Part shown: positions 1 to 64,000 of the stretch, in pieces
Position numbering within the stretch: the stretch's first letter is position 1
Layout of the letters: every line of letters starts with the position of its first letter
IMG/VR virus record: IMGVR_UViG_3300029118_000005
DNA from: a virus
Length of the DNA stretch: 64,000 nucleotides
Strand: one strand, 5' to 3'
Made by a program: the position numbers and the translations under genes
Notes under the pieces: generated by a model
The model's database searches: none
What the model was told of the DNA's origin: nothing
The model's input: only the letters and a program-made list of their open reading frames with translations

Positions 1-857
1 CTTGTGACTTCTTTTACGCTTTCTGTTTCACCATTTTCCGATAGCTTTTTGCCACCATAAACATCGTTTTCAGTTATTCCATACTTCTCGCTAAGGTTGG
101 GAATGTCTTTTGCGGCAAACTTTGATAGCTCAGATTCAATCTCTTGTACTGGAATTAAGCCGTTTTTGATAACATCCTGTGATGTCATCACAGCTTCCTT
201 GCGTATATCTCTTAAGCGCTCTACTACATCTCTGAACAGATCTGTTGCATTTTTTGTGGTATCAAAAGTGGTATTTATTGACTTGTTCATATCGTCTATG
301 AACGCTACAAAATCTGTACCACTATTTGTTGTGGAGAAATTCTTTCCAAGTACACTTCGCAGATCGGCAAATTCTCTATCTGTCTTTAGGTCATTTTTTA
401 CACCAATCGGGATCTTTATATTTCGAGCTTTTTTGATATAATTATCAAAGGCTTTTTCCACACCGTCTAGTTGCCTAATCTCTTTAACGTTCTGCGCGAT
501 GGTATTTTTAACGTTCTCCATCGCGCTTTCCACGTTCTCCATGGCTCTTTTCCATGTGTCCTCGGAAAAGATTGAACCCTTCTTTTCGTTAAGTTGCAAG
601 TTGTTAAGCTTAATAGATGCTTCTGCAAGTTCTCTTACAGATTTTTCAACCGCTGCAATTCCTGCCTTATTGGTTATTCCTGTCAGCTTCGTCAGTCTTT
701 GCGTTAACCCATTTACAGACGTTGAATAGTGATCAATTCCACTTTTGTTGTCGCCCAATCCAGTTAGGGATTGTTTCAATGCTTCAATATCGGATATAGC
801 CTCTTTGATATTTGTTTTAGCCTCAATCCGTATTGAATCAATATTTACCTCGCTCAT
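1..857 (-). CDS. Tail tape-measure protein, N-terminal part (CDS runs off the window start)
   Basis: ATG at 857 with GGAGG upstream. The reverse frame stays open to position 1, so it is absent from the ORF track. It begins MSEVNIDSIRIEAKTNIKEAISDIEALKQ and lies directly after the tail chaperone pair. Confidence 0.7.
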   Translation of the reverse strand, partial: MSEVNIDSIRIEAKTNIKEAISDIEALKQSLTGLGDNKSGIDHYSTSVNGLTQRLTKLTGITNKAGIAAVEKSVRELAEASIKLNNLQLNEKKGSIFSEDTWKRAMENVESAMENVKNTIAQNVKEIRQLDGVEKAFDNYIKKARNIKIPIGVKNDLKTDREFADLRSVLGKNFSTTNSGTDFVAFIDDMNKSINTTFDTTKNATDLFRDVVERLRDIRKEAVMTSQDVIKNGLIPVQEIESELSKFAAKDIPNLSEKYGITENDVYGGKKLSENGETESVKEVT

Positions 858-871
858 TTTATCCCTCCTCC

Positions 872-1240
872 CTAGATTGGACTCTCTGGCAATCCTTGCT
901 TTTCAAGTTGCCTGATTCTTTGTCTCATTTCGTACACTGCGATTTCTTCGTTAGATTCCACATTACCGTTTTCACTTTTCTTTGCCTCCTGTTGCAAGAA
1001 AGGCATATCTGGATATTCAAACGGTGGCGTATGCTTCCCTTTAAACCACTGACTATTGCCCAGCGTTGACAAAATAGACATTCTCACGTACTTTCCTAGC
1101 ATGTGGTTTTGTATGTCGACTTGCTGTTGATGCAGCTTGTAAGCAAGCTCATATGGTTTTAACTCACACGGGCACATATTGCCTATTTGTTCAGTGGTGA
1201 AGCCATATTGTTGCGTAACGCACAGAAAATATGGAAGCAA
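872..1240 (-). CDS. Tail assembly chaperone, -1 frameshift extension (gpT-like part of a G-T fusion)
   Basis: The frame is -1 relative to 1270..1683. It stays open upstream of the listed TTG back through the slippery site at 1330-1336. Confidence 0.6.
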   Translation of the reverse strand: MLPYFLCVTQQYGFTTEQIGNMCPCELKPYELAYKLHQQQVDIQNHMLGKYVRMSILSTLGNSQWFKGKHTPPFEYPDMPFLQQEAKKSENGNVESNEEIAVYEMRQRIRQLEKQGLPESPI

Positions 1241-1269
1241 CTTTTCATCGTAATAGTCAATTGGATCTA

Positions 1270-1683
1270 TTACTCTGTTTTTTGCTCTTTCGCTTCTTTC
1301 TCCGCTTTCATCTGCAGAACTTCTTTCTTGAAAAAACCATTCTGCATCACCTCTTTTATCAGTTCTTCAAAAAGCTCCCTAATACTTGAATCTTCCTGAT
1401 CGGTATACTCATCAATCAATTCGCATACCTTTGCTGTTGCCTCTTCCTTGCCTTTATTTGTGTTGTAATCGTATCCAAACTCGTCCTTATGTCTTTTTTG
1501 CAGCCCTACCAGTAAAAACTCCGGAAGCATATTAAGTATCATTTCAATCTCATCAACAAAATCATCACTGGACTGTTGAGCTTCATCATCACTGGACTGT
1601 TGAATTTCTTTAATCTTTTTTAAAATTCCGCTCTTTGTAGTTGCTTCGATTCCAAACTTAATTTCATAATTCATAAATTTCAT
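1270..1683 (-). CDS. Tail assembly chaperone (gpG-like)
   Basis: 137-aa acidic protein between the major tail protein and tape measure genes. It contains the slippery heptamer near its 3' end. Confidence 0.65.
   Translation of the reverse strand: MKFMNYEIKFGIEATTKSGILKKIKEIQQSSDDEAQQSSDDFVDEIEMILNMLPEFLLVGLQKRHKDEFGYDYNTNKGKEEATAKVCELIDEYTDQEDSSIRELFEELIKEVMQNGFFKKEVLQMKAEKEAKEQKTE
1330..1336 (-). promoter_or_regulatory. Programmed -1 ribosomal frameshift slippery heptamer (U UUU UUC)
   Basis: The reverse-strand zero frame reads GGT TTT TTC. The -1 frame is open from here to the stop at 872. Confidence 0.6.
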
Positions 1684-1701
1684 AATTCATTCTCCTTTAA
1701 A

Positions 1702-1728
1702 CAAAAAACGGGAAGCTCACGCTTCCCG
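1702..1728 (-). terminator. Rho-independent terminator after the major tail gene
   Basis: Reverse strand reads CGGGAAGC-GTGA-GCTTCCCG followed by TTTTTTGT. Confidence 0.7.
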
Positions 1729-1738
1729 AATATAGTTG

Positions 1739-2242
1739 TTACATTTCTTTCTTTGCCAGTGTAATTGATGTTGGATAACCATTCTCATCTTCTGTTACAG
1801 ATACGGTATAACTATCCTCAATCCATCTTGGATTGGTTACTGTAGCAATTGTTACTGTTCCTGTAAGATGATCTTCTGTCGCTTCATCTGGTGCAAAAGA
1901 CTCTGTTCCTATAAACGCTGCAATTCCTTCTGAGCCTTTTCCATCTGTTCCGTAGAGAATACAGATATCTAATTGCTTTCCCTCATTTTTAACAAGTTCG
2001 TCCTTATATTTTTTTTCAAAAGCACCTGGTACTTCCATTGACGCAGCTGCTCTTCTTCCCTGCTCCTGAGTCTCCATCAAGTCTTCCAAGGTTGATGTAT
2101 CAACCATGTTAACACTGCCAATAGGTGATGGAATTGACTTTGCCCTAATCAAGAGCTTATATTCACCTGCCCAGTAATCGGCTGCGCTATCTTCCTTTGT
2201 TTTCTCTCTGTAAATAATCCTACTTTTTAAGCCTGTTGCCAT
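1739..2242 (-). CDS. Major tail protein
   Basis: 167 aa, located immediately upstream of the chaperone pair. Followed by a strong terminator, and GGAGG RBS present. Confidence 0.7.
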   Translation of the reverse strand: MATGLKSRIIYREKTKEDSAADYWAGEYKLLIRAKSIPSPIGSVNMVDTSTLEDLMETQEQGRRAAASMEVPGAFEKKYKDELVKNEGKQLDICILYGTDGKGSEGIAAFIGTESFAPDEATEDHLTGTVTIATVTNPRWIEDSYTVSVTEDENGYPTSITLAKKEM

Positions 2243-2258
2243 TTTGTATTCCTCCTAC

Positions 2259-2287
2259 TAAAAAAGCCCCATCTTGCCGATGGAGCT
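2259..2287 (-). terminator. Putative terminator or attenuator hairpin
   Basis: Reverse strand reads AGCTCCATC-GGCAA-GATGGGGCT followed by TTTTTT. It overlaps the stop codon of 2287..2700. Confidence 0.5.
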
Positions 2288-2700
2288 TAAAAAATATCAT
2301 TCCAATCAAATGTTCTTTCAAAACGTGCTACATAACGATATATTGGTGATTGATTGTCTGCGTATGGTGACATCTTTACATCGAACATAAGCTTTTTTAG
2401 ACAGTCCATAATTTCTGCCATTATAGTTCTACAGTCTAGCTGTGATGTGTTGCTATACACTTCAATTTGGAATCCTGCCACTATAGTATTGATTCTTGTG
2501 CGTTCCAGATCGGAGTTTGCTTCGCTTCCACCCAACTCATGGACGTACACGCAGGGAAAATTACGCTGCGAATCATTGCTTATATTTGAGGTGGTGTACA
2601 TTATTTGTGGATATCTTTTCTTTAGCTTGTTGTATGTCTTGCCTTTCACAAGGGATAATACCTTGCTCTCAAGGTCGATGACCCATTGATTCTGAGCCAC
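2287..2700 (-). CDS. Tail completion / tail terminator-like protein (position-based)
   Basis: 137 aa, last gene before the major tail protein. Start overlaps the stop of the upstream gene. Confidence 0.4.
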   Translation of the reverse strand: MAQNQWVIDLESKVLSLVKGKTYNKLKKRYPQIMYTTSNISNDSQRNFPCVYVHELGGSEANSDLERTRINTIVAGFQIEVYSNTSQLDCRTIMAEIMDCLKKLMFDVKMSPYADNQSPIYRYVARFERTFDWNDIF

Positions 2701-3206
2701 TATCCAAACACCTCCCTTGCAATTCTTTCAATATCATGTCTCATTTGTGTTGAGGCATGATACATGAATGGTCTTGATGGCATACCTTCTGTGAAGTACC
2801 ACTTTCCATCTCCGCCCAGATAATACCAGCCATATCTACCGTCTGCCGTTTTTCTAATTGTTTTTCCTTGCGCATAAATAGCCGGGAGCTTGCCCGGATA
2901 TGGAGTAGTAGCGCCTATAATTCCTGTTCCCATTTCTACATAGATAGCATGTTCTGAATCAGCTTCTACCGCAAAGATAACTCGCTCTGCGTTGCTCTCT
3001 ATCTCGGTTGAGTGAATGCTATTTACAAGTTCACCAGTAAATACTGCATCCATCGTCAAGACTTCTTCTGTTGCTTTTTTAACTCCGTAATCAGTAAGCT
3101 TCTTCATGAAAAGCTCTACTCGCGTTTGGAACGTTTTCTGGTAACGTTCCAACATCCTTATGGCTTCATCTACTCCGCTCACCTTTATTTCCAAAGCCTT
3201 TGCCAT
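2700..3206 (-). CDS. HK97 gp10-like head-tail component
   Basis: N-terminus MAKALEIKVSGVDEAIRMLERYQK... and length are typical of the HK97 gp10 family. Translationally coupled on both sides. Confidence 0.55.
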   Translation of the reverse strand: MAKALEIKVSGVDEAIRMLERYQKTFQTRVELFMKKLTDYGVKKATEEVLTMDAVFTGELVNSIHSTEIESNAERVIFAVEADSEHAIYVEMGTGIIGATTPYPGKLPAIYAQGKTIRKTADGRYGWYYLGGDGKWYFTEGMPSRPFMYHASTQMRHDIERIAREVFG

Positions 3207-3715
3207 TAGTTTTTTTCCACGCTTTGCTGCAACACCTGCAGATAGTAAGACGTTTCATTCAGTGCTTCATTCATGATTCCACTCACTTGATAGTCAGCAG
3301 AATTTTCATCTGGTGATCCGTTTGGTTTCGTTTTAATTTCTGAATGCAGCCAAATTCTTGCTCCAAACGGCAAGTTAAGTTCGTTTCCGCCAGAGTCTTT
3401 TGCATGTTTAGCTAAGATGAGCGTAGCATAATTGTTTGTGCTGTCGCTTCCCCATGCTCGCATGATAGCGTTTTTTAGCTGTGATGTGATTGTTCCCCAA
3501 AACTTCACAGGATTGCTATAAAGCACTTCCATTTCACCGCTTTCTTTCGGGATTTTTTTGCCTTCATCATCGGTATAAAAATATACCTCCCCATCAGCTC
3601 CAACGTAACTCTCGTACTGAATGTCACCATTTTCGTCTCTCAGATATCCAGGCACTTTTCCGACTTGGTACGAATACCACATCTGTTGGCGATTTCTTCT
3701 ACTTGTCCGCGCCAT
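3206..3715 (-). CDS. Head-tail joining (head-closure-like) protein, position-based
   Basis: 169-aa ORF within the connector gene block. Confidence 0.35.
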   Translation of the reverse strand: MARTSRRNRQQMWYSYQVGKVPGYLRDENGDIQYESYVGADGEVYFYTDDEGKKIPKESGEMEVLYSNPVKFWGTITSQLKNAIMRAWGSDSTNNYATLILAKHAKDSGGNELNLPFGARIWLHSEIKTKPNGSPDENSADYQVSGIMNEALNETSYYLQVLQQSVEKN

Positions 3716-3974
3716 CTTTTAACTGCTTGTATACCTGATTGACGCCAGTGCTAGACAAACCTGATACAATGCCGACAGCAATCGCATTCAGAATATCCTG
3801 CGCTGGGAAGTCTGGTATGACATACATTCCTAAGACTCCCAGAATGCCGCCAAAAGCACCCACAATGACCGGAATGTAATTATCCTTGACTGCTGGAATT
3901 GTCTTGGCTGCAAGCCCAATTAAATAGCAGATAACTACAATTGCAATCACGGTAGTCATGCTCGATATATCCAT
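3699..3974 (-). CDS. Holin-like small membrane protein (3 predicted TM helices, charged C-terminus)
   Basis: Likely start is ATG 3974 (MDISSMTTVIAIVVICYLIGLAAK...) with GGAGG upstream. Hydrophobic segments are followed by KQLKDGADK. Resembles clostridial phage holin families. Confidence 0.5.
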   Translation of the reverse strand: MDISSMTTVIAIVVICYLIGLAAKTIPAVKDNYIPVIVGAFGGILGVLGMYVIPDFPAQDILNAIAVGIVSGLSSTGVNQVYKQLKDGADK

Positions 3975-3975
3975 T

Positions 3976-4281
3976 TTATTTACCTCCTCCACTCTTGATG
4001 TGTAACTCTTTGATCTCTTCATACATCTTTTTAACCATACCGTTTCCGTTTAAATCACGGTAGGCTTCATACATTTCTTCGAAGTTCTGATAATCATCGG
4101 ACGGTATCTCCCCCAGCTGTATGTATTCTGCGTAATACTTGATCAGCTGCACACGCAATAACAGCATGGTTCCTCTCTCATTTGCGTTCTTGCCTTTCTT
4201 CTGTTGCTGCAGAAGCCAAACAATGTATCCTAAAGCAATCGGAAGGATGATTGTGTATGTTTGTAATAAAAATTCTTGCAT
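3976..4281 (-). CDS. N-terminally membrane-anchored protein, unknown function
   Basis: TM segment TYTIILPIALGYIVWLL followed by a basic stretch. AGGAG RBS present. Lies directly upstream of the holin-like gene. Confidence 0.45.
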   Translation of the reverse strand: MQEFLLQTYTIILPIALGYIVWLLQQQKKGKNANERGTMLLLRVQLIKYYAEYIQLGEIPSDDYQNFEEMYEAYRDLNGNGMVKKMYEEIKELHIKSGGGK

Positions 4282-4386
4282 TTTTTATATCTCCTGCTTG
4301 TATTTTGCATATTGCCCACCGCCGCTTTAATATGCACCCTGCCAGCGTATTCGCAAACATTGCAAACACACTGGCGAACATCCTTC

Positions 4387-4731
4387 TTAGATTGTTGCTA
4401 ACGGTATTATTCCAGCAAATAAAGTGTTCCTATCCACCATTGTTCGCTGAATTGAATCCTCACTGTGCTGACTCTCGCCCTCAAAGCCAATCGAGTTATA
4501 ATCGTACAAAGCCAAATTGCGAATCTGGCTATAGTACCTGTCTAAATCTTGTGCAATCATTCCGTCCGTATATCCAAGTGGATATCTTCTTTTGTCTCGG
4601 ACCTCTCTAATTGCACTTTTGATTTTTTGCTTGAGTAACGGTTCCGAAAAGCTGCCGCCTTCTTCATCATTTGAAAGTTCAACTTGCAAATCAAAAAAAA
4701 GCTCGTCTGCAAGGTTGTCTGTATAACTCAT
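4387..4731 (-). CDS. Head-tail connector protein (gp6-like)
   Basis: 114 aa; the sequence ...LLKQKIKSAIREVRDKRRYP...YYSQIRNLALYDYN resembles the gp6-like connector family. Positioned after the capsid gene. Confidence 0.5.
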   Translation of the reverse strand: MSYTDNLADELFFDLQVELSNDEEGGSFSEPLLKQKIKSAIREVRDKRRYPLGYTDGMIAQDLDRYYSQIRNLALYDYNSIGFEGESQHSEDSIQRTMVDRNTLFAGIIPLATI

Positions 4732-4746
4732 ACTTTCTCACCTCCA

Positions 4747-4929
4747 TCAAACAGCTTTTGGTTTCTTGCCTCTTCGCTTTGGTTCATCATCAACTTGCAA
4801 CTCTGGAATTTCGATTTTCTCTTCCATCGGGACATCAATCTCTGGGGCATCGTTTTTCTCTTCCATCGGGACGTCTTCACCAGCTGCATAGTAGATTCCG
4901 TTAAGCTTGATCATGTGATCAAATTTCAT
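4747..4929 (-). CDS. Small acidic protein with repeated VPMEEK motif
   Basis: 60-aa ORF. Its start is coupled to the capsid gene stop (4929). Confidence 0.4.
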   Translation of the reverse strand: MKFDHMIKLNGIYYAAGEDVPMEEKNDAPEIDVPMEEKIEIPELQVDDEPKRRGKKPKAV

Positions 4930-6014
4930 TACTTGACGTCAATTACAAATGTGCTGTCGATGCCCTCATATGATGGAAGCACAATCTGTGATACGCTGGT
5001 TGTAGTCTTAATAGGTGGTCCCTGCTCGGTTTTGGTCGCAATTGCAATGCGGTTGTCAAGCATGGCAACATCCACATTTTTATTTGACATCAATGTACGC
5101 TCTTCTGGTGTTACACCATAATATGTTGATCCCAGTGTTCCTGCGCCGATTATGGTTACTTTGTTGTCCGGGTAGAACTTTTGAGTCTCTCCCTTGTAGT
5201 CAATGTACATCTTGTCATAAATGATAGGCGTCAGACCTGTCTTTCGCGTGAAGATCTCCTTAACAGTTGCTTCATCGGTAAAATCAACCGCCTTGCCAGA
5301 AGAAGTGATTAAAGCGTTCTTAATCTGCTCGTTTTCAACGAGATAGTCAAAGGTAGTGCTGTTCATTAGCGCGTAGCGTGGAAGCACTCCGATTGACCTT
5401 AAATATTTAGTACCCTGCTGAACGTCTTTTAACGGCTTCGCTGTGTCAGGATGGTCCCAAGTATCAGTGCCTTCAACTTTTAAATAGTGCTTTTGCTTAT
5501 ACGTTCCATCGCTATCGTAATCGTAGCCATGAACCATATTGTCACTCTCTGATTCCCCGGTTCCTATTGCAATAGATGGTTTTCCATCCTTTGGCGCAAG
5601 TAGTGCCATTCGCATTACTTCGGCAGCGATTTCTGCACCGTCAATAAGCCTTGCAGCATCATTGTAAATTGATGATACAATGTCTCCAATGAATGGGCTA
5701 TTAGCGTCTTCGATCTCCATGAGTCGCATTAAATCTTCCTCTCGTACGGTCATGCTCTCACGGAAAAAGATCATCTCTGTAGACTCCTGCTTAAATCCCT
5801 CACGGACTCTGATCATCGGAATTGCATCAAAATTGCTTGGCTTTAAGATGGCATTCAAGCCTTTGTGTGTCTTAATCCATTTTAACGACAAGCCCAGCTT
5901 CTTTCTGTTTGGGAAAAAAGCCTTTCCGACAAAGCCCATGGCATTACTTGGATCTTGTGTACGTCTTGCGGCAACTGCCTGTGAATCATAAATATCTGTA
6001 ATTAAAACTGCCAT
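4929..6014 (-). CDS. Major capsid protein (lambda gpE-like family)
   Basis: 361 aa. Preceded by decoration-like and scaffold genes. N-terminal region resembles E-family capsid proteins. Confidence 0.75.
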   Translation of the reverse strand: MAVLITDIYDSQAVAARRTQDPSNAMGFVGKAFFPNRKKLGLSLKWIKTHKGLNAILKPSNFDAIPMIRVREGFKQESTEMIFFRESMTVREEDLMRLMEIEDANSPFIGDIVSSIYNDAARLIDGAEIAAEVMRMALLAPKDGKPSIAIGTGESESDNMVHGYDYDSDGTYKQKHYLKVEGTDTWDHPDTAKPLKDVQQGTKYLRSIGVLPRYALMNSTTFDYLVENEQIKNALITSSGKAVDFTDEATVKEIFTRKTGLTPIIYDKMYIDYKGETQKFYPDNKVTIIGAGTLGSTYYGVTPEERTLMSNKNVDVAMLDNRIAIATKTEQGPPIKTTTSVSQIVLPSYEGIDSTFVIDVK

Positions 6015-6026
6015 TGTTCCTCCTTT

Positions 6027-6392
6027 TTACTCAACCACGATCATAGGCAGGATCTTAGTTAAGTCTGCATCATAAGTGATTCCTGCATTCTGTTCTGCTC
6101 TTGACTTGTTAATGTATGCCTTTTTGAGAATCGTTCCTTGTGGTCGATGCTCATACACATCAAAAAGTAAGATTCCAGCTCCGCCTGTCCATGGTGTTGC
6201 TGCAACTACTGTTCCTGTTCCGCTAATTACGCTTCCTGCTTTTACAACCTTCTCTCCGGTATCACTATCAGTAGTGCTGACATCTGTAAAATCAATAGTC
6301 ATTGGCACTCCTTCGAACACCTCTCTGTTTAAGATCTCTGCACCGGATGGACGTATCTCGGTTGTTGCATATCTCATGTCTCCTCTTGCCAT
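6027..6392 (-). CDS. Head decoration-like protein (gpD-like position)
   Basis: 121 aa, located between the scaffold and capsid genes. Contains a ...GGAGILLFDV... segment reminiscent of gpD-type decorators. Confidence 0.4.
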   Translation of the reverse strand: MARGDMRYATTEIRPSGAEILNREVFEGVPMTIDFTDVSTTDSDTGEKVVKAGSVISGTGTVVAATPWTGGAGILLFDVYEHRPQGTILKKAYINKSRAEQNAGITYDADLTKILPMIVVE

Positions 6393-6408
6393 TTCTTACT
6401 TCCTTTCT

Positions 6409-7050
6409 TTACATGTATTGCTTCAAAACACTTTCATCGACCTCTGTTGAATACGTTGGTAGTGATTTCATAAGTTCAACAGCCTTGCTCTCGTGACTGT
6501 CTCCGTGGCCGGCATTGACTTCGCCGCGCTCTGCCAAAAACTCCTGCATCATCTTTGATTTGAGCGTTTTCATGTGCTGCCTCAAGATTTCGTTTTCCTT
6601 ATCTCCATCTCCGTCAGCTCTTGCTTCGGCGTACTGTTGTGCTACTTCCTTGGACATTTCCAAAGTGTCCATGTATGTATTGGTAGATTTCATAATCGTC
6701 AGCTCGCGCTGCATTGCCTTGAACTGCTTGTCTCTCTCGGCTTCTGCTTCTTTCTTTGCTTCCGCTTCCTTCTCTTGAGCAGTCATCTTTTCTCTGAGCT
6801 GCTTTGTCTTAGCTGCATTCTCGGATGCCAATGCATCAGCTTTGTTTGTGAGCTTCGCGATCTGCGCGTTTGCCTGTGCAAGCTGCACTCTTAATACATC
6901 AGCATCAGTTTCCGGTTCGTGATCATCACCTGATCCCTTTGGCTCTTCACGAGTTTCAACCTCCGGTGTCGGCTCTGCAAAAAGCTGCAGGTTTAATTTT
7001 CTCTTGGTGGCATTGCGTTCAAATGTTTTAAAAATCGGCTGAGTCTTCAT
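6409..7050 (-). CDS. Capsid scaffolding protein
   Basis: 213 aa, highly charged and coiled-coil-like (AEAKKEAEAERDKQ). Lies upstream of the capsid genes. Confidence 0.65.
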   Translation of the reverse strand: MKTQPIFKTFERNATKRKLNLQLFAEPTPEVETREEPKGSGDDHEPETDADVLRVQLAQANAQIAKLTNKADALASENAAKTKQLREKMTAQEKEAEAKKEAEAERDKQFKAMQRELTIMKSTNTYMDTLEMSKEVAQQYAEARADGDGDKENEILRQHMKTLKSKMMQEFLAERGEVNAGHGDSHESKAVELMKSLPTYSTEVDESVLKQYM

Positions 7051-7172
7051 AGATTCATTCCTTTCTGCGTTTGTGCGGTTCTCTCCGCTTTGATTTGTGC
7101 GATTATTAAGCTCTTCTCTGAGCTGTTTTGCTCCTTAAAGTCCGTCTCCGACTTGTTTGCCCTAATTTTGTG

Positions 7173-7209
7173 CAAACAAAAAGCCCTTCAAACCTTCGTT
7201 TAAAGAGCC
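7173..7209 (-). terminator. Putative terminator after the head morphogenesis gene
   Basis: Reverse strand reads GGCTCTTTAAAC-GAAG-GTTTGAAGGGC followed by TTTTTG. Confidence 0.5.
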
Positions 7210-7224
7210 TATTCTTTGCATAAA

Positions 7225-7848
7225 TTAAGAGTACGTCACCCAGCAGCGACAATTGATCACTTCCTCCGGGTTAGTAAAAGCAACTGCCATATCGTGCGGA
7301 TACCGCATAAGTGCTTTGCCAACTAAAAAGTAGTTGTTTATTGGTATAGTCGTTTGATCTTCCTTGTGGTGTGTTTCACGTTCTTTTCCGTCTATAATTG
7401 TGTTCCATGTTTTGTATGTTTTATTTCTGGTTGCCTCTTTGAAGTCTTTGTGGTTTAAAAAATCAAGGGCTGTGTTTTCACTGACCAGACGTATTCGGTC
7501 TTCTGAGACATAATATTTTTCGTTCACGTGATCCGCCGTTACCTGTGCTGTGGATAAACAAAAATCTGATATATAAGCCTTTGTCTCGCTGTCAAGGTCA
7601 ATATATCGTGCAATCCATTTCAGCAATTTTGTTTCAAATTGTTCTGCTGCTTTCTTGACATCAACTCTACCTGTCTCTTTCATAATCAGGATGAGTAAAA
7701 TTAAAAAACGCATATCATCTTCAATTTTGTCTGAAAATTCAATGCGTTCCTGTTTTTGCTTTTTTGTGATTCCCATTTCACCAAAAAATCTATTGTATGG
7801 CATGGACCGTATCTTTTCAATTTCGTCAAATCCAAATATCTGTGCCAT
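7225..7848 (-). CDS. Head morphogenesis protein (SPP1 gp7 / Mu F-like)
   Basis: The C-terminal motif ...WNTIIDGKERETH...EVINCRCW matches the Mu F family signature. Directly follows portal. Confidence 0.75.
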   Translation of the reverse strand: MAQIFGFDEIEKIRSMPYNRFFGEMGITKKQKQERIEFSDKIEDDMRFLILLILIMKETGRVDVKKAAEQFETKLLKWIARYIDLDSETKAYISDFCLSTAQVTADHVNEKYYVSEDRIRLVSENTALDFLNHKDFKEATRNKTYKTWNTIIDGKERETHHKEDQTTIPINNYFLVGKALMRYPHDMAVAFTNPEEVINCRCWVTYS

Positions 7849-7857
7849 ATCATCACC

Positions 7858-9348
7858 TTATACTTTCCCAGTTATAGGGCTTGTTTCCAACTGATCTATT
7901 TGTCTATCAGTTGGTTCACTGTCTTCCGTTGCTGTGGTTCCGCTTGATGCAGCAGCCCTTTGTACTGCTTCTATCATTTCCTTGCTGTCGTTCCATGTAG
8001 CCTCGGTGTCTTCAAAACCGTCAATAAATTTAAGTGCATGTCTGCCATGTACACCAGTCTTAATAAGGGTTGATAAAGCATTTGCTTTAACAGACATGTC
8101 ATAGTTCTTTCTTCTTGAGAAGTGGAAATTGATATCTCCAACATGTACTCTTTTGATTGGGTCATCGTCTTTAAGCACATTTGATGGAGTTAATTGGAGT
8201 ACTTTTATGATAAGTTTAAGCTCCTCTCTCTGTGCCTTGCTCACAATCTGTTCCTCGCGCACAGCGTCAATCTCAGCTGCACTCCATCCGCTAGACATAT
8301 CCATTGCTGTTCCTGTGGAACCACCGCCTTCTGAATCTTGTTGTGTAGGTACTTTACATTTTTGTAAAATTCTTCGCCAGCGTGTATCTATCGCTGTTAA
8401 TGTTGCGTTTGTATCGAATGCATTAGATAGTGCCTTGATTTGTGGTGTCTTTCCATCTGGTGTTGTGCTAGTAAGCACCCATTGCCCCGACTTCACTTCT
8501 ATAGGTTTTTTAGTTTTGGGGTCAACTGGGAAATCAACATCATTGCCCCACCATATCTCCTGAGTTTGCTGCGCTGTAAGGTTTGCAAAATCAGAGACTA
8601 GCGTGTTAAGTTCGATACAATCTGATATTTGTCTCTCAAAGCAGCCCGTTCTGTCAACGGATCTCTCGTATTCGACTATCGCTATTTTTTTGAGTGGATT
8701 TAATGATTTTTTAACAATTTTGCCTTTTGAGACTTCAAAGCGCATCTTAGGAGTAAAACACGTAAAATATTGTTCACCATTGTCCGTTCTGTATGTTACT
8801 CCCATTAGCTTCTTTTGTTTGGCATCATTGCTATATACACAAAAAGCATATCTTGGGTCTAGCGTATATATATCCACAAGTGCTTCGTCATCTTCTTCAA
8901 AATCGGTTTTAACGTCAACAAGTCGGTATCCTACACCTACTTTTTCAACAAAATTGCCAAGCTCCTGATTCTTGTAACCTATGTCGCAAGCATTTGTAAG
9001 CATTTCGTTAAGTGCAGATATTCCTTCGTCGTCTAAGTCTGCTGATGTTTTGTGAGCGTCTTTGTCAGATCTCTGTATCAGCATTGCTGGCGTTCCCCAA
9101 AAGTACGCCATTTTGAAATCAGTAATGTAGTTTGCGGCATTATCAGTTACTTTAATATTGATCTCAGGGCGAACAATTTTGGGTCTGTCCAGCGGTTGAT
9201 CGCCGGCTTCAAAATCTATAAGATATTGCATCTCTAACCGATTAAATTTATGCTTCTCATATGCTTTTGACAATTCTTTGATTATGTTGTCGGCAGTGAT
9301 TTCTTTTGCGTCCGTATATATCTTTTGACGTCCCTTTAGCATCCACAT
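7858..9348 (-). CDS. Portal protein (SPP1 gp6-like)
   Basis: 496 aa. Position upstream of the Mu-F-like gene and N-terminal similarity to SPP1-type portals. Confidence 0.85.
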   Translation of the reverse strand: MWMLKGRQKIYTDAKEITADNIIKELSKAYEKHKFNRLEMQYLIDFEAGDQPLDRPKIVRPEINIKVTDNAANYITDFKMAYFWGTPAMLIQRSDKDAHKTSADLDDEGISALNEMLTNACDIGYKNQELGNFVEKVGVGYRLVDVKTDFEEDDEALVDIYTLDPRYAFCVYSNDAKQKKLMGVTYRTDNGEQYFTCFTPKMRFEVSKGKIVKKSLNPLKKIAIVEYERSVDRTGCFERQISDCIELNTLVSDFANLTAQQTQEIWWGNDVDFPVDPKTKKPIEVKSGQWVLTSTTPDGKTPQIKALSNAFDTNATLTAIDTRWRRILQKCKVPTQQDSEGGGSTGTAMDMSSGWSAAEIDAVREEQIVSKAQREELKLIIKVLQLTPSNVLKDDDPIKRVHVGDINFHFSRRKNYDMSVKANALSTLIKTGVHGRHALKFIDGFEDTEATWNDSKEMIEAVQRAAASSGTTATEDSEPTDRQIDQLETSPITGKV

Positions 9349-9366
9349 TCTGTTCGCCCTCCTTTC

Positions 9367-9567
9367 TTAATAAAATCGTTTGCCGCTGCTGCTTTTAGCT
9401 TGTATCTTTTTTATAGGCTTAACTGACTGCACAATACCGTCCTGTGTAAGAATGCAAGTCATTTGCTCACATTTCCTACATTGCACTTCAAAAACGTTTG
9501 TCGCTTTCTTGTCATAGTGGAAAATAATTCTTCCACAATTGGGGCATGTAATTATCTGGCTACTCAT
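9367..9567 (-). CDS. Com-like zinc-ribbon protein
   Basis: 66 aa with CPNCGRII...VQCRKCEQ, a layout like the Mu Com zinc finger. Confidence 0.4.
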   Translation of the reverse strand: MSSQIITCPNCGRIIFHYDKKATNVFEVQCRKCEQMTCILTQDGIVQSVKPIKKIQAKSSSGKRFY

Positions 9568-9809
9568 AGCGTTTCAGCCGACAGCAGCATCGAGTCTTGC
9601 AATTTGTATACTTCGTCCTGGAAAGACTCGTAATCGGAATTGCATTCCTTCCGGTTCTGCTTATATAACTCATGGTCGTTTATCCAGTTGCTAAACTGTA
9701 CCTCTTTAGGATTGTTTGAATTGATTGATGCCTGAAACGCAAAAATCACTTGATCATTTACTGTGCTGTCTCCTGACAGTGATATACTCTTGCTTCTAAT
9801 CGTTAACAT
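9564..9809 (-). CDS. Hypothetical protein
   Basis: Likely start is ATG 9809 (MLTIRSKS) with AAGGAG RBS. The longer listed start would run through a terminator hairpin. Confidence 0.4.
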   Translation of the reverse strand: MLTIRSKSISLSGDSTVNDQVIFAFQASINSNNPKEVQFSNWINDHELYKQNRKECNSDYESFQDEVYKLQDSMLLSAETL

Positions 9810-9830
9810 GGCTGTCTCCTTTTTGGGTAA

Positions 9831-9859
9831 TAAAAAAGCGCCATACATATGTAAGGCGC
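9831..9859 (-). terminator. Putative minus-strand terminator between the iteron region and the late genes
   Basis: Reverse strand reads GCGCC-TTACATATGTAT-GGCGC followed by TTTTTTATT. Confidence 0.4.
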
Positions 9860-10046
9860 AATTAACTTTATTTCATACTTTTCTATTATTGAGAGTATCA
9901 TAGTAATAGCATGTATTCAAGATGATATCTTGTGTCATTTAGTGATATTAAATGATAGGTTTTAGTGTTATAGGTAACCATGAAATTCCAATTAAAATGT
10001 CATAGTTAATATTGAATTGTTTTTTTATCTGCCTACCAATGCTTTT

Positions 10047-10106
10047 CTTGATTGATAGCTTGATTACTCTCTTGATTACTCTCTTGATTACTCTCTTGAT
10101 TACGGG
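10047..10106. repeat. Tandem 12-bp repeats (CTTGATTACTCT; 3 perfect plus 2 degenerate flanking copies)
   Basis: Read directly from the sequence. Explains the spurious VIKRVIKRVIK ORF 9948..10223. Confidence 0.9.
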
Positions 10107-10149
10107 AGTTCTGAAGGCCGCATAAATGCTAGCTTTTTGATATGTATAG

Positions 10150-10237
10150 GTAACCAAGAAATTCCACATGAGTAACCAAGAAATTCCACATGAGTAACCA
10201 AGAAATTCCACATGAGTAACCAAGAAATTCCATAAAA
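10150..10237. repeat. Iterons: 22-bp direct repeats GTAACCAAGAAATTCCACATGA (3 perfect plus 1 partial)
   Basis: Read directly from the sequence. A degenerate copy lies at 9974-9995 and GGTAAC half-sites overlap the rep promoter. Located immediately upstream of the Rep gene. Confidence 0.9.
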
Positions 10238-10261
10238 TATAAAAAAGGTAACAATTTTATA

Positions 10262-10290
10262 TTTACAATGGTAACTTATGGTGCTATAAT
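10262..10290 (+). promoter_or_regulatory. Sigma-A-type promoter of the rep gene
   Basis: TTTACA, 17 nt, then TATAAT with an extended TG (TGCTATAAT). GGTAAC iteron half-sites lie inside the spacer. Confidence 0.7.
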
Positions 10291-10323
10291 AAACATAAAA
10301 GTAGAGAAAGAGAGGTTTTACAC

Positions 10324-11499
10324 ATGGCTAGAAAAAAGATTGGGCCAATAACCAGTTTAGGAAATGGAGACAAACTTACTGTTCAAAAAAGTTTACCGCT
10401 GTTTTCCCTGTGGCGTTCTGAGCTATCGCTTGCAGAATTTAAAATACTCGATACATACCTATCGCGCATAGATAGTCACAAGCCAGAGAAACGAGTTGTA
10501 GTATTTGAAAAAGGTGAGCTTGAAAAGATTCTAGGAGTAAAAAAAATCAACAACCAAGACCTCAAGGCAAGATTAAAGCATCTTATGGGAAATGTAATAG
10601 AAGTGCAAGATGATAGTGAAAAACAAGGTTTTAGATTGGTGACGTTATTTGAAGAAGCAACGGCAGAACAAGATGATTACGGTCTGTGGCAAGTAAAGCT
10701 AGAGTGTTCTCAAAAAGCAATGAAGTATTTTTTTAATATTGAAAACCTCGGATATCTTCGGTATAAGCTGCGCTGCATAACATTACTCACAAGCCGTTAC
10801 ACTTATATCATGTTTACGTATCTTGAACAAAACCGTTTTCGAAAAAAATGGGAAGTGCAGCTTGATGAATTAAGGCAAATACTTGATTGTGATAAAGAGG
10901 AACTGTATAAAGAATACAAGTTTTTTAATCAAAAGATATTGAAACGTGTTCAGAAAGAAATGGATGAAAAAACTGAATGTCGGTATACATACGAACCCAT
11001 TAAGAAAGGGCGAACGGTAGTTGGTATAAGATTTGAAGTCGAAACATTGCCTATATTGGAAGTGCAAGTTCCAGAAGCGCCAGTGCCAAAGGAAGATACA
11101 TTAGATCGTCCGCTCTGGGAAAGTGCATTGAATGAATGGGAACTATCACAGGCACAGCTAGAAGAGATACAGACGCTACTCGTAACAGTACCAGTTCATA
11201 AGCTGCCAAGTTGCCAAAAGGAAGATCTGGAAAAGGCTTACTACCAGTATATAGCACAGAAAGCTGCTGAAATTAAGCGAAGAAATGAGCAAAAGCCGAT
11301 TCGTAGTCGATTTTTGTATTTGCGAAAGCTTATACAAGGAGATGTATCATCGAAAGCAAAACAATCATCGCAGGCAGCTGCTAAAGGTACTCAAGTATTC
11401 CAAAATTTCACAGAGCGTCAAGACAACAATTACTCGGAAAAAATCATGAATAAGTTAAAAAGTGATTTAAAGGAATTTCAGGAAAATCAAAGTTGCTGA
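10324..11499 (+). CDS. Plasmid-type replication initiator (Rep_3-like, iteron-binding)
   Basis: 391 aa. Winged-helix-like segments (LSLAEFKILDTYLSRI; TSRYTYIMFTYLEQNR...WEVQLDELRQIL; KKGRTVVGIRFEVE) are typical of Rep_3 initiators. Iterons lie upstream. One of the few plus-strand genes. Confidence 0.7.
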   Translation: MARKKIGPITSLGNGDKLTVQKSLPLFSLWRSELSLAEFKILDTYLSRIDSHKPEKRVVVFEKGELEKILGVKKINNQDLKARLKHLMGNVIEVQDDSEKQGFRLVTLFEEATAEQDDYGLWQVKLECSQKAMKYFFNIENLGYLRYKLRCITLLTSRYTYIMFTYLEQNRFRKKWEVQLDELRQILDCDKEELYKEYKFFNQKILKRVQKEMDEKTECRYTYEPIKKGRTVVGIRFEVETLPILEVQVPEAPVPKEDTLDRPLWESALNEWELSQAQLEEIQTLLVTVPVHKLPSCQKEDLEKAYYQYIAQKAAEIKRRNEQKPIRSRFLYLRKLIQGDVSSKAKQSSQAAAKGTQVFQNFTERQDNNYSEKIMNKLKSDLKEFQENQSC

Positions 11500-11506
11500 A
11501 ACATCA

Positions 11507-11542
11507 ATAGCAGGGGAAATTTGCTTCCCCTGCTATTTTTTA
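11507..11542. terminator. Bidirectional terminator between rep (+) and 11540..11977 (-)
   Basis: ATAGCAGGGGA-AATTTGC-TCCCCTGCTAT followed by TTTTTTATT. Confidence 0.75.
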
Positions 11543-11977
11543 TTGGTTCAGATATTCACTCCCAAACTTTTTCTCAAATTCGTTTAATGCTTCTTTGTGA
11601 AGCTTAAAAACATGTCGTTGTGTAAAATGTAACTCATCTACTATTTCGCACCATTGTTGCTGTGCAACGTAACGCTTGAACAGTATATTATAATACTTAA
11701 ACTCAAGCTGCTCCATTTGAGCAATGATTTTAGTTTTTAGGTTCACAAAAGAATCAATCATTGAATCAATTTCGCGTTCCATATCTACCAACTTACAAAT
11801 CGTAGATGCAGTCTTGTCTGTGGCATGTCCAGTTTGCACATTGACATCTTTTACACAACTCGGAACCGAACAAAGCATATTTTTTAACTGTGTTTTTTCA
11901 TAGATCTTGTTTGATATTTTAAGATCAAGTACGCTAATTTGTGAAAGATAGTGTTTTGTATCCATACATGTCTCCAA
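11540..11977 (-). CDS. Sigma-70 region-4-like late transcription regulator (RinA/ArpU/DUF1492 type)
   Basis: The C-terminus YNILFKRYVAQQQWCEIVDELHFTQRHVFKLHKEALNEFEKK matches the HTH pattern of phage late activators. Confidence 0.45.
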   Translation of the reverse strand: METCMDTKHYLSQISVLDLKISNKIYEKTQLKNMLCSVPSCVKDVNVQTGHATDKTASTICKLVDMEREIDSMIDSFVNLKTKIIAQMEQLEFKYYNILFKRYVAQQQWCEIVDELHFTQRHVFKLHKEALNEFEKKFGSEYLNQ

Positions 11978-11979
11978 TC

Positions 11980-13689
11980 TTAATAGATGCTGTTAATGAT
12001 TCTTGTTGGCCTTGGTTTTCTACGCTGTATGCGTAATGCGAAGTTTGCAAATGTATCTGGTACATCATCAAGCTGCTTTTTTCCGGTTGCCGAGTATTGG
12101 GCCAAAAGTGACATCATAATTCCATATGGTTCACGTGGCTTGTACATTTCCATATCCTTAAAAACGATATTTTGCAGTATCCAATTCGAACATTGAAAAA
12201 TTCGGGCTTCTTTGTTCGATTCAGTCATAGGATGGCTTATATTACAAATCCATCCTTTTTCTAAAACTCTTTTGGCAACTTCGTTGGCAACTCGGTCACC
12301 ACCATTGTTTCCTTCAAATTCACAATCCATAACTTTGTTGTTGACTAAAATGTTAGCAGAATTTTCATACTGTGCCTCATAGTCTGTAGAATTACTGCAT
12401 ATACAATCTATGCAATAATAGAGGTTGCCATATTTTAAAAATACTGGAAGAACAAAAAAATCAGTTCCACTAGACTTTGTATCACATTGCGCAGTAATCA
12501 ATTCTGGAGTTCCCTTAGGAAGTTCTTTATAGCGTTGAATTTTTTCTCCAGGAAATAATAGTCCTTCTCTTTCAATTGGTTCTTGCATAAAAAGACACTT
12601 GTACGAGATTTCGTCCATTGTCAGCTCTTGATCTGCAAAGAACTCTTTCGTGAATCCACCGACTGCATAATTGAAATTGCTCTCACCAGTAATGGGATCA
12701 ACTGCAGGTACAGATATAATTTTTGTGCGAGGGTCATCTTGATAAAGAATTATTACTCGACCAATTACGTCTTGGTTTGACCATCTAGTAGCCTGCATAA
12801 TTTCTTTACATGATTTTCCATCACTATCTACAGTTTTACGCTGCTTTGCATCTACAGAATAAAAACGCCATATTTTATCAAGATAGTTTTTATTTAACGC
12901 CTGTTCGCTGTTACCAATTAAGTCGTCTGATAGCAAGTATTTGTTTGCTCGCACCTTACCTGAACTGTTTGCACCAATTGATGTTGTTTGTAGCGATGGG
13001 AATGGTTTGTAGCTTCCCACGTTAAACTGTTGCATCAATGCATTTGTTGATGTAATTTTTAAACCTGGGAAGATTTCGTTCCACGCATATTCAATAGTAT
13101 CGTCTATCATCTGATAAACACCATCATAATACATTCGTGTAATATCGCCAGAATGAGAGCAAAATAAACTATAATCTTCTGGGAACCACCCTATAATCGC
13201 TGAATGAAAGAATTTTAAAAGGGTGGTTTTTCCAGTACCAGGAGGCAGAGAAATACACAGTCTATCATAACGATCATCCAACATTCCTTGGTAAGCTTCG
13301 ATAAGCTTAAATTTTTCAAACTGTTTAATTTTTGGCTTATAAAACATGTTCCTAGGATCACGTTTACGTTCCAAAAACAGTAAATAGTCATTGAATATTC
13401 TTGCTCTCGCACCATTCAGATAGGTCTGCCAATACAGTTTGTCCCACTCGTCACCCTCTACTTTTCTGTTGCGGTTGCAGTACCATCGGACGTAGCTATT
13501 TACATGGTCGCCATACCCTCTATACGCATCAAGATTCTTAAAATCGCGATTTGGTATAAACTCATTGGCATCAAGCAGAATCAGTCTTGCTCCGCCACAT
13601 AAGGTGTTGAGCTGACTGTATGTAGGCTGCATGATAATCTGGCGCTGTATATTCTCCACACGTTCTTTATGCTGTCTTAGCTCTAACAA
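11980..13689 (-). CDS. terL: Terminase large subunit
   Basis: 569 aa. Walker A LPPGTGKTT and a C-terminal nuclease-like region. TTG start with AGGAGGAG RBS. Confidence 0.85.
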   Translation of the reverse strand: MLELRQHKERVENIQRQIIMQPTYSQLNTLCGGARLILLDANEFIPNRDFKNLDAYRGYGDHVNSYVRWYCNRNRKVEGDEWDKLYWQTYLNGARARIFNDYLLFLERKRDPRNMFYKPKIKQFEKFKLIEAYQGMLDDRYDRLCISLPPGTGKTTLLKFFHSAIIGWFPEDYSLFCSHSGDITRMYYDGVYQMIDDTIEYAWNEIFPGLKITSTNALMQQFNVGSYKPFPSLQTTSIGANSSGKVRANKYLLSDDLIGNSEQALNKNYLDKIWRFYSVDAKQRKTVDSDGKSCKEIMQATRWSNQDVIGRVIILYQDDPRTKIISVPAVDPITGESNFNYAVGGFTKEFFADQELTMDEISYKCLFMQEPIEREGLLFPGEKIQRYKELPKGTPELITAQCDTKSSGTDFFVLPVFLKYGNLYYCIDCICSNSTDYEAQYENSANILVNNKVMDCEFEGNNGGDRVANEVAKRVLEKGWICNISHPMTESNKEARIFQCSNWILQNIVFKDMEMYKPREPYGIMMSLLAQYSATGKKQLDDVPDTFANFALRIQRRKPRPTRIINSIY

Positions 13690-13774
13690 AAAGAGGCTCC
13701 TCCTTTCTTAGCATTTAAAGAAGAGCCTCCATTTTGGCTGTTACATAATCACCATTTTGATTATGCCGTTTTAA

Positions 13775-14752
13775 TTATTTTCTTACTATGTCTTCTCTGT
13801 TTACCCAACCGTAGACGTTATCGCCTATGATGTGATACTGATGCTTGCCACTCTCACAAATACCTGTTACAGTTGCAACCTCTGGAACTGCAGTGATTGG
13901 CCTGTCGGACCATGCCGACATATACTGTTTATTGCCTGTGAATTGGACTTTATCGCCTAAGTTTATAACTTGTGCGTTAGCATTCGGGGAATAGCTGTAA
14001 TAGCCACTTCCTGCCTTTGTAAAGGCATATCCGCATGAAGCGCCGGGCCATACAATCTTATACCAACCAGAAGCGGTGATTTCGAGGACTTCTACGGCTA
14101 CAGAAGTCTTGATTGTATCAAGCTTCTTTGCAGATGTATCTGCTCCTGTACAGATGTTCATAGGTGTGAGTGCGACTGCTGTTCCAATACCCTTGCCGCA
14201 GAGTGTAGTGTTACCAGTTGAGATAATCTCGCACTCCACTTTAGAACCATCATCCAGTACTACTACAGTATGTCCCTGTACAGTTGTACACAGGATATCT
14301 CCACGCATCTGATATGCTGAGGACTCTGTACATTTTGGCTCACGGATGATTTCAAACTCATCTGTAGCATCCAAAACCTCAACTTCGTTGGCAGTAGAAA
14401 ACCACGGAATGTCGCGCTGCAAAGCATATGCCACGCATACACGTACAAGGCTGCTACAGTCTGTCTCCACTGGAGTGTTAACCTTGCTGCAATCCCATCC
14501 GTACTGCTTAGCCTTGTCGTACAAATCCCAAGACGTAGACTGATCATACCCGATATTATTATTTGCGCACGCTGCTTCCATACAGATTGCGATACGCTCA
14601 CGGATATTTGCGTCCTTCGCGCGGATTATAACCCAACCCTTATCGTGCAGATACCATGGCTCAATCGCCACTTCAAGTCCTGTCTGGTCACCTGGCTGTC
14701 CACCCTTCAATTTTCCGTTCTCGTCAATCCTTGCCGATCCTACTCTAACCAT
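13775..14752 (-). CDS. Endolysin: NlpC/P60-like cysteine peptidase domain plus C-terminal SH3b-like repeats
   Basis: ETDCSSLVRV resembles the NlpC/P60 catalytic DCSG motif. The C-terminal segments GWYKIVWPGASCGYAF and YGWVNREDI are SH3b-like. Confidence 0.6.
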   Translation of the reverse strand: MVRVGSARIDENGKLKGGQPGDQTGLEVAIEPWYLHDKGWVIIRAKDANIRERIAICMEAACANNNIGYDQSTSWDLYDKAKQYGWDCSKVNTPVETDCSSLVRVCVAYALQRDIPWFSTANEVEVLDATDEFEIIREPKCTESSAYQMRGDILCTTVQGHTVVVLDDGSKVECEIISTGNTTLCGKGIGTAVALTPMNICTGADTSAKKLDTIKTSVAVEVLEITASGWYKIVWPGASCGYAFTKAGSGYYSYSPNANAQVINLGDKVQFTGNKQYMSAWSDRPITAVPEVATVTGICESGKHQYHIIGDNVYGWVNREDIVRK

Positions 14753-15178
14753 TTAATTTCCTCCGTGTTTATTCCATATTCTTTCATATTCATCTACCCA
14801 TTGTTGAGCAGAGTAACAGCGATGTTTCTTTATTTCTTCTCGGACATCGCTCCACATCACAAAATAAGTATTTATTATAGACTTTCGAACATAACAACTG
14901 TATACTTGGCTAAGATGATATATATGTTGGTTACCAACAAATGCCTCAGTATTATCAAAGCGGCTTCTTTCATCAGTCAAGCTTCTGTCGTACATTTCTG
15001 TAAGCCCCATATATAAACAAGCTAGCTTGTAATAGTCCGACTTCTCTGATTCTATTCCTGTTGGAAAATATCGAAATTGAATTTTTTCAGCAGGTAGCTT
15101 TTGTATGCCATCGGCTAAGTTGCTTTGTGGATCACAATATTTTAGATTCTCCATTTTCCTCCCATCATTTTTATTCAA
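14753..15178 (-). CDS. Hypothetical protein
   Basis: 141-aa ORF, tightly packed between its neighbours. Confidence 0.4.
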   Translation of the reverse strand: MNKNDGRKMENLKYCDPQSNLADGIQKLPAEKIQFRYFPTGIESEKSDYYKLACLYMGLTEMYDRSLTDERSRFDNTEAFVGNQHIYHLSQVYSCYVRKSIINTYFVMWSDVREEIKKHRCYSAQQWVDEYERIWNKHGGN

Positions 15179-15698
15179 TATACCAATCTTCCGCTAAAAG
15201 ATCTTCCACGCTTGGGAGATACATTGCAAGTGAACCATCAATATAACGCATCTGAAGATATGGATCGCAGTTAAGAAGCCCTTCTCCGTTATCAACTTCT
15301 AAATAGGCATCCACTGTGCCTATATCACAAGGATGGCCAGCTGGTAAACCTTTGCGATATAAAACAAAACGTCCGCTTCCATACCAACACATTCGGGCGA
15401 CTTTATAACCTTGCTTTAGTAAATCTAGCGCTTTGCTAAATGTGAATAATTGTTTTCCGTTAGCTGTTTGCGATTCACTAGAATTATTTGCAATTTCCCA
15501 GTCTTCCGCAAGCATTCCCATAAAAATATAAGTCATATCAGCAGTGTCAGGAATGTTAAAAAGTTCTTTAAGCTTTCCTGAATCGTGTTTTGCTATTAAG
15601 GTTTTCTTTGATTTGTCATAGTACCAGACTTCATTCCATTTCTTTCTTTTCATTGGAATGCCTTTTTTCATATTGGAAAATGCAGCTCTGAAATCCAT
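15171..15698 (-). CDS. Protein with two DUF2829 (Tad2-like) domains
   Basis: Two repeats follow the DUF2829 pattern. The first is FRAAFSNMKKGIPMKRKKW...MLAEDWEI. The second is FSKALDLLKQGYKVARMCW...EDLLAEDWYIE. Confidence 0.6.
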   Translation of the reverse strand: MDFRAAFSNMKKGIPMKRKKWNEVWYYDKSKKTLIAKHDSGKLKELFNIPDTADMTYIFMGMLAEDWEIANNSSESQTANGKQLFTFSKALDLLKQGYKVARMCWYGSGRFVLYRKGLPAGHPCDIGTVDAYLEVDNGEGLLNCDPYLQMRYIDGSLAMYLPSVEDLLAEDWYIE

Positions 15699-15703
15699 AG
15701 TGC

Positions 15704-16261
15704 TTAATCCTCCTCGTAGATGATATCTAGCCCATACTCAACTGCCGCATCATGTTCGATGCAACATCCTCTTGCATTTTCCCATCCTTTGCAGAAATAA
15801 GCAGCATGACATAAACTCATATTTGTTAATGATGTTGCAAGGAAACAAAGTGGAATCTGTGTCACTCCTCTTTCTTTCATTTTCTCACTGTTATACCACT
15901 CGTCTGTAAAAAGTGTATTTATAATCTCATAGCCTTTTTCTTTCAATGCTGCAATTGCCTTTTCTCTTGTCGCCTTAATTTCTTCATCCGTTTTTCCTGC
16001 CATTGGCTGTGAAATCATAGCCATCTTAGCTCTGCTTTTAAGACTCTCACTGTTCAAATGCCAAACAATCCAATTATCGGATGCAATGTTTGAAAAAGTA
16101 TAATCTGGATTAGCTGTTTTTCTAATGTCAAACTCCTCACCATCTTTTGTGTGGATGATGATGGTCTGCTTTTCTTTGGACCAGTACCAATAACCTACCC
16201 ATGACGGAAGCTTTATCAGTGCACCCTGTTTCATCAATCCAAATGCTTCTGAAAATTTCAT
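15704..16261 (-). CDS. DUF2829 (Tad2-like) domain fused to a DUF4406 / nucleoside 2-deoxyribosyltransferase-like domain
   Basis: N-terminus FSEAFGLMKQGALIKLPSW...SDNWIV. The C-terminus SQPMAGKTDEE...GWENARGCCIEHDAAVEYGLDII matches the DUF4406 pattern. Confidence 0.55.
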   Translation of the reverse strand: MKFSEAFGLMKQGALIKLPSWVGYWYWSKEKQTIIIHTKDGEEFDIRKTANPDYTFSNIASDNWIVWHLNSESLKSRAKMAMISQPMAGKTDEEIKATREKAIAALKEKGYEIINTLFTDEWYNSEKMKERGVTQIPLCFLATSLTNMSLCHAAYFCKGWENARGCCIEHDAAVEYGLDIIYEED

Positions 16262-16274
16262 GCGTACTCCTCCT

Positions 16275-16712
16275 TTAAACTATTAAGGCTATAATTGTTG
16301 TCGCTAAAAATACAATAGTTGTAAGCATAAATATTTTTTGATTGCGTTTTAGGCCATAAAGAGTGTTGAATGCATCGGCAACGATCATTTGCTCATTGGA
16401 ATACCGGGCTGTATAATTGCTGCCGAGTAGTTCTTTTAAAAAATCATCTTGTATGCGACTCAGGCGTTCAAAACGCTTTCGATAATTTCTAAGTTCCCAT
16501 CTAAGATCTATTTCTGTATAAGTACTCCATTTATCGCTTTGAATGGCTTCGCAAAACTTTTTGTATCCTTTGTATTCTTCACTACTTCGAATTACATGAG
16601 AAGAACAATTCAGAAATTCTTTTGCTTCTTCTAGGCGCAGATACTCCTCTCCTGTCCATATCATTACATTTAGACCATTTTTTGAAGCTTTTAAGGCGTC
16701 TTCGTATGTCAT
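16275..16712 (-). CDS. C-terminally membrane-anchored protein, unknown
   Basis: 145 aa with a terminal TM segment IFMLTTIVFLATTIIALIV. Confidence 0.4.
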   Translation of the reverse strand: MTYEDALKASKNGLNVMIWTGEEYLRLEEAKEFLNCSSHVIRSSEEYKGYKKFCEAIQSDKWSTYTEIDLRWELRNYRKRFERLSRIQDDFLKELLGSNYTARYSNEQMIVADAFNTLYGLKRNQKIFMLTTIVFLATTIIALIV

Positions 16713-16856
16713 AAAAGATTTTTCTCCTTTCCTAAGTGTTTGGCGACAGTTTTCTAAGTTTTCCGCACTTTAGCACGGCAAAATTCATTTCCAAACTCTT
16801 GTTATGGGCCTTTAAAATCGAATATATTACATATGTTTACTATGTAAACGTAAAGT

Positions 16857-17246
16857 TTACTCGTGATGAGTTGCCTTAAATCCCCATTCTGGCAAGAAAT
16901 TGATCTCATAATGGAACTTGTCTACCTCCGAACCAGAGATGTCTTCGACCACATACATGGTGTAGTCGTTCAAATACACATAATCTTTCTGATATTTGCC
17001 TTCGGCAGTCTCAATAATGACTTCGAGTTCATTTGATGAATTGTTCTTTAATGCAAATGTTCCAGTCAGCTCCAGAAGAACTGTGTCGGTTCTTGCGTTC
17101 AGAACAGTAAGCTTCCTAGTCACGTTGAAGTTGTCTGCCTGCTTAGAGATATTAGAACTTACCTGATCAGCTTCTGTACAGCCAATGGCTGCACCAGAAA
17201 GCATCACTGCGGCTGCAAGGGTAACAATTAGTCTTTTTAATTTCAT
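16857..17246 (-). CDS. Lipoprotein (beta-sandwich lipoprotein type), possible superinfection-exclusion factor
   Basis: Signal peptide plus lipobox (MKLKRLIVTLAAAVMLSGAAIGC). Confidence 0.65.
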   Translation of the reverse strand: MKLKRLIVTLAAAVMLSGAAIGCTEADQVSSNISKQADNFNVTRKLTVLNARTDTVLLELTGTFALKNNSSNELEVIIETAEGKYQKDYVYLNDYTMYVVEDISGSEVDKFHYEINFLPEWGFKATHHE

Positions 17247-17971
17247 TGTCCATGTCCTCCATTGGTTGATTCGTTAAATCTTTTTACGCCATTTGAAAAA
17301 ATATCGGGGTCTTTTTCAAAACAAATGTAATGGCGACCAGTATTCACAGCTGCTATTGCTGCTGTCATGCTTCCAGCACAGATATCAAGTACTGTGTCGT
17401 TTGGGTTACTATATGTCTTAATCAACTCTTCGATTAGTTTAACTGGCTTTTGTGTCTGATGATATCCGTTTTCATTTGAAAATCTCCACACAGATCTTGG
17501 ATATCTTTGTGTGCTTTCATAGTCAGTTGGTGTATAGTTTCCGTAGCATTTTGATGTTGCTTTCTGAGTTTTTCGAACCCGTTTAACAGGCATACCGTTT
17601 TTCATTTGCGGATTGTATGTTGGCAAACACTTATAGAACACGCAAATATCTTCATGCGCTCTAAGTGGCATACGGTTCGCGTTGAGAAATCCAGATGCAT
17701 TTGCTTTTTCATAAATCAAATTATAGTGCCACATTTTGCAATTGCTTTTCATCAAGTCTGCCGTGAACATACCAGATGCAAAGAGGATAATTGCACCATT
17801 GTCTTTGATTATGCGGTTAATGCCCCCCCATAAGTCATCAAACGGAATCGGAGTATCCCATTTATTTCTTGTAATCCCGTATGGAAGATCTGTGCAAACC
17901 ATGTCAATCGACTTGTCAGGTATACTTTTCATTCCATCTCTGCAGTCAATGTTAATCATGACATCGATCAT
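17243..17971 (-). CDS. DNA N6-adenine/N4-cytosine methyltransferase (orphan)
   Basis: DPPY-like motif (CTDLPYG) near the N-terminus and a C-terminal AdoMet motif (VLDICAGSMT). No restriction partner is visible. Confidence 0.8.
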   Translation of the reverse strand: MIDVMINIDCRDGMKSIPDKSIDMVCTDLPYGITRNKWDTPIPFDDLWGGINRIIKDNGAIILFASGMFTADLMKSNCKMWHYNLIYEKANASGFLNANRMPLRAHEDICVFYKCLPTYNPQMKNGMPVKRVRKTQKATSKCYGNYTPTDYESTQRYPRSVWRFSNENGYHQTQKPVKLIEELIKTYSNPNDTVLDICAGSMTAAIAAVNTGRHYICFEKDPDIFSNGVKRFNESTNGGHGQ

Positions 17972-18114
17972 CGGTACACAACCTTCTTGCTAACCTCGGC
18001 AACGCTGATTCCGGCTGCAGTTCGCCGTACCTCAACATCTTTACCTTTTTTGAGTGCCGCCGCTATAAGGGCGGCTTGCTCCACAACTTTTGTTTGCAAA
18101 TCATCTTTAATCAA
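17968..18114 (-). CDS. Small ORF (48 aa), possibly real
   Basis: The TTG start overlaps the upstream stop (GTTGATTAA), and the TGA stop overlaps the methyltransferase ATG (ATGA). It fills the gap exactly. Confidence 0.3.
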   Translation of the reverse strand: MIKDDLQTKVVEQAALIAAALKKGKDVEVRRTAAGISVAEVSKKVVYR

Positions 18115-18472
18115 CTAGTCCTGCCTCCTTCCACGCCTTATACAGTTTCTCACCATTCCATGCAATCCAATCAATCATCTCTTCATTCACTGCCCATCCC
18201 TGCATCGAAAAATTTGAGTTGTAGACAAGTCCAGACTCGTTAAGGAAAGCGTGTACAATTTCATGCCTAAGAACTTGTTTCATTCGTCCTGCTGGGTCAA
18301 TTGCGATTGGATCACAGTCTGGGCTGGTAGTCTGGTCGATGATGAAGATTTTTTTACTATATGGGTCAGTCCATCCATCACAACCCTCACACGTTTTATA
18401 CTGATCGTGTTGAACTACTGTAATCTGATACTCACATCCGAGTATCGTTATACTATTTTTTGGATTCATCAT
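18107..18472 (-). CDS. Putative zinc metallopeptidase (HExxH)
   Basis: RHEIVHAF motif in a 121-aa protein. Confidence 0.45.
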   Translation of the reverse strand: MMNPKNSITILGCEYQITVVQHDQYKTCEGCDGWTDPYSKKIFIIDQTTSPDCDPIAIDPAGRMKQVLRHEIVHAFLNESGLVYNSNFSMQGWAVNEEMIDWIAWNGEKLYKAWKEAGLVD

Positions 18473-18487
18473 GTTATTATCTCCGTT

Positions 18488-18760
18488 CTACAATTCAATC
18501 GAACACATTCCAATACACTGTGGTGTGTCAAAAATCTTTTCTCGCATTCGCCTGGTGCAGACATATCTGCCTTCCTTCCAGTTAATGCGCGCGTCTTTTC
18601 CTTCATCGCAGGTTATGGTTAAATCTCCGACATTGAATGGATTTCCGTAGGCTTTCCAGTCTTCGACAATGTAGTGGAACATATCTTCGACAGAATCAAA
18701 GATTCTCATTTCTGCCATTGCATCATTCAAACCGCCTCTGTGTGGTCTATATTTCACCAT
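18488..18760 (-). CDS. Hypothetical protein
   Basis: 90-aa ORF within the operon. Confidence 0.4.
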   Translation of the reverse strand: MVKYRPHRGGLNDAMAEMRIFDSVEDMFHYIVEDWKAYGNPFNVGDLTITCDEGKDARINWKEGRYVCTRRMREKIFDTPQCIGMCSIEL

Positions 18761-18763
18761 GAA

Positions 18764-19033
18764 TCAGTCCTCCTCAAAAGCATAGCCTTTGATTTTATTG
18801 TCAACAAATTGAATCTGGCTAGGATTTACCTCACCCATCGTGCCGTCCTTATACTCTACAAGCCCAAATATCATGCTCATTTGTCCTTCTGGGCAACCGC
18901 CAATGTACAAATCCGCTGCAACAGGCTTTGCAAAATTTTCCCACATATGGAATAACGCTTTCTTTTCTTCGCCATTTTGAGTTACAATACATGGACGAAC
19001 CCCAAAGTTGATTTCTATGTTCTGCATTTGCAC
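18764..19033 (-). CDS. Hypothetical protein
   Basis: 89-aa ORF with TAGGAGGTG RBS. First gene after the operator-bearing intergenic region. Confidence 0.45.
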   Translation of the reverse strand: MQMQNIEINFGVRPCIVTQNGEEKKALFHMWENFAKPVAADLYIGGCPEGQMSMIFGLVEYKDGTMGEVNPSQIQFVDNKIKGYAFEED

Positions 19034-19039
19034 CTCCTA

Positions 19040-19104
19040 GTGTACGTGTATACTTGTATCAACGTACATATATAGCTAGCATAATGTACGTGTATATAGC
19101 TAGC
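19040..19104. promoter_or_regulatory. Operator-like repeats (TGTACGTGTATA x2; TATAGCTAGC x2)
   Basis: Direct repeats read from the sequence. The TATAGCTAGC core also occurs three times at 29.49-29.57 kb. Confidence 0.55.
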
Positions 19105-19121
19105 AAATGTGCGTTGGCAAG

Positions 19122-20132
19122 TTAGAACAAGTGTTTATAGAACAGTATTTCTCGGATGCTGCCAGACATGTAGTGCGATAAACTTTTTACAATCACTCCA
19201 TGTTTGCTGCCGTAATCAGTTTTTAGATATTCTTCAATCAGAACCTTGTTACTTTCAAGGTCATCATAGTCATCCTTCAAGGATTCTGGAGACTTGATGT
19301 AGCTTCGTGTAACTCGTTTAAGGCTCTCATCTGATAGATTCTTAGCGTCAAAGCCCGTAGATGCTTTGTATTGGTGGTTAAACTCAAAAATAATAGCAGT
19401 CAGGCTGTTATATTCCTTGTCAACCCAGTCATTTTCCTGTTGCTCTGTGGTAAAGATGTTTTTCGGATTGTTTGAATACAGTCTGTGAAGCTCATCTTTA
19501 AGAACTGACTCCTTAGACTTGATAAAATCATCTGGATCAACATCAGATTCTTTCTTTTGGGTCTTGTGCACTGAGTTTTGAGCACTTTTAGTGCGCGAAA
19601 CCATGTATTTATCTCTATTGTCAACTTTAGTTGATAATAGAGCATGTTCTTTATCTGTATCACTTAAACTACTGTTATACTTAATATCTATTGTATTACT
19701 TATCTGTGGACTTTTTTCAACCCCACCCTGTTGATTTTTCTCCATACCCCCACATGGATTTTTTTCCATGTTAGAAGAAATAGATTTTTCATTGACAAAA
19801 GAATCAAAAAATTTCTGAGTGAGGATAATGATTCGCTTGTCGATTTCTTTAGTGTTTTCTTTGTATTCAAAGATTCTTTCAATCAATCCCAGTTGTTCAA
19901 ATTTTAAAAGCATCTTTTGGATACTATTTTCTTTTAAGCCAATGAAGTTGGCAAAATGCTTGTTAGAAGCAAAACAGCCTTTGTCTTTTTGAGTAAGGCT
20001 GTATATCTCAATTAACAAGAATTTCTCTCTAGGACTTAAATCCGGTGATAAATAAAGACGTTCTGGAATCCAGATTCCTTTAAAATCTCTGCCCTCCGAT
20101 ATTACTATTTCTTTTTTTGCCTTCTCTGACAT
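19122..20132 (-). CDS. Winged-helix (HTH_36-like) protein, possible replication organizer or regulator
   Basis: The N-terminus IPERLYLSPDLSPREKFLLIEIYSLTQ...CFASNKHFANFIGLKENSIQKMLLKFEQLGLIER follows a typical phage HTH_36 pattern. Confidence 0.45.
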   Translation of the reverse strand: MSEKAKKEIVISEGRDFKGIWIPERLYLSPDLSPREKFLLIEIYSLTQKDKGCFASNKHFANFIGLKENSIQKMLLKFEQLGLIERIFEYKENTKEIDKRIIILTQKFFDSFVNEKSISSNMEKNPCGGMEKNQQGGVEKSPQISNTIDIKYNSSLSDTDKEHALLSTKVDNRDKYMVSRTKSAQNSVHKTQKKESDVDPDDFIKSKESVLKDELHRLYSNNPKNIFTTEQQENDWVDKEYNSLTAIIFEFNHQYKASTGFDAKNLSDESLKRVTRSYIKSPESLKDDYDDLESNKVLIEEYLKTDYGSKHGVIVKSLSHYMSGSIREILFYKHLF

Positions 20133-20232
20133 CTGTTTTACCTCCTGTGCGATAATGTATTCCTGTGATTACAAATCAGTTGCCAGGCAGTCACAGGTTC
20201 TGCTTTTCGGGAGCTACCCTAGGCAACTGGAG

Positions 20233-20316
20233 CGCCGCGAGAAGGATTCGAACCCTCAGTCCTTTTACAGATCACTAGTTTTCAAAACTAGCCCAGTACC
20301 ATTGTGGCATCGCGGC
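20233..20316 (-). tRNA. tRNA-Ser (anticodon UGA)
   Basis: Reverse-strand cloverleaf. Acceptor is GCCGCGA/TCGCGGC. Anticodon stem CTAGT/ACTAG carries loop TTTGAAA. The variable arm is 17 nt and the T arm is GAGGG-TTCGAAT-CCTTC. No CCA is encoded. Confidence 0.8.
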
Positions 20317-20320
20317 AAGA

Positions 20321-20405
20321 CGCAATCGACAGGGGTTGAACCTGTAAGCCGAAGAAACGACCGACTCCTTAGCGGGGAGTTCCAATACCATTATGGGACG
20401 ATTGC
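20321..20405 (-). tRNA. tRNA-Ser (anticodon GCU), with C at position 33
   Basis: Acceptor is GCAATCG/CGATTGC. Anticodon stem ACTCC/GGAGT carries loop CCGCTAA. The variable arm is 18 nt and the T arm is ACAGG-TTCAACC-CCTGT. Confidence 0.7.
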
Positions 20406-20411
20406 AAAAAG

Positions 20412-21224
20412 TTAAATATTCCTCCATTCATCTTCCGAATATTCTTTTATTTCAGTTGACTTTTTAGGTAAATTGTATTTATCACACCATTTACGTATCG
20501 CATTGTCCGACACACCAAACATAATTCCGATCTGAGTAAATGGAACAGTCCTGATTAGTCTCTTTAACTCCTCACGGGTTATATTTCTTAATGGAGTGAT
20601 CGTTTTCTTTGGAGACTTTTTCTTCTTTTTCTTTTTTCTGTGATATTTTGAATAACAAAGATAGCAAAGATTGCTTTTATTGTTTTTTCTAATCGTTTTA
20701 CCACATTTTTTACATGTGTTTCTAGCTCTCTCTTTTATTCTTTCTTTTACTTTTTCTGAATTATATACTCCGAAGTTGTCTGTTAAACTATGACAATTAG
20801 GACATAGAATTTGCAAGTTTTCCAACGAATTGTTATCATGATTTCCATCAATATGATGTAATTGTAATTTAATCGGTTTTCCCATCCATTCGGAATTTCC
20901 ACACAATTCGCATCTTTTTTCTTTATACCCAAGTTCTATGAGCTTATTTTTAAGTTTGTGACTATTAACTTTTGTATTTGGCATCAACTTTGACTGAATG
21001 TCATAAACTTCCTTTCGATTTTGGTTGCATTTCAGTATATAATTGCGTTTATTTTCTTCAAATTTAGTGGTATCTAAATTGTATTCTTCTATGATTCTTT
21101 TTAGTGTTACAGTACTACTCGCACTTTTTATTCCTGCTAATTCCAATATTGATTTATATGTACTATGCGTGTCAATCAAGGATTGTAATTCTTCAGGAGT
21201 GAAATTATACAGCTTACTACTCAT
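20412..21224 (-). CDS. HNH homing endonuclease with C-terminal HTH
   Basis: CELCG...LHHIDGNHDNNSLENLQILCPNCH is the HNH motif. Inserted between the two tRNA groups. Confidence 0.8.
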   Translation of the reverse strand: MSSKLYNFTPEELQSLIDTHSTYKSILELAGIKSASSTVTLKRIIEEYNLDTTKFEENKRNYILKCNQNRKEVYDIQSKLMPNTKVNSHKLKNKLIELGYKEKRCELCGNSEWMGKPIKLQLHHIDGNHDNNSLENLQILCPNCHSLTDNFGVYNSEKVKERIKERARNTCKKCGKTIRKNNKSNLCYLCYSKYHRKKKKKKKSPKKTITPLRNITREELKRLIRTVPFTQIGIMFGVSDNAIRKWCDKYNLPKKSTEIKEYSEDEWRNI

Positions 21225-21281
21225 TTAGACTCCTTTTTATATCGTAAGAGAATTCTTATAAGAATTATCTGTTGCTAATAT

Positions 21282-21352
21282 TGCGGAGAGATGGACTTGA
21301 ACCATCAACTCTGGCGTATGAAGCCAGCAAGCTCCCTTTGCTCTATCCCGCA
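21282..21352 (-). tRNA. tRNA-Met-like (anticodon CAU), imperfect acceptor stem
   Basis: Anticodon stem CTGGC/GCCAG carries loop TTCATAC. T arm is GATGG-TTCAAGT-CCATC and D arm is GAGC-AAAGGGA-GCTT. The acceptor strands pair only partly in either register. Confidence 0.45.
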
Positions 21353-21353
21353 G

Positions 21354-21425
21354 TGAGTGATAGGAGACTCGAACTCCACAGTCTTAATTAAAGGTTAAGT
21401 GCTCTACCAGCTGAGCTAATGGCAC
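21354..21425 (-). tRNA. tRNA-Lys-like (anticodon UUU), poorly paired acceptor stem (possible pseudo-tRNA)
   Basis: D arm is GCTC-AGCTGGTA-GAGC. Anticodon stem CTTAA/TTAAG carries loop CCTTTAA, and the T loop is TTCGAGT. Acceptor GTGCCAT versus ATCACTC pairs at about 4 of 7 positions. Confidence 0.4.
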
Positions 21426-21427
21426 AA

Positions 21428-21498
21428 CAGGGCTAGTTGGACTCGAACCAACAGTGCAGGAATCAAAATCCTGTGCCTTACCATTTGGCGATAACCCC
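21428..21498 (-). tRNA. tRNA-Gln (anticodon UUG)
   Basis: Acceptor is GGGGTTA/TAGCCCT (two G-U pairs). D arm is GCC-AAATGGTAA-GGC. Anticodon stem CAGGA/TCCTG carries loop TTTTGAT. T arm is GTTGG-TTCGAGT-CCAAC. Confidence 0.8.
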
Positions 21499-21513
21499 AG
21501 CGTGATCTTATCC

Positions 21514-21681
21514 TCACAAACCACTGGCTGTCAAGACAAGATTTATTGCAAAGAACACAGAAAGCACTACAGAACTGATAAGTCTTTCTCTGGATCTTTT
21601 TTCGTTAAGCCACCCTATAATGGTGATCAGCATAAAGATGTTGAAAAGAGATGCCAGAATGCGGAGAATAAGAACAAACAT
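21514..21681 (-). CDS. Small two-TM membrane protein (55 aa)
   Basis: The ATG overlaps the MazG stop (TAATG). Sequence is MFVLILRILASLFNIFMLITIIGWLNEKRSRERLISSVVLSVFFAINLVLTASGL. Below the ORF-track length cutoff. Confidence 0.35.
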   Translation of the reverse strand: MFVLILRILASLFNIFMLITIIGWLNEKRSRERLISSVVLSVFFAINLVLTASGL

Positions 21682-22022
21682 TAAATATCCCCTTCCTTTC
21701 TGTGGAGTGAATTTTCAGCTTTGAAGCCGTCAGGATAGCGTTCCCAAAGCTTCTTGTTATTTTTAATCGCAATATCCTCAAGAGAGGTATCAAGTGCCTC
21801 AGCAGTAAGTGCCAGATAATACAGCACATCGCCACACTCCTTGATAAGATGCTCTCTATCAAATGGATGCCCCTGAAAAATCTGCTTTTTAAGAAGATCA
21901 ACAAGCTCACCTGCTTCACCTGCAGTACCAAGGATACCATTCATAAGCATGTTTTCCTTTGTTGCTTTTGTTACGTCTGATGCGGTTCTCATTACACCGC
22001 GCTGATATTCATTAAATGTCAT
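21681..22022 (-). CDS. mazG: MazG-like nucleotide pyrophosphohydrolase
   Basis: GTAGEAGELVDLLKK and KECGDVLYYLA are MazG EXXE-type motifs. 113 aa. Confidence 0.75.
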   Translation of the reverse strand: MTFNEYQRGVMRTASDVTKATKENMLMNGILGTAGEAGELVDLLKKQIFQGHPFDREHLIKECGDVLYYLALTAEALDTSLEDIAIKNNKKLWERYPDGFKAENSLHRKEGDI

Positions 22023-22744
22023 TTTGTTTCCTTTCCAGTGATAAGATCACTATACGGCAATGTTTCAATCCAGTCGCAAAAATCTCGCCATTCGTCCAGT
22101 TTATGGTTTTGACGGGACTTATGAATATTTGCCAAAACCTCATAATTCAGCATAACATTCCTAGTCTGATTATAGCTACTCGGCAATAGCTGAATCATCT
22201 GCCACCAGATATCCTTTTTGCTCGGGCATCCATTGATTTCAAAGTCATCTGGATTATAGTTGGCATACATTTTTCTATAATCATTCAATGCTTTTATTGT
22301 TTCTTCCAAAATTCTGCGTGTTCGAACATCAAGGTGATCGTGACTAAAATCGTCCCATGTAAATTCTTTCTCAGCAATCCTATGCATAGTACTACATGAA
22401 TTTGCAACTGTACCGACCTTGTAAGTATCAAATTCTTTCCACCAATAAAGTGGTGCTGTAATACGGACATAAACCGGCATCATCCGCATATATTTACGAT
22501 GATCTGTTCCGGATTTAGCCAATTTGAGCATGAGTGTGCGATCATTATAGCCAAGTTTATATTCCCCATTTCGTGGGCAAAGATCGTCTCCAGTGCATTC
22601 GGCATTACACAATTCTTCACAATAATAAACACATTGATAACCACTATCACTTTTATTCCAACTATTCATTGGATTCCGTATCCCTTCGATTACAAATTGC
22701 ATCTGGTCAGGACTCGGTAACACAGCATGTTCTAATTTAATCAT
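22019..22744 (-). CDS. Conserved phage protein, possibly a divergent ThyX-like fold
   Basis: The segment ITAPLYWWKEFDTYKVGTVANSCSTMH loosely parallels the ThyX core, but no RHR motif is present. This is a weak call. Confidence 0.3.
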   Translation of the reverse strand: MIKLEHAVLPSPDQMQFVIEGIRNPMNSWNKSDSGYQCVYYCEELCNAECTGDDLCPRNGEYKLGYNDRTLMLKLAKSGTDHRKYMRMMPVYVRITAPLYWWKEFDTYKVGTVANSCSTMHRIAEKEFTWDDFSHDHLDVRTRRILEETIKALNDYRKMYANYNPDDFEINGCPSKKDIWWQMIQLLPSSYNQTRNVMLNYEVLANIHKSRQNHKLDEWRDFCDWIETLPYSDLITGKETK

Positions 22745-23028
22745 AAAAACTCCTCTGCGTTGAATGCTTCTTTTTCACATTCGATAAAATATTCCAAAAT
22801 TTTATCGAAAAATACATATTCGAAATATTCCGGAAGTTGACGAGTGTCAAGGTTTTCCGGTAAACAAAGCTCAAAAGCATAGTTAAAGCGGTGCAGAGTA
22901 CCATCATATAATTTTTTATTAAAAGTAACAGTTATGTGGTTAAAACACGGTGGCAAAGCTTTAGCATCAATTCCAAAAGACTTGCTAAGCTTGATTAGCA
23001 CAGAAATGCATTTGTCTATATTACTCAT
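22741..23028 (-). CDS. Hypothetical protein
   Basis: 95-aa ORF with overlapping stop/start junctions to its neighbours. Confidence 0.4.
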   Translation of the reverse strand: MSNIDKCISVLIKLSKSFGIDAKALPPCFNHITVTFNKKLYDGTLHRFNYAFELCLPENLDTRQLPEYFEYVFFDKILEYFIECEKEAFNAEEFL

Positions 23029-23041
23029 AGATGTTCCTTTC

Positions 23042-23269
23042 TTATCGAGTTGCTGACAAAATAATCTTGTTATTACACTGCGGGCAGATGATGTAATACT
23101 CTTTCGCTTGAATAGGTTTTGGCAGTGAATAGTCTAGCTCAGCAGCTAATGATTCACAAGACGGTAATGTGTTTTTTTGGACATCAGTTGCCTCATCATA
23201 ACTTAAAAGTGCACCGCAATGCGAGCAACCAATTTGCTGTAATGTACCAGGTTTCAGAATTTTTATCAT
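23042..23269 (-). CDS. Zinc-ribbon protein
   Basis: CSHCG ... CPQCN pairs in 75 aa. Confidence 0.45.
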   Translation of the reverse strand: MIKILKPGTLQQIGCSHCGALLSYDEATDVQKNTLPSCESLAAELDYSLPKPIQAKEYYIICPQCNNKIILSATR

Positions 23270-23544
23270 TCCACATATCCTCCTAAATTTCGGTTAATCA
23301 CCTTGTCAACCTCGACAGACTTGACGATAAAGTGTTCACTGATTTCTTTTTCAATTTCAGAATCACTTATTCCATCGTAGTATCTAGCATGGTCGCGATA
23401 TTCATTTATGGTTTTTTTATATTTAACTTTTGTTTGCTCAATAGCGGCTTTTACTTTATCTTTGGACTGAAAGACACCAATCAATTTGAGCAAAGAACCA
23501 TAGGAATCAAAATAGGAATCAAAAGTTAAAACGAAAACTTTCAT
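23266..23544 (-). CDS. Hypothetical protein
   Basis: 92-aa ORF, coupled to the downstream gene. Confidence 0.4.
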   Translation of the reverse strand: MKVFVLTFDSYFDSYGSLLKLIGVFQSKDKVKAAIEQTKVKYKKTINEYRDHARYYDGISDSEIEKEISEHFIVKSVEVDKVINRNLGGYVE

Positions 23545-23552
23545 AAGACCCC

Positions 23553-23984
23553 CTAGCTTCGCTTTGAGGCAAAATCTTTAAGTGTTCCAAGAAGTGCCTC
23601 TTTTGACCCAAATTCTGGAAGCTCCAAGATTAAAGCAGCTCTACAAAAGCTGATTGTAGCATCAAGCCCCAAAACAAGCTCTAATTGCTCTAGCTGTTCT
23701 TTACCTATAGTATTTGCCATTGAATGAGCTGAAATTGATTGTGGGGCATTCTGTGGCTTTACAGCGGTATTTTGAGAACTTGACTTAGCAGCCATTATAT
23801 TATTCTGCTGCTTAGCCTTAACCATAAAGTCCAAAATGTACTGACAAAGCTCTTGACGCTCTTTACATGCTTTTATTTTATTTGCATCTGGATTAGGCGC
23901 AGCTGAGAAATCGTTGATCTGCTTTTGATATCCAGAAATGACACCTTGTAACCATGTTGTTGCATTCTCAAATTTTGTTGCCAT
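23553..23984 (-). CDS. Hypothetical protein
   Basis: 143-aa ORF with GGAGGAG RBS. Confidence 0.45.
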   Translation of the reverse strand: MATKFENATTWLQGVISGYQKQINDFSAAPNPDANKIKACKERQELCQYILDFMVKAKQQNNIMAAKSSSQNTAVKPQNAPQSISAHSMANTIGKEQLEQLELVLGLDATISFCRAALILELPEFGSKEALLGTLKDFASKRS

Positions 23985-23992
23985 TACTCCTC

Positions 23993-24184
23993 CTATTCAT
24001 CCAAAGGGGATATTGCTTTAACAAACTCGCGAGGAAAGAAAGCTTTTGAGCTAGAAGTGCAAGATGCGTAAAACAATTCTTCGTTGGTTAGATAGCCATA
24101 GTATCCGTCTTGTGGATTACAATAAGCTTCTATTGTTTCGCTTGTGCCGTCAATAAATTTAACTAAAACTAATTTTCTTTCCAT
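23993..24184 (-). CDS. Hypothetical protein
   Basis: 63-aa ORF within the operon. Confidence 0.35.
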   Translation of the reverse strand: MERKLVLVKFIDGTSETIEAYCNPQDGYYGYLTNEELFYASCTSSSKAFFPREFVKAISPLDE

Positions 24185-24187
24185 TGC

Positions 24188-24400
24188 TTATTCCTCCGGC
24201 ATGTAGTAGATATCTGGTGAGAAGCTAGAAGCGGAAATATTTAATTCCTCAAATACCTCGGCTGCTCTGGCTGGAGTCTTATACTCTGCAAGTACCATGT
24301 CTTGGTTTGCAGTCCTTGCAAAGATAGTTTCATCACGTCTCAGCAAAGCAACGTTACAAAACTCAACAGATTTGGTTTTACACTGTGAAATGATTCTCAT
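24188..24400 (-). CDS. Hypothetical protein
   Basis: 70-aa ORF within the operon. Confidence 0.35.
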   Translation of the reverse strand: MRIISQCKTKSVEFCNVALLRRDETIFARTANQDMVLAEYKTPARAAEVFEELNISASSFSPDIYYMPEE

Positions 24401-24560
24401 TAGATAACCTCCTGTTCTTGTGTTCTATCTGGCATGTAACCATTTGGGTAACGTTTATTCGTTTACGATTGATTCCGTGTCCTTCACGGCACAACTGGCA
24501 AACCAGTATGTCACCGCAATGCTGACATTCATCGGTTATTTCTTTTGTTGATATTTTCAT
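24378..24560 (-). CDS. Small zinc-ribbon protein
   Basis: Likely start is ATG 24560, overlapping the upstream TGA (ATGA). Contains the motif CQHCGDILVCQLC. Confidence 0.35.
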   Translation of the reverse strand: MKISTKEITDECQHCGDILVCQLCREGHGINRKRINVTQMVTCQIEHKNRRLSNENHFTV

Positions 24561-25336
24561 TGGCTTGATAAATTTTTGGCAGCTATTGCGTTTTCGTCGA
24601 TTAGACCATGTTCGATCCACTTTTCGACAAATCGAGCTTTTAGTGCTGAAAGCTCTGCTTCCATGTTGTCTTCTAGCGCAGCTCTATAATCATCAACTAG
24701 CACTCTTGCTGTGAATATAATCTCTTCTGTTAGGGAATCCGCATCGTCTAACATGGCATCATACATCTCTTCAAAATCTGATTTTGAAGAATAAAAATCT
24801 CCTCTGAGAAGGGACTTCCCAAATTCGATTAACGCTTTTCCACTTTGTTCAATGTCCTTTAATATTTCTTCAGAATTATCTTCAAATAGAATGCCTTTAT
24901 CTGAAACTATGAATTTGGCAATCTGATCCACACTTACAGTAAATACTTCTGTATTTGGAATCCTGAACTTTGAAAAATGTTGATGTAGTTTCTTTTCGTT
25001 TTCTTTATAGTTTGTATGCCATGGACTGATTAGAATTTTATCTACTGGGCATTGCATGTAGTCATTGATGTAATGTGTTAAGATAGAAGTTCTGTTTGCT
25101 GGAAATGAGGACATTCCAATTTTGCTGACTCCATTTCCATACCCAATAGCATATATAATTCCCACAACAGAATTAGGTTTCTCTTTTTGAAGGTCTTTGA
25201 TTTTATTAAATTCATTCTCTTCAAATATTTTTATATTATTCATATAAACACCTACCTTCCTGGTATGCCTTGGCATTATGGCAAAGAAACTGTCAAGGCT
25301 CACAGCTTTCGGGTCGCGATTCCCTATCTTTGCCAT
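24557..25336 (-). CDS. T5orf172 / GIY-YIG-superfamily domain protein
   Basis: GIIYAIGYGNGVSKIGMSSFPANR...LHQHFSKFRIPNTEVF fits the T5orf172 pattern. Confidence 0.5.
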   Translation of the reverse strand: MAKIGNRDPKAVSLDSFFAIMPRHTRKVGVYMNNIKIFEENEFNKIKDLQKEKPNSVVGIIYAIGYGNGVSKIGMSSFPANRTSILTHYINDYMQCPVDKILISPWHTNYKENEKKLHQHFSKFRIPNTEVFTVSVDQIAKFIVSDKGILFEDNSEEILKDIEQSGKALIEFGKSLLRGDFYSSKSDFEEMYDAMLDDADSLTEEIIFTARVLVDDYRAALEDNMEAELSALKARFVEKWIEHGLIDENAIAAKNLSSQ

Positions 25337-25657
25337 ATGTGTAGTTACGAGCTAAAAGGGGCTTTTTATTTTGGAAAAATATTTTGGGGACTAAGTAGCC
25401 CCATGCCGGGGGCATGCTCTCAGACCCCTACACCCCCTTTTTGTGTGATCATCTGGCAGCTGCGCAGCTGGTCGCGGCTCCTGATCCTATGGCGGCAAAA
25501 CCTAAATTGTGTGCATTTGTATATACAAAAGCAACAGTGTTTTGCTGCCCTGGTCTGAGTATACGCACCATTGACCGTTAAAAGTTCGTATAATAAAGAT
25601 TATACGTACTCTATGTTACTTTGAAGATTAACACAGATCAAGAAACCTTGACTAATC

Positions 25658-26233
25658 TTAATTTAAATCGTCAGATAATTTAAAATCCGATAGTTTAGGG
25701 GCTTCTGGTTCTGCGTCAATGACTTTTTCCCACTCTTCCGCCGTTATCTGCTTGGCCTCCGGTGCTGTCTCAGCTGATAAGCGGAACTCTGACGCGTTGA
25801 CATAGTCGCTATTGTTAGTAAGATCAAAAATTGCAAGCACTGGTGGCATTTTGCCAGCAAGTGCAAGCTGCTTTTTACAAGCTGTGATGATGCCTTTGTA
25901 AAATGCAATGGCATTTTGCCAGTCTTCGCCGCGTTTTTCGTAGTTGAGAATAGTTTTTCTTGTGATACCCAGATATGTGGCCCATGATTCAACGTCAGGA
26001 ATCAGCCGCATTTCGCCCCTTCGGTTGATATCTCGAACTTGTGCAAAGTAGCTGCGTGAAGCTACTTGAAACTCTTCTAGCCCGTCTTCGCTGTTTTCGA
26101 ACGCTTGTGGTGCTCCACACCTGCGGCTTCTGGGGCGATCAAGGGCAGATGATAGAATTGCGTCTAGCTCGTCCCCTTCCATAGTCTCAGCTACATCTTG
26201 CAGACTGGGCATTCTTTTCCCACCTCTTGGCAT
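25658..26233 (-). CDS. Terminase small subunit-like HTH protein
   Basis: The HTH WATYLGITRKTILNYEKRG is followed by ...GKMPPVLAIFDLTNN, as in TerS families. Strong GGAGG RBS. Lies 12 kb away from terL. Confidence 0.45.
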   Translation of the reverse strand: MPRGGKRMPSLQDVAETMEGDELDAILSSALDRPRSRRCGAPQAFENSEDGLEEFQVASRSYFAQVRDINRRGEMRLIPDVESWATYLGITRKTILNYEKRGEDWQNAIAFYKGIITACKKQLALAGKMPPVLAIFDLTNNSDYVNASEFRLSAETAPEAKQITAEEWEKVIDAEPEAPKLSDFKLSDDLN

Positions 26234-26310
26234 TCTATGCCGCCTCCTTCCTTTCTAGCTTTTTGTCGTGAATAAATATGGTTAAACCTTAGCCTTTCCC
26301 CTTCAAACGT

Positions 26311-26352
26311 CTTCTAGCCGCCTTCTGTGCCCTTCTAGCGCCCTTCTGTGTG
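26311..26352. repeat. Two tandem 21-bp repeats (CTTCTAGCCGCCTTCTGTGCC / CTTCTAGCGCCCTTCTGTGTG)
   Basis: Read directly, about 80 bp upstream of the TerS-like start. Confidence 0.8.
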
Positions 26353-26520
26353 TGCTCATCGTGTCCAGCTCTCGTCTGTGTCCGTCCTGGCTGTCTGTCC
26401 TGACTGTGTGCCGTCCTCATCTGCCGCCTGTCTGTGTATCTCTCGTCTGTTGGCTGTCTCTGGCTTGATCATCTGTCAGTTGTCAACTGTCAGCTCCTGC
26501 ACTCTGTATCTGTATATACT
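26340..26520. repeat. Strand-asymmetric CTGT/CTGTC-rich, A-poor low-complexity tract
   Basis: Recurring words are TCTCGTCTGT, GGCTGTCT and CTGTCAG. Contains the palindrome CAGTTG-T-CAACTG near 26477-26489. Confidence 0.75.
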
Positions 26521-26765
26521 TAGATACACTATACACATACCTACTTACTAGATATCTATATACAGTACATACAGATATACTATACATATACCTTGTACAT
26601 ACTGTATCTATACATACTCACCTTATATATACTGTACATATATACCTTATACAGACATACTTAATATATATTATCAGATAATATATTAAATATACCGATA
26701 GTATATTAAATATATATACCATATACATATACAGTAAATATATATACTGTATATATTATATATAA
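26520..26765. repeat. G-poor TATACA/ATACTGTA low-complexity tract
   Basis: Many ATACTGTAT / ATACAGTAT words. Includes a perfect inverted repeat TACAGTA-N8-TACTGTA at 26730-26751. Confidence 0.75.
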
Positions 26766-26797
26766 GGAAGCGACACGGAAAAGCTGTAGGCCTGGGG

Positions 26798-26928
26798 AAA
26801 AGAAAAAAGCCCACGACCAGAAAAAGAAGCACCGTGTTTCAGCACGGCTTGGAATCTTTTCCGATCATGGGCTATATACTCTATATATCCATATCTAGGC
26901 TACATATAAATACTATATATAGTAGCTT
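26798..26928 (-). ncRNA. Candidate small RNA ending in a long branched terminator
   Basis: Minus-strand promoter has TTGATT (26958-26963), 17 nt, then TATTAT (26935-26940). The outer stem GCCCAUGAUCGG/CUGGUCGUGGGC pairs fully only in the minus-strand RNA (three G-U pairs). It encloses hairpin AAGCCGUG/CACGGUGCUU and is followed by UUUUUUCUUUU. Confidence 0.35.
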
Positions 26929-27028
26929 GATTACATAATACAACAATATGAGGTGTAAATCAAGTTAAATATTTTTAAAAACGCAAGTTGCACAAATTGA
27001 ATATAACAATTTAAAAGTCAGAAAACAT

Positions 27029-27056
27029 AAAAAAGACAATCCACTTTTGGATTGCC
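27029..27056 (-). terminator. Rho-independent terminator after 27064..27666
   Basis: Reverse strand reads GGCAATCCA-AAAG-TGGATTGTC followed by TTTTTT. Confidence 0.7.
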
Positions 27057-27063
27057 TTAGAAA

Positions 27064-27666
27064 CTATTCTGTAATATAACTATAAACATACTGTTTTAAA
27101 AGCTTTGTATAGTTGTCGGACTCTGCGAACCACTCTGACAAAAGGTCATTATCTGGGCGAGCATCGCCAGGCTCGGCAGCTGCACGCGCGATTGGTAAAA
27201 GATCTTGATTTTTTTGTACAACGGCATCTGAAAACGAGTTGATCAACGTTTCTTTTAAAACTTCTGCATTGTGTGTCTGCTGACGGAGAAAAGAAACAAC
27301 TTCGTCCCACTCTTGGCGCGTTGGGAGCCTGTAAGTTACTGCTGCAAGCTTTGAAAAAGCTATTCCGCGTGCATATGGGGCGACAAGATCACAAGCAGGA
27401 ATCGAAAGCACTTGTGATGGTGTGATTTTAAGGCAAGAAAGACAATCTCCGGAAGAGATTGCTAAAAGTGATAAAATTTCTGCTGTATTTTTGGATTGTG
27501 TAAGCTGCTCTAGCTCGTAAGGGGTGATAGGATGATCACCAAGAAAAAGTTCATGCTGGAACACGAACTTTTCAATCTTGCGTTTTAATTGTTTTGGCTT
27601 CAACTTATTTTCCTTTCTGCCCTCGTAGCCTCCGGGGCGGGTGCTTTGATATTTACCAGATTTCAA
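27064..27666 (-). CDS. Hypothetical protein
   Basis: 200-aa ORF in the GC-richer segment. Confidence 0.45.
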   Translation of the reverse strand: MKSGKYQSTRPGGYEGRKENKLKPKQLKRKIEKFVFQHELFLGDHPITPYELEQLTQSKNTAEILSLLAISSGDCLSCLKITPSQVLSIPACDLVAPYARGIAFSKLAAVTYRLPTRQEWDEVVSFLRQQTHNAEVLKETLINSFSDAVVQKNQDLLPIARAAAEPGDARPDNDLLSEWFAESDNYTKLLKQYVYSYITE

Positions 27667-28090
27667 CGCCGAGCTTGTCAGCTGCTGCGCTTACTACGTC
27701 CTCTACGGTGTCACTGTCGGCGCTGTCGTACTCGTCCGCCATATCAGCCAGTTCACACAGCTTGCGGCAGTCGTCGGGGTTCCACTCTCCATTGTGGCGG
27801 ATGCGATACGCGGTAAGTTCTGCAGAATCCTCTTCAAGGAGCACAACAGCGTCAACATAGCGGTTGCTGTCTGGGTCTTCGTCATCGATATAATCATTTG
27901 CGCAATTCTTCCAGTCTTCCATCTGCTCAATGCAGTAATCTACATCATCGACCATAAAAGCATCAACTTCACCGTCAAATTCGAGACCTCCGGTTTCAAA
28001 AAACTCATTGGCCCAATCTGGACCATATCCGCTGCCATTCCAAATTTTCATTGTGACTTCTACAAGCTTCTTTCCGTCTGTCATCTTCAT
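27653..28090 (-). CDS. Highly acidic protein (DNA-mimic / anti-restriction candidate)
   Basis: By my count, 40 D/E versus 11 K/R in 145 aa. First gene downstream of the leftward promoter at 28141-28169. Confidence 0.4.
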   Translation of the reverse strand: MKMTDGKKLVEVTMKIWNGSGYGPDWANEFFETGGLEFDGEVDAFMVDDVDYCIEQMEDWKNCANDYIDDEDPDSNRYVDAVVLLEEDSAELTAYRIRHNGEWNPDDCRKLCELADMADEYDSADSDTVEDVVSAAADKLGVEIW

Positions 28091-28140
28091 ATCTTTTTTA
28101 CCTTTGCCCTTTGGGGCTTCCTTTCTTTCTTTGTGCCTTT

Positions 28141-28169
28141 AGTATAACTTAAAAAAGTTACTATGTCAA
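28141..28169 (-). promoter_or_regulatory. Leftward sigma-A-type promoter overlapping the 3' end of the HTH gene
   Basis: Reverse strand reads TTGACA, 17 nt, then TATACT. It shares the block AAAAAGTCTTGACATA..AACTTTT with the rightward promoter. Confidence 0.6.
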
Positions 28170-28417
28170 GACTTTTTTTGAAAGTTTTTTAAAATTTTTT
28201 CTTCTTCGGCTTGGTCTGGTGCATAGTATATAAGGTGCTCTGGCTGCATGTGCAAGATGCAGCATATACGATTGATAGCATCAAGGCTTATGTGTGTATC
28301 TCCTGCCTTGATCTTTCGCCATGTATCCTGCGACAAAATGCCGCTTTTCTGCGCTGTGTAGGCTGTAACGCCTGCGGTAGCCAGGGCGCCGGCTACATCA
28401 AATTTAAACTTTATCAT
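28166..28417 (-). CDS. XRE-family HTH regulator
   Basis: Likely start is ATG 28417 (MIKFKFDVAG) with AAAGGAGAG RBS. The HTH is YTAQKSGILSQDTWRKIKAG....LDAINRIC. Confidence 0.6.
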   Translation of the reverse strand: MIKFKFDVAGALATAGVTAYTAQKSGILSQDTWRKIKAGDTHISLDAINRICCILHMQPEHLIYYAPDQAEEEKILKNFQKKS

Positions 28418-28462
28418 ATTTGTAGTACTCTCCTTTCGTGCTTGGTGTATTGCTACATATAT

Positions 28463-28491
28463 ATAGTAACTTTTCTGCGGCAAAAAGTCAA
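28463..28491 (-). promoter_or_regulatory. Promoter of the XRE gene
   Basis: Reverse strand reads TTGACT, 17 nt, then TACTAT. Confidence 0.5.
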
Positions 28492-28525
28492 GAAAAAATA
28501 TAACGAAAAAAAGTTATAAAAAGTC

Positions 28526-28553
28526 TTGACATAACTTTTAAAAGTGATATAAT
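28526..28553 (+). promoter_or_regulatory. Rightward near-consensus sigma-A promoter
   Basis: TTGACA, 16 nt, then TATAAT with an extended TG (TGATATAAT). Confidence 0.7.
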
Positions 28554-28664
28554 AAGGGTGTAAACAAAAAAAGCCGGTTGCACTACCTACCAAGCAAACG
28601 CAACCGGCACCAATCAAAAAAAAGAAAGGTAGCTTGATTATACATCAAGCAAAGGGAAAAAACA

Positions 28665-28997
28665 ATGTTATATTCAGAGTTAGCAAAAACTTACAGAAAG
28701 CTTTTTAAGAAATATCCAAATATTTCTAGTCTCCAGGATTTCGGCGGCAAGATTTTAGAAGAAAAAACAACCTATGCTAAGCGCGGCGCGCGTTGGGTTG
28801 AAGTGAAAAAAGAAGAAAAAGAAGTACCGGCAACTTATGTTTTTAATGTATTTGATGCAGTACAATTTTTTAAAGGCTTAGGCGGATACGAAAAAGTAAG
28901 TTGTGGCTATACAAAGGCCGGATATCTTCCAGACGAGTTACTAAGTATCAGCCCTAACAGAACGGAAAAAACAGTAAGAAAATATTATTTCATTTAA
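28665..28997 (+). CDS. Hypothetical protein
   Basis: 110-aa ORF. About 100 nt of structured leader (hairpin GCCGGTTGC...GCAACCGGC at 28571-28608). AAGGGA RBS. Confidence 0.45.
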   Translation: MLYSELAKTYRKLFKKYPNISSLQDFGGKILEEKTTYAKRGARWVEVKKEEKEVPATYVFNVFDAVQFFKGLGGYEKVSCGYTKAGYLPDELLSISPNRTEKTVRKYYFI

Positions 28998-29023
28998 AAA
29001 AATAAGGTGGGCGAAAATGCCCA
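28986..29023. terminator. Bidirectional terminator between convergent genes
   Basis: AAAAAA..GGTGGGC-GAAAAT-GCCCACC-TTTTTTT. Confidence 0.8.
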
Positions 29024-29030
29024 CCTTTTT

Positions 29031-29426
29031 TTATTTGCTTCGTGCCTGATCAAGTAGCCGCTGCGTCTGCTTCTGGCCGTATATATCCATGATATCAAGC
29101 TGATACCGTGCATCAGTCAAGAGCCTTTGCAGGTCTACCGCTTCCAGGTCTGGCGTATGGTTCTTAGTCTTCTGACTGGACGGCTCCGGACCTGCCGCAG
29201 GTGCTGCAGGTCCTTCTGCATCTGGTGCCGCTGATCGGATGCTATCGCGGTCTATAGCTGCATCGGCTGCATCTGTCAAAAACTGCGCTAGGCTTTGCCC
29301 TCTGGCGGCTGCTGCGTCTAAATACTTTTGCTTGCATCCTTTTTTCACGCGAATATTTATCTGCTCAAGATGTTCTTTTTGATACTTCATGATCGCGTTT
29401 TTCTGTGCCTCTGAATACTTGCCCAT
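29031..29426 (-). CDS. Ribbon-helix-helix (CopG/Arc-like) regulator
   Basis: The N-terminus EQINIRVKKGCKQKYLDAAAARGQSLAQFLTDAADAAI is a typical RHH pattern. Divergent from the operator-rich promoter region. Confidence 0.55.
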   Translation of the reverse strand: MGKYSEAQKNAIMKYQKEHLEQINIRVKKGCKQKYLDAAAARGQSLAQFLTDAADAAIDRDSIRSAAPDAEGPAAPAAGPEPSSQKTKNHTPDLEAVDLQRLLTDARYQLDIMDIYGQKQTQRLLDQARSK

Positions 29427-29490
29427 TTTACACCTCCTATAAATAATGGCCCTATTCCACCACTAGCATAGTTATAGCATAGAAATATAG

Positions 29491-29576
29491 TGCTAGCTAT
29501 AGATAAAATAAACAAAAATTCTATAGCTAGCTTGTGAAATATCACAGTTGACTATAGCTAGCTATAGAAGTATAAT
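29491..29576 (+). promoter_or_regulatory. Promoter (TTGACT, 17 nt, TATAAT) with three TATAGCTAGC-type palindromic operators
   Basis: Operator copies lie at 29491-29502, 29521-29531 and 29554-29567; the last is inside the spacer. The -35 is at 29548-29553 and the -10 at 29571-29576. Confidence 0.65.
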
Positions 29577-29625
29577 ACAGTCAGAAACAAGGAAAACAAC
29601 AAACACAGAAAGGAAGTAAAAAAAT

Positions 29626-29928
29626 ATGAAGAGAACAAAAAATATGATTTATAAGGCATCCGATGAAGCAAGAGAGCTGTTTTTATATGCTACTAACTCA
29701 GGCGTTTTGTATGATCGCCAGATTAAGCCGAGTATCGAAAACCTCAGAAAAAAAGCAAGAAAGGGGACCTTTGATAAAGACAAGGCGGCAGACCTCTTTT
29801 ACTATGTAGCCACAAGCGCTTCGGCCATGTATAATAGAGATTTTGGATTTAGCTTTTCTGTCCAGCAGCGCTTTACAGCCGCGGTTGATATGGTTGATTT
29901 TTACATTGATGAAATAGAAGAGATTTAA
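29626..29928 (+). CDS. Hypothetical protein
   Basis: 100-aa ORF with AAAGGAAG RBS. Confidence 0.45.
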   Translation: MKRTKNMIYKASDEARELFLYATNSGVLYDRQIKPSIENLRKKARKGTFDKDKAADLFYYVATSASAMYNRDFGFSFSVQQRFTAAVDMVDFYIDEIEEI

Positions 29929-30006
29929 GCCGAAACGCCCAAGGCTGGGCGTCCGTTGGGGATTGCCTCCCAGCGCTGATGATGGCAGGCAAGAAAGGGA
30001 AAAGTT

Positions 30007-30369
30007 ATGACAACATTACACATTATTAAGTTAAGTGAGAACGCCCCAGCTATGGCGCACGGTTTCCACTATAACGTCCAGATCTGGACGAAGGACAGCG
30101 GCCGTGGCTGGTGCTATGCCGGAAATGGTAAGTTTTTAAAGGCTGCAGATGAGGTTCTGAGATATGGCAAGGAACACGCCGAGTTTTACAGTGATGACAT
30201 GTACAAGGATTTTTACGCCTGTATGAGTGAGGAAGACGTTGTATATTTTGTAGGGGTTTACAAGTGGCACGCCTTCCGCGTATATCCAGACGGAAAAATT
30301 ACAAAGGCAACTGAGCAAGAACGCGAATTGGCCGGAAAATGGCTTGAAAGAGAGAAAGGAAAGCGATGA
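30007..30369 (+). CDS. Hypothetical protein
   Basis: 120-aa ORF. Its N-terminal half is paralogous to the next small ORF. Confidence 0.45.
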   Translation: MTTLHIIKLSENAPAMAHGFHYNVQIWTKDSGRGWCYAGNGKFLKAADEVLRYGKEHAEFYSDDMYKDFYACMSEEDVVYFVGVYKWHAFRVYPDGKITKATEQERELAGKWLEREKGKR

Positions 30370-30524
30370 TCACAACAAAAATTGTCTTGCTGGGCGACAC
30401 TCACCCGGCAAGACTTCGCGGTTATGGTTACAGTGTGCAGATTTTTGTAGATGGTGAATACAGTAATATTTGCAAGCTGTGCCGGACTCTGGCAGATGCT
30501 GAAAGCTACGCTAAGGAATTTTAA
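30366..30524 (+). CDS. Small protein (52 aa), paralog of the N-terminus of 30007..30369
   Basis: ATGA start/stop overlap. Sequence is MITTKIVLLGDTHPARLRGYGYSVQIFVDG...AESYAKEF. Below the ORF-track cutoff. Confidence 0.4.
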   Translation: MITTKIVLLGDTHPARLRGYGYSVQIFVDGEYSNICKLCRTLADAESYAKEF

Positions 30525-30628
30525 GTTTTTTTGTGTTTCTCCGCTTTAGGCGGCGAGGTTCACGACCTGGGGACACTTTACCGGGGAAAACCGGAACAAA
30601 AAAGAAAACTAAAAGAAAGGTTAAAACA

Positions 30629-31024
30629 ATGATTTTACAGACAGTATCTATCAGCGCCGCGCCGCGAGAGCTGCATATAAAGCTTTTCAAGGCTCACGGC
30701 GAGGAGTGGGAAAAGCTGGTGAAAGAAATTGCAAGCCTTGACGCTGTGGCTCTTGCGTCATGGGCGCGAGTATTCGAGGCGGTAAAGACTCCAGGTGTGG
30801 TGGCACACTGGGAAGTGCAGCACGAAATTGGCGACAAGGCATACACAGAGCAACGTATACTGCACGTATCCGTAAAGAATCCGGGCTGCATTCAGTTTTC
30901 TACAGCTCACATCTACCCAGACGAATATATCCCGGTGATGGATTCACAGTTTAAAAATGCAGCTGATTTTTTCAGATATGAAGCGCCGCCATCAGCAGTT
31001 GTTATTGTTGAAAAGGTTGCGTGA
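30629..31024 (+). CDS. Hypothetical protein
   Basis: Likely start is ATG 30629 (MILQTVSIS). Confidence 0.4.
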   Translation: MILQTVSISAAPRELHIKLFKAHGEEWEKLVKEIASLDAVALASWARVFEAVKTPGVVAHWEVQHEIGDKAYTEQRILHVSVKNPGCIQFSTAHIYPDEYIPVMDSQFKNAADFFRYEAPPSAVVIVEKVA

Positions 31025-31043
31025 AACGGAAAGAGGTGATAAG

Positions 31044-31316
31044 ATGAAGGTAATCTGGGAACCAGGTCTGCAGATCAAGAAGATGTGCAGCAGTGCAGAG
31101 CATGCTATTGTTGCGGTTAACGTCCGGCAGTATATTGATTTTCTAGGTGGAAAATGGAGAAACCATTTTGTTACAAAGCGGCAACTGTTTGCAGAAAAAG
31201 AGTTGTCAACGAATAACGGAAATTTTAAGACATTTGCTAGCAATGGACGCTTAGAGCTTTTTAATGCGGTAACAGATGGGGTTGAAAAAGCCAAGAACTT
31301 TTTGTATAATATTTGA
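31044..31316 (+). CDS. Hypothetical protein
   Basis: Likely start is ATG 31044 (MKVIWEPG) with AAAGAGGTG RBS. Confidence 0.4.
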   Translation: MKVIWEPGLQIKKMCSSAEHAIVAVNVRQYIDFLGGKWRNHFVTKRQLFAEKELSTNNGNFKTFASNGRLELFNAVTDGVEKAKNFLYNI

Positions 31317-31377
31317 AACACACATATGTACTGTTATTTTGCAATAGTGCATATTGACAAAGAAAGGAAGGGCAAAC

Positions 31378-32283
31378 ATGAATTGGGAAAATTTGCTGAA
31401 AGTGTATGAAAATATGGGTGTTGAGGATATTATCCCAATAGCCCATACAAGAATTTTACCACATATAAAGGTATTGCTCGATGAAAATGGAAATTACATA
31501 GGGGCGATGTTAAACGGTAAAGACCGTTTTACTATTCCGTGCACCATTGAATCTGAATCAAGAACAAGCGGAAACAATCCACATCCGATTCATGACAATA
31601 TGCAATATTTGTCGGCAGACTATAACAAAGAAAAACACGATAAATATATGGAACAATTAGAAGCCTACATTTCTAAAGTAGATGACAAATTGGCAAAATC
31701 AGTATACAGATTTGTTCAAAAAGGATTGATGAGGGATGTTTTACAAGGATTTCTAAAAAAGATTCCTTATCCAGAAGAAAAAACTGTGGTTTGTTTTGTG
31801 ATGGCTCCGCAGGAAGAATTGATAAGAGCAAGTTTTAGTGGGGAATATGAAAAATATTGCCTAAATCTTCTTCGATCAGGAGACGGGCAAAACAAGCAAT
31901 GGAAAGACTATTATCTTAGCAGTTTGGAACCAAATGGAATGTGTAGCATTACAGGAAATAACGATTTTATTCCTGCAACTTATCCGAAGGGTATTAGATT
32001 TGCAGGTGATGGAGCAAAACTTTTTATTGCGTCATCTCGTAATATTATGTTGGAAGGAATGCCGGCCCTTGCACCTGGTTACATAGCGTCGCAAAAAATA
32101 CTGCATACGCTTCAATGCCTATGCTTTGAGGGACCACAATGGGCAAATCAAGTAATGCGTGACAATTTAAAATCTGTTAAAGAAATTGATTTAACAGCAG
32201 ATGAAGAGAAAGTAGTGGAAAGGTATATAAAAAACATACTTAAAGAAAGTAAGACGTGTCAAATAACTCCTGACTGTAAATAA
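31378..32283 (+). CDS. cas8c: Cas8c/Csd1-like protein, N-terminal ~300 aa only (truncated type I-C Cascade large-subunit homolog)
   Basis: Likely start is ATG 31378. Four segments are collinear with Firmicute Csd1 as I recall it: NWENLLKVYEN, IIPIAHT, TIPCTIESESRTSGNNPHPIHDNMQYLSADY, and CSITGN..P..YPKGIRFAGDGAKL...GYIASQKILHTLQCL. The protein ends about 300 aa short of canonical length. Confidence 0.55.
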   Translation: MNWENLLKVYENMGVEDIIPIAHTRILPHIKVLLDENGNYIGAMLNGKDRFTIPCTIESESRTSGNNPHPIHDNMQYLSADYNKEKHDKYMEQLEAYISKVDDKLAKSVYRFVQKGLMRDVLQGFLKKIPYPEEKTVVCFVMAPQEELIRASFSGEYEKYCLNLLRSGDGQNKQWKDYYLSSLEPNGMCSITGNNDFIPATYPKGIRFAGDGAKLFIASSRNIMLEGMPALAPGYIASQKILHTLQCLCFEGPQWANQVMRDNLKSVKEIDLTADEEKVVERYIKNILKESKTCQITPDCK

Positions 32284-32388
32284 AGGCTGGAGAATGTAAG
32301 AATTACTAATTAAAAAGACCGAAACGGATGTGAAAATGGCACTGGAAGTGATTCGAAAGCAGAAAATTGAGAGAGGGGGTGAAGATGA

Positions 32389-33297
32389 ATGACTGGTAAA
32401 TATAATATTCAGATAGGCGATGTATTTGGGCAATGGGAAGTAATAGGGCAAGGCAGCAAGCCCTATTACTCAAAGTGTAGATGTACTTGCGGTACGATTA
32501 GAGATGTAAGCAACAGATCTCTTTGCGCTGGTGATTCTAAATCTTGTGGATGCAATAAGGAATACTTAAAAGCCAGACGAAAAGAATCTTCTGTTAAGAC
32601 TGGTGATCGTTTCGGAATGTGGAAGGTGATTGGTGAATCAAGTAGACCGTATTCAGTTCTATGCAAATGTGACTGTGGGACAGTTAGAAACGTATATAGT
32701 CGTATGCTATTAGCAGGTAAATCTAAATCTTGTGGGTGCAATAAGGAGCATGTAAAAACTACCTCTAAAAAAATATCCGAAACCAACTTGAGAATTGCAC
32801 AGAAAAAAGTCGGAACTAGTATCAATGGATTTAAAATTGTAAGTATTTTTAAGAAAAAGGGGGAGAATGTTTTTTATTGCAAAGCTATATGCCCAGTTTG
32901 CGGAAAAGAAACAGAAACCCAGTTGTCCAGATTGAAAAAAAATTATATGTGTGTAAATTGTAACCGTAATAATGGGGACTTTTTGAAAGAAATACAGAAA
33001 AGCTGCTATGTGGATGGTTCTTGCTTGCCAAGCATTAGATCAAGAGAAAATGGAACTGTCAACAAAAATTCTAGTACAAAAGTAAACGGGGTTTCGCTTC
33101 AAAAAGACGGAAGCTATAGAGCATATATAACATTTAGACATAAACAATATCATTTGGGAGTATATGCTAGTCTGGAAGAGGCAGCATCGGCACGCAAAGA
33201 GGCTGAAAAAAAGCTCTTTGGTGAATACATAAAGAGTCATCAGGGATGGGAAGATGAGCTAAAAGAAATCGGAAAGAGACATAGAAAAAAACCATAA
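32389..33297 (+). CDS. AP2-domain DNA-binding protein with repeated zinc-ribbon modules
   Basis: The module W.VIG....Y...C.CGT.R.V....L..G.SKSCGCNKE occurs twice. The C-terminus GVSLQKDGSYRAYITFRHKQYHLGVYASLEEAASAR is an AP2 pattern. Confidence 0.6.
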   Translation: MTGKYNIQIGDVFGQWEVIGQGSKPYYSKCRCTCGTIRDVSNRSLCAGDSKSCGCNKEYLKARRKESSVKTGDRFGMWKVIGESSRPYSVLCKCDCGTVRNVYSRMLLAGKSKSCGCNKEHVKTTSKKISETNLRIAQKKVGTSINGFKIVSIFKKKGENVFYCKAICPVCGKETETQLSRLKKNYMCVNCNRNNGDFLKEIQKSCYVDGSCLPSIRSRENGTVNKNSSTKVNGVSLQKDGSYRAYITFRHKQYHLGVYASLEEAASARKEAEKKLFGEYIKSHQGWEDELKEIGKRHRKKP

Positions 33298-33304
33298 TAA
33301 AAAG

Positions 33305-33337
33305 TAGGGATAGAATCAAATCTATCCCTATTATTTT
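33305..33337 (+). terminator. Rho-independent terminator of the plus-strand island
   Basis: TAGGGATAG-AATCAAAT-CTATCCCTA followed by TTATTTT. Confidence 0.75.
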
Positions 33338-33408
33338 ACAGTTCTTGACAGTATTTTACATTACTTTACATTATTATACATTATTTTACATTAAAATAAT
33401 GTCAAAAT
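33331..33408. repeat. Junction motif copy A: six 10-bp-phased TTTACA-type repeats ending in the palindrome ACATTAAAATAATGT
   Basis: ttattttaca|gttcttgaca|gtattttaca|ttactttaca|ttattataca|ttattttaca|ttaaaataatgtcaaaat. Confidence 0.8.
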
Positions 33409-33567
33409 CTATCGGCTTTTCTTACGGCGCTGCTTCTGCCTCTGCTGTTTGTATTCGGTTCTTATGACTGTGATATTTCCGACAGTTTCCTCAGTTCTGA
33501 TTCGCTTCAAACTGCCAACATAGGTTATTATGCTGATTTCGTGTTTTTTTCCACTTCTACTACCCAT
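33409..33567 (-). CDS. Small basic protein (52 aa)
   Basis: The ATG lies 1 nt after the upstream TGA, with GAGGGG RBS. Sequence is MGSRSGKKHEISIITYVGSLKRIRTEETVGNITVIRTEYKQQRQKQRRKKSR. Confidence 0.4.
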   Translation of the reverse strand: MGSRSGKKHEISIITYVGSLKRIRTEETVGNITVIRTEYKQQRQKQRRKKSR

Positions 33568-33568
33568 A

Positions 33569-34210
33569 TCATCCCCTCAACTTTCTCGTAAGCTGCTGTC
33601 CAAATGATTCTCGATACGTAATTTTTACATCTGTGTCCACATCAATAGGGCGTCCAACGACTAAAATTTCTGTTGGATGGAGCCGGGAACACATTTCTTT
33701 GAAGCCCTGTCGATAACACTCCTTGCCTTGATCGGTAAAGCAGCCGTTTGTGCTGACTGCCAGCGTACTCTCTTCTGGCAGCCCTTCAAAACAAAACTCA
33801 AACGTCTCTGTGCTTCCCCAACCTACAGTTGGGATGGCGTTACAACCGTTCATAAATAGCCACCATGCCAGGGCACGGCTTCTGTACACTTGATGCAGCT
33901 GCATGACCTTTGGCATAGAGTCGTAGAACGAGAAGTCAGGAGCGCAGACATATTTGAAATTTTCAAGCATTGGAAGATACTTTTGCGGTTGATTCCATAA
34001 TGGCTCGAACCGTGCATCATCAATAAAAAAGTGGCAAAGCGCCTTCTTCGGATTTTTTTCTTTCACCGCCTCACAAAATGATACTGCATTAAGCCCACTC
34101 AGAGAAGCGTGTACTGGGAGCAGTTTTGGAAATCCCAGTGGAGTAAGTTCGGATTGATAAAGATATCGCTCACGGAGAACGTCTTTTTGCGTGTGAATCT
34201 TTGTGTACAT
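33569..34210 (-). CDS. DUF4417-like protein
   Basis: Likely start is ATG 34210. The segments HFFIDDARFE..W, APDFSFYDSMP, YRSRALAWW...IPTVGW and FCFEGLP fit the DUF4417 pattern. Confidence 0.5.
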   Translation of the reverse strand: MYTKIHTQKDVLRERYLYQSELTPLGFPKLLPVHASLSGLNAVSFCEAVKEKNPKKALCHFFIDDARFEPLWNQPQKYLPMLENFKYVCAPDFSFYDSMPKVMQLHQVYRSRALAWWLFMNGCNAIPTVGWGSTETFEFCFEGLPEESTLAVSTNGCFTDQGKECYRQGFKEMCSRLHPTEILVVGRPIDVDTDVKITYRESFGQQLTRKLRG

Positions 34211-34265
34211 CTGCCTTCCTTTCTGGCACATTGCCTAAAGTCATGCGTGTACTGTGATCTTTATT

Positions 34266-34604
34266 TTATGCACAGTACCTAGTTGTATTGTTTCCTAAAA
34301 GTTGATATATAAGTTCGTCTGCAACAGTTACTATACTCCTGCCAAAAAGACTTATAAAGTCTGCGACAATTTCCTCTGTTTCAATCGGGATAGAGTATCC
34401 ATATTCCATTGCGTGAACATGTGTTAATTCGTGGCACAGCACTTTATCAATCATCTGGCTTGACAGATCATTACACATAAAGACGGTCTTTAAATTGTTG
34501 TCGGTTACACCGAGAGTATATGTTCCGTCACTGCGCTGCAACTGCGGATCGCCAGGATTGACAAAGCAAACTTGCCAAGTGTTGTTATTTACTGTAAAAA
34601 ACAT
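34266..34604 (-). CDS. Putative zinc metallopeptidase (HExxH)
   Basis: Likely start is ATG 34604. Contains the motif CHELTHVH. Confidence 0.45.
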   Translation of the reverse strand: MFFTVNNNTWQVCFVNPGDPQLQRSDGTYTLGVTDNNLKTVFMCNDLSSQMIDKVLCHELTHVHAMEYGYSIPIETEEIVADFISLFGRSIVTVADELIYQLLGNNTTRYCA

Positions 34605-34688
34605 TTGATACCCCCCATTATAGCACATTTATAGCAAGTGCGCAATTGAAATAAAACCGGGAGCATTTGCTCCCGGCTGTACCATTGA

Positions 34689-35399
34689 TTATATACGCTG
34701 TACCCAGTTTGTCATCTTGGTTTTCATCATTGTTTTTTCGGAAGCTGAAAGCCCTGGCATGATCTCTTTAAGATCTTCGTCAATGACGGCCAGCAAGGAC
34801 TCAAGCCCTCGCATGTTTGCGTCATTGTCTTCTTTGGTGTTAGCTTTGTGCATGTCCTTAGTCTCACTGTATGACCTTCTAGCACGGTCATATCGGCTTT
34901 CTGACTTCATTCCCATATCTTCTACACTTCTACCATCTGACGGCATTTGGGAGCCTCTACGTGGGTCAGAGTAGTACATGCGCCCAAAGCGGAGTCTATC
35001 AAGATCACGCATACGCTCCTCTTCTGGCATGTCAGCCCATTCGTAATACATCTCTGGTGTCATGTGCCAATAAGGTGGCTCGTCATAACCACGTCTACCT
35101 ATGGTTCTTGTACCTCTACCCTTTGGGGCGAATCTGCCGTTAGCATATCTGTAGCGGTCGTAATAGCGTCGTGACGGGTAATCACCGTATTGCTCAACCA
35201 TTTCCATGATTTCGTCATCGTTTTGCAGCTTATCCATTGCCTCAACGATGCGATAATCTTTGTCAAAGCAAGCAATGTTCTTAACAATTTCGGTCCAATC
35301 TTTTAAATCATCAAGATTCTGACCTTCGAAATTATCAATTCCGATAGTTTTGGCTTTTTCTTTGACACATTCCAAAATCTCTTTAGCCCATTTATGCAT
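34689..35399 (-). CDS. R/Y/D-rich low-complexity protein, unknown
   Basis: 236 aa with a central tract RRYYDRYRYANGRFAPKGRGTRTIGRRGYDEPPYW... Confidence 0.45.
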   Translation of the reverse strand: MHKWAKEILECVKEKAKTIGIDNFEGQNLDDLKDWTEIVKNIACFDKDYRIVEAMDKLQNDDEIMEMVEQYGDYPSRRYYDRYRYANGRFAPKGRGTRTIGRRGYDEPPYWHMTPEMYYEWADMPEEERMRDLDRLRFGRMYYSDPRRGSQMPSDGRSVEDMGMKSESRYDRARRSYSETKDMHKANTKEDNDANMRGLESLLAVIDEDLKEIMPGLSASEKTMMKTKMTNWVQRI

Positions 35400-35412
35400 A
35401 GTCTACCTCCAA

Positions 35413-35835
35413 TTAAGCAACTCTATTCACTATAAGGTTTGCATTGGCAACCTCAATAGCAACGCCACTTGTATTCTCAACTGCAATATTTACGCAGCAG
35501 CCACGCGGAACACTGATAAAAATGCCTGAGGACACATTGTTAAATTGAGATACTGCAGCTGGTGTTGAAATCATCTTGGAAGCAGGTACTGGCTCACCAC
35601 TGATAGCAACGGCTAATGATATAGGAGCCGCAGTTCCACCGGCTGGAAGAGCTATATTTGCAGAGAAGTTTACAAAAAAACGTGCCTGACACTGATTCGT
35701 AAGACCTCTAAGAGTAATGATCCCACTGCCTTCGCGGTGCTGTATGCAGTTTGAACCCTTAACAGATGTGTTTGTAAAAGTTATATTTTCATTTGCCGCA
35801 ACTTCCTGTGTTGCGACTGCAACATATTCTGCCAT
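35413..35835 (-). CDS. BclA C-terminal-domain-like (C1q/TNF-like) protein without a collagen region
   Basis: The pattern ...ANIALPAGGTAAPISLAVAISGEPVP...VAIEVANANLIVNRVA resembles the BclA exosporium C-terminal domain, which ends ...IIIEKVA. Confidence 0.45.
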   Translation of the reverse strand: MAEYVAVATQEVAANENITFTNTSVKGSNCIQHREGSGIITLRGLTNQCQARFFVNFSANIALPAGGTAAPISLAVAISGEPVPASKMISTPAAVSQFNNVSSGIFISVPRGCCVNIAVENTSGVAIEVANANLIVNRVA

Positions 35836-35954
35836 TTGATACCTCCTTAAAATAAGGGACAGGCTCTATTTCGAGTCTGCCCCTTTGCTGATAGTAATAC
35901 TGCGTTAGTTAGCAGACATAACCGTTTTGGTTAAGATACCGATATTTAATTTTG

Positions 35955-36746
35955 TCAGCAGTTGCAACCACTATTGCATCCGCATCCGTAAGCATAGCCA
36001 TAGAGATTAGATGCCGGGAAAGACGGTACTGGAGTAGGTCTTACAGCGTCAATAATCTGATTGGTCTGCGCAGCCATTGCTGTGGTGAGCAGTGCACTCT
36101 GGCGATCCTGTGAAGCAGCTCTGCGAAGATCATTGTTCTCAGCCTGCAAGGTGGCAATCTTGTCCTGGCAAAGGTAGTCAAGGATGCTTCTCACACCTGC
36201 ATTTTGGTTGTCAATAATATCTCTGGTGTTGTTGTTCATAGTGTTCTGCAATGCGCAAGTGTTGGTTGCCATATTGTAATTTACACCCTGAATAGCTTCG
36301 CGTGTCTCGCAGCAGCAGTTAGCTAACTGTGCCTGCAGAGCATTTGTATTTTGCATATTAGCTACGGTATCAGCGTTGATAGCCTGCTGAATGCCATATC
36401 CAGTCTGCATGATGTTTGTGTTGATTCCATTAAATCCGGTTAACATGCTATTGTTAACTGCGTAGAATCCATCACAAATACCATTGTTGATTCCGTCTAA
36501 CTTTCCAACGATCGCTTGGTGATCAAAACCACGCTGAATTGCGCTATCTGTGTAGGCTGCCGCGGTAGAACCCATGCCACCACCGTTATTGCCCCAACCG
36601 CCGAAGCCATTACCCCAGCCGAAAATGGCAAAAATCAAAATGATCCAGATCCATCCCCAACCGTCGTTGCCCCAGCCACCGCTGTTGTTGCCGTTACCAT
36701 CAATGCTAGCCACTAATGGTACACTACAGTTTCCTGAGTTAAACAT
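35955..36746 (-). CDS. Membrane protein with G/W-rich N-terminus (YjcZ-like) and Cys-rich C-terminus
   Basis: Likely start is ATG 36746 with GGAGG RBS. Contains GGWGNDGWGWIWIILIFAIFGWGNGFGGWGNNGGG, a Q/N-rich core, and ends YGCGCNSGCNC. Confidence 0.5.
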   Translation of the reverse strand: MFNSGNCSVPLVASIDGNGNNSGGWGNDGWGWIWIILIFAIFGWGNGFGGWGNNGGGMGSTAAAYTDSAIQRGFDHQAIVGKLDGINNGICDGFYAVNNSMLTGFNGINTNIMQTGYGIQQAINADTVANMQNTNALQAQLANCCCETREAIQGVNYNMATNTCALQNTMNNNTRDIIDNQNAGVRSILDYLCQDKIATLQAENNDLRRAASQDRQSALLTTAMAAQTNQIIDAVRPTPVPSFPASNLYGYAYGCGCNSGCNC

Positions 36747-36808
36747 ACTATTTACCTCCGTAATATTTTTTATATACATAATCTTGCGCAAGAATTAGTA
36801 TCATGTTT

Positions 36809-37048
36809 TTATTGCATTCCAAATTGATTTTTTATCTGGCGAACTGCATCATCAACATTTATCCCTTTCTCTTTGCAAAGGTTGCGAGCTAATTGTTCTA
36901 CACCCTTTGTATCACCTTTATTTGCCATATCCATAGCATTTTTTAAAATAGGATTGCTCATAGCTTGGCTGTTTCCAGCCATCTGTTGCAAAAACTGCTG
37001 CGGATTCCTCATGGCTTGAAATAGCTGAAATGGATTATTCATTCTCAT
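36809..37048 (-). CDS. Hypothetical small protein
   Basis: 79-aa ORF, overlapping the upstream gene end. Confidence 0.4.
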   Translation of the reverse strand: MRMNNPFQLFQAMRNPQQFLQQMAGNSQAMSNPILKNAMDMANKGDTKGVEQLARNLCKEKGINVDDAVRQIKNQFGMQ

Positions 37049-37556
37049 TCGCCTCCTTCTTTAAGCCTCCGGACCTTTTAGGCGCTATTTTAGGCATCAG
37101 TTCATCAAACTTCTTTTCAAGGCTATCAAATCTTGCCATAAATGCCTCTGTAGCCTCGTCAGACAGCCCCATTTTCATTTTGGACATGTCAGCTGAACTA
37201 TTCGCCGCATTTGGCTGTGAAGCTGTGTACGGCTTATATACAATCGTTCTAATGGTTCCATCTGCATTCCATGATTTTGTATAGATCTCTGACATGTCTT
37301 GCTTTGGGAATACGGCAACTGAGCCGTCCATAGGTACATCGTTCGCAGTAATTTGTTCGACAGCTTGCACGACCTTTCCGTTCAATCCAGCTTGCTGCTG
37401 TGGCTGAATATTTTGCTGTTGATTAAAAAGCGGTTGGTTTTGCTGCAGATCATAACGCGGCTGCTGATATTGATACGGGTAATAACTATTATATTGGCCA
37501 TACATTGTCTGTTGGTTGTACGGTTGATACATCTGATTTGGTATCGGCATCGTCAA
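37035..37556 (-). CDS. Protein with Q/Y/N-rich prion-like N-terminal domain
   Basis: 18 Q and 9 Y in the first 60 aa. The real start may be ATG 37550 (GGAGTG RBS). Confidence 0.5.
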   Translation of the reverse strand: MTMPIPNQMYQPYNQQTMYGQYNSYYPYQYQQPRYDLQQNQPLFNQQQNIQPQQQAGLNGKVVQAVEQITANDVPMDGSVAVFPKQDMSEIYTKSWNADGTIRTIVYKPYTASQPNAANSSADMSKMKMGLSDEATEAFMARFDSLEKKFDELMPKIAPKRSGGLKKEANENE

Positions 37557-37683
37557 TTATCACTCCTTCCTCGTCAAGGACCTCTCCAATAGCTTGAATC
37601 ATTGCTGATTGATACTGCATTGGAATCATACATACATCTGGTCTTTCAAATATTTTAGTCAAAAATGATTCGGGAAACATCAT
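37489..37683 (-). CDS. Hypothetical small protein
   Basis: 64-aa ORF, first in the cassette after the terminator at 37766-37799. Its 3' end overlaps the next gene. Confidence 0.35.
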   Translation of the reverse strand: MMFPESFLTKIFERPDVCMIPMQYQSAMIQAIGEVLDEEGVIIDDADTKSDVSTVQPTDNVWPI

Positions 37684-37765
37684 TCACACCTTCCTTCCTC
37701 TTATTCTGACTGTATTGTGCCATAAAAATAAGATGTAAAAACGACAGGGATACGACATATTAACG

Positions 37766-37799
37766 ACAAAAAGAGCTGCCAGATAAACTGACAACTCTT
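37766..37799 (-). terminator. Rho-independent terminator of the cas8e-like/HTH operon
   Basis: Minus-strand RNA reads AAGAGUUGUCAG-UUUAU-CUGGCAGCUCUU (12 bp including 2 G-U pairs) followed by UUUG. Confidence 0.7.
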
Positions 37800-37809
37800 T
37801 CAAAGAATA

Positions 37810-37875
37810 TTTTACTGTAAATAAATGTCAAATATTGTTAAATAAAGTTAAATAATGTAAAGAAATGTAAAATAC
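37810..37875. repeat. Junction motif copy B (inverted orientation), lying in the 3' UTR between the HTH stop and the terminator
   Basis: TTTTACTGTAAATAAATGTCAAAT ... AATAATGTAAAGAAATGTAAAATAC. Confidence 0.75.
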
Positions 37876-37879
37876 ACTA

Positions 37880-38113
37880 TTACAACATCTGCAATTCCTC
37901 TCCGGTGTCCTTTGATGTGAGTTTGATAGAAACGTCATATCCTAATGCTTCGGATATCTGGCGTATATCACTTTCTCTAAAATTATTTAATCTAAGCTTT
38001 TTGGACACGTTAGATTGAGAGCACCCTAACAGTTTTGCAAGCTGAACTCCGTCCATCTCTTTCTTAAACATTATTGTTTTTACAATGTTCGAAAATGTGT
38101 TTTTGCTTTCCAT
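37880..38113 (-). CDS. XRE-type HTH protein (aca-like position)
   Basis: The ATG abuts the TAA of the cas8e-like gene, and the RBS GGAGGAAGG lies inside that gene. The HTH is GVQLAKLLGCSQSNVSKKL. Confidence 0.65.
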   Translation of the reverse strand: MESKNTFSNIVKTIMFKKEMDGVQLAKLLGCSQSNVSKKLRLNNFRESDIRQISEALGYDVSIKLTSKDTGEELQML

Positions 38114-39673
38114 TTACTCACCTTCCTCCTTCGGTTTAAGATCTGCCTTGTAAGAGCTTAAATGTTCTTCTATAGTTTCAAGACTATTGGATTCCTCTGG
38201 AATCAATCGGTTGAGATAATATAAAAAAGAATTATAAGCCTTTGCTGTGCAATAATACTTTTCCTTGCCATTCACCGTAACTATTCGACCTCTAAATGAT
38301 GTCGGGGATGCATTATCAATTAAAGATTTAGAAAAGTCCAGTGCAGACTGCTTGACCATTCTTAGAAAATATTCAAATGCGGTGGCGCTTGATGAAAGAA
38401 ATCTGGACCAAATCAAATCTAGGTTACTAGAAAACTCATATTTTTTAAGTTCAGTCGGATTCTGCTTGCCACTAGCCATCTGAATATTGTAGGATAATAC
38501 ACCAATTTCATTTGTAATATAACGGCATAGTTCAATGGCAACAGATATGTAATCTGCAAAGTTAGGATCGAGATTCGCTGTAAATCTTTTTGAACATTCA
38601 TCGACAAACTTCATTGCCTTAGAGTCATACATCATTCCACAAGTTTGAAAGCCTGCGTTGCTAATTCCGATTAAGCGCAACCATGTAACAGTGTCTTGAT
38701 TGCTGTAAAGTATCTTGTCGAGTAGTTGCCACAATGGAACATCGTTAAATAAGCGAAGTGGTTTAGCACTGTTACTATTTAAAATGTAAAGTGCCATGGT
38801 TTCAGCTACAACACGTTCTTTATCAAAAAACTCCCCACCCAATGCATTAAATCCGGTTATGACCCCATTTTCACGCTTGAGAAATATCCTGCGCGATTGG
38901 TGCGTGAATAATTCCGCTGGGTTAGAAGGTGGATCAATCTTTTTGCGCTCATCGGATCGTGGCGAGCATTCCCATATTGGGCAAGGCTTAGGCCACAATT
39001 CTCCATTACCATTCTGTAAAGGAACTAGGTTCATCATAAGTGTTTCAAAAAGATTTCGCCCGATTGCGTAAACAATAGTATTTTGCCCCAACCATCCAAT
39101 ACTGATTGAAGGCAAGCCTGTCCTACTTGGCTTTACAGAAACATCGTCATACCCGTTGATAAAAAGAAGCCATCTAGCCGCTTCTGCATATGTTAGTTGC
39201 ATTTTTGCTTCTCCACTTCTTGCTGCAAAAATTCGTACCTTGTTGTTGCTTTCAGAAATTTCTCCGTTTAACTTTGCAGCACCAAAAGCAGTTCCTTTTT
39301 TAGCTTCGTTTGCCTGATAGAATGGAGCATCAGGATGAAAAAGCCAGAAACGTTCTCTGTATTCTTCTAAATATTTTAAAAACGTTTCTGGAAAATGACC
39401 GAGACTCCAATAACTTTTCCAACGGCTGATTGCTTCATCCCTGTTTGAAAGTGGAATTTCATCACCGTTTGAGTCGAATCTTGCGAATCCAGAATGAGCA
39501 ATTGCAAGAAGTAGCCGTATCATTGCGACATTTTGAGTATCTGTTTCACCTGCCAAATCCATGTATTCATGACTGCGGGCGAAAACTTCTTTAAGTGAAA
39601 CTTCTTTAATAGTATAATTTGGAAGCAATACACGCACCCAGTTTTCATCAAGCAAATTAAATTCTTTCTTCAT
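38114..39673 (-). CDS. cas8e: Cas8e/Cse1 (CasA)-like protein, full length, orphan
   Basis: Six segments are collinear with E. coli and T. thermophilus CasA as I recall them: FNLLDENWVRV, VAMIRLLLAIAH, GHFPETFLKYLEEYRERFWLFHPDAPFYQ, LTYAEAARWLLF, GRNLFETLMMNLVP and CPIWE. 519 aa. Confidence 0.75.
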   Translation of the reverse strand: MKKEFNLLDENWVRVLLPNYTIKEVSLKEVFARSHEYMDLAGETDTQNVAMIRLLLAIAHSGFARFDSNGDEIPLSNRDEAISRWKSYWSLGHFPETFLKYLEEYRERFWLFHPDAPFYQANEAKKGTAFGAAKLNGEISESNNKVRIFAARSGEAKMQLTYAEAARWLLFINGYDDVSVKPSRTGLPSISIGWLGQNTIVYAIGRNLFETLMMNLVPLQNGNGELWPKPCPIWECSPRSDERKKIDPPSNPAELFTHQSRRIFLKRENGVITGFNALGGEFFDKERVVAETMALYILNSNSAKPLRLFNDVPLWQLLDKILYSNQDTVTWLRLIGISNAGFQTCGMMYDSKAMKFVDECSKRFTANLDPNFADYISVAIELCRYITNEIGVLSYNIQMASGKQNPTELKKYEFSSNLDLIWSRFLSSSATAFEYFLRMVKQSALDFSKSLIDNASPTSFRGRIVTVNGKEKYYCTAKAYNSFLYYLNRLIPEESNSLETIEEHLSSYKADLKPKEEGE

Positions 39674-39689
39674 ATATATCCTTCTTTCT

Positions 39690-39718
39690 ACAGTTCTTTA
39701 CATTAAAATAATGTCAAA
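39690..39718. promoter_or_regulatory. Junction motif copy C: operator/promoter element upstream of the cas8e-like gene
   Basis: ACAGTTCTTTACATTAAAATAATGTCAAA. The palindrome ACATTAAAATAATGT lies at 39700-39714. The reverse strand carries TTGACA. Confidence 0.6.
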
Positions 39719-39723
39719 TAAGG

Positions 39724-41178
39724 TTAAATACTGTTATTTACTAATATATATATTTCTTGCAATGCGTAATCTATATTTATACGGCTCAAATATCCGATTT
39801 TTGCATTCCAATCTTGAGCCTGTGCAATCATGGCATAATACAGTTTGTGGCTCAGGTGAGCAGTTACGAAGAACACAAAGTCAGATTTTTTTAATGCAGC
39901 GTTGCGCACAGTGCTGACATTTCCTGCACTGATATATTGCCAATCCGGAAGATAAGTTTTAAGCTTCTTTATCAAGTTTGGATACCCTCCAACAATTGTA
40001 CCACTAATGTTTTTTAATTGCTGAATTTGCTCTTTAGATAGCTTATTTGCAATTTCGGTTTCCGAATCAGATTCCAGTGAAAACATATGCTCTCGTAAAG
40101 CATAAAGCTCCCTACGTTCACCCTCTACCTTTTGCAGTTCGGATTTTAGTGCATCATTCTTCTGCTTGAGTAGATTTATCTCATCAGATAAGCGCTGAAC
40201 CTGCTCAGTACAAGCTTTTTGTTCAGACATCCTGCGTTCCTGAGATTCAGATAATGCAGATTTGGCTTGAAGCAATTCATTTTTAATGCTCTCTACTTCA
40301 ATATACACGTCTTCACGATTGTGTTGGAAGTAGTATTCTTTAGACTGCTTATATGCCTTACACATAGCTAATATATAGCTCGTATATTTTGCATAAGTCA
40401 GGAAATCCTCACGTATTCCTCCTCTTTTTCCGTGCGTATAAGCAATTGCTAGTGCTTCCAGATCTTCATGTGTGAACTGTAATTCAGAAAAAATAGAAAC
40501 GCTTGAAAGTGACTCAATGTCAAACACGGTAGTGTATCCAAATTCCTCATCTTTTGGTGCTAACTGGATCTGCTTAAATAAATCTTTTGGAAGTTGACTA
40601 ATGTATGATTTTGCTCTTTCCTGAAAAGCACAGTCATATTTCTTTAAGCCTTTTTGTATTCTGCGTTCTGGATTGTATCCGTAGTTTGCAATAAAGCAAA
40701 GTAATTCATCACATTTTTTACGTTCTTGCACTAACTCTTGCGGCCACATATTTAAAAAGTAATAGCCTGCAAATAAATGGCCATTAAAATTATCGTCCGA
40801 AACATGATCTGACTTTGCAAGCTTTGCATAAATGACTTCTCCGATTACACTATCAAAATGAAGCGGTTCGTCTTTTGGAAGCCTTTTAAAAATGTTGTAT
40901 AGCTTTCTGTATCCCTTTTTGAAAAGAATATCCAAAGAAGTCTGTGCTTGTTCATCTTCTGTGTAGCTATATTCGACGATTCCGAGTGCTTTTTTATAAG
41001 CTTCTTCTGTTTGCAAAGACAGCTCTTCCGAAAATAAAGTATTGTAATATTCGCTCTGCTTTGCAGCATTATAATAAGCTACAGCATTCTTGCCATATTC
41101 GCTTTCTAAATCTAATCGTATATGGCGTGCAAACGCGATAGCGCAAGCGTAAAACGGTATCAAGTTTACTTGCTCCAT
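39724..41178 (-). CDS. Coiled-coil protein with C-terminal DUF2325-like domain
   Basis: 484 aa with GGAGG RBS. The central coiled coil is followed by a C-terminus GTIVGGYPNLIKKLK...SDFVFFVTAHLSHKLYY...KIGYL that fits the DUF2325 pattern. Confidence 0.5.
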   Translation of the reverse strand: MEQVNLIPFYACAIAFARHIRLDLESEYGKNAVAYYNAAKQSEYYNTLFSEELSLQTEEAYKKALGIVEYSYTEDEQAQTSLDILFKKGYRKLYNIFKRLPKDEPLHFDSVIGEVIYAKLAKSDHVSDDNFNGHLFAGYYFLNMWPQELVQERKKCDELLCFIANYGYNPERRIQKGLKKYDCAFQERAKSYISQLPKDLFKQIQLAPKDEEFGYTTVFDIESLSSVSIFSELQFTHEDLEALAIAYTHGKRGGIREDFLTYAKYTSYILAMCKAYKQSKEYYFQHNREDVYIEVESIKNELLQAKSALSESQERRMSEQKACTEQVQRLSDEINLLKQKNDALKSELQKVEGERRELYALREHMFSLESDSETEIANKLSKEQIQQLKNISGTIVGGYPNLIKKLKTYLPDWQYISAGNVSTVRNAALKKSDFVFFVTAHLSHKLYYAMIAQAQDWNAKIGYLSRINIDYALQEIYILVNNSI

Positions 41179-41227
41179 AAAATGCCTCCTTTCTTTAATT
41201 TTAGTAAAGAATTATCTTGTGATAAAA

Positions 41228-41728
41228 TTACCAAAATTTTATTTTTTGATTACGTAAATAGGATCTATTTTTTGATTTATTATAAATCTCATAATGCGTT
41301 AAATACATTGCAAAATCATCGTTCCATGCCTTTTCTAATTTGACCTTATATTCCGTAATATGCCCAGACTTATATATTCGTATCGCGTGATATCTGCCGT
41401 ATGTATCGCCGCTATCTGTATGCCATATGAATAAATCTACATATCCATTGTAATAATCTTTTTTAACTTGTTTGTACATGTTACAGCATAATTCAGTTGT
41501 TGGCAAATCAAATTTGTCAATGTAATTAAATGCCATTGTAAACTCGCCACTCGCAAACACAGTTAATGCTGATACAATATCAATTGTTTTCATATTATTA
41601 GCGGATAGTAAACGCCGTAATGATTCTGCAATATTACAATTCCGTTCATATATCACATCGTCAAGTTTTCCTTCTGCAATAGCATTTTTAACACTAACTA
41701 TTCTTTCATAAATCTCATTACTTACCAT
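41228..41728 (-). CDS. Hypothetical protein
   Basis: 166-aa ORF with AAGGAGG RBS. First gene of its cassette. Confidence 0.5.
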   Translation of the reverse strand: MVSNEIYERIVSVKNAIAEGKLDDVIYERNCNIAESLRRLLSANNMKTIDIVSALTVFASGEFTMAFNYIDKFDLPTTELCCNMYKQVKKDYYNGYVDLFIWHTDSGDTYGRYHAIRIYKSGHITEYKVKLEKAWNDDFAMYLTHYEIYNKSKNRSYLRNQKIKFW

Positions 41729-41757
41729 AATAAAATCCTCCTTTTAACAATTTTTAA

Positions 41758-41807
41758 CAGTTCTTTACATTATTAACCCTTTTTTAAATGTCAAATAATG
41801 TAAAGAA
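41758..41807. repeat. Junction motif copy D: perfect 12-bp inverted repeat TTCTTTACATTA - N23 - TAATGTAAAGAA
   Basis: The arms lie at 41761-41772 and 41796-41807. Preceded by ACAG, as in copy C. Confidence 0.8.
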
Positions 41808-42176
41808 TTATAGATCATGTGTCCGCATGTATTCCTCGATGGCAAAGCAAGCAAATCCTGCTAGGGTGCGGCCTGACTTACGAGCGGCTTCTGAAAAGGC
41901 TGCCTTTTGCGATTCAGTACACGATACACTGAACTGAATCTTACGCTCAGCTGCAGGGACTTCTCTGCGCCCTACATACCCACCATTTGGACCAATCTTT
42001 GGAGTTGGGTTATATCCAGGCGTATACACTCTGTTTGGATCAACTGGAGCGGAGACAAATACTGATTTTTTTTCCACCGGCTGGATGCTTGGAATTTCAG
42101 TTTCGCCAGTATCTGCAAAATCAATGCCGGCTGTCACATCAAAAGAAGTGGTGGTGGTGTTATCTTTCTTTCTCAT
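41808..42176 (-). CDS. Ribbon-helix-helix DNA-binding protein (HicB-C-terminal / ParG-like)
   Basis: The C-terminus KIQFSVSCTESQKAAFSEAARKSGRTLAGFACFAIEEYMR is an RHH pattern. Confidence 0.5.
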   Translation of the reverse strand: MRKKDNTTTTSFDVTAGIDFADTGETEIPSIQPVEKKSVFVSAPVDPNRVYTPGYNPTPKIGPNGGYVGRREVPAAERKIQFSVSCTESQKAAFSEAARKSGRTLAGFACFAIEEYMRTHDL

Positions 42177-42189
42177 ATCAAATTACTCC

Positions 42190-42318
42190 TTAATAAGTCA
42201 ATGTTTCTTCCAGTCTAGTTTCCTCTACTGGAGTTGCGTCTGGAAAATCTACGAACTCCAAATGGTAGCAATTGCCACAGTTTTTTAATGTGGCTGGATA
42301 AAAGTATCTTTTTTCCAT
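42190..42318 (-). CDS. HicB N-terminal-like fragment (42 aa)
   Basis: MEKRYFYPATLKNCGNCYHLEFVDFPDATPVEETRLEETLTY resembles the HicB N-terminus (YSYPA...Y.V.FPD..G..T.G.TLEEA). GGAAAGAGGA RBS. The stop overlaps the RBS of the RHH gene. Confidence 0.35.
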   Translation of the reverse strand: MEKRYFYPATLKNCGNCYHLEFVDFPDATPVEETRLEETLTY

Positions 42319-42393
42319 AAATCCTCTTTCCACGCCCTGTTAGACGCTTTTTTATTTGCCTTGCTGAGATTTTTTATAATCTTTCGGTCACAA

Positions 42394-42720
42394 TCACAAC
42401 CAGCAGGCAAAACCCGCCTTCCGAAGGTACTTTTCTCTATCCATTCGGAAATCCCTTCGTGGCAGGTTCTTATTTATGCTTTCTAAGTATGCCTTACGAC
42501 AAGCGTCTGTCGTGAGTTTCTTTGATAGATAGTCGTAGCAAAGACCCCACCCATCAAAAAAAACATTGACACTTTCGAGAGCCGCTATAACCTCGGACTC
42601 TGTTTCTGCACCCTTGCTTGCGGCAATTATCTCGTCGCAAGTTTTGGTGTACTTGTCATGCTCTCGGTACTCCTCAAACACATTTACAGTAAAAGCATCT
42701 TCTCTCATAACAAACCTCAT
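42394..42720 (-). CDS. Hypothetical protein downstream of parA
   Basis: 108-aa ORF. Confidence 0.4.
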   Translation of the reverse strand: MRFVMREDAFTVNVFEEYREHDKYTKTCDEIIAASKGAETESEVIAALESVNVFFDGWGLCYDYLSKKLTTDACRKAYLESINKNLPRRDFRMDREKYLRKAGFACWL

Positions 42721-42818
42721 TTCTCCCCGTTTTGGCGATAGGACACCAGTTATTATTATTTGTTTTGCGTTGTGGCTATAACCACGTTTCCGCCAATAAA
42801 AGATATATTTAATATCCC

Positions 42819-43586
42819 TTATTGGCAGAATCTAAGTAGTTCTTTTGTGAACTGCATATAGTCAATGGCAGCGTTACACTTTGAATCAAATTTCATGAGA
42901 GTTGTTCTGGTTGCCTGTGCCTTTTGTACAGCAATGCTTTCACGAATAGTTGTGCAAAAAACCTTTGTGTTGAGCTGCTTGGCAATTTCTTCTAAAGAAT
43001 TTTTAACTTCCTGAGCGAGGAGTTGACGGCTCTTATATTTTACTAGTAAGAGTCCTGCAACCTCTAGGTTAGGATTATTTCTTTTCTTTACGCCTGTGAT
43101 GGTTCTGTTAAGTTCTGAGAGGCCTTGAATAGCATAACGGTCTGCAGTGACAGGAATGATGACTTTGTTAGAAGCAATTAAACAGTTTTTAAGCAATTTG
43201 TTGTCAGCCGGAGCTGTATCAATAATAACATAGTCATAGCCAGTTAATTCAGCAAGAGCATCTTTTAGTCTAAAATACTCGTTCCCGTCACTTGGGAATC
43301 TTTGATCTGCTGTTTTCAGCTCTGGATCGGATGCGACTATGTCACCGATTTCTGTTTTTTGAATAGCTTCCGCAATTGGAAGTGGATCTTCAATGTCTAA
43401 AATAACATCGTAGAGAGTTGCCGTATCTTTGGATACTGCTCTATAAGTATCAGTGCTGTTACCCTGCGGATCAGCGTCAACCAGTAAGACCTTCTTGCCT
43501 TGCGACATTAAAATTGACGCAAGTGTAGTGGCTGTTGTGGTTTTTGCAATGCCGCCTTTTTGATTTGCAATGCATATTACTTTCAT
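42819..43586 (-). CDS. parA: ParA/Soj-family partition ATPase
   Basis: Deviant Walker A (IANQKGGIAKTTT) and LLVDADPQGN. 255 aa with AAGGAGG RBS. Confidence 0.85.
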   Translation of the reverse strand: MKVICIANQKGGIAKTTTATTLASILMSQGKKVLLVDADPQGNSTDTYRAVSKDTATLYDVILDIEDPLPIAEAIQKTEIGDIVASDPELKTADQRFPSDGNEYFRLKDALAELTGYDYVIIDTAPADNKLLKNCLIASNKVIIPVTADRYAIQGLSELNRTITGVKKRNNPNLEVAGLLLVKYKSRQLLAQEVKNSLEEIAKQLNTKVFCTTIRESIAVQKAQATRTTLMKFDSKCNAAIDYMQFTKELLRFCQ

Positions 43587-43600
43587 TGTGAAACCTCCTT

Positions 43601-43672
43601 TGTGATTACATTATTCTACATTATTTTACAATTCTTAACCCAATTTGACATTTCTTTACAGTAAAATAATGT
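43601..43672. repeat. Junction motif copy E: 10-bp-phased TTTACA-type array upstream of parA
   Basis: tgtgattaca|ttattctaca|ttattttaca|attcttaacc|caatttgaca|tttctttaca|gtaaaataatg. Collinear with copy A. Confidence 0.8.
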
Positions 43673-43701
43673 TTTTTCCTTTCTCAGTTATAGCATACAT
43701 T

Positions 43702-43738
43702 GTTAGAACTAAAAAGTCAATAGTTAGAACTAAAAAGT
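43702..43738. repeat. Two 16-bp direct repeats GTTAGAACTAAAAAGT (21-bp period)
   Basis: Read directly from the sequence, between motif copies E and F. Confidence 0.85.
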
Positions 43739-43766
43739 TATAAAAAATATCTTTAAGGTTATACGT

Positions 43767-43795
43767 GTGACATTTCTTTACAGTAAAATAATGTT
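43767..43795. repeat. Junction motif copy F (GTGACATTTCTTTACAGTAAAATAATGTT)
   Basis: 28 of 29 nt identical to 43648-43676 in copy E. Confidence 0.8.
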
Positions 43796-43805
43796 AAAAA
43801 ATGTT

Positions 43806-43840
43806 GTAAAAATCCCCTAGCATCATAAATACCAGGGGAC
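43806..43840 (-). terminator. Putative terminator after 43844..44041
   Basis: Minus-strand RNA reads GUCCCCUGG-loop-CUAGGGGAU followed by UUUUACAACAUUUUUU. Confidence 0.5.
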
Positions 43841-43843
43841 TAT

Positions 43844-44041
43844 TTATAGTTGGTTGATTTTTGATTTTATATCGGCAATCCTGCGATCAACCGTCCTAGT
43901 CGACACAGATAACCGGGTTGCTATTTCGCTGATAGATTTGCCTTTAGATAACATATCAAATGTTATCTCTTCATCGTCCGTGAAATTACTTCTAAGTTTG
44001 TAATCATCAAGCTTAGACTGGGTAAGTTTGTGTAATTTCAC
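43844..44041 (-). CDS. Small HTH protein (sigma-70 region-4 / LuxR-like)
   Basis: GKSISEIATRLSVSTRTVDRRIADIKSKI. Confidence 0.55.
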   Translation of the reverse strand: MKLHKLTQSKLDDYKLRSNFTDDEEITFDMLSKGKSISEIATRLSVSTRTVDRRIADIKSKINQL

Positions 44042-44049
44042 GGATCACA

Positions 44050-45993
44050 TCATGACTCCTTGATTGTTAGCTCTTTAGAATCAGTTCTTTTGAGAACAAT
44101 AAGCTGCCTGTCTATATCTGGTATTTTCCAGCCATCAACAGACTCCGAGTCATCTACGATGATAGGAAGGGTAGTAGCGTATTTCTTCTGAAAAGCCTTA
44201 CAAACATCTGTCTCGATTAAGATTTTTGCACCGTGATTAAGGTTTCTAGCGTATGGTTCACCGTTTACACAGAAATCACACGTTTCTTCTAGGTCGCCAT
44301 TCACAAGCTGCCTGAAAAATTTTACTTGGCAGTACTCTAAATACTCGTTTACTTTACTTTCCAGAAGCTCATGCTTGCGGATATTGAAGCGTTTCAGCAA
44401 GTCGAGTTGTGCCTGTGTATCTGCAATTAGCTGCTCATTCTTTCGGCGCTCGATGTTAAGCTCTGCAACTCTTGCGTCAATCTTGACATTGATTTCGGTT
44501 TTTGCAAGCTCTGCTTTTAAGCCTGATAACTGATGCTGAAGATTATTTTCTTCTGCCTTGAGCTGTGCAAACGTTGCATTTGCAGTATTTGCTTCTAACT
44601 GGCTTTCAAGCTTTACGATTTCTGCAGATCTGGTTTTTGCTGTCTCGTCTGGCTCTGCTGGAGGTGCAGTGGATATAACTTTTTTCTGAGCAACTAAATC
44701 ATCGACAACTCTTGACTTTTTATTGGATTCTTCACGAAGGGTAGAAAGCTCTGCATCTGCAGCATTGAACTTTTCGCGTAAAGCATCAATAGCTTCTTTA
44801 CATTTCATTCCATCGTCTGTGATTTCCTGCAACTTTTCTTCCTTTGATTCTTCAAAATGCTTTCGCATTTCATCCTGCTGATCAGATGGGTATTCACGCT
44901 TGCAATACGGGCAAATCAGCAAATTTTCATCAAATTGCATATCTTTATTGCTTTTCCAGTCACTTGAAAGCTTCAAACGCTTAGTTTCAAGATCCCGAAT
45001 CTCGGAGTCAATCTGGTGCAATTCATGCTCTTTGGCATTTAAACTACTGTTGGATAGGAAAAGTTCTTCCCTTGCTGCCATAATCTGAGCATCTAAATCG
45101 GCAATTCTTTTCCTGTTTTCGGCATTAGCGTCATCAGTGGCTTTTAATTGCTCCTGCTTCAACTTATAAATTTGTGCCTGAATTGTACGTTGCTCATCAA
45201 ATGCCTTCTGCACATCAGCTTGTTTACTCTGGTTATCTTTCAGTCTGCTTTCAATATCTGTAATCTGGCTGTTTATCAAGGCTTCATCAATGACAATTTT
45301 CTGCTTTTCCACCTCATCAATGCGGCTTGGAAACTCTTTGCGAATATCAAGCAGTCCTTTAGTGCCATTCCTTCCGCGTCTGCCATTCAGCATAGTGTTG
45401 AATTTTGACTTCAATTCATCAACACTGCCATCATCCAACAATGGGAGAAGAGGGGAGAACTCTGGAAAACGTTCACAAACCTCTGCATTGGAACACGTTC
45501 CAAAGGTGGATTCCAAGATTGATCTGCAGTCGGCGGCACTCTTTGACAAGAGCGTTTTGGCGTTGATCAAGTTAGAAAGTTCGCTCACAGGAACCAATTT
45601 TTCTGCAATAAAATCTTCATAGTCACACTTCTTTTTAGGGATATTATTGATATAATAGTCAATAACATTACCCGTGAAGTCACCCTTTTTATTGTAGTTC
45701 TGACGAGAGACCTTTTTAAATGTCTTGCTGGAACCGTTAAGCTCTACGGTCATCTCGACTGTAACCTCAATATCGTTAATCTCGTTACCTGATTTATCAT
45801 GTGGCCTGATTCCGGTAATTTCTTCGCCGTTCTCACCCCTACAATTCAGTACCCAAAAAATAGCCCTCTTAACTGTGCTTTTTCCAGATTCATTACATCC
45901 AGATACCTCTGTCTTATTGTATAAATCTGTGTCTACAGTTTTCCCATTGTAAAAGCTGCAAAAATTATCTAACTTCAAATGCTTAATTCTCAT
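44050..45993 (-). CDS. Rad50/SbcC-like SMC-family ATPase with CxxC zinc hook
   Basis: Likely start is ATG 45993 (MRIKHLKLDNF). Walker A is GCNESGKST. A long coiled coil carries a central CPYC, and Walker B is LPIIVDDSES. Confidence 0.7.
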   Translation of the reverse strand: MRIKHLKLDNFCSFYNGKTVDTDLYNKTEVSGCNESGKSTVKRAIFWVLNCRGENGEEITGIRPHDKSGNEINDIEVTVEMTVELNGSSKTFKKVSRQNYNKKGDFTGNVIDYYINNIPKKKCDYEDFIAEKLVPVSELSNLINAKTLLSKSAADCRSILESTFGTCSNAEVCERFPEFSPLLPLLDDGSVDELKSKFNTMLNGRRGRNGTKGLLDIRKEFPSRIDEVEKQKIVIDEALINSQITDIESRLKDNQSKQADVQKAFDEQRTIQAQIYKLKQEQLKATDDANAENRKRIADLDAQIMAAREELFLSNSSLNAKEHELHQIDSEIRDLETKRLKLSSDWKSNKDMQFDENLLICPYCKREYPSDQQDEMRKHFEESKEEKLQEITDDGMKCKEAIDALREKFNAADAELSTLREESNKKSRVVDDLVAQKKVISTAPPAEPDETAKTRSAEIVKLESQLEANTANATFAQLKAEENNLQHQLSGLKAELAKTEINVKIDARVAELNIERRKNEQLIADTQAQLDLLKRFNIRKHELLESKVNEYLEYCQVKFFRQLVNGDLEETCDFCVNGEPYARNLNHGAKILIETDVCKAFQKKYATTLPIIVDDSESVDGWKIPDIDRQLIVLKRTDSKELTIKES

Positions 45994-46116
45994 CGTTTCC
46001 CCTCTTTCCTTCGTCATCGGTTTCATTTGCGCTTGATGCAGCACACAAAGCAACTGCAAGCACACCAGTAATTCCGCCGAATAATAGTCCTGCTATTAAA
46101 CCAATTAAAAAATCCA
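45982..46116 (-). CDS. Small TM protein (44 aa)
   Basis: MDFLIGLIAGLLFGGITGVLAVALCAASSANETDDEGKRGNDEN. The end overlaps the ATPase start. Below the ORF-track cutoff. Confidence 0.3.
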
Positions 46117-46118
46117 TA

Positions 46119-46526
46119 TTATTCGCCCTTTCCGCTTACAGAATCTATCTCAAATGAGAATCCGGTTCTATCTTCAAGCTCTTTCATAAAACGTTCAATG
46201 TCTCCGTTGTATTCTTTTGAGAATTTGTCAACATAGTCCATTGTTTTCTGCATTCGTTTGGCGATTGCCTCAGCCTTCCAATTAGGACAAGTATCTGCCA
46301 AGGCAAGTCCAAATGATGTTAATATGATACTGTATATGTTGTCCACAGCGTCTTTATTTGCTTTTTGGTAGTATTTGTCATAAAGCTTGCGATCAACGTC
46401 TCGTGCAATATTTTCTTTTAACAAAGCGATTCTTACACTTTCTTCCACGCCTGTGATTCGCTGTTCTACGACTTTGTTTCCTTTTTTTGCTTCTCTTTCA
46501 GCCCGTCTCCTTTGTGCTCGTGTCAT
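46119..46526 (-). CDS. Hypothetical protein
   Basis: 135-aa ORF. Confidence 0.4.
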   Translation of the reverse strand: MTRAQRRRAEREAKKGNKVVEQRITGVEESVRIALLKENIARDVDRKLYDKYYQKANKDAVDNIYSIILTSFGLALADTCPNWKAEAIAKRMQKTMDYVDKFSKEYNGDIERFMKELEDRTGFSFEIDSVSGKGE

Positions 46527-46540
46527 CTGCGCACTCCTTC

Positions 46541-47068
46541 CTATATACTTATTTCAAACTCTGGCAAGCAAGGTTGCTTGCCAGTTGAGCTGATTCCTTG
46601 AATCTTTTGAATTTCTTTTTGCTTCGTCAAAACTGTTGCATACGTTCTTAAAAAGTTACTCTGGACCACCGTTTCGAGATCTGTTTGTTCTGTTTTGGCC
46701 CATTTTTCTAAGTTGCCAGGGCTTCCAACGGCTCTTTGAACGCATGATGGCAGTTTTTCAAATTCCTCTTCTGCATGATATGTACTATTGGAAGCAGCAG
46801 CGCGAACCATAGCCCATGCTTCCAAACCTGTTGGAATTTCTGGTTGGTTTAATAATGCTATTTTTTCAACAATTTGTCCTATTGTCGGGGCGAATCCTTT
46901 ACTCTCTGTGAGAATATAGGCTCTCAGTGCTGCATCAACCTGTGAATATGTGTAGTCTGATAGCAGCCTAGCCCAGATTTGAGCAGTAGCATCAATATCT
47001 GCGACTTTATAATTTGGATATGCTACAGTCATCACTAGCATTATTTTTTTTGCGTCATTCTCAGTCAT
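46541..47068 (-). CDS. Replicative helicase loader/inhibitor (SPP1 G39P-like)
   Basis: The N-terminus KKIMLVMTVAYPNYKV....TAQIWARLLSDYTYSQVDAALRAY fits the G39P family pattern. Confidence 0.5.
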   Translation of the reverse strand: MTENDAKKIMLVMTVAYPNYKVADIDATAQIWARLLSDYTYSQVDAALRAYILTESKGFAPTIGQIVEKIALLNQPEIPTGLEAWAMVRAAASNSTYHAEEEFEKLPSCVQRAVGSPGNLEKWAKTEQTDLETVVQSNFLRTYATVLTKQKEIQKIQGISSTGKQPCLPEFEISI

Positions 47069-47525
47069 TGTATATGCTGCCTAAAATGGCATCGAACTGT
47101 GAGCGCTGTGGATTTTGCAGCTTTCTTTCAAATGCTTTTTCTGCTCTTAATGGAAAAATGCCTATCCAACAGTTATCGGTGGACTGATTAAGCAACTGAA
47201 TCTTTAAATTCTTGTCTCCGTGAGATAGGGATTCAAGCTTAATCATTGCTCTTTCAAGAGCTTTTGAAGTCAGTGGTTTCTTTATCTTTGTTCTCATCGA
47301 AGCATAGTCACTTAATGCCTCGTCAAGTTCTGGATCATCTGAGTACTTTCCAGATGCTTTTGCAGTAACAGTCAGTGCCTTTGCATCAGTGTATAATTCC
47401 TGCATGGTTCTTGCCGCTTCTTCATAGCCTAGTCCGTGCAATGCTTTAATCGTATTTATTACGTTTTCTTCATACGGCTTGCTTTTGACTTTTGCTATCA
47501 ATTCTTTCTTTGTCATTTTCTCCAT
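47061..47525 (-). CDS. Possible replisome organizer (DnaD-like C-terminal motif)
   Basis: The segment KKPLTSKALERAMIKLESL...LLNQSTDNCWIGIFPL, plus position upstream of the loader gene. Confidence 0.35.
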   Translation of the reverse strand: MEKMTKKELIAKVKSKPYEENVINTIKALHGLGYEEAARTMQELYTDAKALTVTAKASGKYSDDPELDEALSDYASMRTKIKKPLTSKALERAMIKLESLSHGDKNLKIQLLNQSTDNCWIGIFPLRAEKAFERKLQNPQRSQFDAILGSIYND

Positions 47526-48252
47526 TCCTTTCTAATTCGTTAAATGCCAGATAGCACATAATTCCGCAATCCTGCATTATTTCATCACTCATTCTTCCTC
47601 TGTTCGGGTCCAATTCGTCCAGGAATACACCATTGATGCAACTGTGTCCGATGTCTCGTTCAAGCTTCGCACGTGCTGCAAACACCTCTGGAAAATCTTT
47701 TCTGATCTTGTTCCAATAGCCCATGCCGCCTTTTACGCAGCCAATACAGTTATTGTTATTGTAGCCCATATCGTACATTACAGGGCGCTTTATACCCAAA
47801 CGATCAGCAAAAGCATGGCAATCTTGCTTAGACATTTTCTCCCTAATAAGCGGAAATTTATGCTTAAATTCAGGAAAATTTTGTACCATTTGCCTAGCTC
47901 TATGTTTTTCATTCGAGTCCATTCCCCATACATACGTTAATTGGTATTGTAAGTGCTCATTTTCCCGCTTTTTGCGAACTGCTTTCTTTAACATTCCTGT
48001 ACAAGGTGCTCCTTGCTTAGAATTTATAAACCTGAATTTTCTGGCTACATCTTCCACACAGTTAAACTTGGAAGATTTTAAAATTGTTACTTTCTTTCCA
48101 ATGATTTTTTCTACATCATGTATAAATCTCAGACTGTCTGGGTGCTGATCAGCGATATCTATATATATCCATTCGTCAGCATCCTTTTCCAAATATCCAG
48201 CAACAAAACTAGAGATTCCTGCTGATAACCAGCACACTTTGTATTTTTGCAT
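47470..48252 (-). CDS. PAPS reductase / PP-loop ATPase family protein
   Basis: N-terminal PP-loop-like motif (VCWLSAGISS) and overall family pattern. 260 aa. Confidence 0.55.
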   Translation of the reverse strand: MQKYKVCWLSAGISSFVAGYLEKDADEWIYIDIADQHPDSLRFIHDVEKIIGKKVTILKSSKFNCVEDVARKFRFINSKQGAPCTGMLKKAVRKKRENEHLQYQLTYVWGMDSNEKHRARQMVQNFPEFKHKFPLIREKMSKQDCHAFADRLGIKRPVMYDMGYNNNNCIGCVKGGMGYWNKIRKDFPEVFAARAKLERDIGHSCINGVFLDELDPNRGRMSDEIMQDCGIMCYLAFNELERNGENDKERIDSKSQKQAV

Positions 48253-48410
48253 AACACCACGCTACAAATGCATGTATCGTGGATCATAATTCGTTTGCTA
48301 TCAATTGCGTGTGCAGCGTTTCCACTGCACACCTTTTCAGCCACGGTGTTTAAATTTTCTGATACGCCACCACAAGTCACTGCGCACCAACCTGGTTTAC
48401 CAGGCATTCG

Positions 48411-48644
48411 TTATTCCTTTCCTTCTATATTTGTAATTAGGGCATCTGTTGATTCAACAAATACCGCGTCATCTGAAACAACAACTTTATTTTTGCAATA
48501 AGGGCACATTACACATTTGTTGTAGTAATTTCTGTGTCCACAGGAGAGTATTTTGTTAAAAAACACATCATTTTCCTCATAGCTCAAATTTCTATCACAT
48601 TCAGGGCAAGTTATTACGTTTTCTACTTCAATAATTCTGACCAT
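48411..48644 (-). CDS. Zinc-ribbon protein
   Basis: CPECD ... CPYCKN in 77 aa. Confidence 0.4.
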   Translation of the reverse strand: MVRIIEVENVITCPECDRNLSYEENDVFFNKILSCGHRNYYNKCVMCPYCKNKVVVSDDAVFVESTDALITNIEGKE

Positions 48645-49282
48645 CTGTCTCCTTCCGCAAGTGCCCTTCTCTGGCGGTAAACCTTTGATTCTATTATTCT
48701 TTCAATAAAATCTCTGTCGCCAAAAATCATAATGATTTGAGTTAACATTATAATAACATCAGCAGTTCTCTCAAGAATATCTGTTCTCGCTTTTACCAGG
48801 TCTGCGGCAGACGTTGGATTTACATTTTCACCCTCCAAATGGCGATGTTTAAGCAGTGCTTTTGTCAGCTCGCTCAGTTCTTTAATTGTCTGGTCGATTT
48901 GTTTATCTGCTCCGTAAGTATCAATGCATTCCTGTAGTACTTCTGGATATGCAGTTGTTGGCAATCCTGTTGTTTCGTATATTTTTAAGCGTTCTCGGCT
49001 TTCTGCCATTCCAACAAGTGCCATATAAAAAGCGGCGATAAAACTATCAATATCTTCCTCTGGCTTAAATTGCAAATCGTCATACATTTTGTCACTAAAT
49101 GCTTCATCATTCATCGTTGATGCCTCAGAATCGCCGTATGCTTTGTTAAGATTCCGTGCAAGCTCCATAAGTGGAATTTCACGTTCAAAATCCCTGTACC
49201 ATACATCACCATCTTTTATAAATACGCAATTGTGCATCAATGCTATGAAGTTTGACGGATTATCAAAAATTGTTTTAACCAT
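48623..49282 (-). CDS. Protein with C-terminal MazG-like domain
   Basis: IKELSELTKALLKHRH... and ERTADVIIMLTQI resemble MazG helices. Confidence 0.35.
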   Translation of the reverse strand: MVKTIFDNPSNFIALMHNCVFIKDGDVWYRDFEREIPLMELARNLNKAYGDSEASTMNDEAFSDKMYDDLQFKPEEDIDSFIAAFYMALVGMAESRERLKIYETTGLPTTAYPEVLQECIDTYGADKQIDQTIKELSELTKALLKHRHLEGENVNPTSAADLVKARTDILERTADVIIMLTQIIMIFGDRDFIERIIESKVYRQRRALAEGDRWSELLK

Positions 49283-49286
49283 ATTT

Positions 49287-49994
49287 TTACACCTCTCTAG
49301 CCTTAATTAGTTTTCCTGCCAAGTCGTAATCGTATCCAGAATTTTCTTCTTTTCTGTTCATGTAGTCGCAGAACTCCTGGCATTCTTCTTTTGTTGTGAA
49401 GAATGTATGCCACAAGTTTTCTTCTAATTCTTTGAAATCTTTGTTGTGATCCACTATTGTATCTGTACTACGACCATCTGTGTCGAAATACCCATCTGAG
49501 ATTGCTTTGTACCAGCCTATAATCTTTCCACTAGTATCGCTAAGCATATATAGCAGATTTTCTTTCGGCTGATATATTTTCTTGCGTTCTCCGCATTTGC
49601 AATCATCGTCTACCACGTTTCCAGATGGTAATGTCACTTTGACTTTTCTATACTTATCGCACTTGTCGCATTTCTTTTTGTACTGGTAGCTCCAATTTGC
49701 TGACCACATAACAGCCTTAAATTGTTCCATTAACTCTTTCAGCCTAGCTCGTCCAGCTTTGGCTCCAGCCTTTTTCGCTGCGCTTTTGTACTCTGCTTTC
49801 TTTCTCTCGTAATCTTCCTTTATGGATTCAAAATTCTCCTTGATCTCCTGCAATTTTTTGTTTTCCTCACGCAGCTTTTCAAGTTCGTCCTTAACTTCCT
49901 TTTTTACAGATTCCCGAAGCTCGTTTTTAAGTTCTTCGATTTTTGCGTCAAACTCGCTCGGCCCGAAATAATCTTCGTCATCCATGTAATACAT
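49287..49994 (-). CDS. Coiled-coil protein with Cys cluster
   Basis: Likely start is ATG 49994 (MYYMDDEDYF). Contains the motif CDKCDKYRK...DDCKCGERKK. Confidence 0.4.
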   Translation of the reverse strand: MYYMDDEDYFGPSEFDAKIEELKNELRESVKKEVKDELEKLREENKKLQEIKENFESIKEDYERKKAEYKSAAKKAGAKAGRARLKELMEQFKAVMWSANWSYQYKKKCDKCDKYRKVKVTLPSGNVVDDDCKCGERKKIYQPKENLLYMLSDTSGKIIGWYKAISDGYFDTDGRSTDTIVDHNKDFKELEENLWHTFFTTKEECQEFCDYMNRKEENSGYDYDLAGKLIKAREV

Positions 49995-49998
49995 ATTA

Positions 49999-50493
49999 TC
50001 ATTCCTTTCGTTTTTGCAAAGCAGCAGTTGATTCAACAACTTCAAATTTGATTGGTAAAAAAGCTGTAAATCTCGATTTCATCCAAGGTTTTTCTTTGGA
50101 AGAAAACTCGTCACCATATTCTGAGCAGCATACAATGTTTCCGATGGTATACTTGAAATGGTGTGAATCAAAATAATCCTCATTTTCTGGAGCTTCTTTT
50201 AGTACTTTTGTATTGTATGTTTTACAGTTGAGTACACTTAGAAGCACATCACTTGCTACATCGTACATAAATAACAATGTGCCGTCGTTAATGCTGCTAC
50301 TCATTGTGTAGTAGTTAAAATCAGCATCATCGTCATAGTACACTTCACTAATGAGGTTTCCGCTTTTTGTCTTTAATTCATAGATTTTATTGCCACTATC
50401 TTTTTTAATTATTTCATATATATCCATCTCATACATTGAATCAAATTTGCAATCAGGTAGTCTCTGCTTGATGTATTCAATTGATTTTCCCAT
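49999..50493 (-). CDS. Hypothetical protein
   Basis: Likely start is ATG 50493 (MGKSIEYIKQ) with GGGAGGA RBS. Confidence 0.4.
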   Translation of the reverse strand: MGKSIEYIKQRLPDCKFDSMYEMDIYEIIKKDSGNKIYELKTKSGNLISEVYYDDDADFNYYTMSSSINDGTLLFMYDVASDVLLSVLNCKTYNTKVLKEAPENEDYFDSHHFKYTIGNIVCCSEYGDEFSSKEKPWMKSRFTAFLPIKFEVVESTAALQKRKE

Positions 50494-50860
50494 TCTCAAT
50501 GTCCTCCCAGTCAATCTTCTGCCCACAATCTGAGCAATATGGTGATTTCCTTGCAATACTTATGCCACTCCATACTGTCTTTCCGCAGCACGGGCATTCC
50601 CACAACTCGCAGTGGCTTTCTATCCATGCGTGCGGTTGATCACCTCTATTTTCATGGACGACAGACTTGCGAATTACTTTAACTGGTGGCTGCGGAAGCC
50701 GCTTCTTTAAGCATTCTACTGCTGTTTCGTAAGCAGTTTTTTCTCTTCCAATCCTCAAACTTGTCTGCATATCGCAGTTACAAACTCGATGCTTCATGCA
50801 TTCCAATTCATGGTTAAAATAATCAATAGACTCCTTGACATGATCATTGCACTTATTCAT
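50477..50860 (-). CDS. Zinc-ribbon protein ending in CxxCGQKIDW motif (paralog family)
   Basis: C-terminus CPCCGKTV...YCSDCGQKIDWEDIENG. Confidence 0.45.
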   Translation of the reverse strand: MNKCNDHVKESIDYFNHELECMKHRVCNCDMQTSLRIGREKTAYETAVECLKKRLPQPPVKVIRKSVVHENRGDQPHAWIESHCELWECPCCGKTVWSGISIARKSPYCSDCGQKIDWEDIENGKIN

Positions 50861-51269
50861 CTTTTAAATATTTTCTCCTTTCTTCTTGATCCGGAATGTC
50901 GGCAAAACGATATGTGGAAAAAGTATTTGCATCCATTGCTGTCCAACTGCTTCTACCCAAACTAAAAACAGTTACAAGATTGCCTTGTGCTGCGGCAAAG
51001 TGAGCTTTGATCCAGTGACCATTCATAGAATCTCTTACTAAAATTTTAGTATCTACAGGAACCTTGTTCCAATCAATCTTTCCTGGCTCGCAAGAACTTT
51101 CAGCCCAATGTATAAAGGCTTCATCACAAGAATATTTTGTATGAGCGAATTTGCAATGCCTGCATTCTTTGTGGCACTCGAGTATTTGCTCATTTATCAG
51201 AGCCGGATGTATTCCTGTTTTGAATAGAATTTGCATTATTTCTTCTGAATACTTTTCTCTATTTGTCAT
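50853..51269 (-). CDS. Hypothetical protein
   Basis: 138-aa ORF. Confidence 0.4.
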   Translation of the reverse strand: MTNREKYSEEIMQILFKTGIHPALINEQILECHKECRHCKFAHTKYSCDEAFIHWAESSCEPGKIDWNKVPVDTKILVRDSMNGHWIKAHFAAAQGNLVTVFSLGRSSWTAMDANTFSTYRFADIPDQEERRKYLKDE

Positions 51270-51278
51270 GCTATCTCC

Positions 51279-52799
51279 TTATGCGAATTTAAGCTGTCCA
51301 GTTTCTTCTTCTCTAACCTTCATATTTGGCATTCTCTGCCGCAAACACATCTCTGGAAGATTTGCTCTTACTAGTGCTGCAGGAATTGGTGGACACACCG
51401 CATTTCCACACCTTTTAACTTGCTCTGACCGAGGATATGATTTGCCAGAGTAATCGTGGTCAATGATATAATCATCGGGGAATCCCTGACATCCATATAA
51501 CTCACGCGGTTCTAACATGCGAAGTCCTATGTCTACGATTTGGTAATCTACGCCTTTGATTGTAACAAGCCCAAATCTATCATGTGTTGTTACGGTGTCT
51601 AGGGGCTGTTTAATATTCTGACCATCATTGCTGCCATAATATTTAATCAGGAAAGCTCTGACTTCCCCAAAATGGCCAGCTGACGTTGCTACAGTATGTA
51701 ATGGCTCTCGCTCATCCTGCCCGATACCGGTCTTATAGAATTTGCTCAAGAAAGATGTTACAAGTCCGTATCTGTTTGAGCTATCTACAGTCATTATTGG
51801 TTCGCTGATGCCCTGTCCGCGAATACTGTCATTTTCATATGAATGATACTGGGTTAGGATCGGAGCTACTAGGAAATTCTTGTCTTTTGCAACGATAGTA
51901 TGCAAAGGCTTTTCTACACTGTATGCTCTTGGGCTTTTTTGATTTTTAGATTCGCCATATCCGATTTCAACAATGAATGGATCAGCATTATCAACAACAA
52001 ATTTCTGAATGCCTCGCGCAATCCGTTGCATTGTTTTTGGAGCTAATGGTCTGACTGCACGAACACCATACTTCTTTTTAATCTCTTCCGATGTGTTAAA
52101 AATGCTTGGACATGGAATTGAAAAGTCTAATTGTGTGTATGCCCCTACATATGGCTTTAAAATACCCTTTTTAACCGCTTCACTATCTAATGGAGCATGT
52201 GTAGGCTCAGGCCATAATATTGGCTTATTATCGCATCTGGCAATTAAGAAGAATCTTTTACGCATTGTAGGCGCACCGTAATCAGCTGCGACTAGTTCGC
52301 GAAACTCTACAGTATATCCTAAATCTGTAAGTTGCTTGATAAAACGTTTGAACGTTTCTCCTGACCTTGATTTTATAGGGTGATGCCGTCTATTAAGCGG
52401 TCCCCATGTTTTAAATTCCTCGACATTCTCAAGCATTATCACTCTAGGTCTAACTAGTCCAGCCCACCTGCAAGCCACCCAAGCAAGGCCACGGATGAAT
52501 TTATCCTTCGGCTTTCCGCCTTTAGCCTTGCTAAAATGCTTGCAATCTGGCGAAAACCATGCAAGCCCGACTGGGTGCCCACCACAAGCCTTTACTGGAT
52601 CTACCTGCCAAACGTCCTCACAATAATGTTTTGTAGTTGGATGGTTAGTTCGATGCATTCTGATAGCTTCTGGATCATGGTTGATTGCAATATCAACACT
52701 TACCCCTGTTGCCATCTCTATTCCTGTTGAAGCTCCGCCACCACCTGCAAAGTTGTCTACCACTAATTCACCGTTTATCATAATCTCTCCTGCTAACAT
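51279..52799 (-). CDS. DNA (cytosine-5) methyltransferase (orphan, long variable region)
   Basis: Motif I is DNFAGGGGAS, motif IV is SPDCKHFSKAKGG, motif VI is MLENVEEF, and the C-terminus carries CGNAVCPP. 506 aa. Confidence 0.85.
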   Translation of the reverse strand: MLAGEIMINGELVVDNFAGGGGASTGIEMATGVSVDIAINHDPEAIRMHRTNHPTTKHYCEDVWQVDPVKACGGHPVGLAWFSPDCKHFSKAKGGKPKDKFIRGLAWVACRWAGLVRPRVIMLENVEEFKTWGPLNRRHHPIKSRSGETFKRFIKQLTDLGYTVEFRELVAADYGAPTMRKRFFLIARCDNKPILWPEPTHAPLDSEAVKKGILKPYVGAYTQLDFSIPCPSIFNTSEEIKKKYGVRAVRPLAPKTMQRIARGIQKFVVDNADPFIVEIGYGESKNQKSPRAYSVEKPLHTIVAKDKNFLVAPILTQYHSYENDSIRGQGISEPIMTVDSSNRYGLVTSFLSKFYKTGIGQDEREPLHTVATSAGHFGEVRAFLIKYYGSNDGQNIKQPLDTVTTHDRFGLVTIKGVDYQIVDIGLRMLEPRELYGCQGFPDDYIIDHDYSGKSYPRSEQVKRCGNAVCPPIPAALVRANLPEMCLRQRMPNMKVREEETGQLKFA

Positions 52800-52859
52800 G
52801 TGAGTATCTGTATTTTCTCTTTTGGTTTTTTACAACTCGTTCCTATAAAAACAATAACG

Positions 52860-53003
52860 TTATAAAAGAATCAAAACCCACAAAAGTATCAGTGAGATAA
52901 TCCACAATGCTCCAAATGATGCTCTAGTCCTTTTGGGTCCTATGTAGTGCAGAAGCTGGGCTAAAAGCATAACCACACATAAAACACTCTTAATTATCTG
53001 CAT
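52860..53003 (-). CDS. Small membrane protein (47 aa)
   Basis: GAGGAG RBS. Sequence is MQIIKSVLCVVMLLAQLLHYIGPKRTRASFGALWIISLILLWVLILL. Below the ORF-track cutoff. Confidence 0.35.
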   Translation of the reverse strand: MQIIKSVLCVVMLLAQLLHYIGPKRTRASFGALWIISLILLWVLILL

Positions 53004-53018
53004 AATATTCAACTCCTC

Positions 53019-53282
53019 TCATTCTTTACGTTTTACAAAGGATTTGCATTCTGTATTCAACAAGCATCCATAATCACGACCTATGGTATAGCTCGGTATC
53101 TCGTATCCATTCTCACAAACGCGACAATATCCGCCACATTTATACTTGCTATTTACAGCTTTTTCTGCTTTAAGCTGATCCAGTTTATCTTCAAGATTTA
53201 CCTTTGCATTTTTAAGTTCTGTGTTCTCCCTGATTAGGCTATCGTATTTGCTTCGACTCATTATTTTGAACATTCGTGCCAC
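53019..53282 (-). CDS. Hypothetical protein with Cys motifs
   Basis: 87-aa ORF. The start may be internal (MFKIM or MSRSKY). Confidence 0.35.
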   Translation of the reverse strand: MARMFKIMSRSKYDSLIRENTELKNAKVNLEDKLDQLKAEKAVNSKYKCGGYCRVCENGYEIPSYTIGRDYGCLLNTECKSFVKRKE

Positions 53283-53469
53283 CTCGCCCCATAATATTTA
53301 AAACTATGATTGCTATGTTGCACAGCAGTATAACGATAAGTGCTAAAATATTCACGATTTCAGCAGTTTTTCCGTACTTTAGCGGAGATTTGTATGCAGC
53401 TCTAACCATTATGATTTGAACTGCAAGAAATACAAATTCGATGCATAAGATAATATGCTTAATGCTCAT
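53239..53469 (-). CDS. Small two-TM membrane protein
   Basis: 76 aa; contains IILCIEFVFLAVQIIMV and ILALIVILLCNIAIIVL. Confidence 0.4.
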   Translation of the reverse strand: MSIKHIILCIEFVFLAVQIIMVRAAYKSPLKYGKTAEIVNILALIVILLCNIAIIVLNIMGRGGTNVQNNESKQIR

Positions 53470-53882
53470 TTATTGCTCCCTTCTGATACCTTATTATCAT
53501 TTTCTTGTGCATCCTCGAAGAATGATTTGATATCAAACCACTTATCATTGATTATATTTCCAATAATTTTTAATCTTCTATCTCCAGTTACTGCGGTTCG
53601 TATATATCTTCCCTCTAAATCACTCAACTTTGTAACTCCGACTGTATCCATTATTCTAGCAATGGATTCCATTCCCGGACCATAGCCACTAAATTCTTTC
53701 GCCCCCAGATAACCGTGTCCGAGACTATATCCGCCAAAAACGCATCCCCAACCTGCACCTTCAACAACGACATCAAACGATATGCAACCGTGATTTTCCA
53801 TTGTTAACTCTGCGCCTTTGATTTGTGCGTTTCGGATATCGTATCCTTCGTCAATAAGCTTTTCTTCTGTCCAGATCTTCAT
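53466..53882 (-). CDS. Hypothetical protein
   Basis: 138-aa ORF. ATGA overlap with the downstream gene. Confidence 0.45.
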   Translation of the reverse strand: MKIWTEEKLIDEGYDIRNAQIKGAELTMENHGCISFDVVVEGAGWGCVFGGYSLGHGYLGAKEFSGYGPGMESIARIMDTVGVTKLSDLEGRYIRTAVTGDRRLKIIGNIINDKWFDIKSFFEDAQENDNKVSEGSNK

Positions 53883-53955
53883 GCGTCCTCTCCTTCCTCA
53901 CTTAGATACTTATTTTAAGGAAGTTAGCTGCTGTAGCAGCCAACCCCGAAATGTT

Positions 53956-54336
53956 TTATAACTCGTTAATCATCTTATCCAATTCCTCATCAGAAAAATT
54001 CTCCAGTGCAGCTTCTTCTCGTCTAGCCTTGATAGCCAACAGTTTCTGCTTCCTCTCTTTATTGACCTTCTCATTTTCTCTGATCTTCTGTTCTTCTAGC
54101 TTCACAGAAACAATGTATCGAACGATTGCAATCTTATCAGAAAGTTCTTCATCTTCTTTTGTCTTTAGCTTCAACAGACTTTCTTCTGACACCTTCTTTA
54201 CTTCTGCGTTCAAGGTCTTGAAGACTGAATCTAAATCAGTCAGGCGAAGATCCCATAAATCCTCAATAGTTATCTGTCCACGATACGGGAAACGGTACTT
54301 ACATCTTGTTGCTAACTCAAATAAATTCTTTTCCAT
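53956..54336 (-). CDS. Hypothetical helical protein
   Basis: 126-aa ORF, directly downstream of the 682-aa gene. Confidence 0.45.
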   Translation of the reverse strand: MEKNLFELATRCKYRFPYRGQITIEDLWDLRLTDLDSVFKTLNAEVKKVSEESLLKLKTKEDEELSDKIAIVRYIVSVKLEEQKIRENEKVNKERKQKLLAIKARREEAALENFSDEELDKMINEL

Positions 54337-54348
54337 AATAATTTCTCC

Positions 54349-56397
54349 TTAAAATTTAACTTTCATAATACGTTCTGTCGCGCCCTTGACTTTAACAACC
54401 AATTCTGCTCTTTTAGTCATGCTAAAGCCAATTCCAGACAGCTGGTCATACGCATCCTCTACATGGCACTTCGCACCTAAAGCTTCAAACACTCTTTTAT
54501 GTGGTTCAAGCTCATGCTTTAAGAACTCGTTATAGTATCCGTTTGGTTCTTCTGTGTTCTTGCATCCCTTTAAGAAGAAGAACAAATGCCTGTGACCAAT
54601 TCCGTTCTGATTATCAAAATAATTTGGACTATAGCTAATCACTGATACAGGCACAAACTGATTGGTACTTACTCCCCAGATTTCTTTGCTAATGGTCTCA
54701 GATGTCGTAGGAAGAATCGGTTTAATTGTGAACTTTCTATTTTTATCCATTGTTACCTCAGCAATTTTGATTTTGCCCACAACTGGATGTGGATAGCTAA
54801 AGCTATAAGTCTCCTCGCCAAAAGCAATCTCAGCGGAAAATCCTTTTGACCCTCTTGCATCAAACTGATTAACATAGAATTTGTATGTTCCAGGAATCAT
54901 TCGATTGTAATTGCTCCAAACAATATTCTCAACAGATGGAACTCCTGGTCTTTGACTCATTGGCTCTCTAATGTCAATATCCAAATTTCCGCCAGTTCGA
55001 CCATGTTTATCCGCAAAATAGATTTCGTTGCCGTTTGGTTCTTTGCAATGAGCATCCAAATCACTATTGTCGTCTTGACCATCATTCCACTGGATAGAGA
55101 ATCGAAGCACTCCATCAACCTTTCCTCCGGCATCCTTTACATTCTTGCGGATATCAGAATCAGTGATATTTCCACTATAAGCCCAACTTAAAGGATTGTT
55201 CCATTTAAACATTGACCTTGCATCCTTATTTACTGGGGCAATCAACGAGACAAAATTAGAAGCATGTTTATTTTCAACAAAAGCTTCTAATTCTCTAGCT
55301 GTAGGAAGCACCTTGTCAATGAAATCCTGTGCTGAAATTTCTTCAACTTTAGAGAACTTTTTTGGATTTACCACTACCTCCTTCTCCATCTGACCAAAGA
55401 TGTCATCTGCTCCGACGATTCTTTTTGCAGCATCTTTGTTTGAAAACAGGATATTATTGACTGTAATATCATCAAGATTGGCAAAGCGACGTTGAAGAGC
55501 ATCCATATATCCCAATTCCGCGATTGTCTTCTTTGCATCTTCTAACATCTTTTTCGTAAAAATTGCTTTGACTCTCTTGTAGTTTGCCGGAGCTACAATT
55601 ACTTCATACTTTCGAACAGCTTGATCGAGATCCATCCCCTTACTAATATTGACAAGCAAGGTTCCAATGGAATGATTTCTAATTCTGCCAATTACCGGAC
55701 CCACTTCTGCTGACTTTTCCCATGCAAAAAGATCTTTCTGGGAATCAGGCAGTTTTTCATATATCCTCTTATATTTCTTGAACTCAATTAACTGAATCTT
55801 CCACTCTTCACCCTTATACAGCGTGTTCGAATTGATTAACTCAAGTACTGTGTCAACAGCCTCCATACTAATTTCATCAAGCGAATGTTTGAATACGTTC
55901 TTGGTGTCTCTATATTCGGCACAAATACTCTCGTTAGATTTGCCACTCCTGTTTACCCATTTGCCTGGCAAATCTAAAAACATATGTGTCCACTCATGAG
56001 ATCTTCCATTGATTTCTTCAAAATCATGGTCAGTTCCAACTCTTTTGAATTTACTAACAAAAATGTCAGAAATTGCATTCCCCTTTATAAAAGCGTCTAA
56101 AGCATCACACACTTTCTGGAACTCTTCGCTGCCGGCATCAAATCCCCAAATTGTATGAATTGTACCATCCTTAATAGTTACAGCAGCTCCAATGCTCTTG
56201 ACAAAATGTCTGCAGCAACTGCAATCATACTCTCGGCGCTTTCTGAACAAAATGTTTGTACCAGGTCCAAAACTGTCCAAATATAAATTCCACATTTCAT
56301 CCTTGTCCACATTTACGATGTATAGTTGCTTGCAGCCTTTCATTTCATCTTCAAAATGTTTCTGCATTCTTGACCTAAAAATATCAAAATTATCCAT
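54349..56397 (-). CDS. Large conserved phage/plasmid protein of unknown function
   Basis: 682 aa. The N-terminus carries ...LYLDSFGPGTNILFRKRREYDCSCCRHFVKSIG. The C-terminal beta-rich segment carries LRFSIQWNDG..DLDAHC..P.G..IYF....GGNLDIDI...VENIVW. Confidence 0.5.
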   Translation of the reverse strand: MDNFDIFRSRMQKHFEDEMKGCKQLYIVNVDKDEMWNLYLDSFGPGTNILFRKRREYDCSCCRHFVKSIGAAVTIKDGTIHTIWGFDAGSEEFQKVCDALDAFIKGNAISDIFVSKFKRVGTDHDFEEINGRSHEWTHMFLDLPGKWVNRSGKSNESICAEYRDTKNVFKHSLDEISMEAVDTVLELINSNTLYKGEEWKIQLIEFKKYKRIYEKLPDSQKDLFAWEKSAEVGPVIGRIRNHSIGTLLVNISKGMDLDQAVRKYEVIVAPANYKRVKAIFTKKMLEDAKKTIAELGYMDALQRRFANLDDITVNNILFSNKDAAKRIVGADDIFGQMEKEVVVNPKKFSKVEEISAQDFIDKVLPTARELEAFVENKHASNFVSLIAPVNKDARSMFKWNNPLSWAYSGNITDSDIRKNVKDAGGKVDGVLRFSIQWNDGQDDNSDLDAHCKEPNGNEIYFADKHGRTGGNLDIDIREPMSQRPGVPSVENIVWSNYNRMIPGTYKFYVNQFDARGSKGFSAEIAFGEETYSFSYPHPVVGKIKIAEVTMDKNRKFTIKPILPTTSETISKEIWGVSTNQFVPVSVISYSPNYFDNQNGIGHRHLFFFLKGCKNTEEPNGYYNEFLKHELEPHKRVFEALGAKCHVEDAYDQLSGIGFSMTKRAELVVKVKGATERIMKVKF

Positions 56398-57013
56398 TGA
56401 TCATATCTCCTTCCTCATAGTTCTCAACACTGATAAGCTCCATAAACTTATCTCTCTGGCGCTCTGAAACCTTGTTACCCTGCTTTTCGGGCTTAACAGC
56501 AATTGTAAGGTGTTTCTCAGCAATAGATGATAATTCCTTAGCTAGCGATTTCTTGCCTTGCTGTATGCCCTCAAAGTAGCTTCTAGGTTGCTTTCTGTCT
56601 CCTATAGTTCCACTTGAACGGTTTTCACCTTGTCCACCCAGACTAACATTCCGAAGTTGATAGCCATTTTCTGCATAAAATCTGATGTAATACTTTTCCT
56701 GCTCGTCAAGCTGATCAATAGGAACATTCATGTATTCAACCTTCCACCCGTAAGGATTGTCCGCTGAATACAGTTTGTGCTTTCTAAGGCTCAGGTCTAT
56801 GTGCTGTTTGTAGCCAACCATATGACTTGCCAACCTGCTAAGTATGTGCATGGCTTGCCCGACATACGCAAACTGGAAACCGTTCTCATCCTTTCTGGTC
56901 AAAATGTAGATCCCACTTGCGTCGTTCAGCTGGGGATTGATTTTCAGCAGTCGCTTCTTGTTCTCCTGCTCTATGGCTTTTGCCTTTGCAATGTTCTTGC
57001 ATTTATTCATCAA
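56390..57013 (-). CDS. GIY-YIG nuclease-domain protein (free-standing homing-endonuclease-like)
   Basis: GIYILTRKDENGFQFAYVGQA....RLASH plus YYIRFYAENGYQLRN. Confidence 0.65.
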   Translation of the reverse strand: MMNKCKNIAKAKAIEQENKKRLLKINPQLNDASGIYILTRKDENGFQFAYVGQAMHILSRLASHMVGYKQHIDLSLRKHKLYSADNPYGWKVEYMNVPIDQLDEQEKYYIRFYAENGYQLRNVSLGGQGENRSSGTIGDRKQPRSYFEGIQQGKKSLAKELSSIAEKHLTIAVKPEKQGNKVSERQRDKFMELISVENYEEGDMING

Positions 57014-57362
57014 TAACCTCTATTTTCTTGATATGATTATTTTCCACACTCTCTCCTCCTTTCACACTTTTTACATAGCCAAACCGACCATGTGAATAAA
57101 AATAGCTTATGCTGGCTTCCTGATCTGCTTTCCCATTATCAATATGGCTTTGGCAGCATTGCTCTGCTCGCTTTCTGGCGCCCTCTTCTCCAAATGCCTG
57201 TACATCCCAACCTTCTCCACAAATATTGCAATGTATGTATTTTTTTACTTTTACTTGATGTCCTTCACGGAAATGTTTTTCTATTTCTGCTTTATTTGTG
57301 GAGTTCAGCATACAAATCGGGCAATAATAGTAGGTCATGCTTTTAGTTCGTTCAAACTTCAT
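57003..57362 (-). CDS. Zinc-finger protein
   Basis: Likely start is ATG 57362 (MKFERTKS). Contains the motifs YYCPICM....HFREGH and HCNICGEGW. Confidence 0.4.
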   Translation of the reverse strand: MKFERTKSMTYYYCPICMLNSTNKAEIEKHFREGHQVKVKKYIHCNICGEGWDVQAFGEEGARKRAEQCCQSHIDNGKADQEASISYFYSHGRFGYVKSVKGGESVENNHIKKIEVIDE

Positions 57363-57370
57363 TTTTGCCT

Positions 57371-57634
57371 TCACTTTTTCAACTCCCTTCCAAGTTCTTC
57401 TAAGCAAAAGCAGAATGCTTCGCAACTCAACTTTCCTAAAGCAGAAACTGATTTTTGCAGTCCATCTTTAATTCTTTCAAGGCAACTCCCCAAATCTGTA
57501 AATGTAGTTGTTTCTGAATCCATAATTTTTTTCGATGGTTCTTCAAGCGATACCAGTTGCATAGCTTGTTGATATTGCTTTGGATTCATACCATAAAGTT
57601 TCTTAAACTGCTTCTTTCTCTGTCTTTTATTCAT
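57371..57634 (-). CDS. Small basic-N-terminus protein (MNKRQRKK family, copy 2)
   Basis: Likely start is ATG 57634. MNKRQRKKQFKKLYGMNPKQY parallels the upstream gene. Confidence 0.4.
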   Translation of the reverse strand: MNKRQRKKQFKKLYGMNPKQYQQAMQLVSLEEPSKKIMDSETTTFTDLGSCLERIKDGLQKSVSALGKLSCEAFCFCLEELGRELKK

Positions 57635-57824
57635 TTGACTGTCCCCACCACTCTCTACAAATTTCCCAAGTTTTGCCATCTTTTTTGCATAACAGTCTGA
57701 TCATTTTACTTGAATTAACGAAAGCTATAACTGTTTTCGGAACATTTTCGCTTTTCATGAAATAATCCCTTGGATTCATGCCGTGAATCTTCTTGAACCG
57801 TTTCTTTCTCTGCCGTTTATTCAT
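57627..57824 (-). CDS. Small basic-N-terminus protein (MNKRQRKK family, copy 1)
   Basis: MNKRQRKKRFKKIHGMNPRDYF... Confidence 0.4.
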   Translation of the reverse strand: MNKRQRKKRFKKIHGMNPRDYFMKSENVPKTVIAFVNSSKMIRLLCKKDGKTWEICREWWGQSNE

Positions 57825-57827
57825 CGT

Positions 57828-58043
57828 TTACACCTCCTTCCAGTATTGCTCAAAATCTTCTACTGTGACCAGGAACAAAATGTGCCGTTTTTCACTAAAA
57901 ATGGTAACTTCGCCTCCTTCCTTGCGTTTAAACTGCCACTTTTGTTGTGATAAGCAGCTTATCCAACATTGATCGCCAAATATATATTGGCGCCATACTT
58001 TAGGTCTGCACCATCCTTCTTTATCCATTGGATTTTTCCTCAA
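57828..58043 (-). CDS. Hypothetical protein
   Basis: 71-aa ORF. Confidence 0.35.
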   Translation of the reverse strand: MRKNPMDKEGWCRPKVWRQYIFGDQCWISCLSQQKWQFKRKEGGEVTIFSEKRHILFLVTVEDFEQYWKEV

Positions 58044-58239
58044 AGGCTTCTTTCATGGCTGCTGTAAGCTCGTTTGCATCGTGGAGTGCCACTTCTGCTT
58101 CGTTGAATTTTCCTTTTTCCAACCTGCTGCTAGCCACCCTGATAAGGAAGTCACGAAGAATTACAGCTGCGTCATTACTATAAATATTTACTGAGACGCA
58201 TTTCTTATCCTTTAATGTGTAGCTTGATACCATTGACAT
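58021..58239 (-). CDS. Hypothetical protein
   Basis: 72-aa ORF. Confidence 0.35.
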   Translation of the reverse strand: MSMVSSYTLKDKKCVSVNIYSNDAAVILRDFLIRVASSRLEKGKFNEAEVALHDANELTAAMKEAFEEKSNG

Positions 58240-58284
58240 TTTTATACCTCCGTTAATCTGCCAAATTTTTTTAATAAATCATTC

Positions 58285-58629
58285 TTATTCATCCTTAACA
58301 TCCTTCGGTTCAAATTTTGGAAACGGCATCCAGTAAGCAACATGCATTCTGTCTTTAAGTAGCATTGGTACTGTCGTCCACTCACCGTTAATGGTTTTAC
58401 CTGTTCCAACTACAAAATTATCTTCATCGTGATTATTGGCTAATACTACTAAAACGGTATTTGAATTTTTTTCCCAAAACGAATTGCACCACTTGTCGGT
58501 TCCTTTGAACTTTGCAAATATACTGTCGCGTTCTTCTGGCATTGCTTCTTCGACTGAAATCCAATCATTTTTCTCGATTTCATCAGCAAGTGCCGATAAA
58601 GTCTGTTCACAGCTAGAAGCTATCTTCAA
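58285..58629 (-). CDS. DUF551-like protein
   Basis: WISVEEAMPEE ... VAYWMPFPKFE fits the DUF551 pattern. Confidence 0.45.
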   Translation of the reverse strand: MKIASSCEQTLSALADEIEKNDWISVEEAMPEERDSIFAKFKGTDKWCNSFWEKNSNTVLVVLANNHDEDNFVVGTGKTINGEWTTVPMLLKDRMHVAYWMPFPKFEPKDVKDE

Positions 58630-58718
58630 GGCAAGCTTTTCGTACTCACTTTTAGGTGCAAATATATCGCACTCATCTATGTACTTTTGGCAAAGTGCAA
58701 CTTCTTCTTTGATTTCTT

Positions 58719-59036
58719 TTAAATATTTTTTAATTGCTGTTCCTCCTCTGAACTTGATTCTGTCCCCTGGTGAATGCTACTCTCAATTTCTTCATCGGTT
58801 GGCACAATGGCATATAGAGCCTTTTCTAAAATGTTCTCTACAAGTCTCTTGAATGCAGCCTTGGCATTTTCTGCGTTCTTATATTTGCCAATTGGGTAAT
58901 CAGTCGACTCGTTTGAACCTTTAACGTGTTTTAATAATATTTCTGTTCTTGAAAGTCCGTTAATGTAAATGTCAACTACATTGTCCCAGTTGTAAAAAGC
59001 ATTTCTATCTTGTCTTACAATGATCACCTCAAACAT
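58719..59036 (-). CDS. Hypothetical protein
   Basis: 105-aa ORF. Confidence 0.4.
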   Translation of the reverse strand: MFEVIIVRQDRNAFYNWDNVVDIYINGLSRTEILLKHVKGSNESTDYPIGKYKNAENAKAAFKRLVENILEKALYAIVPTDEEIESSIHQGTESSSEEEQQLKNI

Positions 59037-59047
59037 CTCCCTTCTTT

Positions 59048-59467
59048 TTAATTAAACGGTAGTCCTTCATCTTCCACATTATCTGGAATGTTCATAAAAC
59101 CTTCATATCCACCTGCAGGTGCCGGTTCTGGAGCTGGCTGCGTATTCTTTTTGCTCTCTGCGAACTCCTGCTCCTCGACAACCACATCAGTGGTATAGAC
59201 CTTTTGACCGTCTCTGTTTGTGTAACTTCCGGTCTGGATACGACCTGTGACAACGATCTTGGTTCCCTGATGCAAATACTTCTCGGCAAACTCGCCACTC
59301 TTTCCGAACGCTATACAGTTGATAAAATCTGCTGACTGTTCGCCCTGCTTGCTACCTCTGCGATCTACTGCCAATGTATATCTGGCGATTGCAAGGGGCT
59401 GTGCACCCTGTGAGTAACGCACTTCTGGGTCACGGGTAAGTCTACCCATTAAAATTACTTTGTTCAT
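59048..59467 (-). CDS. ssb: Single-stranded DNA-binding protein
   Basis: The OB-fold N-terminus is MNKVILMGRLTRDPEVRY. The acidic C-terminal tip is EDEGLPFN. Confidence 0.9.
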   Translation of the reverse strand: MNKVILMGRLTRDPEVRYSQGAQPLAIARYTLAVDRRGSKQGEQSADFINCIAFGKSGEFAEKYLHQGTKIVVTGRIQTGSYTNRDGQKVYTTDVVVEEQEFAESKKNTQPAPEPAPAGGYEGFMNIPDNVEDEGLPFN

Positions 59468-59479
59468 ACTGAACCTCCT

Positions 59480-59830
59480 TTAAAGCTTGATTCTTTTCTT
59501 TCTTCTGCCTAGTTCCCTCTGCCTTGTAAGAGTGTACATAAGCTCTTCCTCTGCTCTTATTTCCTGCTTAATCTTCAATTTAAACATTGTTCGCATAGCT
59601 TTGAGAAAATCTTTTCTTTCTTTTTCTGCCATGCTAGGATCAAAAGCAAGCGTAGGTACAATTAACTTTTCATTCAGTAAAACTTGCCGATTTTTCTTCA
59701 CTTTGAAGCCCTTCTTTCTTTTAATACTGAAACACCCCTGCGTCCATTCTTTCGTTATATCTTTTCTCTGCATAGTATCTGAATGTGTAATATTCAAGAC
59801 CACATTTCTTTGCAGCTTCGCTGCATCCAA
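59480..59830 (-). CDS. Small basic protein, start uncertain
   Basis: The listed ORF overlaps the upstream gene by 110 nt. ATG at 59773 or 59632 is more plausible. Confidence 0.3.
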   Translation of the reverse strand: MDAAKLQRNVVLNITHSDTMQRKDITKEWTQGCFSIKRKKGFKVKKNRQVLLNEKLIVPTLAFDPSMAEKERKDFLKAMRTMFKLKIKQEIRAEEELMYTLTRQRELGRRKKRIKL

Positions 59831-60647
59831 TGTCTCCTTGTTCCCATTCCAGATATACGTCTGTGAAGTTTAGTGGAAGAATCACTCCTCTCTGGATTCC
59901 CTTCCTCTGCTCTCCAATCTCTTTCAAACGGATATTTGCATACTTGCGGAATGTTGTATGCGATATCCCACATTGTCTAGCTGCCTTTTCGTCTGAGAGC
60001 AATCCGAGCTTCCATTGTTCAAAGCAATCATCAAACATTGGCGGCAAAGGCTTTGGTGGTACTTTGTTACCTGTCTTGACGGTATGCCTATCACCTCTCT
60101 TCGCAAGTTCTTCCCTTGCATACTTCTCAAAGGTAGTAATGCAAACACCTATCTTCTTTGCACCTTCTGGTCCAGTTATCTTTCCGTCCCTCCAGGCAAT
60201 GTAAAGCTCCTCTGGAAGTGTAGTTTTTTTCGCGACAAAGTTTGATCTATGACCTGTTTGCTTTTTAAACGGCTTTGCTTTAGCTGCATCCTGCCAGTGT
60301 AGCCAATTTTTATACATTGGACGCTGGCTAAACTTTGAACAGTGATATCCTAACTGGATATTATGTGCACGGTTATCAGCTTCTTCCGCAGCTTCTTCTT
60401 TGCTCAGAAATACCGCCCTTCCAAGTGCTAATCTCTCCCAATGATGTATGTTATTCGTATTGCTTCCGATGTCACGTTTTTCGGTTATCGTATCAAAATG
60501 TGTGTCTGTCACGGCTATAACAACCGATTCAACAACTTCAAGTCCGTAGTTGTCGAACCCTTCGAATCCCTTTTGCTTTAACTCATAGTTGCTTAATCGG
60601 TATTCCTCTACGTGATAGACAGGAGTTCCGATCTTAATCTCACCCAT
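59721..60647 (-). CDS. Protein with three HTH-like repeats
   Basis: Three repeated W..G.I...EAAKK.G....TF.KYA units: GAKKIGVCITTFEKYA, AARQCGISHTTFRKYA and EAAKKCGLEYYTFRYYA. Confidence 0.5.
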   Translation of the reverse strand: MGEIKIGTPVYHVEEYRLSNYELKQKGFEGFDNYGLEVVESVVIAVTDTHFDTITEKRDIGSNTNNIHHWERLALGRAVFLSKEEAAEEADNRAHNIQLGYHCSKFSQRPMYKNWLHWQDAAKAKPFKKQTGHRSNFVAKKTTLPEELYIAWRDGKITGPEGAKKIGVCITTFEKYAREELAKRGDRHTVKTGNKVPPKPLPPMFDDCFEQWKLGLLSDEKAARQCGISHTTFRKYANIRLKEIGEQRKGIQRGVILPLNFTDVYLEWEQGDIGCSEAAKKCGLEYYTFRYYAEKRYNERMDAGVFQY

Positions 60648-61032
60648 CTTGCACCTCCTTTATCAGTTTTAGATCATATCCACCTTCTACAAACTCTTTA
60701 GTGAGCTTGTGCCTGATACCATTGCCTAAGTACTGGTATATATCAAGCATGTCATCATCAGAAAAATTTGTCCGCAGATACTGGTTTATACTCTTTCGGG
60801 TTCTATTCCAGAATCTTACGTTCCTTATGTGTTGCTGATAAACCATTGTTTTGCAAGCGTCCCTTGACACAGATTCAAGCAACTTACATTTAAGATCTTC
60901 TTCACTCTCAATGTCAGCTACGGAAAAACCAGAACGCTGCTTGTTTAAGAGCAAGTATCCATCGCTGTTGATACTGCTACCAGGAAAGCATTTCATAAGT
61001 TTTAAAATTTCATTCAGAATTATTATTATCAC
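60640..61032 (-). CDS. Hypothetical protein
   Basis: 130-aa ORF. The start is possibly internal (MKCFPGSS). Confidence 0.4.
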   Translation of the reverse strand: MIIIILNEILKLMKCFPGSSINSDGYLLLNKQRSGFSVADIESEEDLKCKLLESVSRDACKTMVYQQHIRNVRFWNRTRKSINQYLRTNFSDDDMLDIYQYLGNGIRHKLTKEFVEGGYDLKLIKEVQDG

Positions 61033-61330
61033 TCCAATCTATCTTCTGTCCGCAGTACGGGCAGTGTACGCAAACTCCTGCTTCTGATTCATACCGTGTG
61101 CCACATGTCGGGCAATACCATTCGTATACATTTTCGTTTGATGCACAGATGACTGGTTCTTCTGCAATTGTTTTATGCATGTCTCTGTTTTCGAGAATGT
61201 GATCGACTATTTCACATGCCGTTTGTAGGGGTACTACACGGCAATAGGTATGTGGATATGCTGTCGTAACCATCAATTCACTATTGCTAACCAAAAGGTT
61301 TTTGATTTCATCACTTTTTGCAATAGACAT
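61010..61330 (-). CDS. Zinc-ribbon protein ending in CxxCGQKIDW motif (paralog family)
   Basis: CPTCGTRYESEAGVCVHCPYCGQKIDWSD. Confidence 0.45.
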   Translation of the reverse strand: MSIAKSDEIKNLLVSNSELMVTTAYPHTYCRVVPLQTACEIVDHILENRDMHKTIAEEPVICASNENVYEWYCPTCGTRYESEAGVCVHCPYCGQKIDWSDNNNSE

Positions 61331-61651
61331 TTAACAATCCTCCCAATCAATCTTCTGTCCACATTTTGAACAATAGGAAGCAAGGCAATCATTTATGATG
61401 TTTCCACATACAGAGCAGCTACATGCGTTCTTGTCTGCTAGAATAACCAGTTTTTGTGGAACCTGCTTTTTAAGAGCGCTATGTGCCTTCATGAATACAA
61501 ACGCGGTTCTCATTGATTTTTCAACTGCCTTGTAGTCCTTTTTCTTCAAGGCTTGCTCAGTTGCTCTGGTGCAAGTATCAAGTTTCTTCTTTAATATCTT
61601 CAAGGCTTCTTTATTGCTCATTTGCTTTTCCTTTCTTACAGGAACGGACAT
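61331..61651 (-). CDS. Zinc-ribbon protein ending in CxxCGQKIDW motif (paralog family)
   Basis: CSVCGNIINDCLASYCSKCGQKIDWEDC. Confidence 0.45.
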   Translation of the reverse strand: MSVPVRKEKQMSNKEALKILKKKLDTCTRATEQALKKKDYKAVEKSMRTAFVFMKAHSALKKQVPQKLVILADKNACSCSVCGNIINDCLASYCSKCGQKIDWEDC

Positions 61652-62364
61652 GTTTCGTAATTAAACAATTGCCAGGTCTTACCTGCTTCTGCAACGTCCA
61701 CATTTGCCATTCTTGCAACTTCTTTTATTCTTACTAGCATTTCCTCTTGTACTGCATTATTTGCGCTTAAATGGCAAATAATGACGTTCTGGAGTGCGTC
61801 TGTTGTGTTAGCTTCTATGAAGCCTGCACACGTTTCTAATTCCATATGCCCCTTAATGACATGCAATCGTTTACCAGTGACATCCTCTGAAATGTACTTC
61901 TTTTGGTAATTGCAAGACACCAGGATATGGTCAATATCCTTAAATCGCCACCTTACAAACTCCGTATCAGTAATGTAGAGCATTCGCCCCATCTCTGGGT
62001 GCTCGATGATGAATCCATAGCACGGGCACTCTGTACCGTCTGCATCGGTATGTTTGAAGTGTCCATGCACATCATTCATTGGAACTGATACAATTCTAAA
62101 TTCACCATAGCCACCGATATAGGAGTTATCTTCATAAGGTTTGTAGACTGGGATTCCCATTTCTTCCAGATCACTGACTGCTTCCGAGTGATCTCCGTGT
62201 TTATGTGTGACAACACATCCAACAATATCAGATACTTTCCAGTCGCAGCCCTTTTTGATCTTCATGATTGGGATTCCTGCATCAAGAAGAAGCATCTTGC
62301 CTTTGTTATCCTTTAAAACATAGCAATTACCAGAACTGCCGCTGGCTAAGCATGTTAGAATCAT
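61636..62364 (-). CDS. Metallo-beta-lactamase-fold hydrolase
   Basis: The motif VVTHKHGDHSEAV (HxHxDH) and N-terminus MILTCLASGSSGNCYVL. Confidence 0.75.
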   Translation of the reverse strand: MILTCLASGSSGNCYVLKDNKGKMLLLDAGIPIMKIKKGCDWKVSDIVGCVVTHKHGDHSEAVSDLEEMGIPVYKPYEDNSYIGGYGEFRIVSVPMNDVHGHFKHTDADGTECPCYGFIIEHPEMGRMLYITDTEFVRWRFKDIDHILVSCNYQKKYISEDVTGKRLHVIKGHMELETCAGFIEANTTDALQNVIICHLSANNAVQEEMLVRIKEVARMANVDVAEAGKTWQLFNYETCPFL

Positions 62365-62385
62365 CTAAAAACTCCTCTCTTGCGT

Positions 62386-63024
62386 TCATCCCTCCACACT
62401 TTCGATGTGGTAGCGACCGTAACCGCTAGTTCTTCCACTTCCAATTCCGTTTCCAAAACCTGCAAGACGAATAATGTTTAAGATCTGTTCCAGAGAATAT
62501 GCATTCTCCGTATATTGAATTGTAAATGTTGCACTCCATCCGCTAAATCTATTCAGTCGTACAAGTACCGGAGCGCCCTTCTTTGGCGACATAAGTTTTT
62601 CGTCAATAAAATGTTCCGCAAACTTGATTGGAACCAGATTGCCCTTTGCAATGACATTTACAGCGGCATTGAACTTAGTTGCGTAAGTATCAATCTTGTT
62701 CTGTACAACAGCCTGTCCAAACGACTTTTTCAAACCAAATGCTGTAATGCACGGTGCATTGTTGGTCAGTGCTTCTCTCAAACCTTCCTCTGTGAAATCT
62801 GTAGGCTTTCCACCATACCAGTGCATGGCAGTGATCACTTCTTCCCATACATTTGTAGCTGCTGTGTCCTTAGCCTTGTTCTTTCTCTCGTCAGTAAGCT
62901 TCCTGGCGCTACAATCATTCATTTTGTTAAGCACCAGGTCCCCATCACCTGCAATAGTAATTCTTGCCTGCTTGATGCTTAACGGCTTTAATTCGATAAC
63001 CTGTGTTTCTTCCTTCTTTGTCAT
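62386..63024 (-). CDS. Early protein with C-terminal RAMP-like glycine-rich loop (function unknown)
   Basis: Likely start is ATG 63024 with AAGGAGAA RBS. It ends ...LAGFGNGIGSGRTSGYGRYHIESVEG, and GIG-x5-GYG matches the G-h-G-x5-G-h-G RAMP loop pattern. Confidence 0.3.
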   Translation of the reverse strand: MTKKEETQVIELKPLSIKQARITIAGDGDLVLNKMNDCSARKLTDERKNKAKDTAATNVWEEVITAMHWYGGKPTDFTEEGLREALTNNAPCITAFGLKKSFGQAVVQNKIDTYATKFNAAVNVIAKGNLVPIKFAEHFIDEKLMSPKKGAPVLVRLNRFSGWSATFTIQYTENAYSLEQILNIIRLAGFGNGIGSGRTSGYGRYHIESVEG

Positions 63025-63081
63025 AATTTGTTTTCTCCTTTTTTGTTTTGGTCTAAGCTTCCGCTCAAGATGCGACACAAG

Positions 63082-63090
63082 TGTTATAAT
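63082..63090 (+). promoter_or_regulatory. Extended -10 element TGTTATAAT (plus strand) facing into the repeat region
   Basis: Perfect TGnTATAAT with no good -35. Similar elements are TGTTATATT (about 63581) and TGTTATATAAT (about 63612). Confidence 0.35.
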
Positions 63091-63760
63091 GTTGTGTCAT
63101 ATACTGCTCTGTGCTATTTTGTATTGCTCTGTAATATTATGTATTGTGGCTTATGCCGCGTCTCAAATGGAAGCTTTAAGTGTTCTGGTAACACTTGCAG
63201 GCAACATGAAATGTTTTGTACTGCCTTGTTGTGTTATGTCATGTCGTGTCCTGTTATGTGCTGTCTTGTTTTGTAATGATTGGCAACTCATGTTGCCTGC
63301 AAATGCTACCAGTTTATTTTTATGGTATCCACTCGGTATATAGCATAAACTATGCATAATTATGTATATTGTTGTATTCTGTGATGTTTTAAACTATCCT
63401 GTACTTTGTTATGACATATTGCTTATGCCACATATAGAATGGATACCTTTTGCGTCGTGTTATGTACTATTCTGTCTTGTATTATTCTGCCTTGTACTGT
63501 TTTGTTTTGCTATATTCTGTTCTGCCCTGACTTATGGGCTAGCATAAAGCAACAAATAATCTGTTTTGTGGTGTTGTGTATTGTTATATTCTGTCCTGTC
63601 CTATCACTTTTTGTTATATAATTGAGACTTACTTGCTGCCTCATGTTAGCCCATAAAATTTGCTTAACTCGAATGCTCTGTGAATGATGCAATGTTATGT
63701 GCTGTTGTGTCGTGTTATGTTCTGTCCTGCGCTGTTATGTTTTTGACATATGAGCCATTT
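63090..63760. repeat. Non-coding array: long hairpin stems enclosing T/G-rich (TGTTATGT / CTGTCCTG) low-complexity loops
   Basis: Three inverted repeats are visible. The first is 63195-63209 / 63288-63302 (15 bp, perfect). The second is 63324-63343 / 63431-63447 (imperfect). The third is 63532-63545 / 63643-63656 (13 of 14). TGTTATGT-like words occur about 8 times, and 15-nt tandem units lie near 63467-63511. Confidence 0.75.
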
Positions 63761-63825
63761 CTTTTCTCAGATGGTGCATACCGTTACACCATCCATAGAA
63801 CACTCGAATTAAGCATTGAAACTGT

Positions 63826-64000
63826 TTAGACGGCTATCTTGTCGATTTCTTCAAATACGCTCTCTAACTCAGAAAGCGACTTATACCGATTTTGAAAGCT
63901 TCTCAGCTCTGCGTAAGCCCTCTGCAGCAACTTCTGATACTCGTCATGTTGTGTTGCAAAATGTGTTGTCGGCATATACACATTTCTCTGGCTTGTGATC
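63826..64000 (-). CDS. C-terminal end of an unidentified protein (CDS enters from beyond the window end)
   Basis: The reverse frame is open from 63999 to TAA at 63826-63828. It ends ...HDEYQKLLQRAYAELRSFQNRYKSLSELESVFEEIDKIAV. Confidence 0.4.
   Translation of the reverse strand, partial: ITSQRNVYMPTTHFATQHDEYQKLLQRAYAELRSFQNRYKSLSELESVFEEIDKIAV

Follow-up and report, generated by a model that had tools for sequence, protein, structure and literature searches.

A Rep_3 iteron replicon of the small gut plasmid type lies between terL and portal in a gut phage clade that is probably maintained as a phage-plasmid

Results

A plasmid-type replicon on the opposite strand of the late genes

The window, by which we mean the whole 64-kb stretch of DNA that was analysed, belongs to a phage genome of ~88 kb, the remaining ~24 kb of which is known from relatives. 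Genes for TerL, portal, MuF, major capsid protein, holin, endolysin and tail proteins were found, and the phage is a siphovirus-like gut phage with a probable Firmicutes host. On the minus strand the gene order is TerL, a 145-aa regulator, an insert, p94, a 66-aa zinc-ribbon protein, portal and MuF. The insert is a replicon module at 9.95-11.54 kb that is encoded on the plus strand, antiparallel to the surrounding late genes (terL and portal). The features of the region are as follows.

7858-9348, minus strand: portal; left backbone
9367-9567, minus strand: 66-aa zinc-ribbon protein; left backbone
9564-9848, minus strand: p94 (phrog_2566); left backbone, specific to the window clade
9834-9866, minus strand: hairpin with T-run marking the left border of the module, immediately before the start of p94
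9974-9995, plus strand: outlying degenerate iteron, 155 bp upstream of the main array and in the same orientation
9996-10046, strandless: spacer of 74.5% A+T, compared with 60.5% in the whole window
10047-10106, plus strand: 12-mer array with a CTTGATTAC core, made up of four perfect copies and one degenerate copy
Between the 12-mer array and the 22-bp iterons: 43-bp spacer
10150-10237, plus strand: four direct 22-bp iterons, the presumed Rep binding sites
10248-10275, plus strand: a pair of GGTAAC iteron half-sites with a 22-bp offset, one on each side of the -35 hexamer
10262-10290, plus strand: rep promoter TTTACA-17-TGcTATAAT, with an extended -10 (upstream TG)
10310-10315, plus strand: ribosome-binding site GAGAGG of rep
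10324-11499, plus strand: rep, encoding a 391-aa initiator of the Rep_3 family (Pfam, PHROG)
11506-11537, strandless: hairpin terminator with the convergent transcripts of rep and of the 145-aa regulator/terL on its two sides
11540-11977, minus strand: 145-aa regulator (phrog_36, sigma-like); right backbone, with a homologue in the rep-less sister clade
11980-13689, minus strand: TerL; right backbone, present in the rep-less sister clade

An earlier, sequence-only reading of the window had described this module as separating two genes that are normally adjacent. The separation of terL and portal by a replicon on the opposite strand was borne out, whereas strict adjacency in relatives was not, as the 145-aa regulator and small ORFs lie between the two genes. 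Megablast of the 7-14 kb region returned two unannotated faecal phage fragments and no plasmid. A scan of genome contigs with TerL yielded a 1.1-kb fragment of a Lachnoclostridium MAG (sister clade) and an unrelated hit, and no isolate genome. An exact-protein look-up of 62386-63078 gave no record, probably due to a different start call.

Iterons, 12-mers and the AT-rich spacer

Tandem Repeats Finder recovered a perfect 22-bp array of 3.8 copies at 10150-10232 (unit GTAACCAAGAAATTCCACATGA) and a perfect 12-bp array, also of 3.8 copies, at 10059-10103 (unit CTTGATTACTCT); the fifth and degenerate 12-mer, at 10047-10058, was read from the sequence. In the outlying iteron, 16 of the 17 core bases are matched (9974-9990, one mismatch). 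All three repeat groups had been called in the sequence-only reading, and each was recovered at its proposed position. The 17-nt iteron core occurs five times in 64 kb against 0.27 occurrences expected (0 of 100 shuffles), and all five, counting the outlying copy with its one mismatch, are confined to the origin. No second iteron cluster comparable to incA was present in the 64-kb window, nor was a DnaA box with one mismatch or fewer found within 9850-10330. The AT-rich spacer at 9996-10046 is a candidate DNA-unwinding region, and the 12-mer array reads as a conserved origin element. A minus-strand ORF at 9948-10223 was rejected as a gene, being a translation artefact of the repeats. Contigs of many relatives break, or carry scaffold gaps, within the iteron array.

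The rep promoter, Rep and the flanking terminators

The rep promoter matches 11 of 12 consensus positions, in keeping with the near-consensus promoter claimed earlier. Both GGTAAC half-sites had been placed in its spacer, which holds for one copy only (10270-10275); the other (10248-10253) lies upstream of the -35 hexamer, exactly 22 bp away. The pair is the presumed operator for autorepression by Rep.

In the Pfam search that the sequence-only reading had proposed for its Rep_3-like initiator, the 391-aa protein scored 62.3 bits for Rep3_N (cut-off 22.4) and 59.1 bits for Rep3_C (cut-off 21.1; PF01051/PF21205), so that both winged-helix domains score approximately three times the curated gathering cut-offs. 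WH1 spans residues 30-167 and WH2 residues 180-238, followed by a C-terminal extension. The protein also matches PHROG replication initiation protein families, and a single-sequence phmmer search against PDB sequences gave no match.

The hairpin at 11506-11537 has a 13-bp stem, which folds with -21.4 kcal/mol on one strand (z = -5.2) and with -21.9 kcal/mol on the other (z = -5.9). It had been termed a bidirectional terminator; the hairpin is indeed strong on both strands, but the T-run that follows it is good only on the plus strand. The hairpin at the left edge of the module folds with -12.8 kcal/mol (z = -3.4). No Rfam family was matched, the sole hit (E = 0.4) lying over the terminator.

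Conservation and co-variation of Rep and its sites

rep was found at the identical position in 38/38 IMG/VR relatives with TerL 71-100% identical, and the contigs of these loci cluster at 85-91 kb. The 49 related phage loci that were scored all share the iteron core GTAACCAAGAAATTCC(A/G)CAT(G/T)A. Assemblies that span the array contain 1.7 to 5.7 copies, and the distance from the array end to the rep ATG is 90-93 bp wherever the array was scored. The dN/dS of rep is 0.05-0.11, with dS up to 0.67, which indicates strong purifying selection. The non-coding iterons and 12-mers are nearly invariant among relatives, and the promoter is invariant (alignment A1).

One related locus, L006, is set apart by its replicon. 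Its flanks are 95-99% identical to those of the window, whereas its Rep is 51% identical over the winged-helix domains, with the C-terminal tail unchanged; this Rep variant also scores above the Pfam Rep_3 cut-offs. The iterons of L006, in four and a half copies, read ATAGGTGACCGAGAAATCCAGT, and the outlying iteron and the operator half-sites (AGGTGA..TCACCT, flanking the -35 hexamer) are changed in step with the main iterons. From these alignments, L006 has swapped Rep and iterons together. Such co-variation of Rep and its sites is a prediction of a working iteron replicon.

Related replicons on small gut plasmids

The closest annotated relatives of the replicon outside the phage were encountered on small gut plasmids. 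By tblastn, Rep is 70% identical to that of pRGI00363 (HG796312; circular, 4,546 bp) and 62% identical to that of pRGI00460 (HG796324; circular, 4,021 bp), both from uncultured bacteria. A Rep that is 76% identical is encoded on an uncultured plasmid of ~8.5 kb, which carries P0021 and whose contig wraps around; the DNA of this plasmid is ~73% identical to the phage over 1,468 bp, and the match is bounded exactly by the first 12-mer (10047) on one side and the rep end (11490) on the other. Another related Rep was observed on a MobA-carrying contig.

The small plasmids share one origin plan with the phage: four to five CTTGATTAC 12-mers, a spacer of ~45 bp, 4.5-5 iterons of 22 bp, half-sites flanking the -35 hexamer, and rep. 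The half-sites flank the -35 hexamer in pRGI00460 (GGTGGTAAT..ATTACCACC) as well as in pRGI00363, and the block CCTTGATTGATAGCTTGATTA is invariant between the phage, pRGI00460 and pRGI00363 despite their differing iterons (alignment A1). The iterons of the window, L006, pRGI00363 and pRGI00460 differ in step with the divergence of their Rep proteins. The plasmids differ from the phage in that they have their own iteron sequences, are 4-8.5 kb in size and lack phage genes; some have compound iteron units of 44 bp, and most have a shorter Rep C-terminus (~350 aa). None of the other plasmid genes, such as mob, was found around the insert. As DNA homology is limited to the stretch from the 12-mers to rep, a minimal replicon of ~1.45 kb appears to have been acquired and the other plasmid genes left behind.

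ParA in place of an integrase

Located 32 kb from the replicon module is a second plasmid-type locus.

41808-42176, minus strand: 122-aa ORF, which directly follows parA in 53/66 loci
42819-43586, minus strand: ParA-type partition ATPase (AAA_31, 1e-46; phrog_164, 5e-57)
43608-43804, strandless: repeat cluster upstream of parA

The family matches uphold the earlier assignment of ParA at 42.8 kb, and ParA is present in all 21 rep-carrying contigs of at least 80 kb. The repeat cluster, a candidate centromere or operator, has direct repeats of 28 bp (43646-43673 and 43768-43795) with a tandem repeat of 21 bp between them (43699-43740). The 122-aa ORF, which had no family match, is a candidate centromere-binding partner of ParA. 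A 108-aa ORF after parA (42394-42720) was rejected as ParB, being present in only 13/66 relatives. Neither a recognisable ParB nor a centromere was identified beyond these candidates. The block ParA-p122-p484-Cas8e, with further ORFs and a Cas8e homologue, was found at 66/66 loci of the window clade; no CRISPR array was found in the window. The locus is bordered by a small LuxR-type HTH gene (44035-43856 in the window) and a gene encoding a 173-aa protein (37556-37035 in the window).

A comparison with relatives that lack the insert, another of the checks suggested by the sequence-only reading, was possible through a sister clade whose TerL is 62-65% identical to that of the window; its members include Dulem virus 39, which is circular and 59.7 kb long, as well as human contigs of ~55-60 kb. 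The homologue search with the window TerL gave the window clade only, and the sister-clade control was supplied by a search with the TerL of the Dulem virus. The sister clade has TerL, a homologue of the regulator, small ORFs and portal, and no rep. By protein-level synteny, its interval from the HTH gene to the 173-aa gene, where the window clade has ParA, holds a single integrase. This is a large serine recombinase in the Dulem virus and 27 human loci; among the loci that lack it, tyrosine integrases of two types were confirmed in one locus each (L198 and L235). The absence of an integrase from the window was confirmed, and no integrase family was matched in the remaining ~24 kb seen in relatives either, with the caveat that small or unrecognised recombinases are possible among the many family-less ORFs. 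TnpB elements occur in some relatives.

Other replication and lysogeny genes

In the remaining ~24 kb, the genes for a cI-like repressor and an AntA/ANT antirepressor are divergently arranged, and RecT and SSB are also encoded; the presence of repressor and antirepressor indicates that the phage is temperate. Candidates for phage-type initiators and loaders were found in the window at 19122-20132 (HTH_36, phrog_270), 47061-47525 (O-like) and 46541-47068 (loader-like), from PHROG matches only and without orthology to those of the sister clade. Given these candidates, the Rep_3 unit would be an addition and not the sole set of replication genes.

Contig topology and size

Circularity was a further point that the sequence-only reading had asked to have checked. 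Four near-complete contigs close on themselves: in three (87.7-89.9 kb) both ends fall within the iteron array and overlap exactly by 55-99 nt, and the fourth closes within rep. Virion DNA that is circularly permuted and packaged by a headful mechanism would be just as likely to assemble into circles. The contigs of 120 TerL variants of the window clade are mostly 85-92 kb long and do not exceed 130.5 kb. Exact look-ups with four clade proteins placed 0/141, 0/954, 0/270 and 0/339 index blocks (1,704 in total) on contigs of >200 kb; since the four look-ups are not independent and metagenome contigs of >200 kb are rare, this absence is suggestive and not proof. For the sister-clade TerL P0352, 5/27 index blocks fall in the 0.2-1 Mb class, and other sister variants reach 625 kb. 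A 120-kb IMG/VR contig (078977) was considered as an integrated copy and rejected, as its extra DNA is the tail module of another phage, joined via a shared endolysin gene; the contig is a chimera with another phage and contains no host DNA.

Discussion

Comparison with known systems

The principle involved, namely phage-plasmids and Rep_3 iteron control, is already well known. The pCI305-type theta replicons of lactococci consist of an AT-rich region, 3.5 iterons of 22 bp and repeats over the promoter, whose -10 is extended; their RepB is 383-441 aa long, and replicon specificity is set by the iterons and part of Rep (PMC3138775). The phage replicon resembles the pCI305/pWV02 type (Rep_3 'RepB', lactococci and other Firmicutes) in its upstream AT-rich region, its ~3.5-4 direct 22-bp iterons, iteron-related repeats that overlap the rep promoter, the extended -10 TGnTATAAT and an initiator of ~380-440 aa. 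It differs in that a conserved CTTGATTAC 12-mer array stands where AT-rich repeats are described, in half-sites near the promoter that are direct or quasi-palindromic (GGTNACC) with no clear inverted repeat, in having no downstream orfX, and in residing in a phage. Lactococcus plasmids were among the most frequent tblastn matches of Rep, but identity to plasmids of cultured Firmicutes is only ~25-33% (at most 34%), which does not make the unit a close relative of lactococcal repB/ori. By its layout and sequence, the replicon is one that would work like the pCI305 family and that belongs to a separate lineage of gut plasmids.

Phage-plasmids have been surveyed, and their interconversion with integrative prophages is documented (PMC7969092, PMC10879196). 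P1 combines RepA and the oriR iterons with ParAB-parS and a separate lytic replicon. The phage described here is similar to the P1 type in being apparently a temperate tailed phage with an iteron plasmid replicon, a ParA-type partition gene, no integrase and additional phage-type replication genes, and in the evolutionary interconversion with integrative prophages. It is different from P1 in its unrelated backbone, in the location of the replicon between terL and portal, and in that no ParB was recognised.

A phage-plasmid with a replicon from small gut plasmids

We consider it likely that the element is a phage-plasmid that uses a Rep_3 iteron unit from small gut plasmids as its lysogenic replicon. 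In its host, the phage is most likely maintained as a plasmid separate from the chromosome. The extrachromosomal prophage state proposed in the sequence-only reading is supported, at the level of sequence, by rep, by the replacement of an integrase with ParA, by circular closure and by the lack of contigs of >200 kb. Under this hypothesis, an ancestor of the ~88-kb gut phage clade would have captured the replicon from small cryptic gut plasmids, and the replicon would have come to lie after the regulator that follows terL and ahead of the portal operon, with terminators insulating it on both sides. Rep monomers would bind the iterons and melt the adjoining AT-rich and 12-mer region, allowing the host replisome to load. 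Rep bound to the GGTAAC half-sites around the -35 hexamer would repress its own promoter, and handcuffing by iteron-bound Rep would limit copy number. ParA and a partner would segregate the copies, so that the repressed prophage could persist as a low-copy circular plasmid, in place of the chromosomal integration of the sister clade. Binding by Rep, autorepression, copy control and a use in lysogeny rather than in lytic growth are all inferred only.

Alternative explanations

Iteron-binding initiators serve as lytic origins in some phages, and the Rep_3-iteron unit could similarly be a vegetative origin comparable to lambda O/ori-lambda, in a phage that is virulent or only pseudolysogenic. Such an origin would sit well with circular assemblies, which fit permuted virion DNA, and with a ParB that was not identified. 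We regard it as unlikely because the sister clade completes its cycle with no rep, because other candidates for phage-type initiator and loader exist, and because the repressor-antirepressor switch indicates temperance. In addition, the gain of rep coincides with the loss of the integrase and the gain of ParA at the integrase locus, and the replicon seems to derive from small plasmids that need stable maintenance only.

It would also be conceivable that the prophage integrates by means of an unrecognised recombinase, a transposase or host Xer, with the replicon being an accessory, for example for genome amplification after induction. The many ORFs without a family match, and the TnpB elements of some relatives, leave room for such an enzyme. 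However, parA occupies the integrase locus, four contigs are closed circles that lack any host flank, the sole oversized contig is a phage chimera rather than host DNA, and the size distribution (0/1,704 index blocks of >200 kb, in suggestive contrast to 5/27 for the integrative sister clade) points the other way, so we judge integration to be very improbable. We give still less credence to a replicon that has no role in maintenance, either as a selfish passenger (a co-integrated small plasmid) or as an iteron-Rep incompatibility decoy against small plasmids. In its favour are the abundance of close relatives of the replicon on small gut plasmids and the self-contained, transcriptionally insulated nature of the insert. 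Against this, every relative has the insert at the one site, purifying selection on it is strong at a dS of up to 0.67, it was not accompanied by other plasmid genes (mob etc.), and a passenger would leave both the absence of an integrase and the presence of ParA unexplained.

A more far-reaching set of ideas can also be put forward, which we consider rather doubtful. The replicon may be an exchangeable specificity cassette for the cohabitation of phage-plasmids and small plasmids, and the swap in L006 may represent an escape from incompatibility. The CTTGATTAC array may serve a host or helicase-loading factor as a landing site of a kind not described before and independent of the replicon, and the position between terL and portal might link late transcription and packaging to plasmid replication or to the shut-off of that replication. 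If true, the CTTGATTAC landing site would be common to the whole lineage of gut plasmids and to the phage.

Conclusions

Many gut phages have no recognisable lysogeny genes, although the majority of gut phage genomes seem to be associated with a host (PMC11463441). The lineage described here is uncultured and very prevalent: in public assemblies from the human gut it occurs in index blocks numbering in the hundreds. A genomic comparison of the two clades suggests an unusually clean switch from integration to plasmid maintenance, in which a replicon of ~1.45 kb was gained and ParA replaced the integrase at one locus. The 1.6-kb fragment would be a testable replicon, and possibly a vector, for gut Firmicutes that are hard to transform, and the replicons of the window and L006 would provide a natural pair of variants for studies of incompatibility between phage-plasmids and plasmids.

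Intergenic repeats and assembly artefacts

Two intergenic motifs were recognised outside the iteron region upstream of rep. A stretch of ~200 bp at 26555-26761 is full of TATACATAC-type repeats with a period of ~15 nt, and its role might be regulatory or that of a second origin. Copies of ACATTATTTTAC and of the complementary sequence are repeated across several intergenic regions (43608-43804, 41761-41807 and 33330-33389), including that upstream of the partition gene parA, and this motif is a candidate for a promoter or operator of the phage.

The 91-aa ORF at 9948-10223 (-) was rejected as a real gene, as it translates the iterons and 12-mers into repeats such as VIKRVIKRVIK; some public assemblies, such as that of the relative L085, annotate it as a gene. 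Two public contigs of relatives contain artefacts. The 120-kb contig IMGVR_UViG_3300045988_078977 (L022; artefact at L022:1-8937) is a chimera of the present phage and the tail module of another phage, and the contig end of IMGVR_UViG_3300045988_095051 (L036) is the Illumina adapter AGATCGGAAGAGCGTCGTGTAGGG.

Insertions and diversification genes

The terL gene of many relatives carries an internal insertion of ~440 bp (~146 aa), most likely a homing element or an intein. It is present in the IMG/VR loci L012, L014-L026 and L028-L038, where the TerL match spans 2151 nt versus 1707 nt, and in the protein variants P0186, P0231 and P0236-P0239, which are 715-724 aa long. In three relatives (L009, L011 and L019), an IS605-type TnpB gene with OrfB_IS605 and Cas12f-like TNB domains sits between the origin and the clade-specific gene p94 (in L009 at 13979-15157). 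Separately, a C5 cytosine methylase with a Hint-domain intein was observed in one relative (L100:19897-20729), and its homologue in the window lies at 51279-52799.

Parts of a diversity-generating retroelement, comprising a reverse transcriptase and an Avd-like 23S_rRNA_IVP protein, are found in some relatives (L098:5064-6662; L096:20381-20414). The five-gene tRNA cluster of the window is split by an HNH endonuclease gene:

20232-21499, tRNA cluster (Ser x2, Met, Lys and Gln)
20412-21224, HNH endonuclease gene

Solitary Cas8 homologues and counter-defence genes

The counter-defence genes and CRISPR homologues of the window are as follows:

15171-15698, Tad2-like protein, counter-defence
61636-62364, Apyc1-like metallo-hydrolase, counter-defence (faint Pfam match; phrog_392)
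38114-39673 (-), full-length Cas8e/Cse1 homologue (Pfam 7.7e-70; PADLOC 5e-68)
31354-32283 (+), Cas8c/Csd1 homologue of 309 aa (PADLOC 8e-29)

The Cas8e/Cse1 homologue belongs to the block that took the place of the integrase and is kept in 63 of the 66 relatives scored. The similarity of the 309-aa protein is restricted to the first ~220 residues (N-terminal part) of Cas8c/Csd1. Both CRISPR large-subunit homologues are solitary, with neither further cas genes nor a CRISPR array found in the window, and they are candidates for proteins that may act as decoys or anti-CRISPRs.

Follow-up and report, generated by a model that had tools for sequence, protein, structure and literature searches.

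We analyzed two adjacent, co-oriented genes of a human-gut phage within a window of 64,000 nt (the whole stretch of DNA considered here). Both open reading frames were seen on the minus strand where an earlier note on this DNA had placed them, and every peptide motif quoted in that note was found in the two translations. The ORFs are separated by 5 nt, and the ribosome-binding sites read from the sequence are strong for both genes (Table 1). The location of the gene 1 Shine-Dalgarno core inside the 3' end of gene 2, together with the short gap, makes translational coupling of the two genes probable. Inspection of the sequence revealed no Shine-Dalgarno comparable to that of gene 2 ahead of its internal Met80 and Met82, and therefore the full-length fusion is the expected gene 2 product. 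The fusion is kept in gene 2 homologues at 61-95% identity, with varying linker lengths. A gene-calling artifact or an internal-start product was ruled out by this conservation, down to 61% identity with differing linkers, by the strong Shine-Dalgarno at the first ATG and by the lack of one ahead of Met80/82.

Table 1. Features of the locus, with positions in the window.
Feature	Position	Strand	Description	Evidence
Gene 1	15171..15698	minus	175 aa, tandem of mini Tad2-like and canonical Tad2 domains, phrog_1048 member	ORF; PF11195, 82.3 bits
Gene 1, N-terminal mini Tad2-like domain	15480..15698	minus	aa 1-73, apparently degenerate member of the mini subfamily	mini-domain HMM, E ~1e-25
Gene 1, C-terminal canonical Tad2 domain	15174..15449	minus	aa 84-175	PDB sequence matches
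Shine-Dalgarno core of gene 1	15709..15713	minus	GGAGG, within the last codons of gene 2	read from sequence
Gene 2	15704..16261	minus	185 aa, mini Tad2-like domain fused to DUF4406	ORF
Gene 2, N-terminal mini Tad2-like domain	16052..16261	minus	aa 1-70	phrog_1048; hhalign; AF2/Foldseek
Gene 2, C-terminal DUF4406 domain	15707..16027	minus	aa 79-185, predicted NDT/N-glycosidase-like Rossmann-type fold	PF14359; phrog_355
Shine-Dalgarno of gene 2	16267..16276	minus	AAAGGAGGAG, 5 nt 5' of ATG	read from sequence
Upstream 145-aa protein	16275..16712	minus	possible degenerate mini Tad2-like domain (N-terminal ~67 aa), helical region, C-terminal transmembrane anchor	hhalign

The two genes lie among a DNA methylase and other accessory genes, in a slot just upstream of the endolysin and beside the holin; in relatives, the fusion gene is found between holin and endolysin. 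This place beside lysis and packaging genes suggests late expression. The gene encoding the 145-aa protein is kept at the same position in two related loci (L001 and L006). A four-orthologue alignment of this protein matched the mini-domain profile end to end by hhalign (90.6% probability, E 1.3e-6), while hmmsearch alone gave no significant match (E 0.32). Its N-terminus is a possible fourth, degenerate mini Tad2-like domain, and we tentatively assign the gene to the same cluster.

The Tad2 family proteins are sponges for gcADPR, His-ADPR and some cyclic dinucleotides, and published work agrees with the earlier identification of DUF2829 as the domain of this sponge. The characterized members (SPO1 Tad2, HgmTad2/AcrIIA7, SptTad2, ModTad2) have a single domain and ~90-100 aa; they assemble into homotetramers, and the ligand pockets lie where protomers meet. 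In the window, the domain is instead duplicated in tandem (mini and canonical) or fused to DUF4406. Gene 1 matches the Tad2-like family PF11195 with 82.3 bits (gathering threshold 25; best stretch, aa 86-174). Two PF11195 stretches were detected at E<=1, only one of them at E<=0.001. The match to phrog_1048 covers the whole length of the protein (1.3e-29), and the mini-domain HMM recovers the N-terminal domain.

The C-terminal domain of gene 1 is a clear sequence homologue of Tad2. PDB sequence searches matched it to ModTad2 (9eib, 2.9e-11; 8v3e, 3.1e-11), HgmTad2/AcrIIA7 (8kbi, 5e-6) and SPO1 Tad2 (8sme, 8e-5). We compared the residues in contact with gcADPR (W21, N22, W87, L88, S90, T92 and D93 in HgmTad2 numbering). 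Identical residues in the gene 1 domain are W105, L161, S163 and D166, of which W105 and D166 are invariant in the family. N22 is replaced by Y106, a rare change (2/124 relatives, with Asn in 105/124), W87 by Y160 (11/124 relatives) and T92, at a variable position, by E165. With Tyr at these two positions, in place of Asn and Trp, the domain may prefer another ligand than the characterized Tad2 proteins do. Gene 1 is probably a nucleotide-signal sponge. The N-terminal mini-domain lacks H37, R47 and N58, which are conserved in its subfamily, and appears degenerate when read against the column frequencies; no solved structure was matched to it by PDB sequence search.

A mini-domain directly N-terminal to a canonical Tad2 domain was detected in at least 32 of 150 representative clusters, and the tandem (phrog_1048) is a widespread, uncharacterized family. 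An exhaustive homology search was needed to collect the gene 1 relatives, since a word-index search returned only three. Gene 1 and gene 2 as an obligate pair was ruled out: the pair is kept in close relatives only (L006), a 68-aa gene and DUF6275 replace gene 1 in gene 2 relatives at 61-65% identity, and gene 2 relatives occur with no Tad2 gene close by. Gene 1 is not a conserved partner in the more distant relatives.

The N-terminal domain of gene 2 scores below the PF11195 threshold (13.6 bits against 25, E=0.1), yet its Tad2-like identity is confirmed by other methods. It is matched by phrog_1048 (6e-15) and shares 36% identity with the gene 1 N-terminal domain (E 2e-13). The mini profile (52 sequences) aligned end to end with the canonical Tad2 profile (124 sequences) at 97% probability in hhalign. 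The AF2 model of aa 1-70 has a pLDDT of 96.1, and the top five PDB structures found with it by Foldseek are all Tad2 (SPO1 Tad2 8wje, ModTad2 8v3e; probability 1.00, TM 0.67-0.73), after which the scores fall sharply to unrelated folds. Its BFVD matches are annotated as Tad2-like/DUF2829. The modeled fold is confirmed as that of Tad2, in which a helix at the N-terminus precedes an antiparallel sheet of five strands. When gene 2, either mini-domain or alignment A1 was searched against PDB sequences, only noise was returned.

The count of three Tad2-like domains in the earlier note was right, one of them in gene 2; the domains are not uniform, with one canonical and two truncated. Both mini-domains have alpha1 followed by the antiparallel sheet and end in the ..DW motif. 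The mini subfamily lacks the beta2-beta3 insert, which bears the helix used for dimer formation by SPO1 Tad2 and, in HgmTad2, the pocket for cGG. At the pocket, the Trp is kept, Ser is changed to Thr and the invariant Asp to Asn, and the subfamily has its own set of conserved residues, every one of which is kept in gene 2. Because of the Asp-to-Asn change and this separate residue set, ligand binding by the mini-domain fused to DUF4406 is putative.

The C-terminal domain of gene 2 was recovered as DUF4406, as the earlier note had read from its motifs, by a marginal pass in Pfam (PF14359, 23.7 bits, cutoff 22) and by phrog_355, "nucleoside 2-deoxyribosyltransferase" (4e-21); the domain check proposed in that note thus returned both DUF2829 (gene 1 by Pfam, gene 2 by hhalign) and DUF4406. 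Across 41 non-redundant DUF4406 sequences, the family motifs, S84-Q85-P86-M87 and R164-G165-C166-x-x-E169...Y176-G177, hardly vary. S84, Q85, P86, M87, G165, C166 and Y176 are each present in at least 40 of these, and the E169 position is occupied by Glu in 39 and Asp in one. Asp replaces E169 in two lineages (P0005 and P0268). The DUF4406 proteins are mostly stand-alone, phage-borne and ~100-108 aa long, and are often embedded in packaging or morphogenesis modules. They are extremely abundant in human-gut phages, with thousands of near-identical copies in the homology search.

The model of full-length gene 2 is of moderate confidence (pLDDT 65.5). Foldseek placed its DUF4406 domain closest to the nucleoside 2-deoxyribosyltransferase (NDT) 2a0k, BcmB 4jen, DNPH1 and MilB, with E-values of 3.5e-3 and weaker. 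The NDT-superfamily structures dominate the ranking, including the top five (2a0k, 4jen, 8pq*), with DNPH1 and MilB lower (TMq ~0.37-0.42 for this pLDDT 65.5 model). ThsB TIR and ThsA SLOG are more distant fold neighbors, and all fold matches have E >1e-3. A Rossmann-like fold like that of NDT, DNPH1 (Rcl) and the CMP N-glycosidases MilB and BcmB is predicted, and the beta1-loop and G-x-x-x-E motifs align with BcmB. A diverse DUF4406 profile aligned end to end with BcmB at a non-significant E of ~1, setting RGCxIE on PGTHIE and E169 on the Glu of this segment, which we take to be the place of the NDT-superfamily catalytic Glu. DUF4406 differs from this superfamily in its much shorter length, in sequence similarity that is non-significant by itself, in the invariant Cys after Gly and in the SQPM loop, which stands against the A/G-P-F loop of BcmB.

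At the position of the NDT/DNPH1 Tyr, the DUF4406 alignment has Phe in 37/41 and Met in 4/41 sequences. MilB and BcmB also carry Phe there, and NADase TIR domains have Phe or Ala at the equivalent position. The Phe-type pattern, as a residue comparison, goes with substrates that bear a 2'-OH. Catalysis by DUF4406 is putative, with the moderate-confidence model, the weak fold matches (best E 3.5e-3) and the motif alignment as its basis; the domain may destroy, convert or merely bind a signal. In the literature on DUF4406, PF14359 and NDT in anti-defense, no characterization was found, nor any report of binding, cleavage or phenotype for a DUF4406 protein or mini-Tad2 tandem. NCBIfam and PADLOC returned nothing relevant for gene 1, gene 2 or the diverged fusions.

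Only this lineage of gut phages has the mini-DUF4406 architecture, and DUF4406 is joined to canonical Tad2 domains elsewhere. A search seeded by gene 1 alone, which has no DUF4406, detected DUF4406-canonical Tad2 fusions in P0164, P0169, P0174, P0268 and P0224, together with the chimeric P0228 and the remnant P0172. P0051 (L007) is another such fusion, giving at least six other protein clusters in all. These fusions occur in both domain orders, and their DUF4406 domains are only 27-39% identical to that of gene 2, implying several fusion events. This recurrence lends weight to a functional link of DUF4406 with Tad2. The other annotated Tad2 partners among the gene 1 relatives are Sequestin/PF21825 and the RyR domain, both validated anti-Thoeris families, and the DUF4406-Tad2 fusion is about as frequent as Sequestin-Tad2 in this sample. 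Guilt by fusion to Tad2 has already yielded a real sponge family, as reported in a 2025 preprint by Tal et al. (PMC12265669).

The most constant neighbors of DUF4406 are DUF6275 and a 67-aa helical protein, not Tad2. With DUF4406 mostly stand-alone and beside such partners, its link to Tad2 could mean that both use one accessory hot-spot and not that they act in one pathway. Neither DUF6275 nor the helical-partner gene was detected in six frames of the window. DUF6275 as a cryptic Tad2-like domain was ruled out (hhalign probability <1%), and a 60-aa helical partner of DUF4406, considered as a Tad2 partner too, gave no significant matches. Some other apparent N-terminal extensions of DUF4406 resemble spurious upstream read-through (P0092, P0114), and some proteins that seem to join a mini-domain to another domain are frameshifted assemblies.

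Among known counter-defense proteins, the fused sponges Acb4-Tad2 and Sequestin/PF21825-Tad2, as described in the same preprint (PMC12265669), likewise combine a Tad2-type domain with a second small phage-specific module in one polypeptide; the main text of the preprint describes no DUF4406 fusion. Where the partner there is an all-helical sponge, DUF4406 has a predicted NDT fold of enzyme type and an acidic residue that is conserved, and in the window it joins a mini-domain rather than canonical Tad2. RyDEP, a phage RyR-domain glycosidase that cleaves 2'/3'cADPR, is a precedent for the destruction of Thoeris signals at the anomeric carbon, and its family has sponge-type members as well (PMC13232231). 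One distant RyR-Tad2 fusion is present among the gene 1 relatives. The fold and catalytic residues of RyDEP are unrelated to those of DUF4406 (a His/Asp inverting dyad against an NDT-like Glu), and Pfam found no RyR domain (PF02026) in gene 1 or gene 2.

From the domain identities, folds, motif conservation and recurrent fusions shown above, we infer a phage counter-defense cassette with a sponge (gene 1) and a capture module joined to a DUF4406 enzyme acting on the immune signal (gene 2). We favor this explanation tentatively, at a likelihood somewhat short of even. The cassette would occupy the accessory slot upstream of the endolysin and act against immune signaling. Gene 1 would be a two-domain Tad2-family sponge, in which the canonical domain gives the conserved Trp/Ser/Asp nucleotide pocket and the mini-domain stands in for a second Tad2 protomer, so that the inferred oligomeric state, a dimer of tandems, would mimic the Tad2 homotetramer. 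Its ligand would be a TIR- or CD-NTase-derived nucleotide signal, and the anti-defense phenotype would follow from sequestration of this signal. The mini-domain of gene 2 may serve for oligomerization, ligand capture or both. DUF4406 would be a minimal member of the nucleoside 2-deoxyribosyltransferase/nucleotide N-glycosidase fold, with E169 predicted to act in cleavage or exchange of the group at the anomeric carbon, the substrate being a signal, or its precursor, that contains ribose; His-ADPR, N7-cADPR, 2'/3'cADPR and NAD+-derived molecules are candidate substrates.

Several points speak against the cassette: the Asp-to-Asn change and missing insert of the mini-domains, the degenerate mini-domain of gene 1, Asp at E169 in two lineages, the moderate gene 2 model with its weak fold matches, gene 2 relatives without Tad2 nearby and the putative late expression. 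A broader proposal, which we consider somewhat unlikely, is that DUF4406 represents a new widespread phage enzyme family that neutralizes TIR-derived signals at the anomeric carbon of ADP-ribose, where it would cleave the glycosidic bond or exchange the base, helped by small partners. The reactions might convert His-ADPR or N7-cADPR to ADPR, or form NAD+ by transglycosylation with nicotinamide, and the partners (Tad2-like domains, DUF6275 and the helical protein) might capture or present the substrate.

DUF4406 could instead be a nucleotide-pool enzyme comparable to DNPH1, MilB/BcmB or the phage NDTs, either an N-glycosidase of NMPs/dNMPs or a nucleoside transferase, that serves DNA metabolism or modification of the phage, with the mini-domain for oligomerization only and gene 1 an unrelated sponge. 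The nucleotide-metabolism class of phrog_355, the best fold matches and the usual stand-alone occurrence, often in packaging or morphogenesis modules, are consistent with such an enzyme, and a phage PF05014 NDT shown to act on dA in the diaminopurine pathway provides a precedent. We regard it as unlikely: recurrent, independent fusions to a Tad2 sponge are hard to account for in this way, neither the window nor the relatives show further genes of nucleotide metabolism next to it, Phe or Met replaces the Tyr tied to deoxy-specificity, and a domain of ~100 aa is far smaller than the characterized NDTs. If DUF4406 were a non-catalytic sponge or a SLOG/TIR-like receptor decoy, gene 2 would join two sponges, as Acb4-Tad2 and Sequestin-Tad2 do, and widen the range of signals sequestered. 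Known sponges are short, phage-restricted, homo-oligomeric and often fused to Tad2, and DUF4406 is itself a short, phage-borne domain, fused to Tad2 in both orders; ThsA SLOG and ThsB TIR as fold neighbors, the two kinds of members in the RyDEP family and the Asp for Glu169 in two lineages fit as well. We consider such a non-catalytic role rather improbable: at positions that match the active site of the NDT superfamily, DUF4406 has Glu, Cys, Ser-Gln-Pro-Met and Arg with hardly any variation, and these look more catalytic than pocket-like.

A role outside nucleotide immune signaling, with the Tad2-like domains as anti-CRISPR proteins or with a lysis-associated or lysogenic-conversion function, seems very improbable to us. 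DUF2829 was first reported as AcrIIA7, and HgmTad2 is deposited under "Inhibitor of Type II CRISPR-Cas system"/AcrIIA7, but binding to Cas9 was never shown for AcrIIA7, and later work identified gcADPR and cGG as ligands of this protein. The position of the fusion gene between holin and endolysin in relatives and the possible mini-domain with a transmembrane anchor in the 145-aa protein would agree with a lysis function, whereas neither gene product resembles known lysis factors by Pfam and PHROG matches, and the slot beside the lysis cassette commonly holds unrelated accessory genes.

The repeated fusion in other phages makes DUF4406-Tad2 a good candidate for a new counter-defense protein, and the interpretation of the locus as acting on an immune signal is plausible but unproven. 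Viruses are known to defeat nucleotide-signaling immunity (Thoeris, CBASS and related systems) mainly by means of sponges and of enzymes that degrade the signal, and for the Thoeris signals of cADPR type, which are very stable, a single family of cleaving enzymes has been reported, only in 2026. Should DUF4406 act on immune signals, the counter-defense repertoire would gain a new enzyme class, the second and mechanistically distinct class of Thoeris-signal-degrading enzymes after RyDEP. The mini-Tad2 domain, DUF6275 and the helical partner would come with it as three further candidate families, as would a new probe for TIR-derived signals yet to be found in gut Firmicutes. Even under a rival reading, phrog_1048 is a large unstudied tandem-Tad2 family with a heterodomain architecture unlike the Tad2 homotetramer model.

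We detected one canonical Tad2 domain (PF11195/DUF2829), two truncated (mini) Tad2-like domains and a DUF4406 domain in two adjacent genes, based on sequence matches, profile-profile comparison and AF2 fold matches. The earlier note had proposed three DUF2829 domains, one fused to DUF4406; its ORF coordinates and all quoted peptide motifs were found in the window translations, and the domains were borne out as one canonical and two mini. Gene 1 was matched by Pfam PF11195 (Tad2-like) at 82.3 bits and over its entire length by phrog_1048, and its residues 85-174 matched solved Tad2 structures by sequence (ModTad2 9eib, 2.9e-11; also 8v3e, HgmTad2/AcrIIA7 8kbi, SptTad2 and SPO1 Tad2). In gene 2, DUF4406 passed the Pfam threshold narrowly (23.7 bits vs 22 bits), and phrog_355, "nucleoside 2-deoxyribosyltransferase", matched at 4e-21. 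Both expected families were recovered by the domain search, but Pfam missed the gene 2 N-terminus (Tad2-like at 13.6 bits, below threshold), which phrog_1048 matched at 6e-15. The N-terminal domains of the two genes share 36% identity (E 2e-13), and neither had a significant PDB match by sequence. Profiles of 52 mini and 124 canonical domains, collected by exhaustive searching with gene 1 as query, aligned end to end (97% probability, E ~3e-11), the mini-domain lacking about 25 residues of the beta2-beta3 insert. For the AF2 model of gene 2 residues 1-70 (pLDDT 96.1), the top five PDB fold matches were all Tad2 (TM 0.67-0.73, probability 1.00) and the next had a probability of 0.33; its matches in the viral structure library were annotated Tad2-like/DUF2829.

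The window belongs to a human-gut tailed phage; among GenBank phage records, a single unannotated faecal contig is nearly identical to it. The hosts of isolated phages that carry related mini-Tad2 tandem genes are Dorea, Mediterraneibacter gnavus and Clostridium, and the gene pair itself is kept in close relatives only (L006, a 94%-related phage). We found AAAGGAGGAG upstream of gene 2, 5 nt from its ATG. The GGAGG of gene 1 lies inside the final codons of gene 2 and the gap between the ORFs is 5 nt, suggesting that the genes are probably translationally coupled. No comparable Shine-Dalgarno-like site precedes the internal Met80/82 of gene 2, the point at which stand-alone DUF4406 proteins start, and translation is therefore expected to yield the complete fusion protein.

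Features of the window and of compared relatives (L numbers denote relatives' loci or contigs)
Feature	Coordinates	Strand	Remarks
SPP1-type portal	7858-9348		
Rep3-family plasmid replication initiator	10324-11499	plus	Rep3_N + Rep3_C; between structural genes and terminase
TerL (large terminase)	11980-13689		569 aa
ELLD/SH3 endolysin	13775-14752		
Gene 1	15171-15698	minus	175 aa; mini then canonical Tad2
Gene 2	15704-16261	minus	185 aa; mini then DUF4406; co-oriented with gene 1
145-aa protein	16275-16712	minus	directly upstream of gene 2; begins MTYEDALKASKNGLNVMIW
N6/N4 methylase	17243-17971		
121-aa protein	18107-18472	minus	HExxH-like motif (RHEIVHAF); weak BSP-peptidase match; phrog_1233, unannotated
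Replication initiator	19122-20132		
HNH endonuclease	20412-21224	minus	phrog_10822 at 1e-41; replication/accessory module
Homing-endonuclease-like gene	24557-25336	minus	weak match; replication/accessory module
L006, 923-aa gene	7013-9784		faint LAGLIDADG match; at the position of the window's TerL
L010-L012, DUF4406/DUF6275/helical module	4001-4570		
L013-L016, same module	~3585-4327		
L003, same module	5527-6543		
L001, same module	6001-7037		

The 145-aa protein and its orthologues aligned end to end with the mini Tad2-like profile (hhalign, 90.6%), and a transmembrane helix forms its C-terminal end; the protein may represent a further Tad2-like domain, the fourth here, degenerate and membrane-anchored, and its gene is kept at the same position in L001 and L006. 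The Rep3 initiator, on the opposite strand, is also kept in both, and the element may be a phage-plasmid. The L006 terminase gene may carry an intein or homing-endonuclease insertion, and the 121-aa protein may be a small metallopeptidase of the accessory region.

The exhaustive search with gene 1 returned 671 cluster representatives (E<=1e-3). Among the best 150 of these, mini then Tad2 was found in 25, the same order with extra extensions in 7, Tad2 alone in 30, an unknown N-terminal region then Tad2 in 51, and mini alone or mini then mini in a few, which places gene 1 in a widespread, uncharacterised tandem family. Mini then DUF4406 is confined to the gene 2 lineage (clusters P0001-P0005 and P0007-P0010), whose members are 61-95% identical to gene 2 and differ in linker length, arguing against an annotation artefact. 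The gene 2 mini-domain is 70-75% identical to those of tandem proteins with an HgmTad2-like second domain, and was probably recruited from that family. In the P0005 lineage (354 member sequences) the mini-domain is nearly unchanged, while the DUF4406 half falls to 57% identity, with SQPM to SQPV, RGC to VGC and putative catalytic Glu to Asp changes; this DUF4406 may be relaxed or re-specialised.

HgmTad2 contacts gcADPR through W21, N22, W87, L88, S90, T92 and D93. Across the 124 canonical domains, W21 (gene 1 W105) is invariant (124/124) and D93 (D166) is conserved in 122/124; L88 (L161) and S90 (S163) are also common to both proteins. Gene 1, in contrast, has Y106 for N22 (Tyr in only 2/124), Y160 for W87 (Tyr in 11/124) and E165 for T92, a variable position. 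The pocket of the gene 1 C-terminal domain therefore looks retained yet modified, and no specific ligand can be named; family members bind 3'cADPR, 2'cADPR, His-ADPR or cGG. The mini subfamily keeps the pocket Trp, with Ser replaced by Thr and Asp by Asn. Its own conserved set (K17, G23-Y24-W25, H37, K39, D45-I46-R47-x-T49, Y54-T55, N58, W64) is wholly retained in gene 2, and H37, R47 and N58 are lost in gene 1.

The search with gene 1, a query without DUF4406, still found fusions of DUF4406 to canonical Tad2: DUF4406 then Tad2 in P0268, P0174, P0169 and P0164, the reverse order in P0224, a chimeric case in P0228 and a remnant in P0172. P0051, recovered with gene 2 as query, likewise has Tad2 then DUF4406, and on its contig runs on upstream into another domain via a frameshift. 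The DUF4406 portions are only 27-39% identical to that of gene 2 and both domain orders occur, implying that the fusion arose several times independently. Other annotated Tad2 partners in the same sample were Sequestin/PF21825 (3 clusters) and an RyR domain (1 cluster), both from families experimentally validated as anti-Thoeris (PMC12265669, PMC13232231); Sequestin was itself discovered via the fusion of Tad2 to other anti-signalling proteins (Tal et al. 2025, PMC12265669). Close-packed phage accessory genes can fuse merely as neighbours, so recurrent fusion marks a common hot-spot and probably membership of one functional guild, but need not mean that the partners act on the same substrate.

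By far the most common form of DUF4406 is a stand-alone phage protein of ~100-108 aa, present in gut viromes in very large numbers. The fusion gene of relatives at 61-65% identity adjoins an endolysin or holin and neighbours a 67-68-aa helical protein and DUF6275, with no Tad2 gene. Stand-alone DUF4406 adjoins DUF6275 in unrelated backbones and in both orders, between minor capsid and scaffold genes (L010-L012) or after TerL (L013-L016). DUF6275-DUF4406 fusions occur (P0057, P0096, P0100), and the commonest N-terminal extension of DUF4406 (22/120 best matches) is a homologue of the helical protein; DUF4406 thus sits at the centre of a small module in which partners replace one another or are fused. 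The helical partner was not found on Tad2 proteins, and both partners are absent from the six frames of the window. By hhalign, DUF6275 has no detectable relationship to Tad2. DUF6275 (PF19791), the helical protein (motif MRDNC.KKD.DAYDDP.R) and DUF4406 are all uncharacterised. In the Bacillus/Staphylococcus phages phi4J1, SpaA1, BceA1 and Waukesha92, a single-domain DUF2829/Tad2 directly follows the head-morphogenesis (SPP1 gp7-like) gene, a slot held in L010-L012 by stand-alone DUF4406 and DUF6275, which points to a common hot-spot for accessory genes within the morphogenesis module.

The full gene 2 model was of only moderate confidence (pLDDT 65.5), and its best PDB fold matches were NDT, the CMP N-glycosidase BcmB, DNPH1 and MilB (all E >=3.5e-3), with the ThsB TIR and ThsA SLOG domains as remoter neighbours (E 3.5e-3 or weaker). 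A diverse DUF4406 profile aligned with BcmB end to end at a statistically insignificant E ~1, pairing RGCxIE of DUF4406 with PGTHIE and F-x-SQPM with F-L-AAPF. Among 41 DUF4406 sequences non-redundant at 70% identity (gene 2 numbering), S84 is present in 41/41, Q85, P86, M87, G165, C166 and Y176 in 40/41 each, R164 in 38/41, and position 169 is Glu in 39/41 and Asp in 1. At the position aligned with the Tyr of NDT/DNPH1 that hydrogen-bonds the catalytic Glu and goes with 2'-deoxy specificity, DUF4406 has Phe (37/41) or Met (4/41). The MilB F17Y substitution shifts specificity from CMP to dCMP. By analogy, and through a weak alignment, DUF4406 would suit substrates with a 2'-OH, ribonucleotides or ADP-ribose derivatives.

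The most likely reading, which we hold tentatively, is an anti-signalling cassette: gene 1 would be a heterodomain Tad2 sponge, and the Tad2-like part of gene 2 would serve for capture or oligomerisation, linked to an NDT-like DUF4406 glycosidase/transferase that would act on a ribose-anomeric bond in an immune signal or its precursor. That DUF4406 is instead a nucleotide-pool enzyme appears unlikely, and to the same degree that it is a non-catalytic sponge or decoy; a role outside nucleotide signalling, for example anti-CRISPR or lysis-associated, is more doubtful still.

According to the 2026 RyDEP preprint (PMC13232231), describing an RyR-domain glycosidase, no 2'/3'cADPR-degrading enzyme was known before RyDEP. 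In the searchable literature, neither DUF4406/PF14359 nor the mini-Tad2 tandems were found to have been characterised. The Tad2 family and Tad2 fusions are already known, and it is the DUF4406 module that offers new ground for experiments.

Follow-up and report, generated by a model that had tools for sequence, protein, structure and literature searches.

A phage gene for the N-terminal domain of Cas8c: a candidate Cas-derived type I-C anti-CRISPR in an accessory island

What use would a phage have for half of a Cascade large subunit? The gene that raises this question lies in a 64,000-nucleotide stretch of viral DNA (IMG/VR record IMGVR_UViG_3300029118_000005; hereafter, the window), whose genes include those for a major head protein, a portal protein and a large terminase. 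An earlier note, made from the sequence alone, described a plus-strand reading frame of 301 codons as a truncated Cas8c/Csd1 homolog, and the ORF list contains this frame at 31378–32283 (stop codon included). A Shine-Dalgarno-like element, GAAAGGAAGGG (31362–31372, plus strand), can be read from the sequence with 5 nt between its end and the ATG at 31378. A consensus scan placed a promoter-like TTGAAA-17-TATAAT immediately 5ʹ of the gene (31282–31310, plus strand; 11 of 12 matches, a pattern match only). The gene is part of a plus-strand accessory island (28665–33297) inside a mostly minus-strand genome. The island consists of small genes without known function, a hammerhead ribozyme, the gene under study and a mobile AP2/zinc-ribbon gene, and it starts with one HTH_26 gene and one ribbon-helix-helix-like gene. 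The small upstream genes had been described as plus-strand; the 131-aa gene, however, is on the minus strand (29031–29426).

Profile and structure searches confirmed that the first ~250 residues of the protein are a homolog of the N-terminal domain (NTD) of Cas8c/Csd1. The Csd1 profile search proposed in the earlier note gave significant matches: Pfam PF09709 (Cas_Csd1) at E = 1.3e-18 (67.5 bits; gathering score 27), with residues 6–215 aligned to profile positions 1–213 of 559, and PADLOC Cas8c at E = 7e-29. The equivalog threshold of the NCBIfam model TIGR01863 was not reached (36 bits, cut-off 218.65), which is to be expected of a half-length protein. All four signature blocks given for Cas8c in the earlier note are present, and in the order given there: W3..LL..YEN, IPIAHT (residues 19–24), TIPCTIESESRTSGNNPHPIHDNMQYLSADY (residues 52–82), and CSITGNNDFIPATYPKGIRFAGDGAKL (residues 189–215) with GYIASQKILHTLQCL (residues 234–248). 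In an alignment they match the blocks of full-length Clostridial Cas8c column for column. Foldseek with an AlphaFold2 model gave five matches at E ≤ 0.001, all to Cas8c chains, with the rest at E > 1; among PDB folds, confident matches were confined to the Neisseria lactamica and Desulfovibrio vulgaris Cas8c chains. A PDB sequence search with the single 301-aa sequence gave nothing useful and one with a profile of the short family gave only a marginal match, so that alignment to the PDB chains (8g9t_K, 8dej_I) required a profile that included full-length Cas8c. The BFVD viral structure library contained no match to the protein.

Cellular Cas8c relatives are ~580–685 aa long, as compared to 301 aa here, in agreement with the earlier estimate of a shortfall of about 300 aa. 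When the truncation was mapped, as the earlier note had also proposed, the break fell on a domain boundary: homology stops where the NTD meets the wedge, at the position that corresponds to N. lactamica Cas8 residue 259, and the last NTD helix, PGYIASQKILHTLQ, aligns with N. lactamica residues 243–259 (domain limits from Hu et al., bioRxiv 10.1101/2023.08.05.552134). Alignment with full-length Cas8c, and the profile alignment to 8g9t_K and 8dej_I, define the NTD-homologous part as residues 1–252 (31378–32133, plus strand). Three parts of Cas8c are lacking: the wedge, which carries the Cas3-recruit loop, the adaptor, and the Cas11-like C-terminal domain. In place of the wedge, and not homologous to it, residues 253–301 (32134–32280, plus strand) form a helical tail that is family-specific and variable among clades (alignments A1 and A2); the AlphaFold2 model has helices at residues 235–263 and 274–290 in this region, with pLDDT of about 41–69. 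Judged by these alignments, the protein is a complete NTD of Cas8c, i.e., the PAM-reading domain and one of the domains that contact Cas3.

Is the gene simply a decaying, functionless fragment of a captured cas8c? Its half-length and its lack of cas neighbours would fit such a history; nonetheless, the conservation data rule it out, and we attach practically no probability to it. The gene is under purifying selection (dN/dS 0.04–0.18), and its stop codon is common to 26 of 27 close relatives. A tblastn search of the window with ten full-length Cas8c proteins and their C-terminal parts found no relic of the C-terminal half, frameshifted or otherwise, either downstream or elsewhere (best E 0.15). 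Decay is also hard to reconcile with the gene having its own promoter-like site and ribosome-binding site, with truncation at the domain boundary in all clades of short forms, and with the age and monophyly of the clade. The recurrence of truncated homologs in related phages had been proposed as a further check, and such copies are present in many phages and prophages. The short forms make up about 40 clusters at 50% identity, are 235–308 aa long, and score above every full-length Cas8c. In neighbour-joining trees, which are approximate since some distances were undefined, 39 short forms were monophyletic with respect to 93 cellular NTDs in 30 of 30 resamplings.

The sister sequence to the short forms, P0081, is located in a cas5d-cas8c operon. 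The best identity of the phage protein to a cellular Cas8c is 32%, and the cellular relatives are located in cas operons with arrays, unlike the phage gene. The most likely origin of the gene is an ancient capture, from a type I-C system, by an ancestor of Clostridial gut phages. Members of the family abound in human gut metagenomes, and one relative is indexed in 343 blocks of a sequence collection. Searches of other collections returned little: there was no tblastn match to the protein among GenBank phages, DNA matches among GenBank phages were limited to short unannotated fecal phage contigs, a plasmid collection yielded nothing, and the family profile found no relative in GTDB species genomes.

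The absence of cas neighbours from the window, claimed previously, was borne out. The neighbouring genes are unrelated small genes and the AP2/zinc-ribbon gene (32389–33297, plus strand), which encodes a 302-aa homing-endonuclease-associated protein with repeated zinc-ribbon modules and an AP2-like domain (PHROG 374 and 99, both “HNH endonuclease” families). This gene is missing in the close relatives L016, L021, L026 and L030, and is therefore not functionally tied to the Cas8c-NTD gene. The ten largest ORFs of the window had no cas match, and no Pfam match was obtained for another ten ORFs in the surroundings of the island and of the Cas8e gene. There are no array-like repeats in the window, an Rfam search of the window found no CRISPR family, and the type I-C repeat-end pattern does not occur above chance frequency. 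We considered a solitary repeat or RNA anti-CRISPR and rejected it; the single candidate is a one-mismatch site in coding sequence, with no stem. The sole other cas-like gene in the window encodes a solo, full-length Cas8e/Cse1 homolog of 519 aa (38114–39673, minus strand; PF09481 E = 7.7e-70; PADLOC Cas8e E = 5e-68). This second large-subunit homolog, also reported in the earlier note, is real: it is 39–43% identical to cellular Cse1 and, where the retrieved locus of a close relative extends to it, is nearly always present, at 92–97% identity.

What, then, does the conserved short form do? Relatives of the gene were found at 79 IMG/VR loci. All genomic contexts observed for relatives are phage or prophage, and the genes are located near the terminase or at prophage ends. 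In one group of loci (L039, L043–L055), a 65-aa homolog of AcrIC5 (PF22147, 37.9 bits; gathering score 27) is encoded 13–18 nt upstream; AcrIC5 is a type I-C anti-CRISPR (León et al. 2021, PMC7913775). One prophage clade, with Fusicatenibacter as the assigned host of its IMG/VR members, has a 61-aa HTH_3 gene that overlaps the stop codon; fusions of the same HTH exist as well, at the N-terminus in P0022 and at the C-terminus in P0050. Tad4 and Tad2-like genes are present in relatives' loci. The slot directly 5ʹ of the gene varies among phages that are 95–99% identical, and one of its alleles has been exchanged as a cassette. The acr/aca neighbours belong to relatives' loci; in the window itself, the small neighbours are without known family. 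Specifically, the island's small proteins matched no known Acr family in Pfam, PHROGs or PADLOC, and the island contains no AcrIC5 homolog, acidic partner (see below) or adjacent MqsA-type HTH.

The association in relatives with an AcrIC5 homolog, and with an aca-like HTH that is adjacent or fused, supports the counter-defence reading offered in the earlier note. We infer that the gene is probably a Cas-derived type I-C anti-CRISPR that acts by subunit mimicry. Clostridia commonly have type I-C systems accompanied by arrays. Among 1462 spacers from 58 cellular type I-C arrays, one, from an uncultured Lachnospiraceae bacterium, is a near-perfect match, at 32 of 33 positions, to phage L056, which carries a 79%-identical copy of the gene; none matches the window.

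A different use of the domain is suggested by other neighbours. A gene for an acidic protein of 113–140 aa (pI about 4.1–4.4) adjoins the Cas8c-NTD gene in 55 of 96 loci, spanning clades at 37 to 82% identity to the window protein. In two deep clades a zinc-ribbon protein of about 210 aa is encoded directly 3ʹ of the gene, and a DUF4417 gene is nearby in several lineages. Together with the acidic partner and, in some clades, the zinc-ribbon protein, the NTD could have been exapted beyond type I-C inhibition, as a DNA-binding or regulatory module or as an inhibitor of another defence. There is precedent for homology not predicting the target: AcrVIA2, a Cas3 homolog, shows that a Cas homolog can inhibit a CRISPR type other than that of its origin (Katz et al. 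2024). However, the window's clade has neither the acidic partner nor the zinc-ribbon protein, and its gene is still under purifying selection. Furthermore, the presence of the AcrIC5 homolog and of the aca-like HTH is a specific pointer to type I-C and to acr loci. The acidic partner itself has no recognisable fold or family: it has no family in Pfam, PHROGs or PADLOC and no names in a set of 5.8 billion proteins, and its model, with pLDDT of 84 in one of five runs and 56–63 in the others, has no PDB fold match. We consider exaptation of this kind rather unlikely.

How might an isolated NTD inhibit type I-C interference? If the gene is a type I-C anti-CRISPR, the free phage NTD, expressed during infection, would compete with the host Cas8c NTD for its partners, namely the Cas5/Cas7 foot of Cascade, the PAM duplex and possibly the Cas3 helicase anchor loop. 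The hand-shake would need NTD and wedge in one chain, such that complexes or targets occupied by the phage protein could not complete it. As a result, Cas3 would not be productively recruited, and phage DNA would not be degraded. The Cas8c NTD of type I-C Cascade is, in the apo state, either mobile or unresolved, and it can be displaced by AcrIC8. For this reason a free NTD may bind Cascade only weakly, which weakens a simple “defective subunit” picture. It is also odd, if the two act independently, that an AcrIC5-like protein and a Cas8c NTD share an operon.

The same looseness of the NTD in apo Cascade makes a free copy more likely to act in trans, and so lends some weight to a trap for Cas3. 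According to this idea, the phage NTD stays outside Cascade, binds the Cas3 helicase anchor loop via a conserved groove, and sequesters Cas3. In the N. lactamica type I-C system the Cas3 helicase domain does contact the Cas8 NTD, with the anchor loop (F437) entering a conserved hydrophobic pocket, and AcrIF3 provides a precedent. Sequestration of Cas3 would leave the strict conservation of the PAM-loop motifs unexplained, and we regard it as unlikely.

These motifs lie in two loops. The ESESRTSG loop (residues 58–65; 31549–31572, plus strand) aligns with the PAM-interacting loop of Cas8c, corresponding to S70-G71-S72 of N. lactamica and the N72 glycine loop of D. vulgaris. S59, E60, R62 and T63 are invariant across the short-form family, in a loop where the AlphaFold2 model has pLDDT < 50 at residues 61–64. 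The GIRFAGDGAKLF loop (residues 205–216; 31990–32025, plus strand) aligns, in an uncertain exact register, with the Q212 wedge region of D. vulgaris Cas8c. Here D211 and L215 are invariant, I206, R207, K214 and F216 are nearly so, and pLDDT is < 50 at residues 205–224. The PAM loop of the family reads SESRT, whereas cellular Cas8c has S-x-x-R-[TS] with G or A in the middle; the FTYRGRF block has been lost. The invariance of the PAM-loop and wedge-loop motifs suggests a mechanism that involves the DNA-reading surface as more than a scaffold.

We tentatively propose that the phage NTD could be a working PAM-reading module, rather than a passive decoy, that inhibits type I-C systems in a manner unlike any known Acr. 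In one version, the module would dock on PAM-flanked DNA or on the Cascade foot, replacing the mobile host NTD; NTD and wedge would then be in separate chains, and Cas3 licensing would fail. In a second version, applicable to most clades, the NTD would be one half of a two-part inhibitor with the tightly linked acidic partner. PAM-reading loops that are invariant in the family and different from those of cellular Cas8c would also fit a phage NTD that substitutes for the host NTD, so that host Cascade reads another PAM or binds without cutting and silences genes of the host or of a rival phage. However, we found no CRISPR array, solitary repeat or further type I-C cas gene in the window, and no sign of a phage-supplied guide, making such a hijack very unlikely.

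If its function is confirmed, the window protein would be the first anti-CRISPR to have arisen from the PAM-reading NTD of a Cascade large subunit, complementing AcrIB4 (from the Cas8b C-terminal domain) and AcrIB3 (from Cas5). It would also document directly how cas genes give rise to Acrs in phages of gut Clostridia, a setting in which type I-C is common. It could moreover serve as a compact off-switch for genome editing with type I-C tools, and constructs for study suggest themselves from the natural pairing of the gene with the acidic partner, AcrIC5 homologs and HTH regulators. Large-subunit mimicry may be a general tactic, as the presence of the Cas8e homolog in the same genome suggests. 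Should the NTD prove to be a PAM-reading module, the two genes together would represent a phage strategy in which several type I subtypes are countered simultaneously by mimics of their large subunits.

How does the phage protein compare with known systems? With Cas8c/Csd1 (PF09709, TIGR01863; PDB 8DEJ, 8G9T, 8G9U) it has in common the NTD fold, the order of motifs and the PAM-reading loops. In contrast to Cas8c/Csd1, it is without the wedge, adaptor and C-terminal domains and the internal Cas11c reading frame, it has a shorter segment in place of the conserved ISAND...FTYRGRF block, and it is encoded outside any cas operon. Orphan viral cas8c genes are a kind already catalogued in 2024, to which the window protein adds a member: Katz et al. 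(Nature 2024; bioRxiv 10.1101/2023.06.24.545427) described 358 orphan viral cas genes, with 24 table entries for cas8c. The relatives L045, L053, L054, L073, L083 and L087 are UViGs listed as orphan cas8c in their Table S3; the window's own clade is absent from the table. Like those genes and the Cas-derived Acrs, the window gene encodes a solo Cascade-subunit homolog, is phage-borne, and is located away from cas operons and arrays. The Cas-derived Acrs also form clades separate from true Cas proteins, with ~30% identity here as compared to 38% for AcrIB3 (a Cas5 homolog) and AcrIB4 (a homolog of the Cas8b C-terminal domain), and they sit in anti-defence or acr-type loci, as do the relatives of the window protein.

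Comparison with individual Acrs highlights the domain that has been kept. AcrIB4 retains the Cas11-like C-terminal domain and belongs to subtype I-B, whereas the window protein retains the PAM-reading NTD and belongs to I-C. AcrIC5 (PF22147) has the same presumed target system, and in one clade the gene for a homolog immediately precedes the Cas8c-NTD gene; however, AcrIC5 is a small acidic protein, a predicted blocker of the Cas8c PAM site, and unrelated in sequence to the window protein. AcrIF3 mimics the Cas8f helical bundle and captures Cas2/3, so the shared idea is imitation of part of the large subunit to counter recruitment of the nuclease. AcrIF3 mimics another domain and has no detectable sequence homology to Cas8f, whereas the homology of the window protein to Cas8c is plain in its sequence.

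At 31378–32283 (+), the gene is an uninterrupted 301-codon reading frame, preceded on the same strand by a promoter-like TTGAAA-17-TATAAT (31282–31310) and a Shine-Dalgarno-like GAAAGGAAGGG that ends 5 nt before the ATG. Residues 6–215 of its product match positions 1–213 of the 559 in Pfam PF09709 Cas_Csd1 (E=1.3e-18, 67.5 bits; gathering score 27). This stretch is also matched by three Cas8c models of PADLOC (best E=7e-29), and no family was found in PHROGs. TIGR01863, a full-length equivalog, scores 36 bits against a cut-off of 218.65. An AlphaFold2 model built with 31 family members has a mean pLDDT of 75 and a pTM of 0.71. The PDB fold search returned only five matches at E<=0.001, all of them Cas8 chains of type I-C Cascade (N. 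lactamica 8GAF, 8G9U and 8G9T; D. vulgaris 8DFS and 8DEJ), with TM ~0.4–0.5 normalised on the query; the remaining matches had E>1. The earlier note had recognized a truncated Cas8c/Csd1-like gene from four motif blocks, and had proposed a Csd1 profile search among its checks. All four blocks are present, each aligned to its counterpart in full-length Cas8c from Clostridia; together with the profile matches, this confirms the observation.

Where does the homology to Cas8c stop? We aligned a profile made from short and full-length sequences to the PDB chains. The last conserved helix, PGYIASQKILHTLQ (residues 233–246), falls on residues 242–259 of N. lactamica Cas8, the domains of which are the N-terminal domain (NTD; 1–259), wedge (260–348), adaptor (349–457) and C-terminal domain (458–582) (Hu et al., bioRxiv 10.1101/2023.08.05.552134). 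The truncation therefore lies at the NTD/wedge boundary (259/260) and, because the helix maps to the end of the N. lactamica NTD, the protein is a complete Cas8c NTD with no other part of Cas8c. The Cas3-recruit loop, A276–P297, is inside the wedge (Hu et al.); a residue count in N. lactamica Cas8 puts A276 at the loop start, as published, which confirms the register of the alignment. The remaining tail of ~50 residues is family-specific and helical, and is modeled with low confidence. The short-form family has lost the conserved ISAND...FTYRGRF block of cellular Cas8c. Two loops are invariant or nearly so across the family, yet have pLDDT <50. ESESRTSG (residues 58–65) corresponds in the alignment to the loop that contacts the PAM (N. 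lactamica S70-G71-S72; D. vulgaris N72 glycine loop), and GIRFAGDGAKLF (residues 205–216) to the D. vulgaris Q212 wedge region, where the exact register is uncertain. This combination of conservation and low pLDDT is what functional loops that order only upon ligand binding should show.

That the gene is a decaying cas8c fragment, the alternative against which the earlier note had weighed its reading, is ruled out by four observations. First, dN/dS is 0.03–0.18 in comparisons with relatives at 77–99% amino-acid identity. Second, of 27 close relatives, 26 have the stop codon at the same position, and one copy carries a frameshift. Third, tblastn searches of the 64-kb window found no C-terminal relic: the queries, ten complete Cas8c proteins plus the C-terminal half of each, match only the NTD (31378–32160), with nothing better than E=0.15 elsewhere. 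Fourth, the short forms are an old clade. A word-indexed search gave 45 homolog clusters, nearly all of 243–333 aa, apart from some fragments and two fusions, one by read-through and one to an HTH. Scanning 1.84 billion representatives in full with HMMER gave 1264 relatives. Truncated copies do recur in many phages and prophages, a point that the earlier note had proposed to check. In the scan, ~40 short clusters, mostly of 235–308 aa, score 130–423 bits, and full-length Cas8c proteins (~580–685 aa) score at most ~130 bits and align over their first ~280–300 residues. In a neighbour-joining tree, approximate in that a few distances are undefined, 39 short forms group together to the exclusion of 93 cellular NTDs in all 30 column resamplings; the sister sequence, P0081, sits in a cas5d-cas8c operon. 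Among 78 Clostridial loci, the closest cellular Cas8c proteins (Bariatricus and Anaerostipes) are only 32% identical. The monophyly, the gap in score and length, the selection, the shared stop codon and this low identity together show that the family had a single, ancient origin from a type I-C large subunit and has since been kept as a short protein.

The window is a phage genome, encoding a major head protein, portal, large terminase and replication initiators; close IMG/VR relatives include contigs of 85–90 kb. All five of its tRNA genes (Ser-TGA, Ser-GCT, Met, Lys, Gln) are clustered at 20162–21499 (-), directly beside an Rfam int-alpA RNA match (50 bits). It also has an orphan C5 DNA cytosine methyltransferase (51279–52799, -; PHROG 116, E=5e-101; PADLOC MTase_II); if its function is anti-restriction, as is likely, this gene shows a phage that invests in counter-defence. 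The Cas8c-NTD gene is counted as the closing gene of a plus-strand island (28665–33297) set in minus-strand genes, which starts at a divergent region adjoining an HTH_26 gene. The small island genes match no family in Pfam, PHROGs or PADLOC. Two CTATAGCTAGCT-like copies (29521–29573) bracket a promoter-like TTGACT-17-TATAAT (29548–29576) and adjoin a ribbon-helix-helix-like gene (29031–29426, -); this arrangement may serve the island as an operator. A type II hammerhead ribozyme (29928–29994, +; Rfam RF02276, 52.4 bits, gathering score 37) lies precisely in the interval between genes 29626–29928 and 30007–30369. Like most small ribozymes, it shows no MFE advantage over shuffled sequence (z = -0.45). 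An unrelated AP2/zinc-ribbon gene for a homing-endonuclease-type protein starts 105 nt downstream of the Cas8c-NTD gene and is independently mobile, since it is missing from some relatives that are 96–98% identical. TTTACA-containing repeats with ~10-nt spacing (33330–33389), between this gene and a DUF4417 gene, could be iteron- or operator-like, or merely overlapping promoter-like hexamers.

As described in the earlier note, the Cas8c-NTD gene has no cas neighbours, and the phage carries look-alikes of two type I large subunits. The window contains no CRISPR array, no element like a type I-C repeat, and no other cas gene except one, which stands alone and encodes a full-length, 519-aa homolog of Cas8e/Cse1 (38114–39673, -; PF09481 E=7.7e-70; PADLOC Cas8e E=5e-68). 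This homolog is 39–43% identical to cellular type I-E Cse1, and its neighbours match no Pfam family. Of the close relatives with a fetched locus that extends to this gene, nearly all have it at 92–97% identity.

The main functional evidence for the Cas8c-NTD gene is its context in relatives, which in every case seen is a phage or prophage. In a clade ~60% identical to the window protein, the gene is at one end of the prophage, after the lysis genes and beside host rho; for the IMG/VR members of this clade, the assigned host is Fusicatenibacter (Katz et al., bioRxiv 10.1101/2023.06.24.545427, Table S3). There, a 61-aa HTH_3 gene overlaps the Cas8c-NTD stop codon, a classical acr-aca layout, and the same HTH is fused N-terminally in homolog P0022 and C-terminally in P0050. 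In a sister sub-clade (loci L039 and L043–L055), a 65-aa AcrIC5 homolog (PF22147, E=1.9e-9, 37.9 bits, gathering score 27) lies 13–18 nt upstream (e.g. L045 1602–1799); these are gut viral contigs, some host-assigned to Fusicatenibacter. Phages of ~50 kb with a 46%-identical copy have Tad4 and Tad2-like anti-Thoeris homologs in the same loci. Among phages 95–99% identical to the window, the slot directly upstream holds differing genes. In L009–L011, the flanks are 90–99% identical and the Cas8c-NTD allele only 82%, with an acidic partner gene brought along. This is cassette exchange, which is typical of arms-race loci.

At 55 of 96 loci (L009 7530–7952, L001 7605–7988, L087 832–1173 and 52 others), the Cas8c-NTD gene has this acidic partner (113–140 aa, pI ~4.1–4.4) beside it, usually directly upstream. 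The partner spans clades 37–82% identical to the window protein; the window clade itself is without it. It has the motifs IGDxCRNS..W, ELPGTCG and YGxDExEIII, no Pfam, PHROG or PADLOC family and no name; one of five AlphaFold2 models reaches pLDDT 84, with no PDB fold match. In two deeply diverged clades, the gene after Cas8c-NTD encodes a basic ~210-aa protein that contains several CxxC zinc ribbons (L001 8824–9459; L087 2075–2722); it overlaps the Cas8c-NTD end or begins within a few nucleotides of it. The acidic partner, Cas8c-NTD and zinc-ribbon genes form a module of three, upstream of a DUF4417 gene and the terminase.

Array-bearing type I-C loci are frequent in Clostridia, an array being present in 58 of the 80 loci sampled. 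One spacer, at 10312 in the type I-C array of an uncultured Lachnospiraceae bacterium (L128), matches 32 of 33 positions of phage contig L056 (8794–8826), a single observation for a phage other than that of the window. The L056 phage carries a 79%-identical Cas8c-NTD copy. The 5ʹ flank of the protospacer is TTT rather than TTC, and may be an escape variant.

What might a free Cas8c NTD do for a phage? From these associations and from precedent, we consider a counter-defence (anti-CRISPR) function likely, though by a modest margin of confidence. Three Cas homologs serve as precedents: AcrIB3 (homologous to Cas5, whose place in Cascade it takes), AcrIB4 (to the C-terminal domain of Cas8b) and AcrVIA2 (to Cas3) (Katz et al.; 2026 review). 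In N. lactamica type I-C, the Cas8 NTD contacts the Cas3 helicase and receives the Cas3 anchor loop, and the wedge recruit loop contacts the Cas3 HD nuclease; productive recruitment takes both, in a geometry reached only at the full R-loop (Hu et al.). We propose that a free phage NTD would occupy the PAM duplex, the Cascade foot or the Cas3 anchor loop, and that this would break the NTD-wedge coupling required for Cas3 recruitment. The free NTD may act as a trap for Cas3 by taking its anchor loop, or may instead compete for the PAM duplex. Conservation of the PAM-reading loops argues for a role of DNA or of some other ligand that this surface binds. Because the Cas8c NTD is mobile in apo Cascade, the phage protein may not be stably incorporated as a “defective subunit”. 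The acidic partners may bind the phage NTD itself, because an AcrIC5 homolog occurs in the same operon and the predicted binding site of AcrIC5 is the PAM site of Cas8c (EVADES preprint).

The family is already catalogued: 358 orphan cas genes have been reported in IMG/VR, including 24 table entries for cas8c (Katz et al.; Nature 2024), and six of those cas8c UViGs are the same contigs as L045, L053, L054, L073, L083 and L087. The predicted hosts are Lachnospiraceae (Fusicatenibacter, Blautia_A and Enterocloster). Six contigs of the window clade, searched for in the same table, were not found. The interpretation in the earlier note is supported on identity (PF09709, PADLOC, PDB Cas8 chains), on truncation at the NTD boundary, and on phage-specific conservation (dN/dS, phage and prophage contexts); the counter-defence function that it proposed is likely. 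The window protein is homologous to the NTD of functional Cas8c, but has neither its architecture nor its operon, and hence does not qualify as a functional Cas8c. Its place is among the candidates for Cas-derived Acrs. As Acrs with Cas homology, a 2026 review names only AcrIB3, AcrIB4 and AcrVIA2. What sets the present candidate apart from these is that the piece it retains is the PAM-reading domain.
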